Below the pieces are notes generated by a model. That model saw only the letters and a program-made list of their open reading frames with translations. It was not told the DNA's origin and searched no databases. A stretch of DNA of 64,000 bases. Source: Monosiga brevicollis MX1 (taxonomy: Eukaryota). A program made the position numbers and the translations under genes. This document shows positions 1 to 64,000 of the stretch, piece by piece (positions within the stretch are counted from its first letter, which is position 1; each line of letters begins with the position of its first letter). The DNA is taken from positions 130,256 to 194,255 of the forward strand of contig NW_001865085.1 of the NCBI RefSeq assembly GCF_000002865.3. Direction: 5' to 3'.

Positions 1-2813
1 TCGTCGCCTCCTCAAAAATGCCAAAGAACTGATGGCCCCTTCGGTCCAGCCCGCTTCTACACAAGCTCAGCCCCCTGTCGTACCCACCAAAACCAAGGCT
101 CCGCCACCCGTTCCCCCTAAATCCCGAGGTTGGCCATTCGTGCTGGCACTGTGCCCCTTGGCGCTGAACTACACATGATTTCACCCACCCCTCATCCTCT
201 TTTCCCTCCTTCCTCCTCCTCCTCCACCACCACCACCACCTCCTGCTTATCCTTCTCCTGCTTATCCTTCTCCGCCCTGCTAGGCCCCTCAACGTCCACA
301 GAGCAAAACGATAGCGATTGTATGTCCCACCCCCCTTCTGCCTTTGGTCCATGATGCCTTCTTCGCCCGTCATCCCCTCGGCTTGAGAGATTGTATCCCG
401 CCGCAACCGCCGCAGCACCTCTTCTCAACCTGCTCACTCCTTGGCCGCGCCTTTTACCTTTGTAGCCGCCCCTCCCCCACTGCCCCGCAAAGCTGGATCC
501 CTGCGCCCCACCCCAGCACTGGCGCAAGAGGAGAAAAAGCTTCAGCCCCGCTCCAAATCGCCCATCATGCCTCCGAGTCGCCCCCCACCCCCTCGCGACT
601 CCGCCCCCGTGCCCGTGTCTGCAGCCGCCACCGCTCCACCGGCCGTGCCCCGAAAAACTCGACCCAGCGACTCTTCAACTCGAGGCCCTGCTCTCTTGCC
701 GCCCTCAAATCGTGCTGCACCCCCCCCCTCACTTCACGCTACCCCAGTGCCCAAACCTTCGCGCCCACCCCCGCCGGCCGAGTCGGCCCCAGCACGCCCC
801 TCCCCGCCTTCAGATCCCGCCCCAGCTCGGCCCCAGCGCGAGGACTCTACTCGCAGTACCACCAGCACTACCAGTGGCAACGCAAGCACCCCCGCAACCC
901 CGCTTTCACCCAAGGCACCCCCGCCCTTGCGTATGTTGGTCGTAGACACCCCCGCGCCCCTGACTCACCCTTGATGCATCGTCCGCAGCCGTGATTTTGT
1001 CTCACGTTCGACATGCGCAACAGCCACACGGCCTAGCGATCCGATCTGGCAGCCTCTCCCCCACCCCCAGGCCGCCCCCAGCCCCCGAAGCTCCCGACTC
1101 GCACCTCGGGTCCTGATGTCCACCGCAACGAGTTTGCCGCTCCCTCGGACGATGATGAGGGCTCGTACATCATGTTGCCCCGCTTACCCTCCGATGCCTC
1201 GCAATTACGCCGGTTTGTTGACCGTGTTCCATCCGCGGGCCCTTCTTCCTCCCCATGCACTCACCATTCTATCCGTGCTCTGCGCGTGCTCCAATGAACG
1301 TGGACGACACAGGGTGTCGATTGGACAACGTCGAGAGAGCTCTCTATTGCCCTCCAGCATGACGCGAGAACAAGCCGCTATGCTCACCGAGCGCTCTGTA
1401 CGTGGTTCTTTGGCGCTGTGCTCGAATAAACAGCAGGGCGAGCCTTCTTAGCTCATCACTTGCCACCGATCTTGGTGACGGTTCTGAAAAATAGGCTGCC
1501 GCACCTCGCACGTTGCAAAAACGCTCCAAGGTGGACTCACACGCCACCAAGGAAGGCTGGCTCTTGAAGCGCGGTGGTGCCACTGGCCGCAAGGGTACAG
1601 AACCTTGGCAACCCGAGTCTGGTCGTCATGCCCACGGCTTGTGGGTTGGCTTCTCACTAACCTTTCTTCCCCTTGTCAATGTCACTCAGGCTGGGATCGA
1701 CGGTATTGCGTGTACAAAGAAGGCGTGCTGTCCTATTTTGTCGGAGACAAAGAGACTCGCCCTCAAGGGTGCATCGCCCTGACGGAAATGAAGGCCATTC
1801 GTCACGATACTGGCCACAAGAATCGTTTCGAACTCGATACCTACGAGCGCACCTTCATCTTCAAGTCTGTTTCTTCCTTCTGCCCGCTCACCTTCTCGGC
1901 TTCTCCCGTTGGCTTGACACTTGTCCTTTCCCCATTCTCACGCATCCCTCACCGCTGCCACAGGGCCGAATCTCCCGAGGAGATGACGTCATGGATGATG
2001 TTCTTGGGCTCGCAAATCCAGCTCTTCAAGCCCAAACCGACCGTGCGTTTTGCTTTCCAAGACGCAAGCACATGCTGCTGCGTTACTCCGCCCGTGCTCG
2101 CATTCATTTTGCCTCTCGCATTTAGCTAGCTCGTGAGTTGTCTCATTTCCTTTTGCACAATGCTACTTCTGATGCCGCAGGCGGGAGGCAGCATGGCCGA
2201 CCCAGACAAGGAAGGGTACATGCGGCACGCTTGCGGGGCCATGGGCTGGGCACGTCGGTATATTGCTTTAAAAGACGGCCAACTCTGTCTCTACGAGGTA
2301 CGGCTTGTACCTGCGATCCATCGGCGCACCACCCACCTTGACTTCTAGTTGGTTCGCTGCTCATTCCTGTTGACCCGCTTGCTTTAATGTTTGCCTCTTG
2401 CCTGTAGACGTATCAGGACTTCAAGGATGAGAATCCGGTGGACCGCATCAATACCATGCTGATTACAGTCAAGGTGCGCTCGCGATCTGGTCTTCTGATC
2501 TCTTGCCGCCGCCTTCTGTCCACCTGTGGCTAATAGTCGCGCTCGATGACTGTCTATCACTTGCCATTTCGCTCAGGTTGGGACAGGCCGCAAAGCGCGC
2601 AACCATCAGTTCAAGTTGGTGGATAGCCAGCAACGGCACATCGAGTTCCAAGCTGCATCAGATCAGGAGCTACGTGATTGGACTCAGGCAATACAAAACT
2701 CCATTCTCTGGAGTCTCAACCAACTCGATTCCGCTGCCACCTCCCACAAGAAGCAGACCAAGAGTGTGGTCGATACGATACGCCCCGACGAGGTCAAGAC
2801 CTCGAGCCTGCGT

Positions 2814-2846
<33 letters not shown>

Positions 2847-5800
2847 GATTTCTGTTTCTTGGACGGAGAGATGAGGCGTCTTCCCCCTTTTCTAACAAAC
2901 TTGGTGTGCCATGCTTTAGGCAATGAAAATCATTCGTGAAAACACCAGCAACCTGCGCTGTGCTGATTGCAGCACGGCCAATCCAGACTGGGCCTCAATC
3001 AATCTCGGTACCATGGTCTGCATTGATGTACGTTCTCGCTTAAGGCAAAAGACTTACTTTCAAGATAATGGCTCGGAAGGGGGGGGGGGGGGGGTTTGTT
3101 GCCGGCGCCCTGGTACTCACTCACCGATGAACGAATTTTTGCATTCAAAAGTGTTCGGGCGTTCATCGTAGCATGGGCGTGCACATTAGCAAGGTGCGGT
3201 CTGCCACGCTGGATGATTGGCCGCGCGATTCTCTTGAGGTGATGAAGGCCCTCGGTGTCAAACTGGCCAACACCATTTGGGAAGGCAACTTGCCCGAGGG
3301 GGTCAAACCTAACATGAATAGCGACCGGCCCACCAAGGAGGATTTCATTCGGCGCAAATATGAAAAGCACGAATTTGTCAAGTTTTGGCATGATCCGGCT
3401 CGGGACATTAATGAACAATTGTGCGCGGCGGTTCAGCAATCAGAACTGCTGGACACGGCCATGTTACTAGCGGCCGGTGCCGATCCCAAAGCACAGGAAG
3501 CCAATACGGGCCACAGCGCTCTGTATCTCGCTCGTCGTGCCAAGCGCTCGCTCCAAGCAGCACTGCTCTCGCTCAATGGCGCCGTACTGAGTGCCGACGA
3601 ACAGCAGAGCCTCAATGCTAGCGTACAAAGCGCCTCCTCAACGGATGGAAACGTCTTTGGACCTGGCGCTACTGACGATGACGATGAGGGCGAGGATGTC
3701 GATTTTCCTGCCCCAACACCCACCCAGTTTGAGGGGCCCCTGGCCTTGTTTGACAGTCGCAGCGCTACTCTGACCCCGTATGATGCCCTTTACGAGATGG
3801 GCGTGCTGCGCCTCAGCCCTCAAGAGGCCTCCACGACCGGTGCAGGCACTCCCGAGGGCGCGCCCACGGCCATGGAAATTCCCTTGCAGTCGCTCAAGAC
3901 GGCGCAGGCCACCACGGCCGCAGATATTCTGAACAGTTATGGCCACGGGCAGGCACAGTCCGCCAACAATGAAAACTTGCGTTCTGTCCTCGCAGCCGAG
4001 CATGGCTACCTGTGTGTCACCACGCTGTCAAGTCGCCGCTTTGTGCTGCAAACGGAAACGCCAGAGCAGGCTCGTACCTGGGCCGAGTGTCTGCAGGCCA
4101 ACATTGACGCCATTCCGCTGGGCGATCGGGGATTCGACTTTGAAAATTGCAGCTTTGTGGGCCACCTGCAGATTCATCAAGAGGGTGTCGGCTACAAGCA
4201 GCGGTACTTTGCCTTGCAGGGCAAGGCTCTGTCCTACTTTCTTTCGCAAACAGACCCAAACCAGAACGAGATTGACCTGTCAAACTTCTACGATGTTGTC
4301 GCGGGTCTGGTGCGTTGTGTTATCTTCCGTTTCACTGCTCCTCATCTTGTGTTGTTCCCAACACCGAGTGCACCACGAACGTGACGGCTCATCTTGCCGT
4401 AATGATTTCTCTTGTTATCTTTTGCTTGCGCTGTGCTTAGGCGAGCAGAGGTGTGGACGGCAAGCTCGAGACGAGCAAGTCCCGGGTTGATCTCACGCTG
4501 GTTGGTGTCCACGACTTGGTTGTACTGCGCGCCAATACGGAGGAAGTGCGGGACGAGTGGTTCCGCCATCTCAAGGCAACCCAAGTCTTTGGTGCGGAAC
4601 TCGAGAGCAGCCCGACTCTGGTTCCGCGCGTGGTGGATATGTGTTGCTCCTTCATTGAAACGCGTGGCCTCTTTGAGGAGGGCATCTACCGCGTACCTGG
4701 CAACGCTGCCACCATGCGCCGCCTCCGCCAGGCCTTTAACATGGACGATACGAGCGTGAAGCTGGATCCGGCCAAAGTATCGGCCACCGACGTGGCTGGC
4801 TTGTTAAAGCAGTACTTTCGCCAGCTGCCCGAGTCCCTTTTTCCTCGTGCACTTTACGACGGCTTTTTGGACACAATGCGCATTGCCGACCATGAGCAAC
4901 GGTTGTACAACCTAAAACACTACATTGAACAGCTGCCCCCGGCCCATTACCAGACCCTCCGTCGCCTGTGCGCTCATCTGGCTGTGGTTGCGGAGCATGC
5001 GGCCTCGAACAAGATGACCACAACCAACTTGGCAGGGGTGTTTGCGCCCTCGCTCATGCATGTGCAAACTGACAACGAGGCACCACCGGGCGATGTGGCG
5101 CTCATGGCCAAGGAGTACAAGTGCTTGGAAGCATGCATCACCTACCACGAGTGGCTGTTCAACATGGAGCAAAAGTCAGACCACGATCTCATGCTCAAAG
5201 CTGGGCGCCTCAAAATCGAGGCTGCCAAGCAGGCGCATGAGCAGGCACTTTCGACCAAAAAGGGTACCGGCAACCTGGCCGAATTCATTTTTGAGATTGA
5301 GGACGAGATCCACGATACCTCTCACACCTTTCCCCTGAGCAGTGAGACGGTAGCATCAGAGGTTTGTTATCGTGTCCTCGAGACCCGTGTGCACCTCCTG
5401 AGGCTCTAAGCCTGCTCATACTTCATATACCCGTGCTGTTGTTGTTGCTTGGGTGTGAGTAGGTGCTGGCCACCCTGTGTGAGCGGCAAGGCAGCGAGGT
5501 GCAGCCTGGGTTAGCCGTCGTGGAGGTGGTCAATGAGCTCGGCTTGATGCGTCCGCTCGGTACGTCGTTTGCGACTGATTCGTGGTTTGCAGGGTTTGAT
5601 TTTGGCTCTGAAGCATTCTTATTCTGATGAATCATTGGGCACACACCTCGTCTCTTTTTGAATCCATGCAGCGGCCTGGGAGTCGCTTTTTGCAGCCTCA
5701 GCTCGGTGGCGAGGACCCTTTCATTTCAAAATTCAGAACAACCCCTTTGACGCCATTCTACACTCAGCCCTGGGTGCTCAGAGCCCTTCGACTTGGCTGC

Positions 5801-6305
5801 ACATTCGCTCCGTCGACATGGAAACAGGCAATGGCATCGGTGAGTTGAGCGCACCGACGCACCGTCCGCCGCACTTTTCGGGGTATCTGTCTCTGCGTCT
5901 GTGCCTGTGTCTCTGTGTGTGTCGTCTGGCTTGGGGCGGCTTGGCTCATCTGGCTGTTGCACGAATGTGTGCATAGGACCCTGGACTGGTGGTCTTTTAG
6001 GCCGTGGCAGCGGCTTTCGTCGGTGTTACGCTCGGATCGAGACAACAGGGGCCGATGGCCCAGGAAGCATTGTGGTCTTCAAGGATGAAACACTGGCGCA
6101 GGAGTTGGGTCGCTTTGCGTTGGACAGCGCTATTCGCGTGTACAGCTTGACGCGGCCACGCAAGCTTCCCACTCCTTTCTCCTTTGTATTGCTTCGAGTC
6201 ACAGCCAGTGCCTATCACGAGACTGTTATTTGTGCGGACTCGCAAGTGGAGTTGGAGCAGTGGTTTGGGCATTGCACGGTCCTGAACCAGGCTAACTTGC
6301 AATAG
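1..6305 (+). CDS. ARAP: ARAP-like protein (Pro-rich, PH, PH, ArfGAP, ankyrin-like, PH domains, RhoGAP, RA-like, PH); multi-exon, 5' end probably outside window
   Basis: PH motifs KEGWLLKRGG...WDRRYCVY and KEGYMRH...WARRYIAL. ArfGAP zinc finger CADCSTANPDWASINLGTMVCID|CSGVHR is split by an intron. RhoGAP EEGIYRVPG (Arg finger) and DVAGLLKQYFRQLPE...NKMTTTNLA. C-terminal PH ends at TAG 6305. Domain order matches ARAP1-3. Confidence 0.88.
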
Positions 6306-6746
6306 CCCTCGTGACTGGTCTCAGCCAAGTTGCCGCTTTGACTTGAACAAACCTTGATTGCTTGACAAGAAGAAGGTTGCAAGGCGAAGACCATGTGTGT
6401 CTGTGTGTGTGTAGTGAATCTTGTTCGTATCCCAATCCATCTATCCCAGACACTTCTGATCTTGACCTCCTCCCAACTGTTGGTGGACTGTAACAGGTTT
6501 TTTGTTTTTTTGTTTTTTTCGTTCTTTCAATCCTTTCTATTTTTTTTTTTTTTTAAAAACAGCTCCTTGTGTCTGCTTGTACTCGTGTATGGGTTTGAGT
6601 TGTAGCAGCATTCCGGCGACGAATTGACAACAGCCAGTTGAAGAACACGTTGACATGCTCATGGATCCAATTGATGTTGTCATGCCGTTGCATTGCACAG
6701 CACAAAAAAGAAAAGAGGTTGGAGCAGTAAGAAGACTGCAGAGGCC

Positions 6747-7833
6747 TCAGGCCTGTTGGGTCTGAATGATACCCGCGAGCAGATCGCGCATCTCTTGAAG
6801 CTGTGAGACAGGCAGGTCAAGCGGTGAAGCAGCGTGGGCAGATGCCAGCTGAACCTCGGCCAGCTTGAGGTGTTCCTGCCCGATGCGATTGCCAGAACGA
6901 TGCGGGTGAGGGAGCGGGTTTTGCAACCACGGCGAGTGAGGTCGTTTGGGCACGCACCTGGGCCAGGCCAAGGTCATTGAACTGCAGAGCCAAGGCAGCT
7001 TGGCACAAATCGGCAGCCACGGCAAAAGTAATGTCGTATTCCGGAGCTTCGCCGTCACTAAGCATTTGTCTGAGTTGAAAAAGGATGCGACGCCCCGCAG
7101 TGCGCTCGTACGGCTCGAGGTCCTGCCAAGCGACTTTTTCAGGCTCGAAATGGCTTTGAAGGTGAGCAAACCACACGGCAACAGATTGCCGTGCATACGT
7201 CTGCGTGGGACCAGGTGGTGGCACGAAGTGGTGAGCAAGCAGCGTGGATTAGGAAGATGCACCGAGCGCGCCACACTGACCAAGCCTCGCGAATAATCCT
7301 GGAGACGATCGATGAAGAGAGAGGCCATGGGAAAGTAGGCCAAGGCGACTGCAATGCTATCGTTGCCCGATGCCAGGGAAGCATGGTAAATGTCTTCGGC
7401 CATGTGGGTCAGGGCCTCGGCCGTGAGTCCTCGGGCCAGATACACGGCGGCCAAGCTGCGATGAAGCTGGGCACGGTGATCGGCCCCCACGGTGCCTTGG
7501 GTCTTGAGAGCATTCCAGTGAGCCTGCGTCAGGCTTTTCTCCGCCGTGTCAATATCGCCAATAGCTGCGCGCAGCACCAAAGGCAACGAGATGAGGTCCC
7601 CCTTGTCCGGGACAGACAGGCGCCATGGCCAGCTGGGTTCGGCACAACATACCCAGCGCTGCCTCGCCAAAGATGAGCAGAACCTGGAACCGCAGCAAAT
7701 CGCTGAGCTGCGGATGGGCCTGCGCCAATTGCTGGGCCTGCGTGGCAAGCCGCAGACCCTCCTCGTCCCGCTCCCGCGCGAGCTCATCTCTCGCCGCCAG
7801 CAGCAACTGTGTAATCTTCTCCTCAGTCGTCAT
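6747..7833 (-). CDS. ZMYND12: ZMYND12-like TPR protein, apparently lacking the MYND finger
   Basis: Spliced reading MTTEEKITQLL...AEKSLTQAHW...RAQLHRSLAAVYLARG...HMAEDIYHASLASGNDSIAVALAYFPMASLF matches the ZMYND12 TPR region (LHRNLG...LANDIYFAS...GYFHLA). Confidence 0.7.
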
Positions 7834-7977
7834 GTCGGTGATCGCCGTCCTCACCAAGACACCCCCAGTCCCTCAAGGCGATTCCTCCCCTCCCCCTCCT
7901 CAACCTGGTCACACCCACCCCCCTCCAATACAGGCACACGGCAAGTCTAACGCGGATTGCGATCACGACCTCGACAG

Positions 7978-7980
<3 letters not shown>

Positions 7981-8017
<37 letters not shown>
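7981..8017. repeat. (GA)n microsatellite followed by GA-rich low-complexity sequence to ~8240
   Basis: Direct inspection. Confidence 0.95.
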
Positions 8018-8023
<6 letters not shown>

Positions 8024-8639
8024 CGCGCGTAAGTTGTTCAGAGAAAATTCAGAGAGAGAGAGAATTCAGAGAACGTGAGAGAGAAAGAGAGGAAGAGAAT
8101 GGACAAGCACAGAGAAAGGTTTGAAAAGAAGAAGAGTTCAGCAAAAAAAAGCAAGCTCAAAGCAGAGAAAGAGTACAGAGAGAGAAAAAGTTCAGAGGGA
8201 CAGAGTGTAAAAGTTTCACAAACAGAGACAGAGACGTTGAAAGAGAGGTTTAAATGCGTTGTCAAGCAAATGTACAAACAAACGTCTGACAATAATAATC
8301 TGACAACCGGCTGGCCCGAGCTGGGAGCTGGGGACTGGGGACTTAACTGAACTGGGGCTGTAGCTGGGGCTGGGGAGGAGTGAACGAGACGAGGGTTGAT
8401 TAAAAAGGACGCAGGGTCAAACAGCTGGGACATGCCGACTGGTAAACGGGTTGATCAAAAAAGACACGCAAGAGAAGAGTCGCCAAAGCTACTGAAAAGC
8501 TGGAAAGGACGCGGCTTGGTCAAAGAAAACGACGAGAAAATCGGGTCTGGCGCAGAGGTGCTCATCACGCCAGCGTGTCAAGACAAGAGGCAAAGCAACG
8601 CGTCAGCAGTTTAGCTTGGAACCAGAAAGACAATTTGGT

Positions 8640-10473
8640 TTATTGCGCACCAGCTCCTTGTGCGTCTTGACCCTATTCAGATCCAAACAAAAAAGGGGGT
8701 CAAAGGGATCAAAGGGTTGAGAGTGAGTGCTCGCGGGCGGTGAATGCCGATTGCGCGTGACGCAAGGGTCAACCGGCGAGATTTCAGATGAAAGAGAGAC
8801 AACTGACCACGGCAGCGCGTTGGGCCTCGAGAACCTTGAGAAGAGCGAGTTCCCAGCCAAAAGCATGAGAGCCAGGCCCCAGGTATGCGGCAAAACGTTC
8901 CTCCACCTTCAAAGTTTGTTGATGCCCATCGGGCCATGTCATAGTGCCACCTAAATGCAGGGGGGAAGGCAGGATACAGATGTGAGTGAGGAGGCAGTGA
9001 CAAGAAGGGGCCTCACAGTGCAAGAAGGAGTGTGTCACACAAGCACGAAACACCGTACCTTCCAGGGGTCGGCCGTTGTCAAACTCCCCATCAAATACGA
9101 GTGAGCCTTTCTCTGTTTCAAAGGTGAGCTTGCCACGGCCATGGCGTTTGTCGTTCTAGAAAGAAGGAAAAAAAGGGGGAAACGAGGAAAATCAAGTTGA
9201 ACGTCGAGACAAGGCCGAGCCACAGCAAACAGCAACAATGGGGCTGGCATCTGGCCGCACCTTCCACAGTCCATCGTATGTAAACGGAGGGAGGCCCGCG
9301 CGCTTGCTCTTGAGAACGCCTGGACCTTGCCGATTATCAGAAACAAAGGCGCCTTCAAAATGCGATCCATCTGGCAAGGTCAGCTTGCCTTGACCATGGG
9401 GCTTGCCGCCAACAAACTGTCAAAGGTGGTATGCAGAAACTTGAGTCAGAAGAAGCCCATCCCCCCTTGATCGCGATAAACACAGCCTGTGGGCAATGTT
9501 GAAAGGAAGCATTGGACGAACCTCGCCTTCATAGGCACGGCCATCCGGTACAGACATGACGCCGGGGCCTTCCAGAGCCCCCTTGACAAAGTTGCCCTTG
9601 ACTAGTAGATGAGCGCCTGAAGTGCGATCATGTGAATGGGTGGGGTCAGCGAGAACAAGATAGGTGTGTACTGAGCGGTGAGAAGAGCTGGAAGAAGACG
9701 CGCCTTTGAGTTCGCCGGGCCCTTCAAAGAGGCCGTTGGCAAAGCCGCCCGTGTACACGTTGCCGTGAGCGTAGGTGAGTGTGCCGCGGCCGTGCTGCTG
9801 GCCATTCTTGAACTCGCCTAGGATGGCCGGTATTACGGCTGTGAGTGGCGGTTGTGTCCATGTGGAACCACGGGCGCCGAAGGTGTTTCGGCGGCAAGAG
9901 CAAAGAAGAAATGAAAAACAGGCGTACCCTCATATTTGGACCCATCCGCCAGGACGAGAACACCAACGCCTTCTTGCTTGTCGTTCTATAGTATAGCGGG
10001 TCACAAACCGAGACGGCACCACGCATTTGGGTGAGCGCGGGATCGTCTTGGCGGGGTGGGGGCGGTATCGCAACAGATCGGACCTTGAAGGGGCCTTTGT
10101 AGTGACTTCCATCGGGGAGTGTGAGTTGGCCTTGACCCTCGCGAATGCCGGCGTTGTAGGAGCCCGTGTAGGAGGAGCCGTCGGCATACTTGAAGGCGCC
10201 TTGGCCGTGCATTTTGTTGTTTTGAAACTCGCCGTCAAAAGTACCCGCCTTGGTGGTCAAGGTACCGCGGCCGTGAAACTGACCGAGCTGAAACTGGCCC
10301 TTGTAACGCAGGCCATCTGCGCCGACCAGCTCGCCGGCGCCATGAAATTTGCCATCTTGCCAGCCACCAATATAGCTGTTGCCGTTTTCCAACCGCACCG
10401 CTGAACGGCCATCCGAGTAGGTATCAATCACCGATCGCCGGCGGGTCATGGTGCTACTCACGGGTTGACTCAT
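8640..10473 (-). CDS. MORN-repeat protein, multi-exon; 3' end approximate
   Basis: Repeated YxGxF/W..G..HG.G motifs (YIGGWQDGKFHGAG, YKGQFQLGQFHGRG, FDGEFQNNKMHGQG, YTGSYNAGIREGQG, YTGGFANGLFEGPG) across several exons. Confidence 0.9.
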
Positions 10474-10867
10474 GTTGCCGGTTCTCTTCCTGACCCGTCA
10501 GCACCAGAAAAAGGAGCAGCAGAGAACGAAAAAAAGCTGGTAGTGCAGGCGCTTGGCTGAGTGCACAGGAACAGCCGCACAGCCCGCACGTCCTTGGTTC
10601 AAGCAGCAAGCACCAAAACCCCTGCTACCCAACCCTTGCAAGGTCGACACGAGCAATCGTTGGCGCACCGCCTCCAGCACCTCCAGCACCCAATAATGGT
10701 TGCACACGGAGCAGCGGGCGCAGAGGAGAAGAAGAGAGGAGAGGCACTTGAGAAAAGGCCAGTGGACGAGGGAGTAGAGAAGAGGGAAGAGGGAGGAGGA
10801 GGGAAGGAAACGCCGCAGCGACGCGCGCGACACCAGCTACAGGTCGACGGCGACCGAGCGCGCGACC

Positions 10868-10901
<34 letters not shown>

Positions 10902-11216
10902 TTCACTGTTCAGGGTTCAGACGAGCCAGTTCCTCCCCCTACGCAAACATTAAAAGTAACTGCAGATACTGCCGTTGATAACATTACCAAATCTGCATCA
11001 ATTGTATAGATGGATACATTAACCTTCTATTGGAGTTTGGTGAATGGAATGCCAAGGAGCCAAAAAATATGCACATCTACCACATGTTTACCTACATTAA
11101 ATAACGTTATAAGTGTTATAAAGTCTGCATTTACAGGTATATTTTATACATTAACTACTTAAACCTTCTGGCTACTATCATTTGTCAGACAATTTGTGTC
11201 TGTGCGCGCGCTCGGA

Positions 11217-12750
11217 ATGGCAGCGGTGGGCTCGATGAATGAGAGAGGAGAGGGTCGGGGTGGTGGAGCAGGGGGTCAGGGAAGAGGTCGCGGTCGAGGT
11301 CAGGGTCGGGGTCGGGATCGAGGTCGGGGCGGGTCTGGGTTGGGTGATGCAGGTGATGGCGTACGGCTGGAGGATGTTTGGAAGGCCGTGATCAGCGACT
11401 GCCTGCAGCTGATGACGACGCTCGACCTGAGCGGTGCCACGGTGACCTGGGCTGACTTTCAGCGGGGCTGGAAGCAGACCGAGCTGACCGGTTGGCATTG
11501 GGCTCATTCTTTGGGTCTGCCGCGCCCTGCTGTGAGTGGTCATTCATTGTCCCCGCCCCTGCGCCGCGCTTCGTAAAGACGCTCCCTCATCACATGCGTG
11601 CGCCCTCTGGTGAGCTCGTAGGTTCTCGATGCCGTCACGGGCCTTTGTGTGCTCTGGATAACCGAGACGCCTTTCCCCCTCTCCCCCGTTGGTGCAGGAT
11701 CTGACTTGCTCCTTGTTCCACCCGCGTCGGCTTTTTGATCTGTTCTCCGCCTTGCTCATGGCGTGGCATGCGTGCGCAGGTGCTGGGCAGTTTTACGCTC
11801 TACGCTCTCCACGCCACCTGTCCGGTCGACGATCCGATCAGGGTACGGTGCTTCGTGTATCGCTGCCCATGCCTTCCTCACCGTCACCGCCATCCTCCCC
11901 GCTCATTACGCTCAACAATGCAGGTTGATGTGACCGTCGAGCAATATCAGCACTTGCACAAGCAGTTGACTACCTTACTCGTGAGACTTTGACCGGGGCG
12001 TGTGTGCCACCCAAGCCGCCACGTCGCCTTGCTCACCGCGTTCATTCGTTTTGCAGACCGAAGGCCAGTTGGAGGCAGCGCGCGCTCTGGCAGACGTTCA
12101 GAAGGCTCGGGTGTTTCAAGTTGTGGCGGGACGTGCCCACAGTGCCAATTGGCAGCGCATGCCGTTGCGAGCCAGCAATCGGCTGTGGCTGCGCTGGCGC
12201 GAAGCTTGCAGCTCTTATCAACGCAGTGGGCAGCCATGCCTACCTGCCACCATTGCAGCGCTCGAGCACACGGCCAACCAATACCTTCAGGCGCAGAGAG
12301 CCCTGTAGGTGCCGCTTGGCCGTGGACACTCGCACTTTGAAGATGGATATGGCTGTGGGCCAAACCTGCTCCTTGCAATGCCATGACCCCAACTTGGTGT
12401 GATTGATTCGGCTGACTTGCTCTGCGCACCATGCCTCAGGGGCTTGGAACGAGACTCGGACCGAGGTGCGGGTTCAGGCCGTGCCAAGATTATCCCGGAC
12501 CGACTTCTTCAGCTCCAAACCCTGTTCCTGACCAAGCGAGCTAAACGGCAAGACGAGGTGCGTTTCGTGTTTCGGGGCAACCCCTCTCCCCTGCTCGCGA
12601 CGTTTGTGTGTGTGCGTGTGAGCGTGTGTGTGTCTGTGTGTCTGTGTCTGGGTGTGTGGCATCTCCTTGTTCGCGTCTCCACTCATGACATGCGGGCGGG
12701 GGTGACCAACGCAGTTGCGGGAAGCCATGGCCCAGCGCACTCGTCGCTGA
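11217..12750 (+). CDS. SNAPC1: snRNA-activating protein complex subunit 1 (SNAP43)-like, with an RG-rich N-terminus
   Basis: Exons encode SDCLQL...TWADFQRGWKQ; VLGSFTLYALHATCPVDDPIRV; DVTVEQYQHL...LEAARALADVQKARVFQ, similar to the SNAP43 domain (GALYLLYGLYNTQ...KIRV...DAAYIFRKL). End inferred from the splice pattern. Confidence 0.65.
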
Positions 12751-12991
12751 GCGACTCGCTGCGCGCGGCCAAGCCATTGGCATGCATAGAGATGAAAAAA
12801 GTGTTGGTGGTGCTGCTGGTTGGCATCCTGAATTGAAGACTCGAGTAGGTGTGCGTGTGAGAGTTGGTCTGGTCAGCTCCTCTTGCTGGTTTTTCGGGTT
12901 AAACAACAGTTCTTCGACGTCTCTTGCCACACACGAAGATGGGCCGAGGAGAGAAGATGGGTTGGTTTCTAAGTCAAAGGCGAATGGGGTT

Positions 12992-13817
12992 CTAGTTGCT
13001 GCACTTTGATGCTGCATTATCGGGGAAGTGGGTTTTGTCGTGGAAGTTGATGCCTAGAAGAGGGTGTGCATGCACCGGCACATGTTGAGAAACAGCAAAT
13101 AATAATGATGTGCGCCATTCGGATGAGAGCAAAGGAGCATGGTACATGCATTTACGCACGGAAAAGTTCGCTGTCCTGATCATCCACTTGGGCCTGCATG
13201 ACGTTTTGCTCGAGGATGGCCGCAACTTCGAGACCGAGCTTGTGTGCCTGCACAATCACGTGTGTATGCGGAAGATACAGCAGAGCCACCACCGACCAGA
13301 AGCCAAGAGACGAGCAGTATTCATGAGAGCAGACACGCGGTGGCTAATCCCTCAGAGTGCTGTCCGACACGTACAGCACGGATTTGTGCGGGATCTGTTG
13401 CGTTGCGCAGCTTGGCCAGCTCCTCTTCGATGCGTTGCCTTGACGCTACCAAGGCGCAAAGATGGGCCCCAAAAGATACCAACAAGAGAGGCCAGCAACA
13501 ACAGTAAGCATGCAACCAGCAAAGGGAGCCGCCATCATGCAGCGAGAGCGGAAGCATAGCCACGAGGGCCAGAAGGTCGTTCACGCACCAGCCAGCGCCA
13601 TGTCATCACCGCGAAAAGCCAAGCGGCGAGCCTTCATAAGGCGACGAAGCACGGCCATGCCTGACACGGCGTCCAGCTCAGCCTCAAGGGCCGGGTTCTC
13701 AGCCGCCTTCTTCTTCCGACGCAGCGCCATGGCGCGTACCACCGGCCGAGCCACGGTGGTGCAGGGGCCGGAGACGCGCCGCAGCATTGCGGTCGAGTCG
13801 CGCAGCAAGCTCATCAT
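12992..13817 (-). CDS. LYRM7: Complex III Rieske-protein chaperone LYRM7/MZM1 (4 exons, mitochondrial presequence)
   Basis: Manual splicing gives ...VLRRLMKARRLAFRGDDMALAASRQRIEEE...KLGLEVAAILEQNVMQAQ...FRINFHDKTHFPDN, matching Mzm1 (AFRNDAEVL...EDVAVFLRRNLVQG...LNIHKDTELGDN). The N-terminus is Arg-rich. Confidence 0.8.
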
Positions 13818-14184
13818 GGTTGCTGGTGAGAGAGAGAGAGAATGGATGTGATGGCTGGAGGCTTGTGAGAGAGTCGGTTCGGCATGTGGGATGCATGTGA
13901 GGGTGGAATCAAGCTGTAAGCAGAGAATGAGCGCCAAGGAGCGTTTGCGGCAGAGGTACGGGGCGTCTTGATTAGAGTATCGTCGTGCAGATTTTCTGAC
14001 ATATAAATGGTGGTCAACTACAGTTTGCAACCATATTCTCTTGGATATGACAATAGTTACGTCTATACACATTGAGTTTATGAAGATTTTATTCGGAACG
14101 TAGAGTTAGTTGATGCAGAGCATTTTGAGGTTAATGCCGTTGCCACCCAGCCCCTTGTTTTGTTGTGCTTCTCAAACACTCACT

Positions 14185-14186
<2 letters not shown>

Positions 14187-14265
<79 letters not shown>

Positions 14266-14378
14266 CTCAAGCTCTCAAGCTCTCTCTCTCTCTCTCTCAA
14301 GCTCTCAAGCTCTCAAGCTCTCTCTCTCTCTCTCTCAAGCTCTCAAGCTCTCAAGCTCTCTCTCAAGCTCTCTCTCTC
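14187..14378. repeat. (CT)n microsatellite grading into (CTCTCAAG)n 8-mer repeat, abutting an assembly gap
   Basis: Direct inspection. Confidence 0.95.
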
Positions 14379-14547
14379 NNNNNNNNNNNNNNNNNNNNNN
14401 NNNNNNNNNNNNNNNNNNNNNNNNNNNNNNNNNNNNNNNNNNNNNNNNNNNNNNNNNNNNNNNNNNNNNNNNNNNNNNNNNNNNNNNNNNNNNNNNNNNN
14501 NNNNNNNNNNNNNNNNNNNNNNNNNNNNNNNNNNNNNNNNNNNNNNN
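14379..14547. other. Assembly gap (N run)
   Basis: Run of n. Confidence 1.
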
Positions 14548-14636
14548 CCTTGCTCGTTGTTGTTGTTGGGGAGAGACGTGCTGATGAGGTTGCAGGGTCG
14601 AGGCGGGGGTTGATATTGACACAGCGTCTGGCCGCG

Positions 14637-17055
14637 ATGGCGGCCACGGGCACGGTTAATGCGTACTCGAACCGCCACCGCCAGATCAACTTGGATCGCC
14701 TGCGACAGGCAGCTGTTGAACAGCGCCAGGAGTCGCAGGAGGATGATCGTCGCCGTGCGCGCCTCCGCCATGAAGCCAAGGAACGCCTCAGGTGGGTCCC
14801 TCGCCCTGCGTGTCCTGTGTCTGGCTCCTCACGGTCGTGGACCGCGTTCTGGCCCATGGCTCACACTTCCCCGGTCAAACAAACATCTTCTCCTGTTTTG
14901 CCCATGTCCCAGGCGTCTGCAGGCCAAGCGAGAGGCATCACAGCAGGCGACCGAGCACAAGCGGCAGGCTCAACTGGCCGCCCGTCGGCAAGAAATTCAA
15001 GACACCAACCATGCCTACCTTCACCACAACGCCGCCCGCCGTCACACGAGTGTCGGTGACCAACACCAATCCCATCCCCACGACACAGCCGACGGCAGCG
15101 ACCACGACTGGGCCCAAGCGCGGTCTTACCATCACCCCCCTCCCGTGCATAGAGCCCCCTCCCCCAGCTTGCAGGGGCCCTTTCCGCAACGCCGAGTACC
15201 TGGCGCCGCCGTTGAAAAGAACATGGCCCGCGACGATGCGCACCGTGATGCCGTCCTCAGCGATGCCTACTCACTCCTGGCCCAATTTCGCCAACACCCG
15301 CCCGACGCTGGGCCACCGCCCCCAGAGGGCCCCTACTCCTATCCCGCTGGTCTTGCCGTTTTTCGTGGCCCCTCTGAGGAGGATATTCAGCGCGTGTGGA
15401 ACTCCATTCGTGACATGACCCACCAGAACAGACCCGCCTACACCAATCATGACCACTTGTCCCGACCGAGTCAGAGCCGCGGCTCCCACCGCCGACACCA
15501 CTTTTCTCGTGAGGCTCCCGCCACCTATGCCGCCAACGCACACCCATATCCCAGCTCGCAGGCTTCCAATGACTCCCCACCGCAACCTGGCCAGTACTAC
15601 GGCAAACTTCATACCCGCTCCTCGTCTCAGGGAGCTGTTGCCCCACCCCCACAGGGCCCGCCGCCCCGCCATGAGCGCCCCTCCCTCCGCACCCACCAAG
15701 ACCCTCGCCACGCCGAATCCCACTCAAACATGGCTCACGCGCAGAACAAGGCTTGGTCTCGTCCCGCCGCACAACCCTATAATCACTACCAAAACAGCGG
15801 TGATGCAGACAGCATCGAGGGGGCCCACGCCCCTCATCCGGCGGCCCACGCGCCGCATCTCGCCCGGACCTACTCCAACTCCTCCCGTGCCTCCTTGCTC
15901 GACTCGATTGACAGCATGGATTCCCTGCACGACAACCCCTCGCCCCCACCCCTGGCAGCCTCGCTCAACTATGTGGCTCGAGGCCGCCGAATGCCTGACA
16001 CCGTGGCTCGACCCCACCATGAACACGCTGCCAGCCCTCTGCCGCCCCATGACCACACCCTCGCTGACCCCCACCCTGACCACATGCTCGTCTTGCGCAA
16101 TTCCACCAGTACCCGCCGGGCTGTCCCGTTTACAAAGCCCGCTCGCGTGCAACGCAGCCCCGCAGGTTCGCCCACCCCGCTGAGCATGTCTCGCGACCCG
16201 GACAGCTCCATCGCTGCCGCCGCTGCCGCCGCTCTACAATCTTCCTCCGAAAGTTTGGACGAGTTCCTCAAACTCGAAAAGGCTGCCGCCCAACACAAGA
16301 GTCCCCGCCCCGCCCCAGTGCAGAATCAAGCCCAGGGACCGCCGCAACACCCCAGATCCAGATACCCGAATCCAGCCAAGAGTAAAGAGCCCAAGCACCC
16401 CCCGGCATCAAACGCAAACAGTGCCGCTCAACACCCAGATTCCGGGCCCTCGCGCCTGCCCCGCCCGCCAGCCAGCGCCTCCACGTCACATGGTGGATCC
16501 GCGGCCTCGCATTACACCCGTCACCGCCAAGTGCGCTCGCGCCCCCGTGCGGATCCTTCCTCTGCTGCAGCAACCGTTACACAGCAGCCTGCAACGAGTG
16601 GACCGTCAAAAATGCCGTCAGCCTCGACTGTGCGTTCGCACACCGCAGCGGCAGCCCCTAGCGTGGCACCCAAGGTCCGAAATTCCATTGATGAGCGTTT
16701 GTTGATGCTTCGCCATCAAGAATCTCAACTTTCCTCGGAGGTAGACGCCCTAAACGGGCGACTTGGTCAGCTGGAAGCAGGTCGCCGCCTCATCTCCGAA
16801 GAAGAGGCCGCCGCTGCTGCCGCCACCACGGCAGACGCAAATGCCCCCTCAGGCCAAGGCAGCATGGCCTCGACTCGCCGCCGCGTGCCCGAACCACCCA
16901 AGCGGCGTCGCCCGCAACCGCCCGCATCGGTCACCGACGCTGCCAGTGCCAGCTCGGCAATGCTTTTGGCCAACTCCAAACCGCGCAAGCGGCGTCCTTT
17001 TAAGCGCTATGTTCGCGCCGAAGGCTACTCGCAGCGTCACACGGGAACGATGTGA
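14637..17055 (+). CDS. Hypothetical protein, largely disordered (P/H/S/A-rich) with N- and C-terminal coiled coils
   Basis: Exon 1 MAATGTVNAYSNRHRQ...ERLR splices (gt~14792..ag~14912) into a ~710-codon open frame ending at TGA 17055. Coiled-coil-like segment LLMLRHQESQLSSEVDALNGRLGQLE. Confidence 0.7.
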
Positions 17056-17245
17056 GTCGATCGATCATCATTGGGCGTTGGCCCACGTTACACAATGTGC
17101 TCCAGGGCTTGCACTTTTTTTTCCACATCTCGATGTTGAGTCACGAGTTAAGAGTTACGAGGCTGTGCCTCTTTTGTGCCACCGGCTGTTGACGCTGAGC
17201 GTCCTGTTGAATCAGGCCCCATGTATGTATGTGTGTTTATGTGTT

Positions 17246-17247
<2 letters not shown>

Positions 17248-17324
<77 letters not shown>

Positions 17325-17341
17325 ACGCGCGCGCGCGCGCG
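17248..17341. repeat. (GT)n then (CG)n alternating purine-pyrimidine tract
   Basis: Direct inspection. Confidence 0.95.
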
Positions 17342-17762
17342 TGGCTTTGAAATGTTTTGGCCACCGTATTAATTCATGGTCAACGATCTTTTGCACGCAC
17401 GCAAGTCATCATTCAAACAGCAACAACACAACAACATAAACAGTGATGCTGCAGCACGTCGTCGTGAGATACACACAGGCATTTGGTTTGAAGGGTGGCA
17501 GCCACGCAGGAAGAACAAATGAAGACGATGAACCAGCCAGCGCTCTACAATTTGCTCAAGCGTCCGCAGCTGTGCTTTGGTGCTGGGACGAGGTTCCAGC
17601 TGTGGGTCGGATGGGCATACATACGGAGAAGATTTACCCGAACTCGAAAACGGATCGTCACCCAAAGCCACGTTGTCCTCTTCCACGCAGGAGCTGAGAG
17701 GGACGAGGTGCGATGCGTTCAAGCACGCCATGTTCGTCGCGGCATGTTGCTTGGCAGGTGGC

Positions 17763-20214
17763 TCAGATTTCATTGAACTTTTTGAGGCGGTCAACTTCAA
17801 CCTGTAGCTTAAGGCGCTCGGCGCGCTCGGCGTCCAGGTCGCTGGTCAGCACTTGCATGGCCTTGCGCAGCTTCTCGACCGTGGTCATCATGTCATTAAT
17901 CTTGCCCTCGAGTGCCTCAAGGTGTGCCTTGTCAACTGAAGGCGCACTGCCGCTCTCCGCTGCTTGGGTAGCCGGTGCGGTGGGTGTGGGCTTTGCGGTT
18001 TTCTGGGCTTCCGGTGCGGGCGCTGGCGGGGACCCTTGCTTAGGCTCAGTGATGGGGGTCTTGGCTGGAATAGGTTCGGGTGCTGGAGTAGGCTTGGGAG
18101 CGGGGTCACCGGCCGGCTTGGGGCGTGCGGCCATGCTCATGGAAGCTCCTCGACTACGTCGGTTATTGAGTTCGCGTTTCCAGGGTGGAATGTCATCATT
18201 CTTGTCTGTCGGCTCTAGACTTTGCGACGAGCTGCTGCGCACGGGGGCGGGAGGCTTGGGCTTGTCGTTGCTAGCCACCGGCTTACTGGCGGGTGGCTTC
18301 AAAGCAGGCTTTTCAGGTCCAGTGGCTGGCTTCTGAGGCGGTGGGATGCGAGCAGCGGGTTTGCTTGGTTTTGGCTTTGGAGGTTCAGTGCTGCTGGAAG
18401 GAACGCTTGGCTTCGGCGCCAACGTAGAGGCCGTGCTGCCTGAGCGGGGAGGCGGCACTTTCTGGCTGATGGAGGGGCTGCGGGGCACAGGTGGCTTGCC
18501 CAAAGAGGTTGAGCGCGCTGGCGGTTGAATGGCAGCCTTTGGCGCTGGGGTTGGAGTGGGTGCGGGAGGCTCGGCTGCCGGCATGCTGTGTCATTGCAAA
18601 AGCCAAGTGAGTGAGGTCAAGGCGTGCGTGGGCGGGACGTGTGGCGACAGCCAAAAAGGAACATAGGGATCGAAAAAAAAATGGCCAAGCAAGTTACGTA
18701 CGGCAGCTCCTCAACAAAATTGTCCGGAAAAAGGCCGGTGCGGCCGTTGAGTTCGCCGGTCAACCAGCCCTCAATTTCTTCTCCCGGCGGTACGGAAACC
18801 AGGGTGATGATGTCGCCAGGCACGAACGAGAGCTCGTCGTCACCCTGCTGCGTGTAATCGTGGATCGCCTGGAAAGACCAAGTAAGAAAGAGTGGGCTTT
18901 GGCTCATGCACGAGTGAGCTGTGGCTCATGGACTTTTTCTTGTCTGGGAGGATGGTTGCACAAGCGCTCCCCACCTTGAATTGTTTTTTGGCCGGTGCTG
19001 GCGGTTTGGTCGGGCCAGTGGTCGGCGGCTTGTGAGCAGCGGGCGCTGCCGCGGGCTCGGCCGGGGCAGAAGCTGGCGGCGGGGGTTTCTTAGCTGAAGG
19101 ATGAGAGTCAAAGGCACCGCCCATGAGACGACATGTGCACGTGTGGAAACCAGCCATAGCCCACGTCGTCCGATACCTACAGCTGACACTCGTCTTGCGC
19201 AAGGCCACGGAACCACCGGCAAAGATGTTGCCAAAACCGATGCCCTGTACTTTCTTGGCTTGGATCACATTGGCATTCTGCATGAAGGAACGAACATACA
19301 CGCAAATTGAGGGGAGAAGCAGGGGCGTTTCCTCATTCGCCGGGGTCTCATGCACACGCAAGCGGGACCCAAGAGGACCATTGCACGAAGCGAAAAGAGC
19401 CGACATTGGCGACAATCACGCACGTCTTGATCATCATCAGCAGCCACCGCCGCTGCTGCAGGGGCGGCACCCGCTGGCGCCGGACATTCCTCGACAAAAT
19501 TGCTGGGGAACAAGCCGGTTTTGCCCTTGTGGATACCTGACGTATACCAAGAAACAGAATGAGAGTAACGGGTGGGATCGGTTGAGGAAGACTGGGGGCT
19601 CTCAAGCGAAGCCATACAGAACAAACCTTCCCACCAGCCTTCGTCGTCCTGATTGACAATTTCAACCACGTCACCGACGGCTAGGGTGAGCTCATCGTCA
19701 TTGGCAGCGTCGTACTCGAACGTGCACTTGCAATACTTCTTGGCCGGCTATGCGTTGCATGTTTTACCCAGAAAGGAGACGCATTATGTCAGGAATGGAT
19801 GTCCCCTGGACCGTTGCCGAGCAATTAGAATGAGCCTGCTCCTTGGCAATCAAAGAAACCAACCTGCGCAGGAGCGGCAATCGGGGGCGGGGCTGGCCGG
19901 CTGGGCGCGGTCGCAGCAGCCGGGGCTGGAGTCGCGGCGGCCGGGGGAGGGGCTTGTACTTCCTCGACAAAGTTGTCTGGAAACACGCCGTGATGCCCGT
20001 GTTTATCTGTGCCGGACCACCAGCCGTCTGAATCTTTGCTGACGTTTGTGATTAGATCTGGTGGGGCAGAACCGCGAATGTCGATAGGTGATGAAAGAAA
20101 ACAAGTCCATGCGCAAGACCAAGGCACGCGAATATCCGGCAGACGTACCGCCCACGACCAGACGTAGCTCATCGTCGTTCTGAGGGTCATACTCGAACAG
20201 CACCTTGACCGTCA
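17763..20214 (-). CDS. SH3KBP1: CIN85/CD2AP-like adaptor (3 SH3, Pro-rich region, C-terminal coiled coil); a short initiator exon lies further upstream (perhaps ~20759)
   Basis: Three SH3 domains (VLFEYDPQNDDEL...DGWW...GVFPDNFV; FEYDAANDDEL...EGWWEG...GLFPSNFV; HDYTQQGDDEL...EGWL...GLFPDNFV). C-terminus LTSDLDAERAERLKLQVEVDRLKK is typical of CIN85/CD2AP. Confidence 0.88.
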
Positions 20215-20655
20215 CTGCAGAGTATTATCATGGCCCATGTGAGGTGTGTGAGTGTGCGTGCGTGTCTTTCGTGCGTGCCTTTCAGGTGAACAACCAAAAT
20301 GCGACATGCAAAAGTGCACGATCAAGAGAGATGGGAGAATAGCCGAGATGGTAAACTTGCCGGACATGCTACTGGTGATGGAAAAGCAGGCAAAGCTTCC
20401 GGTCACACTGAAGCTCAAGGTTCCCCTGCGCGCTGATCCAGCAGCTTGCAGGCCAAGGAGTGCCAAACAGATGAAAAAATAAAGGCGGAACCCGCGAACG
20501 GATCCTAAAGACGCCGCAAGAGAGAATGAATGTGAGGGCCGCATCATGTCGAGATGCCAACGGTTTGAACACCACACGCAGCAATCCATATCCGCAACGG
20601 AGAAATCAAAACAGCCAGGCGGGCTGCCATCTCCAAGATCCAGTGGCACACGACG

Positions 20656-20688
<33 letters not shown>

Positions 20689-21150
20689 GGCTCAACCCCT
20701 CAATCGTCGTTTAGCAAACCAGATGAGCAAGCGCTATACCAGCCATCAAGACAACCCATGCTCCACATGCCCAATGAGAAGAAAGGCGCCACAAAGCAGG
20801 CAGTGACCAGTATCAGCACTACCCCGCTTCCCAGTGACCCACTGGCCAGACCCGCTGCCGTTTCAACTTTTTTTTTTGTGATTTTTCCTCTTTTTTCTCT
20901 CTTTTTTCTCTTTTTTACCTCAAAAACCAAAAAATACAACACCAATAGGTTTACCAAGTGTAACTCATCTCACACTTTAATGCAATGTGTTACTGCTGCT
21001 ACACTTTATCTGCTTGAGTCTCTTCACACCTGACCAAAACGATGACTCAGCAGGAGTAGACGAATACAGTGATGATAAAATAGTATTCCCTCGGTAAAGT
21101 ATAATGCTTTTAACTATAAAGCAACACACTGTAACACTACGGTGCTTTGC

Positions 21151-24100
21151 TTAGGGCCAAACCATGTCGCCACGACAGGGGAGGATTTCGGGCTCGCGGT
21201 GGAGCCAGGCGTCAAAGGCTGCCCAGGCACCTGTCGAGTTGCTGGGTGGGTGCAAGGGGACAGAAGGGGGCCGGGGGTGAGATGGAAATGGTACGGTTCT
21301 GAGGATTGAATCTGCTGTCGACCGGTCGGCAGATGGGACTGACCGAGCCCATGAGGCGCCCCAGGATGGAAAGGAGGCAAGGGTGTCTTTCCAGCCAGGC
21401 CCCGTCGAATTGATCCACCACTTGCCCATGGCCTAAGTCGCTCATGATCAAGCCATTGCGATGAGGCACATGTCCGGCTAGCCAAGCGCATGCTGCCATC
21501 ACCAAGTGCTTCAACCAACACATCTCGCCCAACACGAGAGCATACCAAGTTGTATGTGGCCACGTCCAGGCTAACAGAGGGATAGTCGATGCGGCTGCGC
21601 AAGAGCGCATCAAGTTGTGCCACAAGATCCGGATGCTGCGCATGCACATCGTGCGTTTCCCCGGGGTCATTCACCATGTCAAAAAGCTGTGGCGCCACCT
21701 CCTGGCCCGTTCCATAGGTCACCAGCTTCCAGTTCTACGTGTCCGTGCCCCGGATGAGCCAGACGCACGTATGTTAAAAGCCAACCAACGGACGACCTCA
21801 ATCAAATGCGCACTGCCTTTTCTTTGACTGCATGGCCCACCTGATAGCGAATAAGGTACCAGCTCATGCCCAAGTCAGCGCCGTGGAATTGCGAAATGGC
21901 AAAGCTCGTGTTGGCCAGTGGCTTCTGCTCCACCACGCGCGGCACCAAGGAAATGCCGTCCAAGCCCTCGGGCCGCATGCTAGCCGGCACTTGTCCTACA
22001 GTGTAGACGACGAGGACATCCCCACAGGCGACGCAAGTTGAGCACGGCCCGACAAGACCGTTGCAACCAAGCCGTCCATTCGCTCTGTCACAGACCAAAA
22101 TCCATAAAAGTGGGATAAAGATCCACGTGCTGTGTGGGAAGCGTCTCCGTGTCTGCTTTGATGCCTGGGCCAGCAATCACCAGCGGAACCTAAACAGCAA
22201 TTACCTATTAGTTGGCAGCCATGATAGGACCTCTGCCTGGCGGTGCATGATGCCCAGATTGACTCACACGTGAGGATGGGTCATAGGGTACCATCTTGTA
22301 AAATTGTTGATGTTCCATCTGAAAAGGCAACCCAGAGAGTGACTTGACATCCTCGCGCAGTTTGATCTTTTTGCAAAGTGGCAAACCTGCCAATGAAGGC
22401 CCGAACCTGCATGTCTCCGTGATCAGCCGTGACCACCCAGTAGGTGTTGTCCATCAGGCCTGCCCAGCAACCCAGCCAAGTGGAAAGGAAAGGCAAACAG
22501 ATGAAGAGACGCTCGAAACAGGCGGAGACGTGCCATCAATCAAACGAAGTTTCAGGCCACACGCCATCGATTCTTACCGGCGTCCTCTACCGCCTGCATG
22601 TACTCGCCGACCATGGCATCAAACTCCGCGATCATGGCATAATAAATGCTAGCGATGCCAGATGGGGGAGACGCGACAGCATAGCCAATTGAGGCTCGAA
22701 AAGAACCCACAACACGTGCAGAGCTGTGTCGCCATTTGGTGGTAAAAGTCGAGCAGGATGGCTTGGCGTACCGACGGACCCGGCGGCGTCGATCTTTGGA
22801 GTAAAAGTTGGTGACAGCAGTTGCATTGTCTTGATTGGGCAAACAACCTGGCTCCCCCAGCCCCAAATACATGACGTCCATCACACATGAGCTGGTCCGA
22901 GTCAGCTGCACACAATACAGCCGCTCTCGCACGCTCACACATTGACACATACCCTTGAGCATAACCGACTGAAGGTCACAGGGGTGCAGCTCGTCCAGTG
23001 GAGCCCAGTCGGGCACCGTCACGTCGCTCTCATTAATCATGTTGTAAAACTTCTCACACGTTTGATCTGATGGCATACCCAGCTGAAGTGAGGGCGAACA
23101 CAAGACGCGGAACGTGTTTCGGAACAGCAGATGACAGCCATGCTTTACACACACTGTGTGGCCATTCATCGAGGCCAAGGGTTGCCCCGTCGGTTGCGGC
23201 ACAGGATACATGCAGGCATGAGGTCAAAGTCATGTGTTGGAGATGGAATGGTGGCCAGAGTCAGGATTGCTCGCGCACTTTTCACTTACTGGTGGATGAA
23301 CGATATCCATGCCCTACAGGATCACACATGCCAAATGGTTGCACACCCAGAACAAGAGACTGAGCTTGAGTGGCCAAGGGCTCTTTTTTATTTTCTTTAA
23401 CAAGAGCAGCTAGGAAAACGGGCAACAAGACTACAAACTTGATAAACGAAAAAGGGCTGGCTCTGAGAATGATTGCGAATGTAGGCAACGTTTTGCTCGA
23501 CAAACATCCAGTCGACATCATGCGACCGATTGCCCGGAGTCACGTCCCCTGAGATTATGAATGACATGTCCGGATATTTAACACCTCAACGTTTACGAGT
23601 TGGTGCGTGGGATCAGGACCGGGCAGATCTGAGATATACGGTCGTACCATGAGCGTCACATACAGCACCTTCGCCTGCCTGCGTCTCGGGTTGTTCGTTC
23701 CATCCGCCATTGGTGACGTTATAGGGAAATTGCGTATACCTGTGCGCCACGTGATCAGGCGATTCGGACCCGCTGTAGCAAAGCAGAGAGCGTGCCCAAC
23801 GAACATACATGGTAAAGCACTGCCACCAATTCCACAGGGCGTGGCCACCTATACTCAGGCCAGTGAACAGGTGATTTTTGTGGTTCACCAAGGGCCGAGG
23901 GTTGGCAGGCCAGAAGAGTACAGCAACGTGAGGAAGACACGTCGACGGAGGAACACGATCATGGGGTCGAAGCGCGTGCCACAGCTTGCCTGCGGTCCAG
24001 TCTGTTTTTCCGAGAATGTTGACATCATAGCCGGTGCGGCCGAGCACGTCACCGATCTTCATGTCATAGTCTGGCGCCATGCCCTCATAGTTGTTCCAAG

Positions 24101-24706
24101 CTATGGCGGCAAGGTTGGTGGCACACCGAGCACATGGACTCTGGTGAGGGATGAACATCAAAAAAAAAAATGAGATTGTCTGATTTGACAAACAGCAGCG
24201 TACCTCCATTGACCTGAATGCCGTTGTGGTCGTGTGGAATGCGATGAACATGCCGTCCCTGCTGGATCGAGGTCCGGCTCGGCGCACACACGGGTGCCGA
24301 CACGTAGTGGGTTTTGAACGAGACACCGCCACGCTGTGGTTACATTGATTTGCAAGCCAAAATGGGGTAAGGTGCAATGATGCAGTTGGCCGGCAAAGCA
24401 GCAGACAGACAGTGTGCGTTTTCAGCAAGTCGAGTTTGACCGACGCGCGCGTGCGGAGAGATGGGACGAGGAGCCAACCTGAATCAGCTTGCGGATGTTG
24501 GGCAGAGGCACCGGCGAGTCTTCGTCAAAGGTCTTGGCGTCGATGGATTCGCAAATGAGGAACACAATGTTGGGGCGCGAGCTGTTGGTCATACCCAGGC
24601 GCAGCCTCGATTCGGGCTCGGCGGCTGATCCCAGCCCATGCGAGCCCACTGCCAAGCACCAGATCGCCACCGCCACCAGGACGATCGTCCACCGATCCAT
24701 CTTCAT
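21151..24706 (-). CDS. ARSK: Arylsulfatase K-like formylglycine-dependent sulfatase, secreted or lysosomal, multi-exon
   Basis: Signal peptide, then RPNIVFLICES, CAPSR sulfatase motif, AWNNYEGM, GKTDWTAGGH, YYAMIAEFDAMVG, TADHGDM, MEHQQFYKM and PQLFD. These match ARSK motifs (WNNFKGL, DYTSGHH, YYAMCAETD, EHRQFYKM). Confidence 0.85.
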
Positions 24707-25756
24707 CGAGATGAGAAGCCGCCCACTGCCAAGGGTGGCAACGTGCTTGTAATAGGGGGGGCTTGCCTCTTACCCCAGCACCAGAGCCACCTCAACTCGA
24801 AACACGCACAGAAGAAGAACGAGCAGTGGCCCGCGAGGCGCGCGCACGAGTCGAGTCGTAAGTCAAACATCAACAACGCTCCGAACACACGCATAAACTG
24901 AGTTTTCCTCTACGTTTTTCAAGTATGAAAAGGTTAACATATCTACATTACACCAGTTTTTCACTACATAAGCACACTTTATTGGGTTTGATGCAACAAG
25001 TTAGTATTGTTCTTCAGTATCTCGATGTTATATAATATTGTTATACTGCATTGATCGCCGTTGAGAACTGCATTTATAACATATTTTACTACGAAGCCTC
25101 TCAAGAGTGTTATTGCGTGCATGCATGGATGGTGCTGGGATCCGGTGCTGATCCTCCCGCCACTTTGACCGAAGTCCAGCTTGCCAACTTCAAGCAGGAC
25201 TCAGCATACATGCACGTCACATGCAGGTGTGCATGATGGGCTCCGGCTAGCACACCCAGGCCTACCGGCTGAATCATTCTATTCTTTTCGGGGTGGGTGG
25301 GCCAGACGAGGGCCGAGTGGTGCTTGATGGCCTTTGGCGGGGACGTGGGCTGACACGATAGGGAGAGCTCGGGCATGGGTGTTTTGCATGGTCAAGCGAA
25401 ATGATGGCCTCTTTGCTGCCCTGGCTTGACCATGGCGCATTCGAAAAGCTCGGGTCACGGCCTCAATCTGTTTGACGAGGTCCATGCGTCAAGTCGTCAC
25501 CACACGAGTCAACAACCGCCCCCTCTTGCTTGTGCCTTTGTTCGTGTGTTTCGTGACCCTCCAATCTTCAAACACGTCGGGGTTAGGTGTTACTCACCAA
25601 AGATGGTCAACCGGAGGCCACCCACGGCTTTTCAAAACCAAAGTGCAGAGCATTTTTTGAGCTGGAACCGAGGTTGCCAAGTACAGTGCGTATTCGGATC
25701 CGTCGCTCCATTGGTACCTGATCCCGCTGCCAGTCTTCTACCCTTTGACGAAAAGC

Positions 25757-27017
25757 ATGGCTTGGAGCGCGCTGCCCGCACTGGCCCTCGTGGCCATGGT
25801 GGTCATGGTCACGCCCGGCGCCAATGCCGGTAAGATCAAGCGAGATGACATTATCTACCGCATTCTCAACGTCCACAACAAGGTAGGTACGTGCTGGCGC
25901 AGCGCAGGCTTGCTGCTGGTGCAGGCGCGGTCGGCCGTGGTCCCTCACTTGCAAGCCCGCACGACAGGAACGGTGCAACGTGGAGCCTCCGGCTCGGGAC
26001 ATGACAACAATGAAGTGGGACCCCGATCTTGCCTGGACGGCCAACAAGTAAGCCTTGTCCCAAAGGTAGCGGTCCTTGCCCCGGCACCTTGAGGAGAGCA
26101 TGATGAAGGCGCCCAATCTTGATGCTGATCAAACATTCCCGACTCGCCTGTCTTGCTTGCTTGATTGCTATTGGTTCATTTATTTTTTGGTGGCTGCCCA
26201 AGGGTGGCGAAGAAGTGTGTTTTTGAGCACTCGGAATTCGAGTACCGTGCCAAGAAGTACAAGAAGCGAAGTACGTGCTTGCGTATACGCGCTTGCTTGA
26301 CAATCCGCCCGTGCTCACATGAATGTTTTTTTTTTGTTTTTGTGTTTTTGGTTGCAGCGGGAGAAGACGCCCTCATTGGTGAGTCGCTGGCGTTGGGAAA
26401 CCTCGGCGGCATCAACCGCAAGAAATATGCCAAGATCTTCTCCAAGGTGCGTCCCACACTCCTGGAAGAGAAGCAAAAAAAAGCTGGTTTCGGGCATGGG
26501 GCGCGATGGTGAATGGGCGACAAAACTGACCCCAGCACCAATCCTTGATTCGGTTAGGCTTGGGCGGATGAAAAGGAAGATTGGGACTTTCACGCTCTGA
26601 CTATGGACGACTTTGCCCCCGACTCGCCCCAAGTTGGCCATTACACTCAGGTCCGTGGGCAATCACGCAGTTTTCAAGTGAAAGCCAGCTGCACTGTTTC
26701 TGGCTCTGTCCTCAGCCTACAACCTCTGCGTGGTCACGTTCCCGTAGATGATTGATGCAGACTCGGAGTATGTTGGCTGTGCTTTCAAAAGTTGCGACAA
26801 CAATCAGCGCCTTTTCGTCTGCCACTACCGCACCGCAGGTCAGTGCCTCCGCACGCCAACGGATGCTGCTCCGCACAATTGTCGTCATGTGCGCACATCC
26901 CCTCGCATTCATGCACTGAACCACACATGCATAGGCAATGTTCTGGGCCAGACGCCGTATGAGCCCTGCGAAGACGACGAAGATTGTGCCAACCCAGCCT
27001 GTGACTTTGGCAACTAA
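25757..27017 (+). CDS. Secreted CAP/SCP (PR-1/GLIPR-like) protein, multi-exon
   Basis: Signal peptide; ILNVHN..R; PPARDMTTMKWDPDLA; CVFEHS; GESLA; W.DE; GHYTQ; VGCA...LFVCHY...GNVLGQTPY. Confidence 0.9.
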
Positions 27018-27422
27018 CCGCCTGGAGCAAAGGGCAGTTTGACCGTGTCTTTGCTTGTTTTAAAGCACCCTAAGCCAGCTGTATCTTGCTCAGCAGTAGC
27101 CAACGCTGCGCTCAGGTGGCATTGAATCTCATCTTTGTGAATTTTTGGCATCGTGAGTTGTCAAAAAAAAAAGAGTGGTTGCTTTCAAATTTGGCTTCCA
27201 ACTGTTCTTGCTTTGCTTGCTTTTCTTGCTTTGCTTGCTTGCTCTTAAAGGCAAAACGTGCGAATGTGTGTCTTGTGTGCGCGCTGCTTCCGACTTGGTT
27301 GGTAGTAGGGACTGTAGCTTTGCTTTGAAATTGATTCCACACGGACGTGATCAGACGGACTATCTATAGAATGCTTGTAGAAAAGGATACAACCTGAGCA
27401 TAGGCGAGGGTTGAGGGTGGAG

Positions 27423-27962
27423 ATGGCCATTTTTCACCTGTCCTGCCCGACGCAAAAGAAGCAACTGACAATGGCCAACAACGACCTCCACATCGCTGAG
27501 GCGGCTCTTGGTAATTTTGCGCAAGGGGATATTCAGACCCTCATGAGGCAAGTGTATCAGCGCTTCACCAACGATTTCGAGCGCACCTTCATCTTCTCTG
27601 GGGCCGGAACGTTGCGCACGTCCAGTGATCTCCGGCCCCACATTTCAGCCTTTATATAAAACTACGGCGCCATGATCGAGCTCATTACGGGCGCTGCCTT
27701 GCCGCCCCTCAACTGGGTGCAGCCTGTCGATGGATCTCGTTCCGCCCGAACAACCGCAACCCACCGAAACCACAAGCTCATTCTTGCCTACTACTCGCTG
27801 ACGTTTACGGCCTACGCCAAGTACTGCCAAACTCTGCGGCGCCGCATTGGAGAAATGTACGTGCCAGGCGAGTTGATCGTCAACATCGAGGACGAGGAAG
27901 ACCCTGTCGAGGAAGACCCTGTCGAGGAGGACCCTGGCAACCTCGCTGCTCTGGAGCTTTGA
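27423..27962 (+). pseudogene. Intronless ~180-codon frame interrupted by a single in-frame TAA (27657-27659); unknown product
   Basis: ORFs 27411..27659 and 27672..27962 share a frame and are separated only by one TAA. The frame looks coding-like inside an AT-richer intergenic region and has an acidic 15-bp tandem repeat tail. Confidence 0.4.
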
Positions 27963-29058
27963 TGACACCATGCTGCCAAGCAGTGACTCCGTAAGTCTGG
28001 AACTGGACGCGCTGTCTTTGCAACGCACAGCCTAGTTGTCTTTCTAATGACGTTGGCGTCTCTGGCGGCAGTAACTGTGGCAACCCACTTTTTATGCGGT
28101 CTTCCCGCTGATAGTTTCCATGGCCGGTTCAAGGATGTTTCAGCGTGTTGCCGAGTGCTTGAATCAGCTCGATTGACCAGGCCAATAAATCGATCGTTTG
28201 AATCAACCACAATGGTTGGACATGCACATGTCAATGTAGATGGGGGATCAAGGTCCTGATAAATACATTCATGCCGTGTAGTAATACCGTTTCACGAAGA
28301 CGTACGATAAACCCGCGGGGCGGGTTTACATAAAGGCGAGCGAGCAGCAACAACACTCGAGTGCAGCGGAAGAAGATACATGCCACGGCCAATAAAAAAG
28401 AGTAGAGTAGATGGTCCGCAGCGAGGCAACCGTCAAAGGTAATGCTGGCTTCAAAAAAAGATGTTCAGGCTTCAAACAGAGCCGAGCAGATATAAAGAGT
28501 TTAAGGTTGCTGCCAGACACAACTGATCAAATGAAATCAAATCGTAGTAAGAGCCGAGGGCAAAGTGGGTAAATGAGGAGCCTCTGATGTTGTAGGTTGA
28601 TCAAACTGCCTCTGATGTGCGCTGCAAACAAGCCGAGAACGCGCACAGCACCAGGTTGCCAATGACGGCGCGCAGCAAAATTCAAGAAAATTCAGCTGAA
28701 ATTGATCGGAATTTATGTACCTGTAACGGTCAACAGAGACAAGATGAAGCAAAATATCGACTTTGCTACGTTCCCAACATGACTGTAGTGTAAGAAAACG
28801 CATTTAAAAATATAAAATTCGTCGATTCAATGTCAGAAAAACGATCGTCGCTTCGACGGTTTTGAGCGGCTTTTTGGTATTTTTTCTCTCTCTCGTGAAT
28901 AGAGAGAGAGAGCGCGCGAGCGAGAGAGAAGAGAGAGAGAAAGGGCAGCGCGGTAGCATGATGAACTGGTGGCGGTGATGAGCCGCACCGTGCCGGCTGC
29001 TCTCGAACGTGTAGCAGGGTGTTAACGCTGGCTACTGGCCGGGGGGGGCTGCGGTGGT

Positions 29059-29947
29059 ATGGAGCTGCCATGTCCACATTGCCAGGCGGCAGTGCCGCTG
29101 CCGCGCATGGACATGCATCTACTCAGCTGTCCAGCCGTGGTGACGAGGTCTGAAAGCCGGCCCTCGGCTGCGGCTGGCCCCGCGGTACCCGTCAAGTCCA
29201 CCAGCACCCTTGCAGCGGTGGCGGCGTGCGATGACGAGGACATGCAGGATTTACTGGATGATTTGGAGGCCGAAGAGGAAGAGCAACAGCAGCAGCGCCA
29301 ACAGCAGCAGCGCCAACAGCCGGGCGCAGCCGCCACCCATGAAACTGGTCCGGTCATCGTCCATGATGATGAGGATGATGATGATGGTGATGATGATGAT
29401 GCCGCTGCACTTTTGGCCATGGAACGCTTCGAGCGAGGTGGCCCCACCGTCCAACGCACAGGCCCCTCGAGCCATCGCAATGCGCTGGCCGACCTCATGT
29501 CCAGCGCGCGTGCCCAGCGCCAGCCCAGCAACTCTGCTGGGTCAACAAGGCATCCCCATACTGGGGTTGATAAAGTCAGCTCTCCGCTTCGCACGGGACC
29601 TGGCGCCATCGTCTCTACTGCCCGCCCTGGCGGCGGCATTGATGCCAAGGGCTATCCTTGCCTCGATTCAGCGGCCCAAGGTCGGTTCCTGCCGTTGTCA
29701 GCACTTGCTGCTCTGCACAGTCCTAGCTGCAAGCCCCCTTCTCCTTGCAAGCATCCATCCCACTCTCACTGCAATATGCCATGCAAATCACACGCCAGGC
29801 ACCTGGATCTTCCCTACCAACATGCCCGAGCGCAAGTATCAGTTCAGCATCGCGGAAAAATGCTTGCGTTGTAACACCCTTGTCTCCTTGCCCACAGGCA
29901 CGAGTCTTTCGTCATCGCGACCCGTGCCATCCTGCGTGGCGTGTTCA

Positions 29948-29978
<31 letters not shown>

Positions 29979-32900
29979 TCTGAAAAACTTGCGCTTGCCA
30001 TGCATCTCAGTGTCGGCCTGTGCAAACTGTAGGATTGGGCAAAACCTTCATCGCTGCCGTCGTCATGTACAACTTCTGGCGTTGGTACCCCAATGGCAAA
30101 GTATTGTTCATGGCCCCCACCAAGCCCCTTGTGGCTCAGCAAGTCAACGCTTGTTATCAGATTATGGGGTTCCGGGCCGAAGACATTTGTGAAATGACTG
30201 GTAGGCAGCTCAGAATTCTTTTTGGCCCTGAGCTTGATGCTTGGCGAGCCGCGTCAACACTTCAGCGGCTGGGCTTGTCTTGTTGACCTTGTGCAGTCTC
30301 ACTTGGGCTGTTTGCATGTGACCATCTTTGTCATGATCGCCACGACCGCAGGCAGCAAGCAGCACGAGCACCGCGACAAGCTCTGGCAGCGCAAGCGTGT
30401 CTTTTTCCTCACCCCACAGTGTGCTGTCCGTACGTCCCCACCTGCTGCACCCACTGTCAAGTAGCGCTCGGTAGTATCTTCCCTCCTCTTGACCTGGGTC
30501 ACCCGTGGGTTGGCAGGTGACTTGCAGCGTGGCTACTTTTCAGCCAGAGAGGTCGTGTGCGTCGTGTTTGACGAGGCCCATCGAGCTCTGGGCAACCACG
30601 CCTACTCGCTCTTTATTCAGGTATATCTGTTGATCGCAGCTGCGTGCATGTTTAGGCCGAATCCACTCATGAGGCAGGTCTCACCGTGTGCTCTGGTCAT
30701 CTGCCCCGTGCAATGCTCTTTATTCGGCTTGCTTTACCTGGTCCCAGAGTCTATTGGCTGAAAGCTCACAGTTTCGCGTCATGGCCCTTTCGGCTACGCC
30801 GGGTGATTCGGTCACCAAGGTGCAAGAGGTCATCACAAATTTGGTGGGTCGCTTTCGAGAAGTTGGATTAGTTCTGCCCCTCTTCTGTGTGTCACTGACC
30901 TTGCTGGCACGGATATAATTCGGTTCTCAAATTTGTTCCTGTTCTCCAACATGAATTTTACGGCCACATTAGCTCATTGACGCCATTGAGATTCGCGGCG
31001 AAGAGGCCGCTGACGTTGCTCCTTACGTGAATCAGCGAACCGTACGATGTCTGGCCAACTGATGCGATCGAACTATGTCATCGTTATGCCGGTGCTCATT
31101 GCTCTTGGGTGGCGCTGTCTGCGGGCATGCAGGCAGAAAAAGTCGTCGTTCCCATGAGTCCAGACATTGAGGCCTGCCGCTCCATGCTGAACCGGGTCGC
31201 CCAGCCCTTTATCAAGCGCTTGGTTCAAGGGCGAGTGCTTGGCGAAACGGTGAGGCCGCTACGCTCTGACCACGAATCTGTGCTTCACGAGATGCAAAGT
31301 TTTTGAAGCATGGCAAACGATTTGTGGGCTCCCGAGCCCTGCTCGCCAGTGGCAAGGACTAAATAAGTGATGCTTCTTGACTCTTGCCCATCTTGTCTTG
31401 TAGACCTTGGATCGGTTGACTTCGCGAATGCTGGCCATTACCCGAGATCGAGCCCGAAGTGGTGACATGTACGTATGTGTGTGTGTGTGCGTGTCTTGCA
31501 GGATGCCTTTGCCTTCTCGCCCCGGCTCTCGGCTCACATAGACCTCGACGGGACTTGTACTGTGCGTGTATCGATGACAGTGGTGGCGGGGCTTTGAAAA
31601 AGGGAGTTCTCGAAAATTCGTTTGCCATGCTCATGTCTCTCAGCACGCTTTTTGGCACGGTCAGCAAGCATGGTATTACCCCCTTTCTCATCTCGGTTGA
31701 GAATGGGATTGACAAGGCCAAATACATTGGTGTGTCAAATCATTTTGGGCTGCCTCGGCCGGGGTTCGCGTCGCAGCCGCCCCAGTGTGCCCGTAGCTTC
31801 ACCTTTGCTGGTCCACGACGCACTCATTTTGGTCTCCATTACGCTGCGGGCTAGGCAAGGAACTTCAAAAGAACCCGGCGGCTCAGGCCGTGATCAAACG
31901 CTTTCGCGAGCAGCGGGAGAACAACCGTACGTCATCGTGTCACCTTTTTATCCTATAGATGGAGCAGTTGGCTCTTGATCTGAATCGTGCTGTCATTACC
32001 GCGCCGCGCAGCCGACTTTGTGGGCCATCCCAAGCTCGTCAAGCTGCGCGATATCCTGCACAGCCACTTTACAGCCATGGGTGCCACAGCCACCCGGGCC
32101 ATGGTCTTTTCTACGGTAAGATCCTTTGGCACCCCGGATTTTAAAAAATGTCCGGGCGCCAACAAGTCCCAATGCGGCTGCATTTCCAGTGTTGACAACA
32201 CACCCTTCGTTCTTGGTCTCACCGTTCCTCTTTGCTCAGATTCGAGACTCTGTGCAAGACATTACGGACGTCTTGAATCGACACGGCAATCTGATTCGCG
32301 CCGTCCCGTTTATCGGTCAGGGCAAGGGTACAGGCACCGGCAAGGGTCTGACGCAAAAGGAGGTGTGTCTTGATAATGCCGCTCCTTCTCGTCATTAGAG
32401 TGGCTCGGTCTTCGCCCGTCTCGCCTAGGCGGGCAAATTCAAATGTCACATGGTGTTTCGCAGCAAGCACGTGTGCTTCAGCAGTTCAAGAATGGCCAGT
32501 ACAACGTGTTGGTGGCCACTTGCGTGGCTGAGGAGGTAGACCGTTCTCGTTCATCAGCCAATCCTAGCCAACAGCCATCAAAATCGCCGCTGCGAGCTCA
32601 TATTCTGGCGTCTGTGTTTTGGATCAATGTATCAGGGCTTGGACATTGGCGACGTTGACCTCATTGTATGCTATGATCAACAAGGTTCTCAGACACGGCT
32701 CGTGCAAAGATCGGGCCGCACAGGCCGCAAGCGGGATGGCAAAATCGTTTTTCTCATGACTGCAAATGTGGAGGAAAGCCTCTACAAGCGCAGCGCTGAC
32801 GGCAAAAATCACATTTTCAAGGTGTGGTCATCATAGTCTGTTTTTTTTTTTTTCTTTTCTTTTTTTCTCGCTCGCTCTCTCTCTCTCTCTCTCTCGTTTC

Positions 32901-35900
32901 TACTCCCCTGCTCACATCAGAGGCCCGCTTCTTGTGCATTCGTGGAATCAGGCCATTGTCAAGGGCAGCAACTCTTTTAAAATGTCCAATCTCAGTCCAG
33001 CTCTACTGCCTGCTCAACCCGTGGTTGGTCGACTCTGCACCATGCACCCGTTCCAGGCCTGGCCCCAGTCTCGCTTGCATGCCCCCTTGCCTTATGCGAG
33101 CTGTGTCTCTGCTCTCATACGTACCCGTCGACTTGTTGTTGCATTGCAGGTGCAACGACGACAAATGGCAGCCGCCGGAACTCCACCCTCGGAGATCTCC
33201 GGGCGAGGTGCGCGCCGGCGCGCAGACCGTGGGAACGGCCACACCACCGCGTTGGTCGAGGCCTTTGATGCGGCGCAGTGGGAAGAGGTCCGCCAGGAGC
33301 TCCGCCAGCAACAAACCCTAGCTGTCGTTCGCTCCGGACGTTACAGCCATCTACACATGGTGGATCAGTTTCGCAGCTTTCTGGCTCCCAGTCGGCGCTC
33401 TCAAGCCTTTCTGCGGCTCCTTCAGAAGGAGGACAGCTCGATCGACCAAGATTGGGCGTCCGACTCGTTCTGGGGAGCAAAAACAGGGGCGGCTCGTGAA
33501 GAGATCTCTGGGGTGAATGACGATGTCGCGGCTCCAGCCAGCAAACGGGCCAAGCGTGCCACCATTGCATCGGCACCACAATTGGAAGTGGCGGACATGG
33601 ATCTTGGCCTTTTGGACACGCCGCTGATGGGTCATGACGGCTGGGACTCTGACGACGATCTTCCCGAGGTCATGGGCTTGGCAGTGGTGACCGAAGGCAC
33701 AAACTCCAAGGCGGCGGCGGCTCACCTGCCGTCCGCCGACCGACTTGAATCACCACGGGTTTCCTTGCACGCCTCGCCACCATGGTCTCCTGTCCGCTGC
33801 AGCGACGAGCGCGCTGCTCCCGCCGTTCAAGGGCAAGGTTTTGCAGGGCGACCCACTCATTCCAGCCCAACTTTTACAGGTGCAGCGTCGCCTCAGCCGT
33901 CGTACAACGATGAGGAAATGCCAGTATGGAGTCAGGACGCCAGCCCACCCGAGGTGGGCTTTATTCAGCCGTCACAAAACGCTGTGGGAACGGCCCTCGA
34001 ATCTGGGCCAGCTACTTCATCGCCCGTGCCGCCCCGACGGCGTGTTCCTGCCCATCAGCTGCGCGCGCTCTTGTCTCCGTCACATTCCCATCCTGCGGCA
34101 CAGAAATCCGCTGCAACTTTGGCTGGTGCCAGCCGCGCCGGTATGCCCCCAGAGTTGACCACGAAACCCACCTCACCGGCTGCTGAAGCGCCATCCCCAA
34201 AATCACGCGAGTCAGACGCCACGCTTGCATGGACCTCACGTGTGGTTGCAGCCCAAAGTGGCCGCACCTCGTCCGCGCTATGGACCGTACTGCAGTCTGC
34301 TTTAACCGGATATCAACGCTCTCTGATGGCGCGAGCTTCGCAGTTGCCTCGAGCCTCGCAGGCTGGGCGCACGACCATGTCGGTGAACGACATGCCGACA
34401 GCACGGGCAGCAGCTCCTTTGGCCAGTAGCCGCAGGGAGCATGAATCTCAGGCATCGTTTCAGCCTCCGGACCACCAAGTCTCTGAACTCTGTTCACCCC
34501 ACCTGCCCATGCGTCCAGCATCACGCTCTGGCGCTTCGGGTTCGACGCCCATCGTCTTGGACGACACTCATCGGTCGCAGGAGCTGGCACCGCCGACCCC
34601 AACGCCCTTGCGCACCAAAGGTCAGCTCAAGGCATCACCAGCGTGCGTTGTGCTTGACACACCACATCCCCTGCCGTCTGAGCCACTGTCATCACCCGCG
34701 GCAAGCGCTCTGCGGCCCTCAACAGCGGCTCCCACGCGTATGGAGACGGAGGAGGACGATGATGATTCGCCATTGGTGATGCGTGGCCGCCGCGGTCGGC
34801 CACATCCCATGGTCGTGCTATCTTCGGCTTCACCCAGCCCGCAGGCAGGTCACGCAAACACGAGACCTGCACGGGGGAGCCCGGCAGACGTGGTTTTCCA
34901 AAGCCCCGTGCTGCCGCGGTCCCGGCACACTCGCCCTGCGCTTCTTTCGATAGACTCTGACGGGCCCGACGAAAATGGTCCCGTACAGCAGCGCATGGCT
35001 CAGCCGATGGGCGACGGAGGCCGGCGTCAGAAAAAGTCCTCTATAGATGCTACTGCTTTGCGCGAGCGTCAAGCCCTGCGCCGCTACTTTGTGGCTTCGC
35101 AAGCCGAAGATGGAGCCGAAACCGGTATGGACAACATGGATGAGGATGAGCCGGATGAGTACGATCTCGATGACTCGTTTATTGACAACGGGTCTGCATC
35201 GCAGCACACCCAGCGAACCTCCCCCGGGTCTCGTTCATCGTCGACCGCAGCCCGTGGACAGCGGCCCGATGCCGATATTCTCAGTACCCAGGAGATGGGG
35301 GCTGTTTATCGACGCTCAGTCTTGCATTCACCAGAGAACGACGAACTGCCCTTTAACACGCGTGTTAGATATGGCGGTGCCCGGTATCGTCTTGCCAATC
35401 TCGATGCTGTGCCAGACGTACAGGACACGCCATCGCCGAGTGCCAGTGAGGCGGAAGATGCACCGTCGCTTGGCCCATCGCTGTCACCATCTTTGGAGCC
35501 ATCTTTGGAAGCGGTCTCTCGTGCCCCACCGCGACCCGCTGCCAGTCCAACGCGGCTCGCTGCCGGCAGGCCGCACGCTCCAGCGTTCAGCTCTTGCTCG
35601 GCGCGCGAGGTTGCTGGTGATGTGGCATCTGGTCCGATGTTGCAAGGGACACCATCCAGTCGGGGGCACGCGCGCGCGCCGCTGACCCCTTACATTTGCA
35701 ATGGAAACACGCCGGCGGCGCGACCCGCCCCGAACGTTTCAACCCCGTTGACTCCTCTTGGTTCACGGTCACCATTGCCGTTGGTTGAGACACCCATGTA
35801 TGCGGCGGCACGTTCACGACGTCCGGCCGCATCGGGTTGCGGGCCTCTGTTGCTGGTTTCTACGCGCGAGCTCAACTCGGCGGAGCTCATGAACTGTCTG

Positions 35901-36893
35901 TTGGCGAGCGACATCAATTATGCGGTTGCCAAGATGGATGTGGGCATGTTTTGTTTGGGTACGCGCACGGCCGTGGTGCGTCTTCGAACGACAGAGGTGG
36001 TGCGTTGGGACCACAAGGATTCATCCACGTCCGACCCTGTGTTCAAAGCGGCCAACAACATGTCCCGTTTGGTCGTCGTGATCGAGGAGCACCAGCCCAC
36101 ACGTGGCGTACGTTGGCCATCGTCTTGCGATTCTTCTGGTGGAGTGGGATCATGGGATCTTTTTGGTGATGCTCATGCGGGGAGGGAAGGGGGTGCCAAA
36201 GGAGTCGTCATGGGGAGCGACTGGTTTGGCTCTCTCACTTGTCTTGTGCTGGGCCTCTAGGGTCAAGTCACTCGTGGAACAGCCTACATGCGCGGCCTGG
36301 CTCGACTAGTGGCGTTGGGCGCGCAGGTGGTTGACGTTCCAGATGCTGCGGGCACGGCCGCCATCTTGGGCACGCTTTTGCGTGAGGAGCATGCCGCTGG
36401 ATTTGGACTGGATGCACGCGTCAAGCCTTTGCTAGACATTCGCGAGCATGCGCAAGTGAGTGCTCCCTCACCTCGGCTTTGATCGGTTATTACTACATGC
36501 CCTTTCTGCTCCATCTGGCTAACACTGCTGCTGTCGGGGCTTTTTACTCTTGCAATTAGTTGATTGAAATGGTGCGTGCAGTCACCCGAGCGCCCCTGCC
36601 AGCTGTGCTGGCTTTGGTGGGGCGTGCGATTTCAAAAGGGCAGGATTGGTCAAGTATCCTAGAGAGGTCAGTCTGTGCTGCCCCAGATTACATGCCTGCA
36701 TGCTACACGGTGACGAGCCGCACATTTCTCTTTGAACTGAATCCCTTGGCCCCCTTCCCTTTTTTTCTTCTGGATTGTACCGCACCCGCATAGGACTGAA
36801 GCCTGGGACGAGTTGCTACCAGACGACCAACGAGATGCTGTGCATCTATGGCAGCTTCGGCTGGCTGAGGACATCGAGGCTCTCGATGCTTGA
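29059..36893 (+). CDS. FANCM: FANCM DEAH helicase/translocase with C-terminal ERCC4-like domain and an N-terminal UBZ-like zinc finger
   Basis: LPTG|LGKT, APTKPLVAQQ, DEAHRA, LSATPG, HPKL, FIGQ, GLTQKE|Q, EEGLDIGDVDLIVCYD and QRSGRTGRKRDG. Long disordered linker with an acidic DSFIDN / EMGAVYRRS motif. ERCC4-like LLVSTRELNS...AVVRLR. Confidence 0.92.
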
Positions 36894-37062
36894 GTTGTTG
36901 ACGGGCACAACACAAGATAGACTGCTGTCAAAACTTCAATCGATGTGGGCGTTTATTGGGCGGCAAGTTGAATCAATTCAGGCCAGACATACTCGATGGG
37001 TGTGTGTGTGTGTATGTGTGTGTGTGTGTGGGGGGGGGGGGGGGAGGGGTGGTGGTTATGGC

Positions 37063-38667
37063 TTAGCCATGATGAAAGAAACGAAGACGGGTCATGATGG
37101 CAAAAAAAGCTCGAGGGAGAGTGGCCACCTCTGCTCTGGGGTTAAGCACGGCCATGGCGGGACGGCATGCTGGTTTGTCGAGTCGAAAGCGTCGATCGGT
37201 CAAGTTGATGGTGGGCTGAGGGTCGTTTTGCTCATAAGGATCAAGGTGGCGGATGTTGAATGCACGAATATCAACGATAGAGTCAGGGTCGTCGCCTGCC
37301 ACGTGCATGGGAAAGTGTGGATCGTCTTCAATCATGCTGCCGGACGATGAGGAGTCGAAATCTTGATCAGCATTAGGCAGCCCATGGGCGGCAAACTCGC
37401 CTCTTGGCTCAAACCCAAAGTGCATTCGCTGGGCCGGATTTCGACTGCTGCCTCGGTCATCTTCGTCATCGTCATCGCCATCTTCGTCGTATTCATCGTC
37501 ATCATCGTCGTCGTATTCATCATCGTGGTAGTAGTCGTCGAAGTGGCGGTGACTTGCCATGGCGGCATTCACGCCTTCAGGAACAGCAACAAAATGCCAA
37601 CCGACGGGGCTTGAGCATGTACCGCAGCGCGCCGTGCGCCAGGCATAGCCGGGAAAGTAGGAATTGGCGGTGGTGGCCATGCCGTCGACGATCAGTGAGT
37701 CTGCGAAGCGGAGCAGCATAAAGGTCTGTTGCACGCCCATGGGGTTGACACGGGTCATAAAGCCAGATGAGCCCTGCGGGATGATAATGTCGCTTGGCTG
37801 GGCCACGGGACCATTGCACATGTCACATGCAAAGCCGGGCATCTCGATGTCATCCTCATTGAGTTCGTACTGGATGTAACGGAGGGTAGAGAGGCGGCTG
37901 GGGTTTGGGGTGTCTCCCAACCCAGCGTGGGCAGCCAGTTCGAGCGTGGTGGTGTAGAGGTCGTGGAACAATGATTGAATGGGGGTAGCAGGGGCTTGGC
38001 TTTGACGCCAAAAGTAATCGGCCAGGTTGCGGACCGTCTTTTTGGCTTGATGGGGCGTGCGGTTGAGCCAGCGCGCATGCACAGCGTTCTGTACCCGACA
38101 GCGCGGGGGAACGGCCGTGGCCCAAGGGAGCGTAGGTTCTTGCAGGCTGAGAACTTGGCAGCCGTGGATAACGTTCGGGCTGCGGAAGCCGTCCGCTGGA
38201 TAGTGTTGCATGAAGTTGCGAATACGTGCGGGGCCGACGGTTTCCACGCGAAGGAAACCGCCGTGCCGAAAACCTGGGGTGATGACGAAAGATCGCAACA
38301 ACACCAGATGGCCGTAATAGGCATGGCCCTCTGAGACGAGGCAGGCATAGGAGGGATCGTCCTTGGCGGCGCCAGGCGCTTGAAGGGGCCTGACGCTGCT
38401 GCGCAGCTGATCCTCCGCCTCCTCAACACCTGCAATGTCCAAGGCGACCAATTGCAGCAAGCCGGCCAGCTCGGGCTCGACGCGCACCACAATTTCAAAC
38501 TCGCCCCGCTCCGCCGGCAGCTCATCCACAAGAATCATTGGGCAATCAACCCAACCCGTAAACGGAAACCGTTGCGCCGGACCCTCCAGCGTCCCCGCAT
38601 CGGCCCGCGGTGCCACACGCACCTCCCGCGTCACCACAGACGCTGACCCGCGCTGCCGTTGACTCAT
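37063..38667 (-). CDS. CRBN: Cereblon-like protein (degenerate Lon-N region plus CULT thalidomide-binding domain, acidic tail), intronless
   Basis: CDMC...VNPMG...SYFPGYAWRTARCGTCSSPVGWHF is the CULT signature (CxxC...VNPHG...SWFPGYAW...CxxC...GW.F). Confidence 0.85.
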   Translation of the reverse strand: MSQRQRGSASVVTREVRVAPRADAGTLEGPAQRFPFTGWVDCPMILVDELPAERGEFEIVVRVEPELAGLLQLVALDIAGVEEAEDQLRSSVRPLQAPGAAKDDPSYACLVSEGHAYYGHLVLLRSFVITPGFRHGGFLRVETVGPARIRNFMQHYPADGFRSPNVIHGCQVLSLQEPTLPWATAVPPRCRVQNAVHARWLNRTPHQAKKTVRNLADYFWRQSQAPATPIQSLFHDLYTTTLELAAHAGLGDTPNPSRLSTLRYIQYELNEDDIEMPGFACDMCNGPVAQPSDIIIPQGSSGFMTRVNPMGVQQTFMLLRFADSLIVDGMATTANSYFPGYAWRTARCGTCSSPVGWHFVAVPEGVNAAMASHRHFDDYYHDDEYDDDDDDEYDEDGDDDDEDDRGSSRNPAQRMHFGFEPRGEFAAHGLPNADQDFDSSSSGSMIEDDPHFPMHVAGDDPDSIVDIRAFNIRHLDPYEQNDPQPTINLTDRRFRLDKPACRPAMAVLNPRAEVATLPRAFFAIMTRLRFFHHG

Positions 38668-38787
38668 CCTCCACTTTTGACTGAAAGAGAGAGAGAAAGA
38701 GAGAGAGAAAGTGAGAGAGAGAATTGAATGAGGAAGAGAGAGAGAGATGAATTGGTTTGAGTGAGAGAGAGAGAGATGAATTGGTTG

Positions 38788-38799
<12 letters not shown>

Positions 38800-38841
<42 letters not shown>

Positions 38842-38949
38842 NNNNNNNNNNNNNNNNNNNNNNNNNNNNNNNNNNNNNNNNNNNNNNNNNNNNNNNNNNN
38901 NNNNNNNNNNNNNNNNNNNNAGAGCAAGACACAAAGGAAAAGCACAACT

Positions 38950-38992
<43 letters not shown>
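38800..38992. repeat. (GA)n tracts flanking assembly gap 38842-38920
   Basis: Direct inspection. Confidence 0.95.
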
Positions 38993-38995
<3 letters not shown>

Positions 38996-39405
38996 AAAGA
39001 GATCAAAGCGTCATCAACATCAATGGCTTTGGCTTCGCCTTCTCAATGTTCTTTTGGGGGTCCCTAAGTCAAAAATTGATCGGATGGAACAGGGCATCTT
39101 ATGGGAGGAAGATTGCTATGGAAGTGCGGGCGGCGGGCGGTGATGGAGGGCGGTTATTAGAACGGTCGTCTTTGCTGCCGTTGCTATTCAACGTTCATTC
39201 GCCCTCGGCGTCACTGTCTGAGCCAGAGTCGGTGTCCGTGTCGTCTGCATGTTGAAGTGGGTAGCCAGTTGTCGTAGCATTTTGAAGGAGTGGTCAATGC
39301 AGGGCGGCAACAGTCTTGCTGTCGAGGGCGTTGAAGGCGGCGAGCAGATCCGCCTCGACCTGGTCAAAGCTGCGGTCCGCGCTGTAGCTGTGGCCAACTT
39401 GGTCC

Positions 39406-42400
39406 TTGACAGGAGACCATCCTGCAGTCATTTTTCACTTCCTGCAGGCCGTGCACAAACACACCGATCTAAGTACAATGGCAGCCTTTTTACTGTCTCC
39501 GCATGGCATTGGGTTTGCTTATGCAATTGTGGCAGCGCTTCTCGATGACGAGCACGCGCTTTTGCGTCAAAGCAGTCACGACGAAGAAGCAAGTGCGCTC
39601 TCGTCACGGGACTGGCTGACAGTGCCTGCAGGGCGAGTCGGTGCGGTGCTGGCCCAACTGCTCAACGCTGAAATCACGACGGACGGCGATGATGGCAAAG
39701 CTAAAATTCTTGCGTGCATGTGTGAACTCGTGCTGTCACGCTTGCGCAAGGGCCCCACCGAGGCCATCTTTGACTATGCTGATGAGATTGATGACAGCTT
39801 GAGCGACGACGATGAGGATGCTGGGGCCGATGAGTTTGATGATAGAGCAGCGGCTCAATTCTTCACACGCGATCTGGCAGCAAGTGCATGCAAGGCCGCG
39901 CGACACTTTGACGAACAGGAGATCGTTGGGCAAATGCTATCGCTGGCTCGCGTGACGGCCTTTTTTGAGCTTGCGCTCGAGTCCATGGAGGCCGAGGATG
40001 CCCCGGACCACGTGGCTCTTTTGACCGCCTCGGAAGCCAAGCAAGGGATCAACGCCATTATCGAGGCGTCACGCTCGCCCTTGTTTGTGGACCACTTACT
40101 GCGACTCAAACATGCGCGTCACGGCATGGCAGAGACCCTACTCTGGGCTCAAACGTGTGCTGACTTACCGCGCGTGGAGCGACGCGCGGCGTCGGCTGAT
40201 CTGGCAATCCAAAGCATCCCATTTGATCCCTTTCTGCGCGTCCCTGGACACAATGGCGCCGTGCAGGCTGTGGCCACCCTGCAGGCCAGCCCAGATGATG
40301 GCGCTTTTCAAGCACTGCTCAAGGACGCCACGGGCCCGACTGGTAACGACGCGACGAATCGGGCGGGGCTTTTGCTGTACGGTGCCCTATGGCACCAGCT
40401 GTACGTGCCATGTCTATCCGAGGGAACAGAGGCCCGGCGGCAGCGTTTGCGGGTGGTGCTGGGAGAATATCGTGAGAAATTTACTCCACTGCAGCGCGCC
40501 CTGCTGGAAGGTCGTGCACATTTCGGCCTGCCCCGGGATCAAAACCCCTACGTGGACATGACGACGCCTAAAGTCGATGGCCTCCGCCTATCGTGGATGA
40601 CCTTCGCGCACGCACATTTGGCAAGCCATCACCTGGGGGCTGTGGGTACCTGGTTTCGATCTTTGTACCTCGACCCTGCCAGCCTTGAGAATAGTTTCTT
40701 TCCAGGTGCTGGAGAAAGTTGCTTTGCCGACGTGCTACGGGGCCTAGGGGAAGCTGCAACGCGGTATCAGTGTGACTGCGGCTACCAATATCTGGTTATG
40801 AATTGTGGTGGCGTGCGAGAAGAACGTCGATGTCCCCAGTGTCCGCGAACGCTGGGCGGAAACAACTACCATGCCAATGCAGGCCAAACCCGGCTCGATG
40901 CTGCACCCGTAGGGCCGGACGCAGCAGAGGCGCAGAAGGATGTGCGCGGTTATCCAGCGCAACTCGGAACTCAGCTTCTGCGACACGGCGTGCGTCAGTT
41001 GTCCTTGCAGACGATGCGAACGCTTGACGCCCTGATGCACTCAACGTTGCTGCAAGCCATTACTCTGCTGGGACAAGGCGAGGCGGTCCGAGCACTGATG
41101 CACTGTCCATCAATCGAGCAGGCGCACGATATTTGCGCTGCTCGAGTGCGGCTGGCATGGGATAATCTGGGCATGCTACTGGGTGAGCTCTCGGATGAGC
41201 AAGTGTTTGCTGTCATGGTGGAAGCAATATATCGTCTAAGAGACGTGGAAGTGGCCCAGCTGGCGGTCTTGGATCAGGTCGAGACAAGAATGGAGTGGGA
41301 GAGGGCCATTGAGGCTGCACTTGGCCCTCTCTGGCGCCAGCCAGCAACAGTGCCAGCAACAGTGCTCGAGAACTTTCGCGTGGAAGCAGAGGCACACGCC
41401 CAGGAACAACCTCTTCATCCGCTACGGGCAGTATTGGAAATGCGGGAGGAGGTGCGCAACAATGATTTGACAGCAGCGGCTGGACTTTTGGCTCGACGCG
41501 TAGTGGGCCCACGATCCATGGACAACTTTTTCACATGGCTGAGGGCGACGCCAAATTTGGCCGACAAGCACCCGTTTCTGGCACTGTTTGAAGAAGAACG
41601 GCAAAACCAGCTGCTGCAGCACCTATCTCTGTTGCCCGACTTGAACAACTGGTGCCAGTATGTGTGTGACCGGTATGCAGGCCTTGTCTCGCGGGAGGAG
41701 GCGGAGCAACAGACAGTGGCAGAGTTTTTTGCGGCTCGGGAGCCAGCATTGCTGGAGGAGGGATCCGTTTTATGCCTTGCCATGGACGCGCTACGTCAAC
41801 TACTGAAGCTGGGCGGAGACATTCAGTCGCATAGCCTCAGCGACGATGGGGAGATCCGCAGGGTGTGTAAGCAGCTCGAAGCGGTGCAAGACATTGCAAT
41901 GGACCGTGTCAGCTTGCAACTGATGCTACCCGTCGAGAACGCATCGGTGGATCACCTGTGGACATTTACGCTGCTTTTGACAAACACCCACAATGTTACC
42001 TTACAGCGGGTTTTGGCGTTGCAGCATCAGGCCCCGCGGCAAAATTATTTCGCTTTTCAGCGAGCTGCCCTGAAAAGCATGCACACGATTCGGCATCAGG
42101 ACTTGGTGGACATGACGTGGCACGAGGAGTTTTTGGATTTGAGTACATCGAGGCTGGAGCAAGGCGGGGGACAACAAATTACGTATTTTGGCACGTTGAT
42201 TGAAGAAAACGTGGCCCTCAACAGCGTAGACGGGCGCAGCATGCTTGATATGACAACCATGCCTCGATTCATGTATCAGCGGGACTCCTCTCAAGATCTG
42301 ACGAACGCTTTTCGGAATGTGCAGAATCGGGTGGCACAAAGGCCGCTGAGCACAGACTTGGAGCAGCAGATGGAACGCGACTATGAGCTGCACCAGCGCC

Positions 42401-43214
42401 ACGTCGACGGCCTTCTTACAGCACTTGGCGTGCTCATGTTTGCCGTGAGCCGTGGCCGGGCTCGCGGTACAATTGGCGACTTTTTGGAGGAACGGCGGAA
42501 AGACGCGCCCGAATTGGAAGTGCTGCAGCTCGCGCGCTTCCAGGCAATCGATCTGTGCTACCTGCAGGCGCTCTATGAAGCCATGGAACATTTGCTGGCC
42601 GACACGTTGGTGGCTGATCTAGCCGACGCGTACAAGCAGACCCTGTCGGACACGCTGGCACAGGAGGTGAGGAAATGTCTAGGTACGGGGCAACATCCGC
42701 AAACTGGCCGAGATCAGCTGCCGCCCCGGTTGTTATTGAATGCACTGCGACAACTTGTCGTCCGTTATTTACGTCACAACGACCAAGCCTCGTATCCCGG
42801 GGCGTTTCCGCTTGGCCAAATGTTGAATTACGCTTGGCGCTTTCCGCTTGGTTCTTTCAAGGTATGTTCTGGCGTGGCATGGCTAGTGTGAGATATCCAG
42901 CAGCGGGGCTGATGTTGGCAGGGACCCTGACACAAGAATCGGACTCATGTGTGCTACCATGGCTGCCCTGCTCTGATTGTTAGGAGTTTTCCGAGGATAT
43001 TGATGAGCGGCTGCCGGGGGATCTCCTGCTTGAGCATGTGCACTCGCTGTTCCTGATGTTGGAGAAGCTGCTTCATCAAGACAAGGAGGCACTGCAGGCC
43101 GCGGCAGCGGCCGCACACGTGCCACAAGGCGTTGCTGGGAGTGTGCGACCACCGCCCCAGCGCAAGCTCAAGACGGGTCGCCCCAAACGCACGCAGCGAG
43201 CCAAAAGGACTTAG
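39406..43214 (+). CDS. RNF213-like C-terminal module protein (RZ-type zinc finger plus C-terminal domain); start uncertain
   Basis: FFPG...YQCDCGYQYLVMNCGG...RCPQCPRTLGGNNYH (RZ finger), then DVRGY, RQLSLQTMRTL..LMH, RMEWE, LQHLSLLPDL, GGQQITY, VAQRPL, IDLCYLQALYE and LRQLVVRYL. The last exon has LPGDLLLEH. The order follows the RNF213 C-terminus. Confidence 0.72.
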
Positions 43215-43353
43215 TTGTTCATTTGGAGAATGGTTGTTCAAACAAATCAATCCTCATGTTAGTTGATCAAATGGTTTGCATCGTCAATTGAATAACAACG
43301 TCAAGTGAGCATTCGAAACCGAGGTGAATGCCGGGGACTCGGAGGAGAGGCGA

Positions 43354-44547
43354 TTACCATGTTGTTGTGGCTAGCGCAAAACCAGCTCGGGAGTCATCCG
43401 TGGGTCCCAAATTCCGCCAAACCCCACCAGCAAGGTCAAGCACGGCGGTTTCGCCCCCGATGATGTTGATGCCTGGAAAATGACTGATGCCAAAGAAAAT
43501 CCAAAGGCTGCCTTGGATAGCAGCGGCACCAAAGTGGGTAAGTCCAACGGATGAAAACTCGTAGGAGAACAGGGACCAGCCCACGGGGGTGAGTTGTTCA
43601 AAGGAGCCAGCGAGGGTTTGGATATGATTTTCGCCTCCCAGGACGAAGACGGTGTTATCAAATACTGCAGCTGCTCCAAATGCGCGAGAAGTGTTAAGGC
43701 TCGGGCCCAAGGACCATGGGGCCCCAGTCGGTAAGGGCGGGCGTGTGAGGACTTGGCGGGAAGCGGCGTGGTCGTGGTTGTAGCCGCCAATGACGAACAG
43801 TGTGTTGTTGTGAGCCACGGTCATGTGCCCGAACAAAGGTTGGAGCAGCGAGGGTTCGGAGCGCCAATTTGCCTCGCCTGGGCCCCACGAGAGGACGGTG
43901 GCGGTGGGCACGCCACTGATGCGGCCCCCAACAACCCAGATGCGTTCTGCCAAGACGGCGGCGGCGAAATCGTACCGTTGTTGCGGCAGATCGGGTACCA
44001 AGCCGGTCGTCCATCCACCGGTGCGGGAAGCAAGCACAAGAGTGGGGGTGTGACTGGAGTCTTGTTGGGGAGTGAGGCCACCGAGGAGGACGATGCGGTC
44101 ATTGTGGGTTACAGCAGCGGCGCGCCACCGGGGGTGGGGTAAGGATGGGCCGTCTCTCCATGTTTGGCCATCAGTGCAACGGACGGAGGAGAGGTTGGTC
44201 GTGGAATCGTAGCCCCCAATAACACATGCAGTGGTGGCAGTAATCGGCGTTGGCATGAGTTGAGCAAGCTGCTGGGCTTGTGCATTGACTTGGGTCTGCA
44301 GGGCGGCAAGGGTGTGGGTGGTGTTGTTGGCATATGCGGACAAGGCGGCGAGCTGAGCGAGCACATCGACGCCATTGAGCAGGATCTTGCCAGGCGGGGA
44401 GACGGTGCCATTGATATGAAGGTTGCCGCTCTCATCGAGGCTGAAGCGAAACTGATCGCTGGGCGGGGTGTTGGCAGCGTTGGTGAAGACAAAAGGGCGC
44501 ACGCAGAGCAGGGCCGCAACCGTGAGCAAACGAAGAAGTTTCGGCAT
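43354..44547 (-). CDS. Secreted Kelch-repeat protein with an N-terminal trimer-like module, intronless
   Basis: Signal peptide MPKLLRLLTVAALLCV; module SLDESGNLHING...KILLNGVDVLAQLAAL; Kelch repeats (VIGGYD, W..GPSL..PR, VLLGG, WVVGG, FVIGGY, FVLGG). Confidence 0.9.
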   Translation of the reverse strand: MPKLLRLLTVAALLCVRPFVFTNAANTPPSDQFRFSLDESGNLHINGTVSPPGKILLNGVDVLAQLAALSAYANNTTHTLAALQTQVNAQAQQLAQLMPTPITATTACVIGGYDSTTNLSSVRCTDGQTWRDGPSLPHPRWRAAAVTHNDRIVLLGGLTPQQDSSHTPTLVLASRTGGWTTGLVPDLPQQRYDFAAAVLAERIWVVGGRISGVPTATVLSWGPGEANWRSEPSLLQPLFGHMTVAHNNTLFVIGGYNHDHAASRQVLTRPPLPTGAPWSLGPSLNTSRAFGAAAVFDNTVFVLGGENHIQTLAGSFEQLTPVGWSLFSYEFSSVGLTHFGAAAIQGSLWIFFGISHFPGINIIGGETAVLDLAGGVWRNLGPTDDSRAGFALATTTW

Positions 44548-45354
44548 GGCATGTGTTGGGCCAGTGATGAAGAAGACAGAGAGCCGAAGGTGGAACCAAA
44601 CGGGCGCAGGTGGCGTGGAGGCGGTGGCTTCGGTGGGTGCAAGGAGGAGTGACGTTGGAGTGCGCAGGCGGTTCGCAGATGACTGGAAGGCCTCTCGACA
44701 CGCCGCCCTTGTCCGGCTGCTCATGTGCAAAGCGATGGGAGCAGAGTGGAGAGATGTGTGATGCGATGCCGTGAGAGGGAGTGAAAGGCGAGGAAGAGAG
44801 GAAGAGCGGATGTGCGTGAAGAAGGGAGAGGTGAGGCAGGGCAGGCGGCAGCGACGCACGAGGGGGAGGCGTCGTGCGTCGCGCGACAAGTGCCGGGAGT
44901 GACGGGGATCAGCGGGTTGATGATAATTGGGCGATATCACCATCGACATGCAGAGATGGGGAGTTAGGGTGGGGATTTATTCAGAGAGTGGGGAGAACGA
45001 GTAAAGCAAATCAGAGAGAGAGCTTGGATTGAGTTCGGTCAAGGAGGAGAAACGTAGCCAAAAAAGAGAAATGATGCGGGTTGAAGACAAAATTCAGAGA
45101 CTGAGGTGAAAATACAGCATGCTCTCAGAGGTTGACTAAAAGGGGGCGGATAGGATAGCCTTTGGACCTACTGCCTGTCAAGGGAGTGGACGTCAGGTTG
45201 GATTGTGCCTCTGTAAGTGTGTTTGGTGTGTGCGCTCGCACCGTCTCAGAGGGGCGTGTGTGTGTCTCCGAGGATCTGATTGCAAAGCGGTGGGTCGCTT
45301 GACACTCGCAGGTGTTCTCCTTCTCGATGCCGGCTGCCATATTGCACCAGAGGA

Positions 45355-45492
45355 AAGGTTTTGTTGAGAGAGATTGAGAGAGTTTGAGAGGTTTTGTTGA
45401 GAGGTTTTGTTGAGAGATTGAGAGAGATTGAGAGGAGTTTAGAAGAGGGAGTGAGAGAAGAGATTGAGTGAATGGAGACTTGAGAGAAGAGA
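45355..45492. repeat. Degenerate GAGAGATT/GAGAGGTTTTGTT low-complexity repeat
   Basis: Direct inspection. Confidence 0.75.
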
Positions 45493-46065
45493 TTTTTGTA
45501 ATTGTACCACATGTGAGCCAGATTGAAGCAAGCTTCTCTATCTTCACATAGTTTACATTCAAGAAGCGCACGCCCCTTATGCTTGATCACAAACGATCGG
45601 ACACCAATGACGTGCACTTAACAACAACAGCCAGAGGACAGCCCACGACATCACACAAGGGTGCAGAGAATAGCACACCCTAAGATGGTTTTAAAGGGGT
45701 TAATAGAGTTAAAGTAGCACACGGTCAAGGTTGATCCTCTATACGGCAGCTGTGTTGAAGGACAGTTTGGAGTCAGAGAGAGAGGAAAATAATTTTCAAT
45801 CAATCCCTTTTTTTTTAAAATTTAAACCGGCAAGGGCCTGGCTGGAAGAAGAGGACATGATGACCCAGCTGATGTGGAGAGGTATGTGGCGATGGCGCTT
45901 GATCGTTGGTGGCGGTGGTTGGGGGAGGAGGGCTAGGGAGGCGGGGGAGGCGGGTGATTGCTGTGGTAGCTGTGGTTGGACGATGGGGGATATGGACGAT
46001 GGTGGATCGAGAGGGATTGCTGCTTCGAACACGATGGTAAGCTGATCTGGTTGATAGGCGTAGGG

Positions 46066-47925
46066 ATGTGGCCGCGTCACCGGTTCTCTTTGGGTCTGGC
46101 AGTGGCAATGGCCCTTGTGCTCGCTAGTAAGCTGGTTGTGCTGTATCCTCGAGGCTCCTTTGGTGCATTGGGATCGTGATGCAGCGTCCCGTTCTCATTT
46201 ACCACGGTGCACAGGCACGGGGAGCCGCGCGGAAATGGTGGTGTACATGGGCGGCTCATGCGAGGACGCCAACGTCACCGTGGACGATGCCTTGCTGATC
46301 TTTGACGCAAACACCACATGCTACAGCGTTATGGGTGGCTTCTACTCCTTTGCTTGCTCGGACAGCGGCGTGCCCGAGGCGTACAAATGGAGCGACTACC
46401 AATGCACCACCGGCACCTTTGTCAACCTCTCCTCTGGCTGCTTCACCTACGGCAGCCGAAACGCCCATGTCATGTGTGCCGAGGCCAGCGTTTTTCCCAC
46501 AAACACAAGGGCCGTCATGTCCGCCTTTGAGGCGGTTGACTGCTCGGCTGGCAAGATTGCGGACCTTGCCATTCGCGACACCTGCGCCAACGCCGTGACC
46601 CCGGCCTTTGCCATTGGCTCGGGCGCGACCAGTGCCGACGCTTGCGACGATGATGATGGCTGTCTAAGATTTTTCCATGATAGCCTGGGATATGGCCATA
46701 TGATGGCGACCTGCTATTCTGATAATACCATCCTGGTCGAGATCTTTAGCGATCAGTGTGACGAGGGCTACTATCATGCCCGCGTGTCTCCGGGAGCCTG
46801 CCTCACCATTGGCGTAAACTACACCGGTGGTTCGTTCGAGCTCCCCCCCCCCCCCCCCCCCCACCTGCTGTCCGGCACTCTTTTTCATGTTGTTTTCGCG
46901 TCCTTGCTGACCCTGCGCCCCCTTTGCCTGTGTGCCCACATGTCAGGAAACACCGCGTTTTTTAATCAGTATGTGGCCGCCGAGCTACTTTCCTTCTCTT
47001 TTACTTGCCTCGACTCGGCCCCCACCGAGCAACCTCCGTCCACGCCCAGCACCCTCTATCTGGGTGGCTCTTGTGACAATGCCACCTCCATTGATCAAGC
47101 GGGGGCCGCGTTTCTGGTTGACGAGTGCTACGAGGTTGCCAATGGCCACTACACGTTTGGCTGTGATGAGAATGGGTACCCCATTGCCAGAGAGTATATG
47201 GATACCAACTGCGGCGGCACCTACGTCTCCACAATTCTCACCGACAATTGCTTTACACAAGTGGATGAAAACTCTCGCATCACCTGCTCCGATGCCACAC
47301 CCACCAGTACCACGGCCTTTATGGGCGCCTACACCTCTGAAAACTGTGGCGATGATGTCATCACCTACGTACCCCTCCGCGACAGCTGCGCAGCCGCCCC
47401 GTCCCTGGCGGTGGCACTGAGCGGCGGCGTCAATGCTTCCGAGCTTTGCAACGGCGATGCCGGTTGCATGGCCTCGTTCCAGTCCGACCTCGGCTATTTG
47501 CGCATTGTCGCCACCTGCCATGCCGACGGCTTGATCAACGTACTCTTTTACACAGAGGACTGCGCCTCCATCAAGCACAACCTCACAGTTTCCGAAGCAG
47601 CGTGCCTGGACGTTGGCACCAATCTCACTGGTGAGTCTCGACTTGTCATTGAGTTTCTCTTTCGCCTCACGCTCAACCTGTGTCTTGACAAGCGGCCTCG
47701 GGCTCACGCTTTGCAACTGCCACAGTGAGCACCTCGAGCTTCAATCAATTTGTCCGAGCTGGACTCGGCTCCCTCTCCTTCTTTTGCATCGATTCTGCCG
47801 CAGCATCAACGACCACCACGACCTCGACAACAACCACATCGTCCGCGACTGCCCCGCTTGCCGCCCTGCCACACATCCTGCTCGTGGCCCTCTTGTGTTT
47901 ACCTCTACTGTTTGTCGCCGCATAA
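46066..47925 (+). CDS. Cys-rich surface glycoprotein with two tandem ~230-aa repeats, a Thr-rich stalk and a hydrophobic, GPI-signal-like C-terminus
   Basis: Signal-peptide exon MWPRHRFSLGLAVAMALVLA. Repeats YMGGSC...CY...YSFAC...RDTC...LGY...ATC and YLGGSC...CY...YTFGC...RDSC...LGY...ATC. Ends STTTTTS...LPHILLVALLCLPLLFVAA*. Confidence 0.8.
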
Positions 47926-48315
47926 GCTCGTCATGGCGCATTTCTATTTTGTTATCATGCATGTTGATGCCCTTTTTAATGGACCATTTCTCTCTCCAAG
48001 GCAAAGAGGATCTGCACCCAGGTGGTTCGGGTAGGACAAAAAGAAAAGAAAAGAAAAGGATCAATCCTGTTGAAATCGATTGGACAAGGAGTGGTCGAGA
48101 CAGCACACTCTCACAATGAGCATTTTTTTTTTTTTTTTCGTGTTTCAAATGATAAGGGAATTGAGCAACGTGCCCGGGAAAAACAAAGTACAGCAGTAAA
48201 GCAACAACAGCTCTCCTGGCAAAAGAGGAAAAGCAACAGCAAAAGCAAAAAACAAGAGAAATCAAGAGCAGAGATGGGGAAGATGAATAATCTTCACAGG
48301 AAATGGCTTGAAGCT

Positions 48316-49647
48316 TTACACGCAGGTGACGAGACGCTTGGTGCCGATCAGACCAGCTTCGGCAGCGGCAGACACAGGCACGAAGCGTTCCGTGTCCGGC
48401 TGGGGATCGGCGGGCTCACCGCTCGTCCCCTCGCGGGGGCGGAAGGGGTGCGGCGCGCCCTCGCCTGACCGGGTGATGCAGCGGGGGTCCACGCCCTGCT
48501 CAGCATCCCACAGCTCACCGTAGGCAAAGACTAGGAAGAGGATGGCGCCGACAAAATAGAAGAAACCGCCGAGCAAGTCAAACCAAATCACGAGCGACTC
48601 GGAGCAGACATCCCGTCGAGCAAAAGGATCGCCTTGGATGGGGGCTTGCAAATCGCGAATGCCGTTCAAGTTGCAAGTCCCCGAAATCATGTAAAAGACG
48701 GAGCCAATAAAAAGCGCCAGTGAACCCCAGAAATAGCTGTTGACAATGCGGGTCCAGAGGGGCCGCTGAAAGTGGTCGGCCGAGTCCACCAGGAAGATGA
48801 AGGTGCCAATGAGAAACCAAGCGCAGGAGCAAAACCAGTTCCACGAGGCGGCGACCGGGTGGCGCTGCAGATAAAAAATTGCATAGGCAAGCAAGAAAAG
48901 CCCTCCCAATGTGAGTGAGAGAACGCCCGTGTGGTATGCCGACCCGGGCCGTCGACTGGGTCGGTCCCAGAGGGTAGAGTAAATGGCGCGGGCTTCGACA
49001 AAGAGCTTGGCCAGGAGAAAGGCAACAACGCCGGCCACCGAGACGTAGACGGCACCATCGTGATCAATGACCTCTTGCATGAGCAATAGGGGGCCTAAAA
49101 AGTAGAGCAGCCCTCCAAGCACAAAAAGCCAACCACCCCACACGTTCAGGTCGTTGTAGTATCGACCCACGCTGCGCCAGAGGCCCCGCCAGCTGTTGAA
49201 GACGCGGAGATGGCGCATGGTCCGGCCCATGATGAGCATGGTGTGAACGACGCCCTTGTGAGCATGAGCATTGCCGACAAAGTCGGGTCGGGGCAGATCG
49301 AGCGTGGAGCCCCACAGGTCGGCCTCGCGCATCAATCGTCGCATGCGGGCTTCGCGCCAGGTCTGGCGTAGGCTGGTCAGCTGGCTGGGGTGGGCCGAGA
49401 GATTGTCGTAGTCTTCGTTTGCGGCGTCGCCCAGGGCTGGTACCGACGCGTTGATGGCCGTGGTGGTGTGAGCAAGTGGGACTGGGGCATCAATGTTGAG
49501 CCACTCTGCTGGGGCAGATGCAGGAGAGCCGCGCTCAAAGGTATTCGTCTCCTCGATCATGGTTTGATCGAGGTCGTGCCCGAGCACAGAGACGATGTGC
49601 TCGGCAGAGCGGGGCGTGGAGTCGGTGGACGGCGGAGTTGGCTGCAT
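48316..49647 (-). CDS. Multi-pass membrane protein, YrhK-like repeats (paralog 1), intronless
   Basis: About 6-7 hydrophobic helices with F..G...F..G patterns (WGGWLFVLGGLLYFLG; LALFIGSVFYMISG; LLGGFFYFVGAILF). Confidence 0.8.
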   Translation of the reverse strand: MQPTPPSTDSTPRSAEHIVSVLGHDLDQTMIEETNTFERGSPASAPAEWLNIDAPVPLAHTTTAINASVPALGDAANEDYDNLSAHPSQLTSLRQTWREARMRRLMREADLWGSTLDLPRPDFVGNAHAHKGVVHTMLIMGRTMRHLRVFNSWRGLWRSVGRYYNDLNVWGGWLFVLGGLLYFLGPLLLMQEVIDHDGAVYVSVAGVVAFLLAKLFVEARAIYSTLWDRPSRRPGSAYHTGVLSLTLGGLFLLAYAIFYLQRHPVAASWNWFCSCAWFLIGTFIFLVDSADHFQRPLWTRIVNSYFWGSLALFIGSVFYMISGTCNLNGIRDLQAPIQGDPFARRDVCSESLVIWFDLLGGFFYFVGAILFLVFAYGELWDAEQGVDPRCITRSGEGAPHPFRPREGTSGEPADPQPDTERFVPVSAAAEAGLIGTKRLVTCV

Positions 49648-50732
49648 GGCGGCGGTTTGCAAGCCACGTGTAGTTTCGTCGTTTCGATGAGGAACAGAAT
49701 TCTCGCTGCAGAGTCAATGCGGACCTTGCGGGGCAGAAGCAGAGGTAGTCTCGCTGCGCTCCGGGTGGGCTTTTTGACGGCACGGCTTGCTGCTGCAGCC
49801 GCGCCGCCAAAGGTGATGCCAACTCATGCCGTGCTCCCAAGCTCTGCTCTAAGACTGGTCAAGGCGTGTGGGGGGAAAAAGGCAGTCAGGGGACGCAGAG
49901 ATGCGCCCGATGAGGTCAGTGGAAAATGCCACTCCCTGGGCTTTGCTGTTTGGATAAAGCAGATGCTTGGCCCGTGGCGGTTGTGCGCATCCGGGAGATG
50001 ATGAGCAAGCGTGGGCCTCGGGACGGGATCATGGGTTGGCTGGTGCATTGTCGGGGGCACGAGCGCAAGCGTGGAGGCGTTTCGAGCCGCTTGGCGTCGT
50101 CAAACCCCATCACGCAGCTGCGTCTTGTGCAAGCCGTTTGGTCGAGGCACCAACCGAACTTGAGGGGACGGAGCGAAGCGGAGCGGGGGGGGGGTGGCGT
50201 GACAACATGAGAGCATGGGCGTGTGGGGTCAGGAAAAAAAGAGTACAAAGCGGTCAGTACCCCCGCTGATAGCGTGGCCGTGGAGCCCCCTACTCCCCCC
50301 TCCCCCCAACAAAGGGGGCAAGCGAGTTCTTGCGGTTGCTCCCGATGAATTTTGTGAAAATTGAACACGAGGTCATCAGTCAGAGTTGAGGTGGGGAGGA
50401 CAAGCACCAGAGGGAGAGAGGCCTTTGATGGGTTCCAAAGCATTACACCTCCTTGCATCCGGCGTCAGTCACGGTCGGTCACGCGACGCGATGGTGTGCG
50501 CATTGAAACCGTTCATCCCACAATCGGACCCAGAGTGCAGCTGCAAAAACCAGCACCAAAATGGTAGGCAACGGTGCAAGGGCACTAGGGAGTGACAGGT
50601 GGCACCATCATCCCTGTCCTTCTCCCCGCTCCCGCTCCCACCCCACCATGTCCTCTTCCTCTCAACCGCGGACCGGGGCCACAAAGCACACACAACACCC
50701 AGCACGAAGCGCCCGCTCTGCCCGCTCTGCTC

Positions 50733-50735
<3 letters not shown>

Positions 50736-50827
<92 letters not shown>
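50736..50827. repeat. (GT)n microsatellite
   Basis: Direct inspection. Confidence 0.97.
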
Positions 50828-50828
<1 letters not shown>

Positions 50829-51755
50829 CAGGGGGGGAATGATGATGCGTCATGTGTGATGTGTGTTGCTTCCGAAGGGGGCTCTTGAATGGGAAACTCA
50901 GCGGGAAACGTTGATGGATTTGTGATTAGGTAATACCATGTCCGCACTTTGTGAAATTGTCAGCATGTGCTTGAGAGAGTGGGGTCATGTGAGGGTGTGT
51001 GTTAGAGGTGAATTGAAGGGGGAAGCAGAGGATGGGGGGTTAGGGGACAAGTGGCAGGGGCCAAGGGGGCAGGGAAAGGGGCAACGGGGCAGCAGGGCAG
51101 CGGGGCAGCGGGGCAGCAGGGAAAGGAGAAGCAGCAGGAAGGCGCTGGCAAGAAAAGCCATGGATGGAGGTCAAATGGCGGAGCCGTGAGGAAAAGCCGT
51201 GCAATCTGTGCCGATCCAATGGTGATCGCTTGCTCCCGAAGAGAGCTTCGAAAGCAACTTGGGGTTCAGCCCGTGGGTACCAATCAAGGGGCGACCAGTT
51301 GATGTTGATGCCGGGCATAGCCCTCCTGGGAGAAAGCCTGATATTACGAGCTTTATGGCCGAGGACGTGATTTTCCAGAAGAAAGTTGAACAAAGTGTTT
51401 CTGGAGTCGACTGGACGGCCCGACCCAAACGCAGGGCGGCACTCAACGCGGCACGAGCCATTGTTGACTGGTGCGGTCGGACGCCTCCGCTGTTAGGGTT
51501 GGAAACGGCCTGTCTGGCCCAGGGCTCACAGCGTCAATTTAGAGATGTCATGAATATTTGATGATTAAAATTAAGAAGTCAAGCTAGGCCAACGGTCATT
51601 GTCGTTGGGAACCCGCTCCACTGGCCGCTCCACGGAGGCCGCGAGCATCGACATCAGAATTATTAATTACAAGCTAAAACCTAACTAGCAAGGCGAGAAG
51701 GGAGGAACAGAGGGGGATTCACTGGAGCAAGTGGCTCGATCCATGATCACGGGCC

Positions 51756-52976
51756 TTAGACGCATGTGACGGTGCGGGTGGCATGGGCATGGTGCTGGGG
51801 AAAGCGCTCGAGGTCAGGCTGTGGATCGTGGTGCTCGTGTTTGGTTCCTTCGCGGGGGCGAAACGGGTGAGGTGCGCGAATGCCGTTGCGGTCTACGCAG
51901 CGTGGATCCGGGCCGCGTCGTGCTTCGTACAGCTCGTCGTAGGCAAACACCAGGAAGAAGACTGAGCCGAGAGTGTAAAGGAGGCCACCCAGAATATTGA
52001 ACCAGGCCACCATGCTCTCGGAGCAGAGTTCCAGGGGGGCAAAGCTGGCCGCCGTCGAGACGGCGCCGTAATCGCGAACACCGCTGAGGTCACACGTTGT
52101 GGAGAAGATGTAAAAGACCGAGCCTAAGAAGAGGCCGAGCGCACCCCAGTAATAAAAATTGCTGAGCTGCGCAAAGAGGGGCCGGGAAAATTGAGCAGCT
52201 GAGTCGATGCTAAAGACAAAGGTTCCAAAGAGAAAGCCAACGGCAGAGAGGAAGGAGCACCACGAGGCGCTCCGCGGATCATCACGGAGGCTGAGGATGG
52301 TGGTTGCTAGAAAGAAGAGGCCACCCACAGTGAGGGAGATGACGCTCACGTGAAAAGCTGTGCCTGGTCGACGCGTTTTGCGTTCCCAAAGCGTGGCGTA
52401 GATGGCGCGGAGCTCGACAAAGATTTTGGCAAAGAGAAAGAGCACCACGCCCACCATGAGAATAATACTGGAACCATCTGCCGAGACGTGCTTGTTCTTG
52501 CTAAGCCAGGGCCCCAGCGTAAAGAGGATGCTGCCCACCACAAAGCACCAGCCGCCCCAGACGTCGAGGTCGTTATAGTAGCGGCCAACGTTGCGCCACA
52601 GAGTCCGCCAGCTCTTGAAAATGTGAAGATGGTTCATGGTCGTGTCCATGAAGAGCATGGTATGAACGACGCCCCGGTGCTCGGTGGCATTGCCCTCAAA
52701 GTCTGGCGTCGGGAACGAGCTGTTGTTGGCGCCCCAAAGCTTGGTGTCTTGTTCTATTTCGGCGCGGTAGCGGCGTTGGGCCAGAGCCAGAGGCGTCTCG
52801 GCACCACCCACACCGTTTTCGGACAGGCGACCCACGGACACGGGTGAATGTGTTACAAGGTGGCGCCCAACGCAATCCGCCTCTGGTGCGTCTGCGCTGA
52901 CAGTGCCAGCCCCGTCGGCGTGCCACTTCGGTTCTGCGCGGGCCCCACTGGAGGCTCGCACGTTCTGGTTTGACAT
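51756..52976 (-). CDS. Multi-pass membrane protein, YrhK-like repeats (paralog 2), intronless
   Basis: Collinear with 48316..49647 (PDF.GNA..H.GVVHTML, VGRYYNDL.VWGGW, CSES, PHPFRPREGT...DPQPD.ERF, VTCV*). Confidence 0.85.
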   Translation of the reverse strand: MSNQNVRASSGARAEPKWHADGAGTVSADAPEADCVGRHLVTHSPVSVGRLSENGVGGAETPLALAQRRYRAEIEQDTKLWGANNSSFPTPDFEGNATEHRGVVHTMLFMDTTMNHLHIFKSWRTLWRNVGRYYNDLDVWGGWCFVVGSILFTLGPWLSKNKHVSADGSSIILMVGVVLFLFAKIFVELRAIYATLWERKTRRPGTAFHVSVISLTVGGLFFLATTILSLRDDPRSASWCSFLSAVGFLFGTFVFSIDSAAQFSRPLFAQLSNFYYWGALGLFLGSVFYIFSTTCDLSGVRDYGAVSTAASFAPLELCSESMVAWFNILGGLLYTLGSVFFLVFAYDELYEARRGPDPRCVDRNGIRAPHPFRPREGTKHEHHDPQPDLERFPQHHAHATRTVTCV

Positions 52977-53330
52977 GCTGGCAACATCAAGGCAAGGCTA
53001 AACGCGGTCAAGAGAGCGGGGCAAGAGAAAGGAGGCGTGTTGGTGGGTCAAGAGAAACAGCAGCAACAGTGGCAGCCGACCGGGGTCCGCGCTGAGATGG
53101 GGTCAGAGGGCAGCCAAACAGCCCTACACGGTGTGACGATCGATCCCAGCCGAGCCAACAGACACGTGGTAAATGCCTTGCCCTGTCCGTCTCCTCGCCC
53201 AGTAGTAAGGGCAAGGTTGGCTCCCCGATGGGAAAACCATGACGTTGGCTCTCCCACACAAGAGAGAGAGGACTCCAAGGACGTTGTGCTGTGTATTTCG
53301 TTTGTAAAAGAGCGTGGGGGTAAATGTGTG

Positions 53331-53332
<2 letters not shown>

Positions 53333-53424
<92 letters not shown>

Positions 53425-53428
53425 GTGA
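53333..53428. repeat. (GT)n microsatellite
   Basis: Direct inspection. Confidence 0.97.
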
Positions 53429-53614
53429 GTGAGCGAGCTTCTGGGCCAGGGTGAAGAGGGGGAGGCAGAGTACAAATGGGGTCTCATGGGTCAGCGGGGT
53501 GGTACTCATCAGCAGAAAGAGTTCAGCGGGCAAAACACGGCGACCCAGCGTAGGCGCTGTACCAGATCAATTATTGAAAATGTGTTTGCTTAGCGGGTGT
53601 ACAACAGGAAGGCG

Positions 53615-54981
53615 CTAACAGTAGCATTGCTGGTTGTTGACACAGGTCGAAGAGCTCAGGGGGCTAAACTGTGTTGTAATGGCGTTGACGTCGAGATCCT
53701 CATTGCGGCAAATCAGGATGCTGCCCGTCACTGCCGTGAGGCCGGAGAGGGCGTCCAAATTCTCCAGCTCCGAGTTGTACTAGCGTCATTGGCGCAGAGC
53801 AGGCATCGAGTCGGTGAGAGTGCGTGCGCAAAGTGTGGGGTGACTGCAAAGACCCTGCAGCTGCGCAAGCTTACCTGAATCTTTAGATTCCCATTGATGA
53901 CTGTCAGGCCTTCCAACCCCGTTAGAGATTCCAGCTCCGGGTGAGTCTAAAGACCAAGGTGTGGCGTAGGAGGATACGGCGAGTTGAGCCTAGCAAATTT
54001 AAACTCACACTCGGCCAGGGCTTATGATAGCAAGCGGGCGATTCCTTCCTTACTTGGATCTGCAAATGCGTGCCAATGTGCCGCAGGTTGGCTAGGCCGC
54101 TGATGCTGGCTAGGTCCTCGTTATCCTGACAGCCAAAAGAAAAAAAGAAAAAAAAAAAGAAAAAAAAGAACAATACTATCAATGTAACACGGCTGTCAAT
54201 AACGCGGATCCACGCACATAATAGAGACGCACAAAGAGGGTCAGATACGATCCGATGGACGTCAGGCTGGCAAAGCCGTCAAGATTGGTGATTTTATCTG
54301 CCGCCTATAGCAGACAATCGGTGTGATTGTGACGACCTCAGAGCGTGGGCTTGGTAGCCAGGGCGCAAACAAGCCACAAAGAAGAACGGCGTACATAGAT
54401 AGTCAAAGAACCGCCGATCGAGGCGAGGCTCGCAAACCCATCAACGTTCGTAAAGACTCGGTCTTCCTAAAGCATCGAATCGGGAGGAGGCACAAAAAAA
54501 AAAAGTGAAGTTCCAAGCCAGGACCGCTGCGGCAGAGCTGGCCGGGCCAAGGTAAGACGCAGACACGTGTGGGCCTTACGCGAATCAGGAGATTGCCAGT
54601 GATGGTGGCAACATTTTCAAAGACGGAGAGATTGGCCGTGACGAGCCCGGAACAGCTGTAAAGGGAGACGTCTCCGTCAATGCTGGTTGTATTCCGTGGC
54701 AGGACGCTCAGATCGCAACCCACATTCCCGGTATACACGTATTGCGGAATGGTCGTTGTCATCGTCAGCGCTGTTGTGCCCACTAACATTTCGAGCTTCT
54801 CCTTTAATGACGCTATCTCCTGAAGAATATCACGCCCATCGAGAAGAACACGCGCCTGCGAGCCAGAGGTGTTAATGTACAAGTTGCCTTCGTCATCGGT
54901 CGCGATGATGGGTGGAGGACTGGCCGAAACACTCGCGCAGACCACGCCCAGCGTCAACAGGAGCATGCACCACCCCGCCAT
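53615..54981 (-). CDS. Secreted Receptor-L/LRR-solenoid protein with 1 N-terminal trimer-like module (6 exons)
   Basis: Exons 54580-54981, 54395-54466, 54233-54304, 54054-54125, 53875-53946 and 53615-53779, all GT-AG and phase 0. Repeat consensus xNxxLxxLxGLxxLxxIxGxLxI. Ends TCVNNQQCYC*. Confidence 0.85.
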
Positions 54982-55603
54982 CCCGAATCGCGCAAATCGC
55001 TCGTTGCTAAACGCCCGAGCCCCAAAAAAAAAAAAATACAAGCACGCCACACATCAGACAGCGCTTCTTGTTCTCAATCCAAAATCCCTCACAGCCACGC
55101 CACCAGTCAAGGAAAAAATTTGAAAACAATGCAATTATGTAGATAACCAGCCCCAAACCCAGGCACGCCAGCGCCTCCCTCGCCGACACGCCCCGACCCT
55201 GACATGCACGTACCCCGCCGCCCAAATCGCCGCGACCCGGCGTCCGGTGTTCCAATCAACTGTTGTCAAGTTGTAAAGTACTGTTGCGAACGGTCACGTT
55301 GATTTCCTTTATACCCAAACTGCGTCGCTCTCTAAATTTGAACGGCCTGGTTGCGCTTTCTCTAAGCAGGTTCCATCCTGGCAAACGATCTCTGGATTTG
55401 CCTTGACAGGGTTCGGAAGTGTAAAAAGCATCAAGTCACACTCTCTACATGTCTACTCTTCACCCTCACCTCTCTCTGTATCAACACGCATTTCTTCCCG
55501 CTTCTCTGGCCTCATGTCCCGCTTTTGCTGACAACATCCTGCCTTGACTAATATAAAGGCTTAACCTATATGCGATGTGGTCCTGCCCCGCCGCTCCGTA
55601 GAC

Positions 55604-55877
55604 CCTGAATGCCTGAATGCCTGAATGCCTGAATGCCTGAGAGCTTAAGTACCTGAGTGCCTGAATGCCTGAGTGCCTGAATGCCTGAGAGCCTGGGAGC
55701 GTGAGAGCTTGAGTGCTTGTGTGCCCGGGAGCGTGAGAGCTTGAGTGCCTGAGAGCCTGAGAGCCTACATGCCTGAGAGCCTAAATGCCTGAGAGCCTGA
55801 ATGCTTGAGTACCTGAGAGCTTGAGAGCCTTGAGTGCCTGAATGCCTGAGTGCCTGAGAGCCTGAGTACCTGAGTGC
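55604..55877. repeat. 8-bp minisatellite (CCTGAATG/CCTGAGAG/CTTGAGTG variants)
   Basis: About 30 degenerate 8-mer units visible. Confidence 0.92.
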
Positions 55878-56330
55878 CGACTGGCCGCGAATTTCCCCGA
55901 CCCGCTGGCTACGACTTGCTGGCTCCTGCAACTTGCCGAAGGCTATTTTGGAATCGTATGTAGACACGCCCCTTTCATCTTGTCCGTGTGCGGGCTCTCG
56001 TCTGCGTGTGCTCTTGGACTGCTCTCGCTCGCTTCTGTTGTCGCTTGCGCTCTTGATGCTCCCCTGTGCGTGCTTGTGGGTGAGGATGCGTTGGTGACGT
56101 GGGGAGGAGTACAATCGGTCTTGCGGCACACACATGATGGTCTCAGCTGCACTCCATTGGCGCATCGTGAATAGACTATGGATACAGCTCGCTTTCCCTG
56201 TTTGGCGCGAAAGCCCAGCGCAGCCGTGAAGCTCCTCGGTATCAGGCTTCCTCCTGCACATGACTCGCCACTTGTTCTAGTACCGCCTTTGACCTTATCC
56301 CGTCTTGCTCGATGAACTGCTTCTAGGCAT

Positions 56331-57208
56331 CATGACTGCGGCCTTGGGCCTACTCTCGGACGCGGCGAGTCCACGCAGCGCCCTCCTCGTCACCACCGAG
56401 GTGTGCCACGCAGAACACGAGACGCTCCCTCCAAACTTTCCACCGTCCCCAGGACTTTTATTCTATACCCCAAACGGCTGCCATGAGCTCTTCGGCCTGT
56501 ATTTCAAGTATGCGTGCCCAGGCTTTATCAGCTATGCGCCCCACATCTCTCTCTATGATGACGCAGAATGCACGGAGCACATCGACGAATTTGTTTTGCC
56601 ACCCGATCATTGCTTTGGGCAACACTTGATGGCTTGCGCGCCCGCCTTGCCTAAAAACGTCACCGCCACGCTCGCCTATCACAATGACGCCTCGTGCTCT
56701 GACGATGCCCAGTTGACAGCAACGATGCTCCGGACCGCCTGTCCAACCACCTCGAGCCTCGCCATGGCCCTCTACGGCGACAGTATTGACAGCGTCTGTC
56801 AGGGTGATGCTGACTGTCCACGTCGGCTCCAAGGAGAGTATCTCTACACAAAGGTGACCGGGCAATGCTCAGGCCAACAGCTCTGGCTGACGGGGCATGC
56901 CGAAGATTGCCAGAGCGAGGTCTTCCATGTGGCTGTACCTGCACACGAATGCGTCGCCTTGGACTCATATGTCAAGGGTAGGTGTGTCAAGCCAAGGTCT
57001 CAAGATTCCATCATACGCCCACCTCACCCGCGCTCGCGACCCTGTCGTAGATGTTTCATTATCAAGCTTGGCCCAGACCTTGCAAACCACCGAGGAGCAG
57101 CTGTACATCACTTCAACCTGCGAGCAGAGCAGCGCCAGCTGGCCAGGGCCCTCAGCTGCCCTTTTGCTGATCTTTGGTGTTTTGAGCCTGCTTGCCACCA
57201 TCAGCTAG
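56331..57208 (+). CDS. Cys-rich surface protein with a single repeat and a GPI-signal-like C-terminus (paralog of 46066..47925); 5' exon uncertain
   Basis: C..FKYAC...Y....C...CF....AC...LRTACP...LAMAL..C.GDADC...L...V...C. Intron position matches the repeats of the 46-48 kb gene. Ends SSASWPGPSAALLLIFGVLSLLATIS*. Confidence 0.7.
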
Positions 57209-57376
57209 TACCAGCGTTTTGTTGTGTTGAGTCCGGTATCGGGCCAGAAAGTTTGCATCATCCAGCTTGGTCTGACCCATCCCGCATATTATTCAATTGA
57301 CATGACATCGGGAAGGTGTGACGTCATTCTTTTGACACAATGATGCTCTGCATACAAGACACGCCTCATCACAATT

Positions 57377-59945
57377 TCAACAATCGCTGCAATTTCTTGC
57401 AAAGCAGTACTTGGGAGCCGCGGCGTCGCCAAGCCCAGCCATCTTGTCTTGAGTGACGATTAGGTTCAACAAGGCGTTGTCGCAGACTCGTAGGTACGTG
57501 ACCACCGTCGTCAGGTTACTGAGCCCATCAATCTTCTCGAGAACCGAGTTTCCCTTGACCCAGGAGCAACAAGTTTCAGCATGAGAGCTTCGGACCGGGC
57601 TGCTTTTGACACATTAGACAAGCCCGCGGGACAAACCCGCAATTCAAAGGATGTGATGCTGGTGAGACTTTCAAAACCAGCTAGCAGGCTAAGCCGATCA
57701 TTGTGCTGCAGCAGGGGGAAAGGACGGATTGAGAAATTCTGGCATGGCTAATAAAAGGTTTATCAACGGAGAGACACGTACACGGACACTCATGTCAGAG
57801 CCCAGTTGTGGCAGTTTGTCAAACCCGGAGATGACAGTGAGATTGTCGTTGCTCTGTGGCGTGCAAGCGCAAATGTGTAAATGGAGGTGCAGAGGAAACC
57901 GGCGCCGGCGCCCTTTGTGTCAGAGTGTGATCTGAACAGAGGGCAGGTCTCAAAGGTTGTCGCATCCACCAACCCCAATGTGGAGATAACTGCCAATCAT
58001 CGTCAGGTTACCAAAGCCTGCGATCGAGGTGAGCGCCGGATTGTCCTGAACACAGCGCAGGCATATCGTGAGTGCGTTCCTCTCTACCACCCTGGCACTT
58101 GACAGCACAGGCCCACCTTCACATCCAAGTCGGTCTGAATGGCTTTGAGATTGCCCAGCCCATCAAGGTGCTGTAGCGCCTTGTTATTCTATGAGGCGGG
58201 AGGGCAGCGACGTCGCTGTAATAAGCTGCCTCGTGATACACACGTCTACCCTATCCCCCGTCGTTGAACATGCAAAGAGAAATGAAAGTAAGCAAAGCAG
58301 AATCAACGACTTTCTTGCCGTACGTAGATGAGGAGGTAGTTGCCGATATGCGTGAGGCCAGCGAATCCATTGAGATTGCTGAGACTGTCATGATTCTAGA
58401 ATTGACCAAACGTCGGGTCATGACAGTGCTTGGTCGACGCTGTAGAAGCTTGTCCTTGCTGGCTCACCTCTATGCGAACGTATTCATTGACGTGCTTGAG
58501 TTGTTCAAGCCCCGCGAGATCCTGCAGGACGTGATTCATCTACCTCGCACCATCGTGAGATCATGTCAGGGCGAGAGGCGAGCACAGGAAGCAAAGCCCA
58601 CGCATAAGGGGCCTCACGCCAAGCGTCAAGAAAGCCCCAATGCGGGTCAGGGCTTGCAGACCATGCAGGTTGGTGAGTTTGACATTCGCCTACCACGGGT
58701 CCCGGCAGCCATGAGCACACATTGCAAGGTCGTTTGCCCAGGGGGTTGCGTTGGAGGGCTCACCAGGATATAGAGTTGTTTGCCAATGGACGACAAAGCT
58801 GCCAGCCCATTGATGTTGGTCAGCTGATAGTTGTTCTATTTTGGCGACAGGCATGCGCCCCCGAACAGTTGATCGCACATCTTGGCGTGAGGCAGGTGGG
58901 AGGCGGCAAGGCCTTTGCAATGCCGGAAGGGATTCGACGCACAGAAATGTGTAGGTAGCCACCAATAACCGACAGGCTGGCCAAGCCATTCAAATTAACC
59001 AGGGCTCCGTTTCTCTGAGACCCACACCAAGCCGCGGAAGGGTGCCATGAAGATGGGCAGCAACGGGCGAGGAGGGGAATGGCGGATGCGTAGTTCCTTC
59101 CCTTGACATGCATCAAGGGAGATCGGATGACAGACCTCTATCCGGACGTTTCCGGTGACGTTGCGCAGCTCGACAAGTACGAGCAGGTCGCTCGCTAGCA
59201 GAGCACTGCAACCAGACAGGATAAGATCGCCTCTTATTTCCGTGACGCCAGCAGGCACATTGCTGAGGCTGCACGAGCTTATATTGGGCGAGATCACGGG
59301 CTCAAGACTTGTGGTTGTGGGAGCTGGTGAGGAGGTGAAGATGCTGGTGGTGCGGCCAGCCAGCGCAGCGACAGCCTGCTGCAAGATCGCGAGCTCATCC
59401 AGCAGCGGCAACCCATTGACTGATACTTTCCCGGATCTGCTGCTGTTGAGAATGACATTGCCAAGGGGGTCCAGCGTCATTTCGGCCTGAACGGTTGGAG
59501 AGTTGGCCATGACGCCGGGAGGCGACGATGTAAGCGCTGGGACAAGAAGCTCTATTTGCGCTCGCAGCAGCAACAACTCGGCGCGGACGTCAATGCCATT
59601 GAAAAGAACCGTGCTGCCATTCAAGTGCAAGCCACCGCCATCATCGACGCCAACGGTGACATCCTCAACACTCGAACCAGCCACAGGGGTGGCAGCCGGG
59701 GTCGAGGTCGAGGTCATGGCCGTGGGGGTAGTCCAATCAGAGAAGGCGGCCGTGGCATTCTGTTTCAGGGCGCCTAGCTGCGCCACAACGTCAACGCCAT
59801 CAACCAATACACGTTTCGAGCAGTTGACATGCAGTCGACCTGAATCGTCCACAATCAAGTGGCCATCCAGCACCAGCGCCCTGATACCACCGATCAGCAA
59901 CACCGCCGCCAGCAGCTGCAAAAGCCGTACCCCTCTCCATGCCAT
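57377..59945 (-). CDS. Secreted Receptor-L/LRR-solenoid protein with 3 N-terminal trimer-like modules (11 exons)
   Basis: Exon 1 is 59136-59945. Internal exons of 72 bp span 58943-59014, 58764-58835, 58618-58689, 58468-58539, 58324-58395, 58117-58188, 57974-58045 and 57782-57853, plus a 69-bp exon at 57637-57705. Last exon 57377-57553 ends YCFARNCSDC*. Confidence 0.88.
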
Positions 59946-60037
59946 CACCGAACACTTTGGAGTAATCTTCGTCGTCGACCAAGTCCACCCCTGACATCCC
60001 AAGCCATGGATCGGCCAGCGCTCAAACAGGACCGCCC

Positions 60038-60070
<33 letters not shown>

Positions 60071-60239
60071 GTGCATTTGTCGAAGTTTGTCTGACAACTT
60101 GGAAACTGAGATGATGAAGAGAGGAGAGAAAGGGAGAGGAGAGAAAGGGAGAGAAAGGTAATAACACAACTACCACATGTAAAGGGGGATCAATTGGAGA
60201 GGGTATACACAATGACACTAACTACCACATGTGACAACA

Positions 60240-60316
60240 GGAAACAAAAGAAACAAGAGAGAGAGAGAGAGAGACGAAAAGAGAGAGAGAGAGAAGAGAG
60301 AAACTGAGAGAGAGAG

Positions 60317-60370
<54 letters not shown>

Positions 60371-60412
60371 ATTGGTTTGGTTTGGTCGGTTTGAGAAAGA
60401 GAGAGAGAGAGA
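60240..60412. repeat. GA-rich / (GA)n tract in the divergent intergenic region
   Basis: Direct inspection. Confidence 0.9.
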
Positions 60413-60727
60413 GCGTGTGCGTGAGATAGGATGAGGGAGTGGAATCAAAGGAACCAGCAGTAGGAGGAGGACATGGGCTGGAAATGGCGGCGTGGACGAG
60501 GAGATTGGGATGGCGGTGGCACGGGGCTGGAGTGCCAGAGGGGATGGTTGTCGGAAAAGTGGGCAATGAGAGGAGCAGCAGGGGGTGATTGGATACCCAA
60601 CGGTTAGCTCAATACCAGCGTGTGTGTGTTGTGTTGGTGAGTGGTGTGTTTCATGCGAACATGGCGTGGCTCATTTTTTTTGCGTGGGCGTGCTCCTCTT
60701 CTTGGGAGTGATCGATCGATCGCGGTG

Positions 60728-63700
60728 ATGGGGCGCCAGAGTTGCAAGTCGCAGCAATGGGGCCGGTCCTTGGTGCTCATGGCCCTGGCCATGCTGCTGG
60801 CCGGGACGGGAGCACGGCCGACCATGCGCTTGGATGCCGTTGGGAACTTGCGCATCGACACCGGTCCGACCGAGACGGCTGCCAGCGTCTTGCTCAACGG
60901 CGTCGATGCCGTTGGGGCCCTGACCACCCTGCGGCGGGCGATTGCTAATCTGGGCGGCCACATCATCGAGCCTGCTCCCCTTATCAAGGAGCCTGTCGAG
61001 GCAGCCAAGGCTCGCTTTGCCCTGAATGAGTGTGGCCATCTCGTCCTCAACAGCAGCGCGGGCCGAGGCGTTCTGTTGAATGGGATGGACGTCCTGCACG
61101 AGCTGACGCTCCTCCAGCAAGCCACAGAGGCCCTAGCGTCGAGTGCTGCGATCGAGACGGCCTCCACGGCCTCAAGCGCCTCGGTGGCGCCTGTTTCCGC
61201 TTCCTGTTCTAAGCTGATGGATGCGAGGGCCGAAAATTCCATCACGGTCGACTCTGTGGGCAACGTTCATCTCAATTCGAGCGGGATGCAGGCCATATGG
61301 CTGAATGGGCTGGATTTTCTCAGCGCGCTGACCGAGCTGCAAGCCGCGGTCACCCGTCTGGAGCAAGCCACCACGGCGTCTCCGAGCACCTCACCGGTCC
61401 CCGTCCATGTCCATGTGGGCAACGTGGGCTGTGACCTGTCCGCAATCCCGCCCACCACTGCCACCATCCAGGGGAACCTGATGCTCGACCAATGCGGGGA
61501 CGCGTTCACGGGGGCCGGGATGATGGTCTTGAGCCACCTCCAGCGGGTTGAAGGGTCTGTATCCATTTCGGTGCGTCGAATTCGGCACCAACCCAACCTC
61601 TTGAATGCGACCATGATACACGATGCTGTCTGGGACGGTGCTTCACCCTGAGCCCCTCTTGTTCGACGCTAGGGCAATGCTGCTTTGACCCACGTGGATG
61701 GTCTGAGCAACCTCTATTACATCAGTGATAGCCTGACGATTGGCGTACGTGCTGTCGATGCCGTCCAACTGACGCAACCGTTCTTCTTGTGTTTCTGTGT
61801 TTCCGTGTTTATTTACTGACACTTTGATTTTTTTTTCTCCTTGGCAGAACAATGCTGCTTTGACCAGCGTGGATGGTTTGGGGCATCTGATCGACATCGG
61901 CGGCTCCTTGACAATTTCTGTATGCCGACACACACCTATTTTACAGCAAAGCGGCGTGCAAGGTCATGCCCGCATGTTCTCAACCACAATAATGGGTCTG
62001 TGTGACAGGAAAATATGCAGCTGACCGACATTGATGGCTTGAGTGGTCTCAAGTCTATTCCTGGCCATGTTTATCTCTCCGTACGTCAGACGCATCATTC
62101 CGAGCTTTGCAAGGAAAAAGCCGGGACGCTCTTTGGATGGGTATCACCCCTTCAATCATACTCACTCTGGTTTCAACGGTATTATTATCAATATCATTTT
62201 TATGTTTTTCGCAGAACAATGCCCAGCTCACCAATGTATATGGCTTGAACAATCTCCACAACATTAGCGGCAGCTTGCAGATTAACGTGTGTACCTTTGT
62301 GACGGTTTGCCCTGCCCCTGGGCACCATGGCGCTGTCACCCGTTCTTACTTCCTTCTTGGCATGTTTGATCCCTTTGTTCGCAGAACAATGACAACTTGT
62401 TGAACGTGGATGGCTTGAACAATCTCCACATCATTGGCGGCGGCCTGCAGATCAACGTGTGTACCTTTGTCGCGTTTTGATCTGCCCCTGGGCGCCATGG
62501 CTGTCACCACACGTTCTTACTTCCTTCTCTTTGCATGTTTGATCCCTTCGTTGGCAGAACAATGACAACTTGTTGAACGTGGATGGTCTGAGAAACCTCA
62601 GCGCCATTGGCAGCTTCTTGGCAATTTCGGTACGATTACAGCAAGTTTGCGTGCACTCAACCCCAAATGCATGATCGGCTTTTCTCAACCACCAATGGTC
62701 CACGGGACAGAGCAACATGTTACTCACCAACGTTGATGGGTTGAGCGGTCTTGGATCCATCCCGGGTTACCTTAATCTTTACGTACGGTACAGAGCCTGC
62801 CTTGCAACAAAGCAATCAAAGTGTCCTTTGGAAGAATGATTGTTCTTACAAGGCATATTTGCGTAGAACAATGCCGCCCTGTCCAACTTACGCGGTCTGA
62901 ACAGCATTTCCTCCATTGGCCTAGACCTGGCGATTTCTGTATGTGCTGGCAGCAACCTTGGTGGCGTTCTAATTTTGTCCTCACCCTGTAAAACGTTTTT
63001 CGGCAGGCCAATGCCGTTTTGAGCAACGTCGACGGGCTTGGCAGTGTTACGAGCACTGGTGGTCGCTTGTATCTCCAGGTACGTTGTTGAGGGTGTCTCA
63101 TGCTGATGTTGCAGGGTTGGGTCCTGTCCGTCACATTTGGTGTTTCACTGGCTTGATCAGACCAATGTTGCCCTGTCCAATGTTGACGGGCTTGGGAATA
63201 TCATCAGCGTTGGAGGTGACTTGATCGTGCGGGTATGTTTCTGTCCGAGCAAGCCGCGGGTCTAGCCCTCAACCCAATTGGGCTGGTGGTGCGCACTTCT
63301 GAGCGTCTCATGCGGAGGTACATTGCTGGCTGGTAAAGAACAATGTTGCGCTCACCAATGTGGATGGGCTTCGGAGTCTTATAAGCTTTGTTGGCGACTT
63401 GGTCATCTGGGTTTGTCGTCGTTTGCGAGCATGTCATGCCAATGTTTTGTCTGCGCGAGAGCAGTTCGCATTATTTGAAGGTGTACTTTCAAACGTCTTA
63501 TGTGATGCTCTACTGATCGGGGCAGGGTAACGTCGCCTTATCCAATGTGAATGGGCTCATGGGCCTCACAAACGTTGGTTACCTCTTCTTCCACGTACGT
63601 TGTCGCGTGCTGGCGCCATGGCGGTGCTGTGGACTGGTGGACGGAAAGCCGATCAGGATAATGACGTTCCTTCAGGCGTCTCATCGGTTCTTTCTGCTGA

Positions 63701-63957
63701 CCGGACAGAGCAACCACGCCCTGACCAACGTGTACGGGCTTTCGAACCTCCAAAGCGTCGGTGGCTATTTGTTGATTGATGTATGTTGCGCGAAGGCTTG
63801 GCGTGCTGATGTTACAGTGTTGAGTGATGATCGGCGCAACGGGTGAAAATGTATAATCGTCTTGTGCTTTTGCCGGCTGGTGCAGTACCATGCCAGCTTG
63901 ACCAATCTTGATGGGCTGGGAAGGCTCACAAGCGTTGGTGACTACTTGAGCATCAAT
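60728..63957 (+). CDS. Secreted Receptor-L/LRR-solenoid protein with 3 N-terminal trimer-like modules; 14+ repeat exons, continues past window end
   Basis: Exon 1 is 60728-61570. Phase-0 repeat exons start at 61673, 61848, 62009, 62215, 62385, 62558, 62711, 62867, 63007, 63161, 63339, 63526 (69 bp), 63709 and 63886. All are GT-AG bounded and free of stops. Confidence 0.9.
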
Positions 63958-64000
63958 GTACGTTCTGATCTGAGAGCAACGTCGATGATGTGAGGGCGTG

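What the first reader, a model, noticed from the sequence alone, without database searches (positions are those of the whole stretch)
43354..61370. A shared ~40-aa 'beta-hairpin + coiled-coil' module caps four secreted proteins with different recognition domains (cubilin-N-terminus-like)
Seen in sequence: eight copies of one motif follow the signal peptides. Kelch gene (~44330-44450): SLDESGNLHING..KILLNGVDVLAQLAAL. 54 kb gene: TDDEGNLYINTS..RVLLDGRDILQEIASLKEKL. 59 kb gene, three copies: DDSGRLHVN..RVLVDGVDVVAQLGAL; DDGGGLHLNG.TVLFNGIDVRAELLLL; DPLGNVILNSSRSGKVSVNGLPLLDELAIL. 60.7 kb gene, three copies: DAVGNLRID..VLLNGVDAVGALTTL; NECGHLVLNSSAGRGVLLNGMDVLHELTLL; DSVGNVHLNSSG..IWLNGLDFLSALTEL. 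Each copy ends in a heptad-like helix and a Thr/Ser/Pro linker. Established knowledge: the cubilin N-terminus (GNLVF...GKIKLNDEDL..L..I) trimerises as an intertwined beta-helix plus coiled coil and docks on amnionless. Inference: this is a portable oligomerisation/docking module displaying interchangeable heads (Kelch propeller or LRR solenoid). Such proteins could be collectin- or cubilin-like multivalent capture proteins for prey or pathogen recognition. None of the three complete proteins has a TM helix or GPI signal, so a membrane co-receptor may anchor them.
Basis: partly seen in the sequence, partly recalled or inferred. Interest (0 to 1): 0.88.

Follow-up and report, generated by a model that had tools for sequence, protein, structure and literature searches.

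The report
Choanoflagellate one-or-three trimer cap
Four neighbouring genes of a choanoflagellate, and about 90 related proteins, carry a small, apparently undescribed domain, mostly as one copy or three; it likely joins predicted secreted binding proteins into threes, as the start of the animal receptor cubilin does, but kinship with cubilin was not shown.

Summary
The window has exactly eight copies of a ~45-aa module (three strands plus a heptad helix) behind signal-like peptides in four Monosiga brevicollis genes. The heads are of two kinds, not four: one Kelch propeller and three Receptor-L-domain solenoids built from 72-nt exons. The module is a real, portable family: 89 of 150 database proteins examined carry it, fused to about ten head types, and no Pfam family describes it. 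Of 20 multi-copy proteins, 11 have three clear copies and none has four. AlphaFold2 folds the three copies of gene D confidently as one unit (pLDDT 85.5, pTM 0.80). A trimer is therefore the best reading. No homotrimer prediction was obtained. Cubilin was not hit by sequence profile, and fold searches were uninformative. Verdict: an apparently undescribed, probably trimerising cap of choanoflagellate secreted proteins; cubilin-like in design, homology open, no anchor identified.

The parts
43354..44547 (-). Gene A: single ORF, 397 aa; signal-like peptide, one module, extended helix, Kelch propeller
   Evidence: protein held letter for letter in the protein collection and the Atlas; expression not tested
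44296..44451 (-). Module copy A
   Evidence: single-copy AlphaFold2 model pLDDT 91, helix 37-72 of 73
53615..54981 (-). Gene B: 6 exons, 284 aa; signal-like peptide, one module, Thr-rich linker, Receptor-L-type solenoid, Cys cap
   Evidence: 4 of its 5 introns among the joints displayed, and a poly-T loose end at 53554
54757..54912 (-). Module copy B
57377..59945 (-). Gene C (MONBRDRAFT_30356, re-modelled): 11 exons, 543 aa; three modules, Receptor-L solenoid, Cys cap
   Evidence: 5 of 10 introns among the joints displayed, including three that the database model lacks
59709..59864 (-). Module copy C1
59505..59660 (-). Module copy C2
59331..59486 (-). Module copy C3
60728..63957 (+). Gene D, incomplete at the window end: three modules in exon 1, then 14 repeat exons (13 of 72 nt, one of 69 nt)
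   Evidence: spliced contigs cover it and continue past 63957; the exon-1 contig differs at 14 sites
60818..60973 (+). Module copy D1
61010..61165 (+). Module copy D2
61235..61390 (+). Module copy D3

Best explanation
The module is a portable ~45-residue domain of predicted secreted choanoflagellate proteins, and three copies likely lock together into one unit, a small beta head on a three-helix coiled coil. Single-copy proteins (genes A, B) would assemble as homotrimers that display three heads. Three-copy proteins (genes C, D) are predicted to fold the same unit from one chain and display one long head. A single-chain version gains no avidity, so the three-fold unit itself probably also serves as a handle for a shared partner; this step is inferred only, at about 0.35. 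Shown: module, heptad pattern, portability, copy counts, splicing of B, C and a D-like transcript. Predicted: the three-copy fold. Inferred: homotrimer, secretion, docking, ligand binding.
For: Copy number: of 20 multi-copy proteins (18, P0015 and gene D), 11 have three clear copies; one has two plus a degenerate third and one has two plus a third cut at the record end (both by eye); 7 show two or fewer but begin inside a copy or end within about 25 residues of one; 0 have four. In P0004 two copies are 80% identical, which hints at a separate recent triplication. AlphaFold2 on gene D residues 28-226 with 19 sequences: pLDDT 85.5, pTM 0.80, five models 80.8-85.5, low confidence only in the linkers. 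The single copy gives pTM 0.60 with a bare 36-residue helix. Heptad pattern. Secretory context: 77 of 89 carriers have a hydrophobic stretch before the first copy, 83 of 89 start it by residue 80, 2 of 89 have a later 19-mer at hydropathy 1.9 or more and neither looks like a TM helix; 36 of 54 copies have an N-x-S/T sequon at one loop position. Heads by Pfam, 31 of 85 scanned: Receptor L 11, Kelch 7, SBBP 3, DUF5074 2, one each of FG-GAP, EPTP, NHL, PQQ_2, LRR_5 (under its cut-off), ALK glycine-rich, Kazal, TIG.
Against: 71 of 89 carriers have one copy by the HMM count, which says nothing on their state, and 10 have two by that strict count. Reading those as fragments or missed third copies is my by-eye judgement. 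Many records are short gene fragments, so a fourth copy could be missed. The triples are not all independent: D and P0005 pair copy by copy, as do P0008 and P0010; the tree has 44 columns and 4 of 30 well-supported branches. I could not inspect the model coordinates, and no two- or four-copy or shuffled control was folded. No experimental data.
Confidence: 0.68

Rival explanations
1. The module is a true homologue of the cubilin N-terminal domain, a shortened pre-animal form, and anchors these proteins on an amnionless-like membrane partner.
For: Same order of parts: signal peptide, short strands, coiled coil, ligand-binding head; cubilin's is a three-chain intertwined beta-helix plus coiled coil (PMC6283879, passages). 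The two cubilin motifs quoted in the finding fit 11 of 15 profile columns with a positive score and sum to 16.4 bits; 0 of 168 null segments reach that. Both Atlas searches put the same kind of unnamed 104-aa eukaryote cluster first (0.88, 0.84), a lead only.
Against: Three profiles and two single queries did not list 6GJE at E up to 10. The motif score is below all 53 family members scored (minimum 19.7, median 41), misses the near-invariant Gly (52 of 54) and an always-hydrophobic column, and the motifs were recalled and chosen for likeness. 0 of 150 proteins held from the searches carry the EGF pattern tested. All 7 carriers with an organism name are choanoflagellates. The module is C-terminal in 3 proteins.
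Confidence: 0.3
2. Each copy is not a closed trimer piece but a sticky end: three-copy proteins cross-link single-copy proteins into mixed, branched assemblies or a cell-coat mesh with many different heads.
For: One genome holds several carriers with different heads (genes A-D plus P0005, P0021, P0095) and a strongly conserved core, so mixing is possible. Drosophila cubilin trimers are reported to contain two paralogues (PMC8710305, passages).
Against: The AlphaFold2 model satisfies all three copies within one chain, and a cross-linker would not need exactly three copies.
Confidence: 0.15
3. The module is a monomeric or dimeric cap, pro-domain or sorting tag: a PEGA-like beta-hairpin followed by an ordinary amphipathic helix; triplication is incidental.
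For: 2 of 85 carriers hit PEGA above its cut-off across the module strands. The single copy folds confidently alone.
Against: The PEGA hits cover only profile positions 2-22 of 71. The copy counts and the packed three-copy model are not explained.
Confidence: 0.12

Closest known systems
Cubilin N-terminal region in the cubam receptor (PDB 6GJE; PMC6283879)
   Same: Short beta strands plus coiled coil directly behind the signal peptide of a protein with no TM helix; three copies per unit (shown for cubilin, predicted here).
   Different: No detectable sequence hit; three strands plus a turn per copy in the models; heads are Kelch, L-domain and other propellers, not EGF/CUB; occurs as in-chain triples and at C-termini; no amnionless partner known.
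Collectins, C1q-type proteins and other neck-trimerised recognition proteins (recalled, not tested)
   Same: A small trimerising neck presents interchangeable recognition heads in soluble secreted proteins.
   Different: No collagen region and no C-type lectin or C1q head among the Pfam hits; the neck lies N-terminal and has a beta head.
Receptor L domain, PF01030 (heads of genes B, C, D)
   Same: Pfam hit above cut-off for gene C; weak match to IGF1R (E 0.12); Cys cap.
   Different: A soluble, long, uninterrupted solenoid with one 24-aa rung per 72-nt phase-0 exon; no furin-like, TM or kinase part in B and C.
Phage spike / T6SS triple beta-helices (likeness to cubilin noted in PMC6283879)
   Same: Possible intertwined three-chain beta architecture.
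   Different: No support: PHROGs at most 1 of 54 members per family, no phage tblastn match, no viral fold match at E 0.001.

Membership tests
Cubilin N-terminal domain | Sequence similarity to cubilin residues 36-120 (6GJE) | tested here: inconclusive
   Not listed at E up to 10 with profiles A1, A3, A5; quoted motifs score 16.4 bits, below all members, above a weak null; no profile-profile test, since no tool returned a cubilin sequence
Cubilin N-terminal domain | Three chains intertwined into a beta-helix | tested here: inconclusive
   Three-copy model is confident but coordinates could not be inspected; single-chain fold libraries gave no clear match
Cubilin N-terminal domain | Coiled coil following the beta head | tested here: met
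   Heptad pattern in 54 copies; helices in both models
Cubilin N-terminal domain | Followed by EGF repeats and CUB domains | tested here: not met
   Heads are Kelch and L-domain in the window; no EGF or CUB family in 85 carriers scanned; EGF pattern in 0 of 89 carriers
Cubilin N-terminal domain | Docks on amnionless | not testable with these tools
   No whole genome held; no amnionless query available
Receptor L domain (PF01030), heads of B/C/D | Pfam score above the curated cut-off | tested here: met
   Gene C model 36.8 bits against 21.8; B and D share the repeat pattern but their spliced forms were not scanned
Kelch propeller, head of A | Kelch_1 repeats above cut-off | tested here: met
   E 2e-21, 4 stretches
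PEGA domain | Full ~70-residue beta-sandwich | tested here: not met
   Only positions 2-22 of 71 matched, in 2 of 85 proteins; 0 of the 8 window copies; a helix follows instead

The most novel reading that the evidence does not exclude
The module is the pre-animal ancestor of the cubilin trimer domain: a universal three-fold plug that choanoflagellates attach to dozens of different secreted binding heads, including exon-per-repeat variable solenoids, so that all dock on one amnionless-like membrane adaptor. That would be a modular capture or uptake system from which animals kept one member.
Probability: 0.15. Interest if true: 0.9.

Novelty: new variant of a known kind. Interest (0 to 1): 0.62.

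Why it matters
[quoted passage not shown] That makes a testable candidate set for how choanoflagellates sense prey, pathogens or each other, and a 45-residue natural trimer tag with a natural single-chain form. If it proves homologous to cubilin, it would date the cubam architecture to before animals.

Tried and rejected
Fold searches: three-copy model against PDB by Foldseek, 0 of 50 matches at E 0.001; by VIA wide, best Z 5.1 (gp41 five-helix bundle, rmsd 7.0, 120 aligned) and Z 4.0 (Beclin BARA, rmsd 4.4, 104 aligned), both in the common range; viral library 0 of 147 at E 0.001. Single-copy model: only long-helix matches, Z up to 3.9. These libraries hold single chains, so the absence of 6GJE excludes nothing. 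Pfam on the 8 copies: no family shared by two. CofB beta-repeat hit in P0004 is under its cut-off, 1 of 85; not pursued. 61 of the 149 hits were dropped as partial matches, mostly repeat proteins of propeller type. Word-index protein searches added only P0150 and P0156. Metagenome contig scan with gene D: 0 of 596 candidates confirmed; bacterial and viral contig collections were not scanned for the module. No run is on record as RNA. Expression of gene A was not obtained. Literature: no paper for choanoflagellate + receptor L domain + secreted, amnionless + Monosiga (72), the five-term cubilin homology search (73) or five accession strings (102); some searches gave listings that looked unrelated by title and abstract start. 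Accessions were not found in the 2 held supplements of PMC8592570; its expression tables were not among them and could bear on induction by bacteria. The cubilin alignments of PMC6283879 and PMC8710305 are figures and could not be read. The flanking GPI-like genes were considered as anchors; only adjacency supports this, so it is not claimed.
Full report
Source. The window is eukaryotic and intron-rich. The top database hit for the module, P0002, is the model of the 59-kb gene, and its sources name it MONBRDRAFT_30356 of Monosiga brevicollis. No whole genome was held.

Observation. A pattern scan of six frames gives eight copies. A profile built from 73 aligned copies, these eight included, finds the same eight at 42-60 bits and nothing else above 6 bits. 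They lie in four genes: A (43354-44547, minus, one copy, Kelch), B (53615-54981, minus, one copy), C (57377-59945, minus, three copies) and D (60728 to beyond 63957, plus, three copies). In 54 aligned copies the pattern is strand, Asp-x-x-Gly turn, strand, variable loop, strand, Asn-Gly turn, then a helix; Asp 49, Gly 52, Gly 52 and Asp 51 of 54 are near-invariant, and the helix has hydrophobic residues at a 3-4 spacing. 36 of 54 copies carry an N-glycosylation sequon at one loop position.

Heads. B, C and D share one head type: 24-residue repeats that Pfam files under Receptor L domain (gene C model, E 5e-9), with a weak match to IGF1R. Each internal repeat is one phase-0 exon: 25 exons of 72 nt and 2 of 69 nt. 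Core positions are fixed while positions 20, 22 and 24 take 9-13 different residues among 25 repeats; that these face a ligand is inference. Two D introns are 84% alike against a median of 50%, a sign of recent exon duplication. Contigs of three runs (RNA only by guess) skip introns at the predicted GT-AG sites: 4 of 5 for B, 5 of 10 for C and 3 of 14 for D among the 15 joints displayed, 3 of which belong to a neighbouring gene; 15 more were not displayed. One B contig ends in poly-T. The joints correct the database model of C, which omits an exon and has another C-terminus. The contig over D exon 1 differs at 14 sites and leaves the window's sequence after 62080, so it may come from a near-identical paralogue or allele. 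A, B and C have no TM-like or GPI-like end by hydropathy.

Family. The eight-copy profile found 149 proteins at E up to 0.001 among 1.84 billion. With P0150, 89 of 150 carry a full module, genes A and C included; 61 were dropped as partial matches. 77 of 89 have a hydrophobic stretch before the first copy and 83 of 89 start it by residue 80. Pfam names a head in 31 of 85 scanned: Receptor L 11, Kelch 7, SBBP 3, DUF5074 2, and FG-GAP, EPTP, NHL, PQQ_2, LRR_5, ALK glycine-rich, Kazal and TIG once each. In P0107, P0108 and P0116 the module is at the C-terminal end. Of 30 carriers looked up, 6 bore an organism name: four M. brevicollis, Salpingoeca kvevrii, S. urceolata; P0150 is S. rosetta. The other 24 are unnamed, so the range beyond choanoflagellates is unknown. 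No Pfam or PHROGs family describes the module.

Why three. The strict HMM count is 71 single, 10 double, 8 triple and 0 higher. Reading the 20 multi-copy proteins in alignment: 11 have three clear copies, P0038 has two plus a degenerate one, P0057 has two plus a third cut at the record end, and 7 show two or fewer but begin inside a copy or stop just behind one. No protein shows four, and none shows exactly two between a signal-like peptide and a head. The triples are partly related (D with P0005, P0008 with P0010), but two copies of P0004 are 80% identical, which hints at a separate triplication; the tree is weak. AlphaFold2 on the three copies of D gave pLDDT 85.5 and pTM 0.80 with three equal strand-strand-strand-helix units and doubt only in the linkers. 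A pTM of that size implies that the copies are placed against one another (inference; coordinates not seen, no control folded). One copy alone gave pLDDT 91 and pTM 0.60 with an unpaired 36-residue helix. No homo-oligomer prediction could be obtained.

Mechanism. Most likely three copies form one unit. A and B would be homotrimers with three heads, and C and D single-chain pseudo-trimers with one longer head. Since the single-chain form gains no avidity, the unit itself probably has a job, such as binding a common partner or anchoring in the cell coat. For cubam, the three cubilin chains contact an asymmetric amnionless differently (PMC6283879, passages), and Drosophila trimers hold two paralogues (PMC8710305, passages), so an asymmetric pseudo-trimer is compatible with docking. 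This is analogy, not evidence for these proteins. Ligands are unknown. M. brevicollis does mount a transcriptional response to Pseudomonas (PMC8592570, passages), but I found no data on these genes.

Cubilin. It works like the cubilin N-terminus in layout, but membership was not shown. 6GJE did not appear at E up to 10 with three module profiles or two single queries. The motifs quoted in the finding score 16.4 bits on the profile: above 168 of 168 null segments from window reading frames, but below all 53 members scored, and they miss two of the most constrained columns. The null is small and the motifs were recalled and picked for likeness. Fold searches were uninformative because they compare single chains. 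EGF and CUB heads are absent. I put homology at about 0.3.

Novelty. The searches showed no paper on this module; the library is incomplete. Earlier notes of this scan held no look-alike; one note on exon-per-repeat ankyrin genes in the same genome is a parallel to the solenoid heads and was not checked. Trimerising necks with swappable heads are a known kind of design (collectins, recalled; cubilin, read), so I rate this a new variant of a known kind: an apparently undescribed domain family with an unusual one-or-three copy pattern. Interest 0.62.

Noticed in passing
window 46.0-47.9 kb (+) and 55.9-57.2 kb (+): Two paralogous cysteine-rich genes (27% identity, E 2e-13) with no Pfam family at a useful E-value; both appear to end in a Ser/Thr-rich stretch and a hydrophobic tail, as GPI-anchored proteins do. 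Each lies next to a module gene; the second is spliced and overlaps the 3' end of gene C in RNA-like contigs.
   Followed up: partly
window 53875-54466, 57637-59014, 61673-63957: One exon per 24-aa solenoid rung (72 nt, phase 0), with variable outward positions and a recent exon-plus-intron duplication in gene D (introns 62287-62384 and 62457-62557, 84% alike).
   Followed up: partly
window 60745-62247: RNA-like and DNA-like contigs differ from gene D (14 sites in exon 1, 10 of them changing a residue) and diverge after 62080: a near-identical paralogue or allele with other repeat exons probably exists.
   Followed up: partly
window 48319-49713 (-) and 51759-52997 (-): Two paralogous multi-pass membrane ORFs, 54% identical, with YrhK-like Pfam hits.
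   Followed up: no
window 39388-42888 (+): Long ORF with an RZ-type zinc finger (E 9e-12), as in RNF213-like proteins (family link recalled).
   Followed up: no
proteins P0107, P0108, P0116, P0038: The module also occurs C-terminally or internally, behind Kazal, TIG or cysteine-rich regions.
   Followed up: partly
protein P0005 (M. brevicollis MONBRDRAFT_12489): A three-copy, L-domain paralogue of gene D whose 1430-aa database model runs on into Myb and phosphatase-like regions; it looks like a fused gene model.
   Followed up: no

What the first reader, a model, noticed from the sequence alone, without database searches (positions are those of the whole stretch)
53615..63957. One-repeat-per-exon LRR/Receptor-L cassettes: 27 symmetric phase-0 exons across three genes
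Seen in sequence: every internal exon in the three genes (4 + 9 + 14) is 72 bp, except two of 69 bp. Each is phase 0 at both ends and encodes exactly one solenoid turn (xNxxLxNxxGLxxLxxIxxxLxIx). Any exon can therefore be skipped, duplicated or swapped without a frameshift, and repeat number differs between paralogs. Inference: this architecture allows combinatorial diversification of a binding surface by exon skipping or unequal crossover. It is loosely analogous to lamprey VLR LRR cassettes or Dscam exon arrays, but in a probable unicellular holozoan.
Basis: partly seen in the sequence, partly recalled or inferred. Interest (0 to 1): 0.8.

Follow-up and report, generated by a model that had tools for sequence, protein, structure and literature searches.

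The report
Secreted solenoid genes with one-repeat exons
Three expressed choanoflagellate genes encode likely secreted binding proteins in which each internal exon is one turn of a repeat solenoid; the arrays likely grow and diversify by DNA crossovers that cut inside the exons, not by exon skipping, a design already described in brown algae and animals.

Summary
Observation confirmed: 27 of 27 internal exons in three genes are phase 0/0, 25 of 72 nt and 2 of 69 nt, each one Receptor-L/LRR turn. Gene B is Monosiga brevicollis MONBRDRAFT_30356, Pfam PF01030. RNA-like contigs carry every exon of genes A and B in order; 12 of 12 displayed joints in these genes link neighbouring exons (14 further joints not displayed), and the one variant displayed is a retained intron. 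The DNA shows how the arrays change. Exon C5 is a C6/C4 chimera with the crossover at nt 26-29 of the exon, between near-identical introns. A ~98% identical paralog of gene C parts from it at nt 33 of exon C4. Phase symmetry is a by-product of such duplication, not evidence of skipping. New: all three start with an unannotated ~45-residue module, predicted to trimerise (0.66 vs 0.00 controls), that also heads many other secreted proteins, Salpingoeca included. The exon design is known (Ectocarpus ROCO, human LRR genes); the scan noted ankyrin-exon arrays elsewhere in this genome. Not VLR- or Dscam-like in mechanism.

The parts
54580..54981 (-). Gene A first exon: hydrophobic N-terminus (likely signal peptide), one N-terminal module, Thr-rich linker, Cys cap and first solenoid turn
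   Evidence: spliced contigs
53875..54466 (-). Gene A repeat exons, 72 nt each, phase 0/0: 54395-54466, 54233-54304, 54054-54125, 53875-53946
53615..53779 (-). Gene A last exon: last turn plus Cys-containing C-cap, stop; no transmembrane segment; poly(A) at 53554
59136..59945 (-). Gene B (MONBRDRAFT_30356) first exon: likely signal peptide, three N-terminal modules, cap, first turn
57637..59014 (-). Gene B repeat exons: 58943-59014, 58764-58835, 58618-58689, 58468-58539, 58324-58395, 58117-58188, 57974-58045, 57782-57853 (72 nt), 57637-57705 (69 nt)
   Evidence: one contig of run X5 holds all nine (646 nt between the terminal exons)
57377..57553 (-). Gene B last exon: last turn plus Cys C-cap, stop; missing from the public model P0001, which also lacks exon 57974-58045
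   Evidence: joint 57552-57636
58189..58323 (-). Gene B intron 5 (135 nt, three in-frame stops), retained in an unspliced contig 58159-58353 in runs X3 and X4
60728..61570 (+). Gene C first exon: likely signal peptide, three N-terminal modules, cap, first turn
61673..63957 (+). Gene C repeat exons C1-C14: 61673-61744, 61848-61919, 62009-62080, 62215-62286, 62385-62456, 62558-62629, 62711-62782, 62867-62938, 63007-63078, 63161-63232, 63339-63410, 63526-63594 (69 nt), 63709-63780, 63886-63957; gene continues beyond the window
   Evidence: loose end behind 63957
62240..62586 (+). Recent tandem duplication (period about 170 nt, 88% matches): 3' half of C4 + intron + 5' half of the next exon, twice
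62385..62456 (+). Chimeric exon C5: nt 1-29 identical to C6, nt 27-72 41 of 46 identical to C4; crossover window nt 26-29
60690..62247 (+). Stretch shared with an unlinked or unplaced paralog C' (14 differences in 880 nt of the first exon, rising 3'-ward, alignment lost at nt 33 of exon C4)
   Evidence: runs X3, X4, X5, X8
54775..54909 (-). N-terminal module of gene A (three short strands + heptad helix), predicted homotrimer
59736..59861 (-). N-terminal module B-1
59535..59657 (-). N-terminal module B-2
59352..59483 (-). N-terminal module B-3
60821..60961 (+). N-terminal module C-1
61013..61144 (+). N-terminal module C-2
61238..61369 (+). N-terminal module C-3
44311..44448 (-). Same module at the N-terminus of an intronless Kelch-repeat gene (outside the finding)

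Best explanation
These are three expressed Monosiga brevicollis genes for likely secreted Receptor-L/LRR solenoid proteins whose one-repeat-per-exon arrays most likely arose, and still change, by unequal DNA crossover between misaligned repeat exons, while the mRNA is likely spliced mainly to one full-length form. Shown: the exon layout, splicing, full inclusion in the dominant contigs of A and B, the chimeric exon C5 between two near-identical introns, and a paralog that parts from C in mid-exon. Inferred: one intron entered one repeat at a turn boundary in phase 0; crossovers in the conserved D-G-L core of two neighbouring exons then copied [3' half-exon + intron + 5' half-exon], which automatically gives same-phase introns at the same position and makes hybrid repeats that recombine the variable residues of two parents. 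Predicted: the N-terminal module trimerises (one copy per chain in A; three copies in one chain in B and C may form a pseudo-trimer) and displays the solenoid as a binding head. The ligand is untested; bacterial or viral surfaces are the likeliest guess.
For: Layout. Full inclusion and adjacent joints only: (12 of 12 displayed joints; 288 nt between the terminal exons of A in 3 of 3 RNA-like runs; 646 nt for B in X5). Chimera: 11 of 11 informative sites before nt 26 follow C6, 16 of 17 after nt 29 follow C4, Fisher p 5.6e-7, best of 17550 triplets; introns 4 and 5 z 17.5, best of 406 pairs. Older traces: introns C2/C6 z 5.3, C11/C12 5.2, C9/C13 4.4; the 8 best of 406 intron pairs are all within gene C. 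Paralog C' loses alignment at nt 33 of C4, the same core. Public models of paralogs read through introns exactly at turn boundaries, and two such remnants in MONBRDRAFT_34686 are near copies of each other (by eye). At least 7 further M. brevicollis paralogs carry module + Receptor-L repeats in different numbers. Fold: pLDDT 89-98 over residues 221-420; strand ends at the intron position. No C-terminal hydrophobic segment in A or B. Trimer: ipSAE 0.66 against best control 0.00, runs agree in at least 95% of contacts, pLDDT at least 75 (mark reached by 17 of 29 eukaryotic homo-pairs and 0 of 30 single chains, but by only 1 of 7 without an older solved relative; calibrated on two copies, not three). 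Background: low exon skipping and no 3n bias in unicellular holozoans (PMC6142364, passages).
Against: Only assembled contigs were laid, which drop rare isoforms; 14 of 29 joints and 89 pieces were not displayed, and gene C's own joints beyond C3 were not seen. Only one recent chimera was found among 27 repeats; the next triplets (p 4e-5 and above) are at chance level for 17550 tests. Exons of A and B are old (at most 57% identical within a gene), so these two arrays show no recent turnover. The C' breakpoint rests on one DNA-like contig of depth 3 plus 30-letter loose ends. No positive selection shown: pN at the sheet-face positions 0.41 against pS 0.55 over all positions in 6 closest pairs, positions picked after seeing variability. 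Secretion, oligomer state and ligand are untested.
Confidence: 0.68

Rival explanations
1. Combinatorial exon skipping: the symmetric exons are included or skipped in the mRNA to give a pool of solenoids of different length and surface, perhaps regulated by the bacteria met.
For: All 27 exons are frame-preserving. Skipping of LRR exons is documented in human NLRP3 (PMC6642158, passages) and splice variants in Ectocarpus ROCO (PMC11378527, passages and section 15). Contigs hide rare isoforms and 14 joints were not displayed.
Against: 12 of 12 displayed joints are between neighbours; contigs of A (3 of 3 runs) and B (X5) hold every exon, although a retained-intron variant at 0.34-0.43 of the depth of the flanking contigs did survive assembly in 2 of 3 runs. 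Introns are 68-135 nt, and unicellular holozoans show little skipping and no 3n bias (M. brevicollis appears there only in a reference among the passages seen).
Confidence: 0.12
2. Near-neutral repeat turnover in structural or adhesive coat proteins: crossovers happen because the exons are alike, repeat number only sets rod length, and no changing ligand drives the variation.
For: No pN above pS overall; A and B are old and stable; no signalling domain or anchor in A or B; the same module carries many unrelated heads, as a general display stalk would.
Against: The most variable columns (22, 24, 3, 1) alternate along and just after the main strand, 3.0-3.5 bits against 0.2-1.5 for core columns; the family has at least 11 copies, some near-identical at the 5' end yet different in the repeats.
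Confidence: 0.3
3. Programmed somatic or clonal rearrangement of repeat cassettes, as in lamprey VLRs or as proposed for Ectocarpus ROCO genes.
For: Two breakpoints fall in the same 8-nt stretch of the repeat, which could mark a targeted site.
Against: Complete open genes; 28 of 28 profile hits in the window are the coding exons, none intronic, inverted or orphan; runs match genes A and B with no listed letter difference; the shared breakpoint is also simply the best-conserved part of the repeat.
Confidence: 0.03

Closest known systems
Ectocarpus/brown algal ROCO LRR exons (PMC3341825: abstract, sections 15 and 24 part 1; PMC11378527: passages, section 15)
   Same: One 72-nt exon per 24-residue repeat; variable repeat number; recent paralogs alike outside the repeats and different within them; candidate recognition proteins without a tested ligand.
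   Different: There: cytoplasmic LRR-ROC-COR proteins, phase 2, spare and inverted exons in long introns, reported splice variants and positive selection. Here: Receptor-L-type repeat, phase 0, introns of 68-135 nt without spare exons, likely secreted, no signalling domain, crossover inside exons.
Human LRR gene families with exonic modularity, e.g. NLRP3 (PMC6642158, passages)
   Same: Frame-preserving exons of 69-87 nt matching single repeats.
   Different: Skipping is shown there for NLRP3 exon 5; none seen here.
Receptor L domain, Pfam PF01030 (insulin receptor/EGFR L domains; bacterial and giant-virus Receptor-L proteins)
   Same: 36.8 bits against a cut-off of 21.8; HER3 L-domain matches at rmsd about 3 A over about 140 columns, E 0.002-0.008; the best sequence hits outside Monosiga that carry a name are bacterial; best viral fold match a Tupanvirus Receptor-L protein.
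   Different: Stand-alone solenoid of 6 to more than 15 turns; no furin-like, transmembrane or kinase part in A or B.
Cubilin N-terminal trimer (PMC6283879, passages)
   Same: Right after the signal peptide, three chains form an intertwined beta part followed by a coiled coil that displays binding domains; the predicted trimer here has strand-strand and helix-helix contacts in that order. The likeness was first recalled from memory.
   Different: No sequence match to cubilin in two profile searches of the PDB; homology untested; no amnionless-like partner looked for.
Lamprey VLRs and arthropod Dscam (features recalled; VLR also from a legend in PMC3341825)
   Same: Repeat modules as a possible source of binding diversity.
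   Different: No incomplete germline gene with flanking cassettes; no mutually exclusive exon clusters.

Membership tests
Receptor L domain (PF01030) | Profile score above the curated cut-off | tested here: met
   P0001 36.8 bits vs 21.8; paralogs P0174 27.2, P0131 37.8. Single exons alone score nothing (0 of 27).
Receptor L domain (PF01030) | Right-handed beta-solenoid of about 24 residues per turn | tested here: met
   Model pLDDT 89-98 for residues 221-420 with a strand every 24 residues; LRR matches Z up to 16.3; HER3 rmsd 2.9-3.0.
Insulin receptor/EGFR receptor kinases | Furin-like Cys-rich region, transmembrane helix and kinase | tested here: not met
   A and B end after a short Cys cap, best 19-residue hydropathy in the last 60 aa 1.1-1.2; the end of C lies outside the window.
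Ectocarpus-type shuffling LRR exons | One exon = one 24-residue repeat, same phase both ends | tested here: met
   27 of 27; phase 0 here, phase 2 there.
Ectocarpus-type shuffling LRR exons | Non-coding or inverted repeat exons inside introns | tested here: not met
   28 of 28 profile hits in six frames are coding exons.
Ectocarpus-type shuffling LRR exons | Recent paralogs alike except in the repeat domain; traceable recombination | tested here: met
   C against C'; intragenic chimera C5. Exchange between different genes is suggested, not shown.
Ectocarpus-type shuffling LRR exons | Diversifying selection on the binding face | tested here: inconclusive
   pN face 0.41, core 0.12, pS overall 0.55 in 6 pairs; near saturation, positions chosen post hoc.
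Ectocarpus-type shuffling LRR exons | Splice variants with different repeat content | tested here: inconclusive
   None among displayed joints; contigs only, 14 joints hidden.
Ectocarpus-type shuffling LRR exons | ROC-COR or NB-ARC signalling domain | tested here: not met
   Absent from complete genes A and B.
Lamprey VLR | Incomplete germline gene assembled somatically from flanking cassettes | tested here: not met
   Complete open spliced genes, no orphan cassettes in 64 kb.
Dscam-type arrays | Mutually exclusive choice of one exon per cluster, with intronic pairing elements | tested here: not met
   All exons are joined in series; none of the 24 inverted pairs of 22 nt or more links two introns of one gene.
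Cubilin N-terminal domain | Homotrimer of intertwined strands plus coiled coil | tested here: inconclusive
   Trimer predicted, 0.66 vs 0.00; geometry not compared with the cubilin structure.
Cubilin N-terminal domain | Sequence or fold homology to cubilin 36-135 | tested here: inconclusive
   Not among 8 and 4 hits at E up to 10; the module was not folded and searched alone.
Cubilin N-terminal domain | Docking on an amnionless-type membrane partner | not tested
   No whole genome held.

The most novel reading that the evidence does not exclude
Choanoflagellates run a modular system of secreted binders: one undescribed trimerising stalk (possibly the ancestor of the cubilin N-terminal domain, docking on a shared membrane anchor) carries interchangeable heads (Receptor-L solenoid, Kelch, PQQ/SBBP propellers, EPTP, ALK glycine-rich), and the Receptor-L branch is an actively diversifying prey- or pathogen-recognition repertoire made by mid-exon crossovers within and between paralogs.
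Probability: 0.2. Interest if true: 0.8.

Novelty: new variant of a known kind. Interest (0 to 1): 0.45.

Why it matters
How choanoflagellates recognise bacteria is largely open, and this family offers concrete candidates: likely secreted, multi-copy, variable on one face, with a near-identical pair (C and C') that differs almost only in the repeats. The chimeric exon is a clean snapshot of how one-repeat-per-exon genes arise, and warns that symmetric phase alone is no sign of alternative splicing or exon shuffling in the intron-mediated sense. The N-terminal module has no Pfam family and may be a general display device of choanoflagellate secreted proteins.

Tried and rejected
No whole genome is held, so paralog loci could not be read as DNA. 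No holder on record as RNA and no raw reads were listed; runs X3-X5 are taken as RNA because their contigs are spliced. Junctions inside gene C were not displayed and remain open. Single-sequence fold of P0001 failed (pLDDT 35); the alignment-based one worked. A protein search for C or C' among proteins of 184-588 aa found none (longer ones not searched). A tree of 66 repeats (27 from the window, 39 from 10 other proteins) is unresolved, most supports under 0.9; nearest neighbours were same gene 15, other gene 41, tie 10 of 66, which consensus-like repeats can explain, so it is not counted as shuffling; C3, C7 and one repeat of MONBRDRAFT_29252 group at 0.80. Metagenome scan: 5 loci of 165 candidates, none with AG-69/72/75-GT repeat exons. 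Atlas: one hit at 0.83, a lead only. Pfam on the module: no family above cut-off. Cubilin homology not detected. Horizontal origin of the repeat from bacteria is possible but no tree was made. [quoted passage not shown] Paper searches (listings only) found no description of this family or module. A look-up of earlier findings by the sequence of C found nothing.
Full report
Observation. I built the three gene models from the sequence. Gene A (minus, 54981-53615) has 4 internal exons, gene B (minus, 59945-57377) 9, gene C (plus, from 60728) 14 inside the window. 25 of the 27 are 72 nt and 2 are 69 nt; all are phase 0 at both ends; 29 of 29 complete introns are GT..AG and 68-135 nt long. The pattern is not chance: it matches 25 of 282 stop-free AG-72-GT segments in the window, all of them these exons, 0 of 213 left of 53500 and none in 200 shuffles (the pattern came from the exons). 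The first and last turns sit in the terminal exons with their caps, without an intron at the equivalent boundary. Gene C runs on past the window.

Identity. The first exon of B is identical to Monosiga brevicollis MONBRDRAFT_30356. That model scores 36.8 bits on Pfam Recep_L_domain (cut-off 21.8) but lacks exon 57974-58045 and the true last exon. An alignment-based model is confident over the repeats (pLDDT 89-98 for residues 221-420), one strand per 24 residues, ending where the intron falls; fold searches give LRR solenoids and HER3 L domains. A and B begin with a hydrophobic stretch and end in a short Cys cap with no membrane segment, so they are likely secreted. At least seven more M. brevicollis proteins have the same layout with other repeat numbers (12489, 25069, 34686, 30316, 29252, 27342, 30615). 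Several of their public models read through into introns exactly at turn boundaries (by eye), so the exon design is probably family-wide. Named hits outside Monosiga for the repeat part are bacterial.

Splicing. I laid 4 of 11 listed runs, all contigs. Three are spliced. Of 29 joints 15 were displayed; 12 lie in the three genes and all join neighbouring exons. Contig lengths show all four repeat exons of A in 3 of 3 runs (288 nt between the terminal exons) and all nine of B in X5 (646 nt). The one variant displayed is an unspliced contig over intron 5 of B (135 nt, three stops) in X3 and X4, at depth 28 and 24 against 56-82 for the flanking contigs; it may be a retained intron or precursor. 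Contigs drop rare forms, and joints inside C beyond C3 were not displayed, so low-level skipping is not excluded. Published RNA-seq across eukaryotes finds little skipping and no bias to 3n exons in unicellular holozoans (PMC6142364, passages).

How the arrays change. Tandem Repeats Finder sees a 170-nt unit twice at 62240-62586. Exon C5 is identical to C6 over nt 1-29 and to C4 at 41 of 46 positions from nt 27; 11 of 11 informative sites before nt 26 follow C6 and 16 of 17 after nt 29 follow C4 (p 5.6e-7, best of 17550 triplets), and introns 4 and 5 are near copies (z 17.5 among 406 pairs). The simplest reading is one unequal crossover between the old C4 and C6 in the conserved D-G-L core, which copied half an exon, an intron and half an exon. 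Older traces are introns C2/C6, C11/C12 and C9/C13 (z 4.4-5.3). Second, the runs hold a paralog C' that differs from C at 14 of 880 nt in the first exon, at 0, 2 and 3 positions in C1-C3, at 7 positions plus gaps in intron 3, and stops aligning at 62247, nt 33 of C4 (the intron part rests on one contig of depth 3; the same runs also hold C's own downstream exons without listed differences). Both breakpoints lie in the same 8-nt stretch of the repeat. Such crossovers give same-phase introns at one position automatically, so symmetry is a by-product, and they make hybrid repeats, not reshuffled whole exons. Whether C/C' is gene conversion from the 5' side or duplication followed by fast turnover cannot be told. 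A and B show no recent events (at most 57% identity between exons of a gene). No spare or inverted repeats lie in introns (28 of 28 profile hits are coding exons). The most variable columns (22, 24, 3, 1) alternate along and after the main strand, but pN there (0.41) does not exceed pS overall (0.55) in six close pairs: selection is not shown. The repeat tree is unresolved.

The N-terminal module. After the hydrophobic start, A has one and B and C have three copies of a ~45-residue module; an eighth copy heads a Kelch gene at 44311-44448. It has no Pfam family above cut-off. A profile found 164 proteins at E up to 0.001 (150 listed); I picked 64 of the 150 with a full-length match, most with the module right behind a signal-like peptide, and scanned 39 of them: heads include Receptor-L, Kelch, PQQ, SBBP, DUF5074, EPTP and ALK glycine-rich domains. 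Three copies of A residues 21-72 fold as a trimer with score 0.66 against 0.00 for the best of 3 controls, at least 95% agreement of contacts, pLDDT at least 75 (17 of 29 eukaryotic homo-pairs and 0 of 30 single chains reached the mark, only 1 of 7 without an older solved relative; calibration used two copies). This supports, and does not show, trimerisation; three copies in one chain would fit a pseudo-trimer (inference). The order strands-then-coil recalls the cubilin N-terminal trimer (PMC6283879, passages), but no sequence match was found.

Comparison and verdict. One exon per 24-residue LRR, with variable number and recombining paralogs, is described for Ectocarpus ROCO genes (PMC3341825: abstract, sections 15 and 24 part 1; PMC11378527: passages and section 15), and exonic modularity of LRRs for human gene families (PMC6642158, passages). 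An unchecked note of this scan reports ankyrin-exon arrays in the same genome. So the design is known; what differs is the Receptor-L repeat, phase 0, tiny introns, likely secretion, the mid-exon crossovers and the module. Searches (listings only) showed no paper on this family. It works like the brown algal genes at the level of germline repeat turnover; it fails the defining tests for VLR and Dscam. New variant of a known kind; interest 0.45.

Noticed in passing
window 43354-44547 (-): Intronless Kelch-repeat gene that starts with the same N-terminal module as genes A-C.
   Followed up: partly
window 39388-42891 (+): Long open frame (1167 aa) with an RZ-type zinc finger, PF20173, 44.9 bits; the domain is recalled from the immune E3 ligases RNF213 and ZNFX1.
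   Followed up: partly
window 37063-38682 (-): Frame with a Yippee/Mis18-family zinc domain (PF03226), by recall like the cereblon CULT domain, followed by an acidic tail.
   Followed up: partly
window 55503-57552 (+): Spliced gene (3 introns) between A and B for a Cys-rich protein without Pfam match; its transcript has an 8-bp tandem array (55604-55878) near the 5' end and overlaps the 3' end of gene B on the other strand.
   Followed up: partly
window 46064-47728 (+): Cys-rich repetitive frame, no Pfam match; looks extracellular.
   Followed up: no
window 48316-49713 and 51756-52997 (-): Two paralogous multi-membrane genes with YrhK-like hits (PF14145).
   Followed up: no
P0174 (MONBRDRAFT_34686), P0131 (MONBRDRAFT_30615): Paralogs with very uniform repeats (up to 20 of 24 identical within a gene, 19 of 24 between the two) and two near-identical read-through intron remnants in 34686: a more recent expansion than any in the window.
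   Followed up: partly
P0031 (MONBRDRAFT_12489): Public model fuses a three-module Receptor-L gene to Myb and phosphatase-like parts; probably several genes merged.
   Followed up: no
L001 1-1401: AT-rich (30% GC) uninterrupted Receptor-L repeat protein with signal-like start, membrane segment and short tail in a metagenome contig.
   Followed up: no
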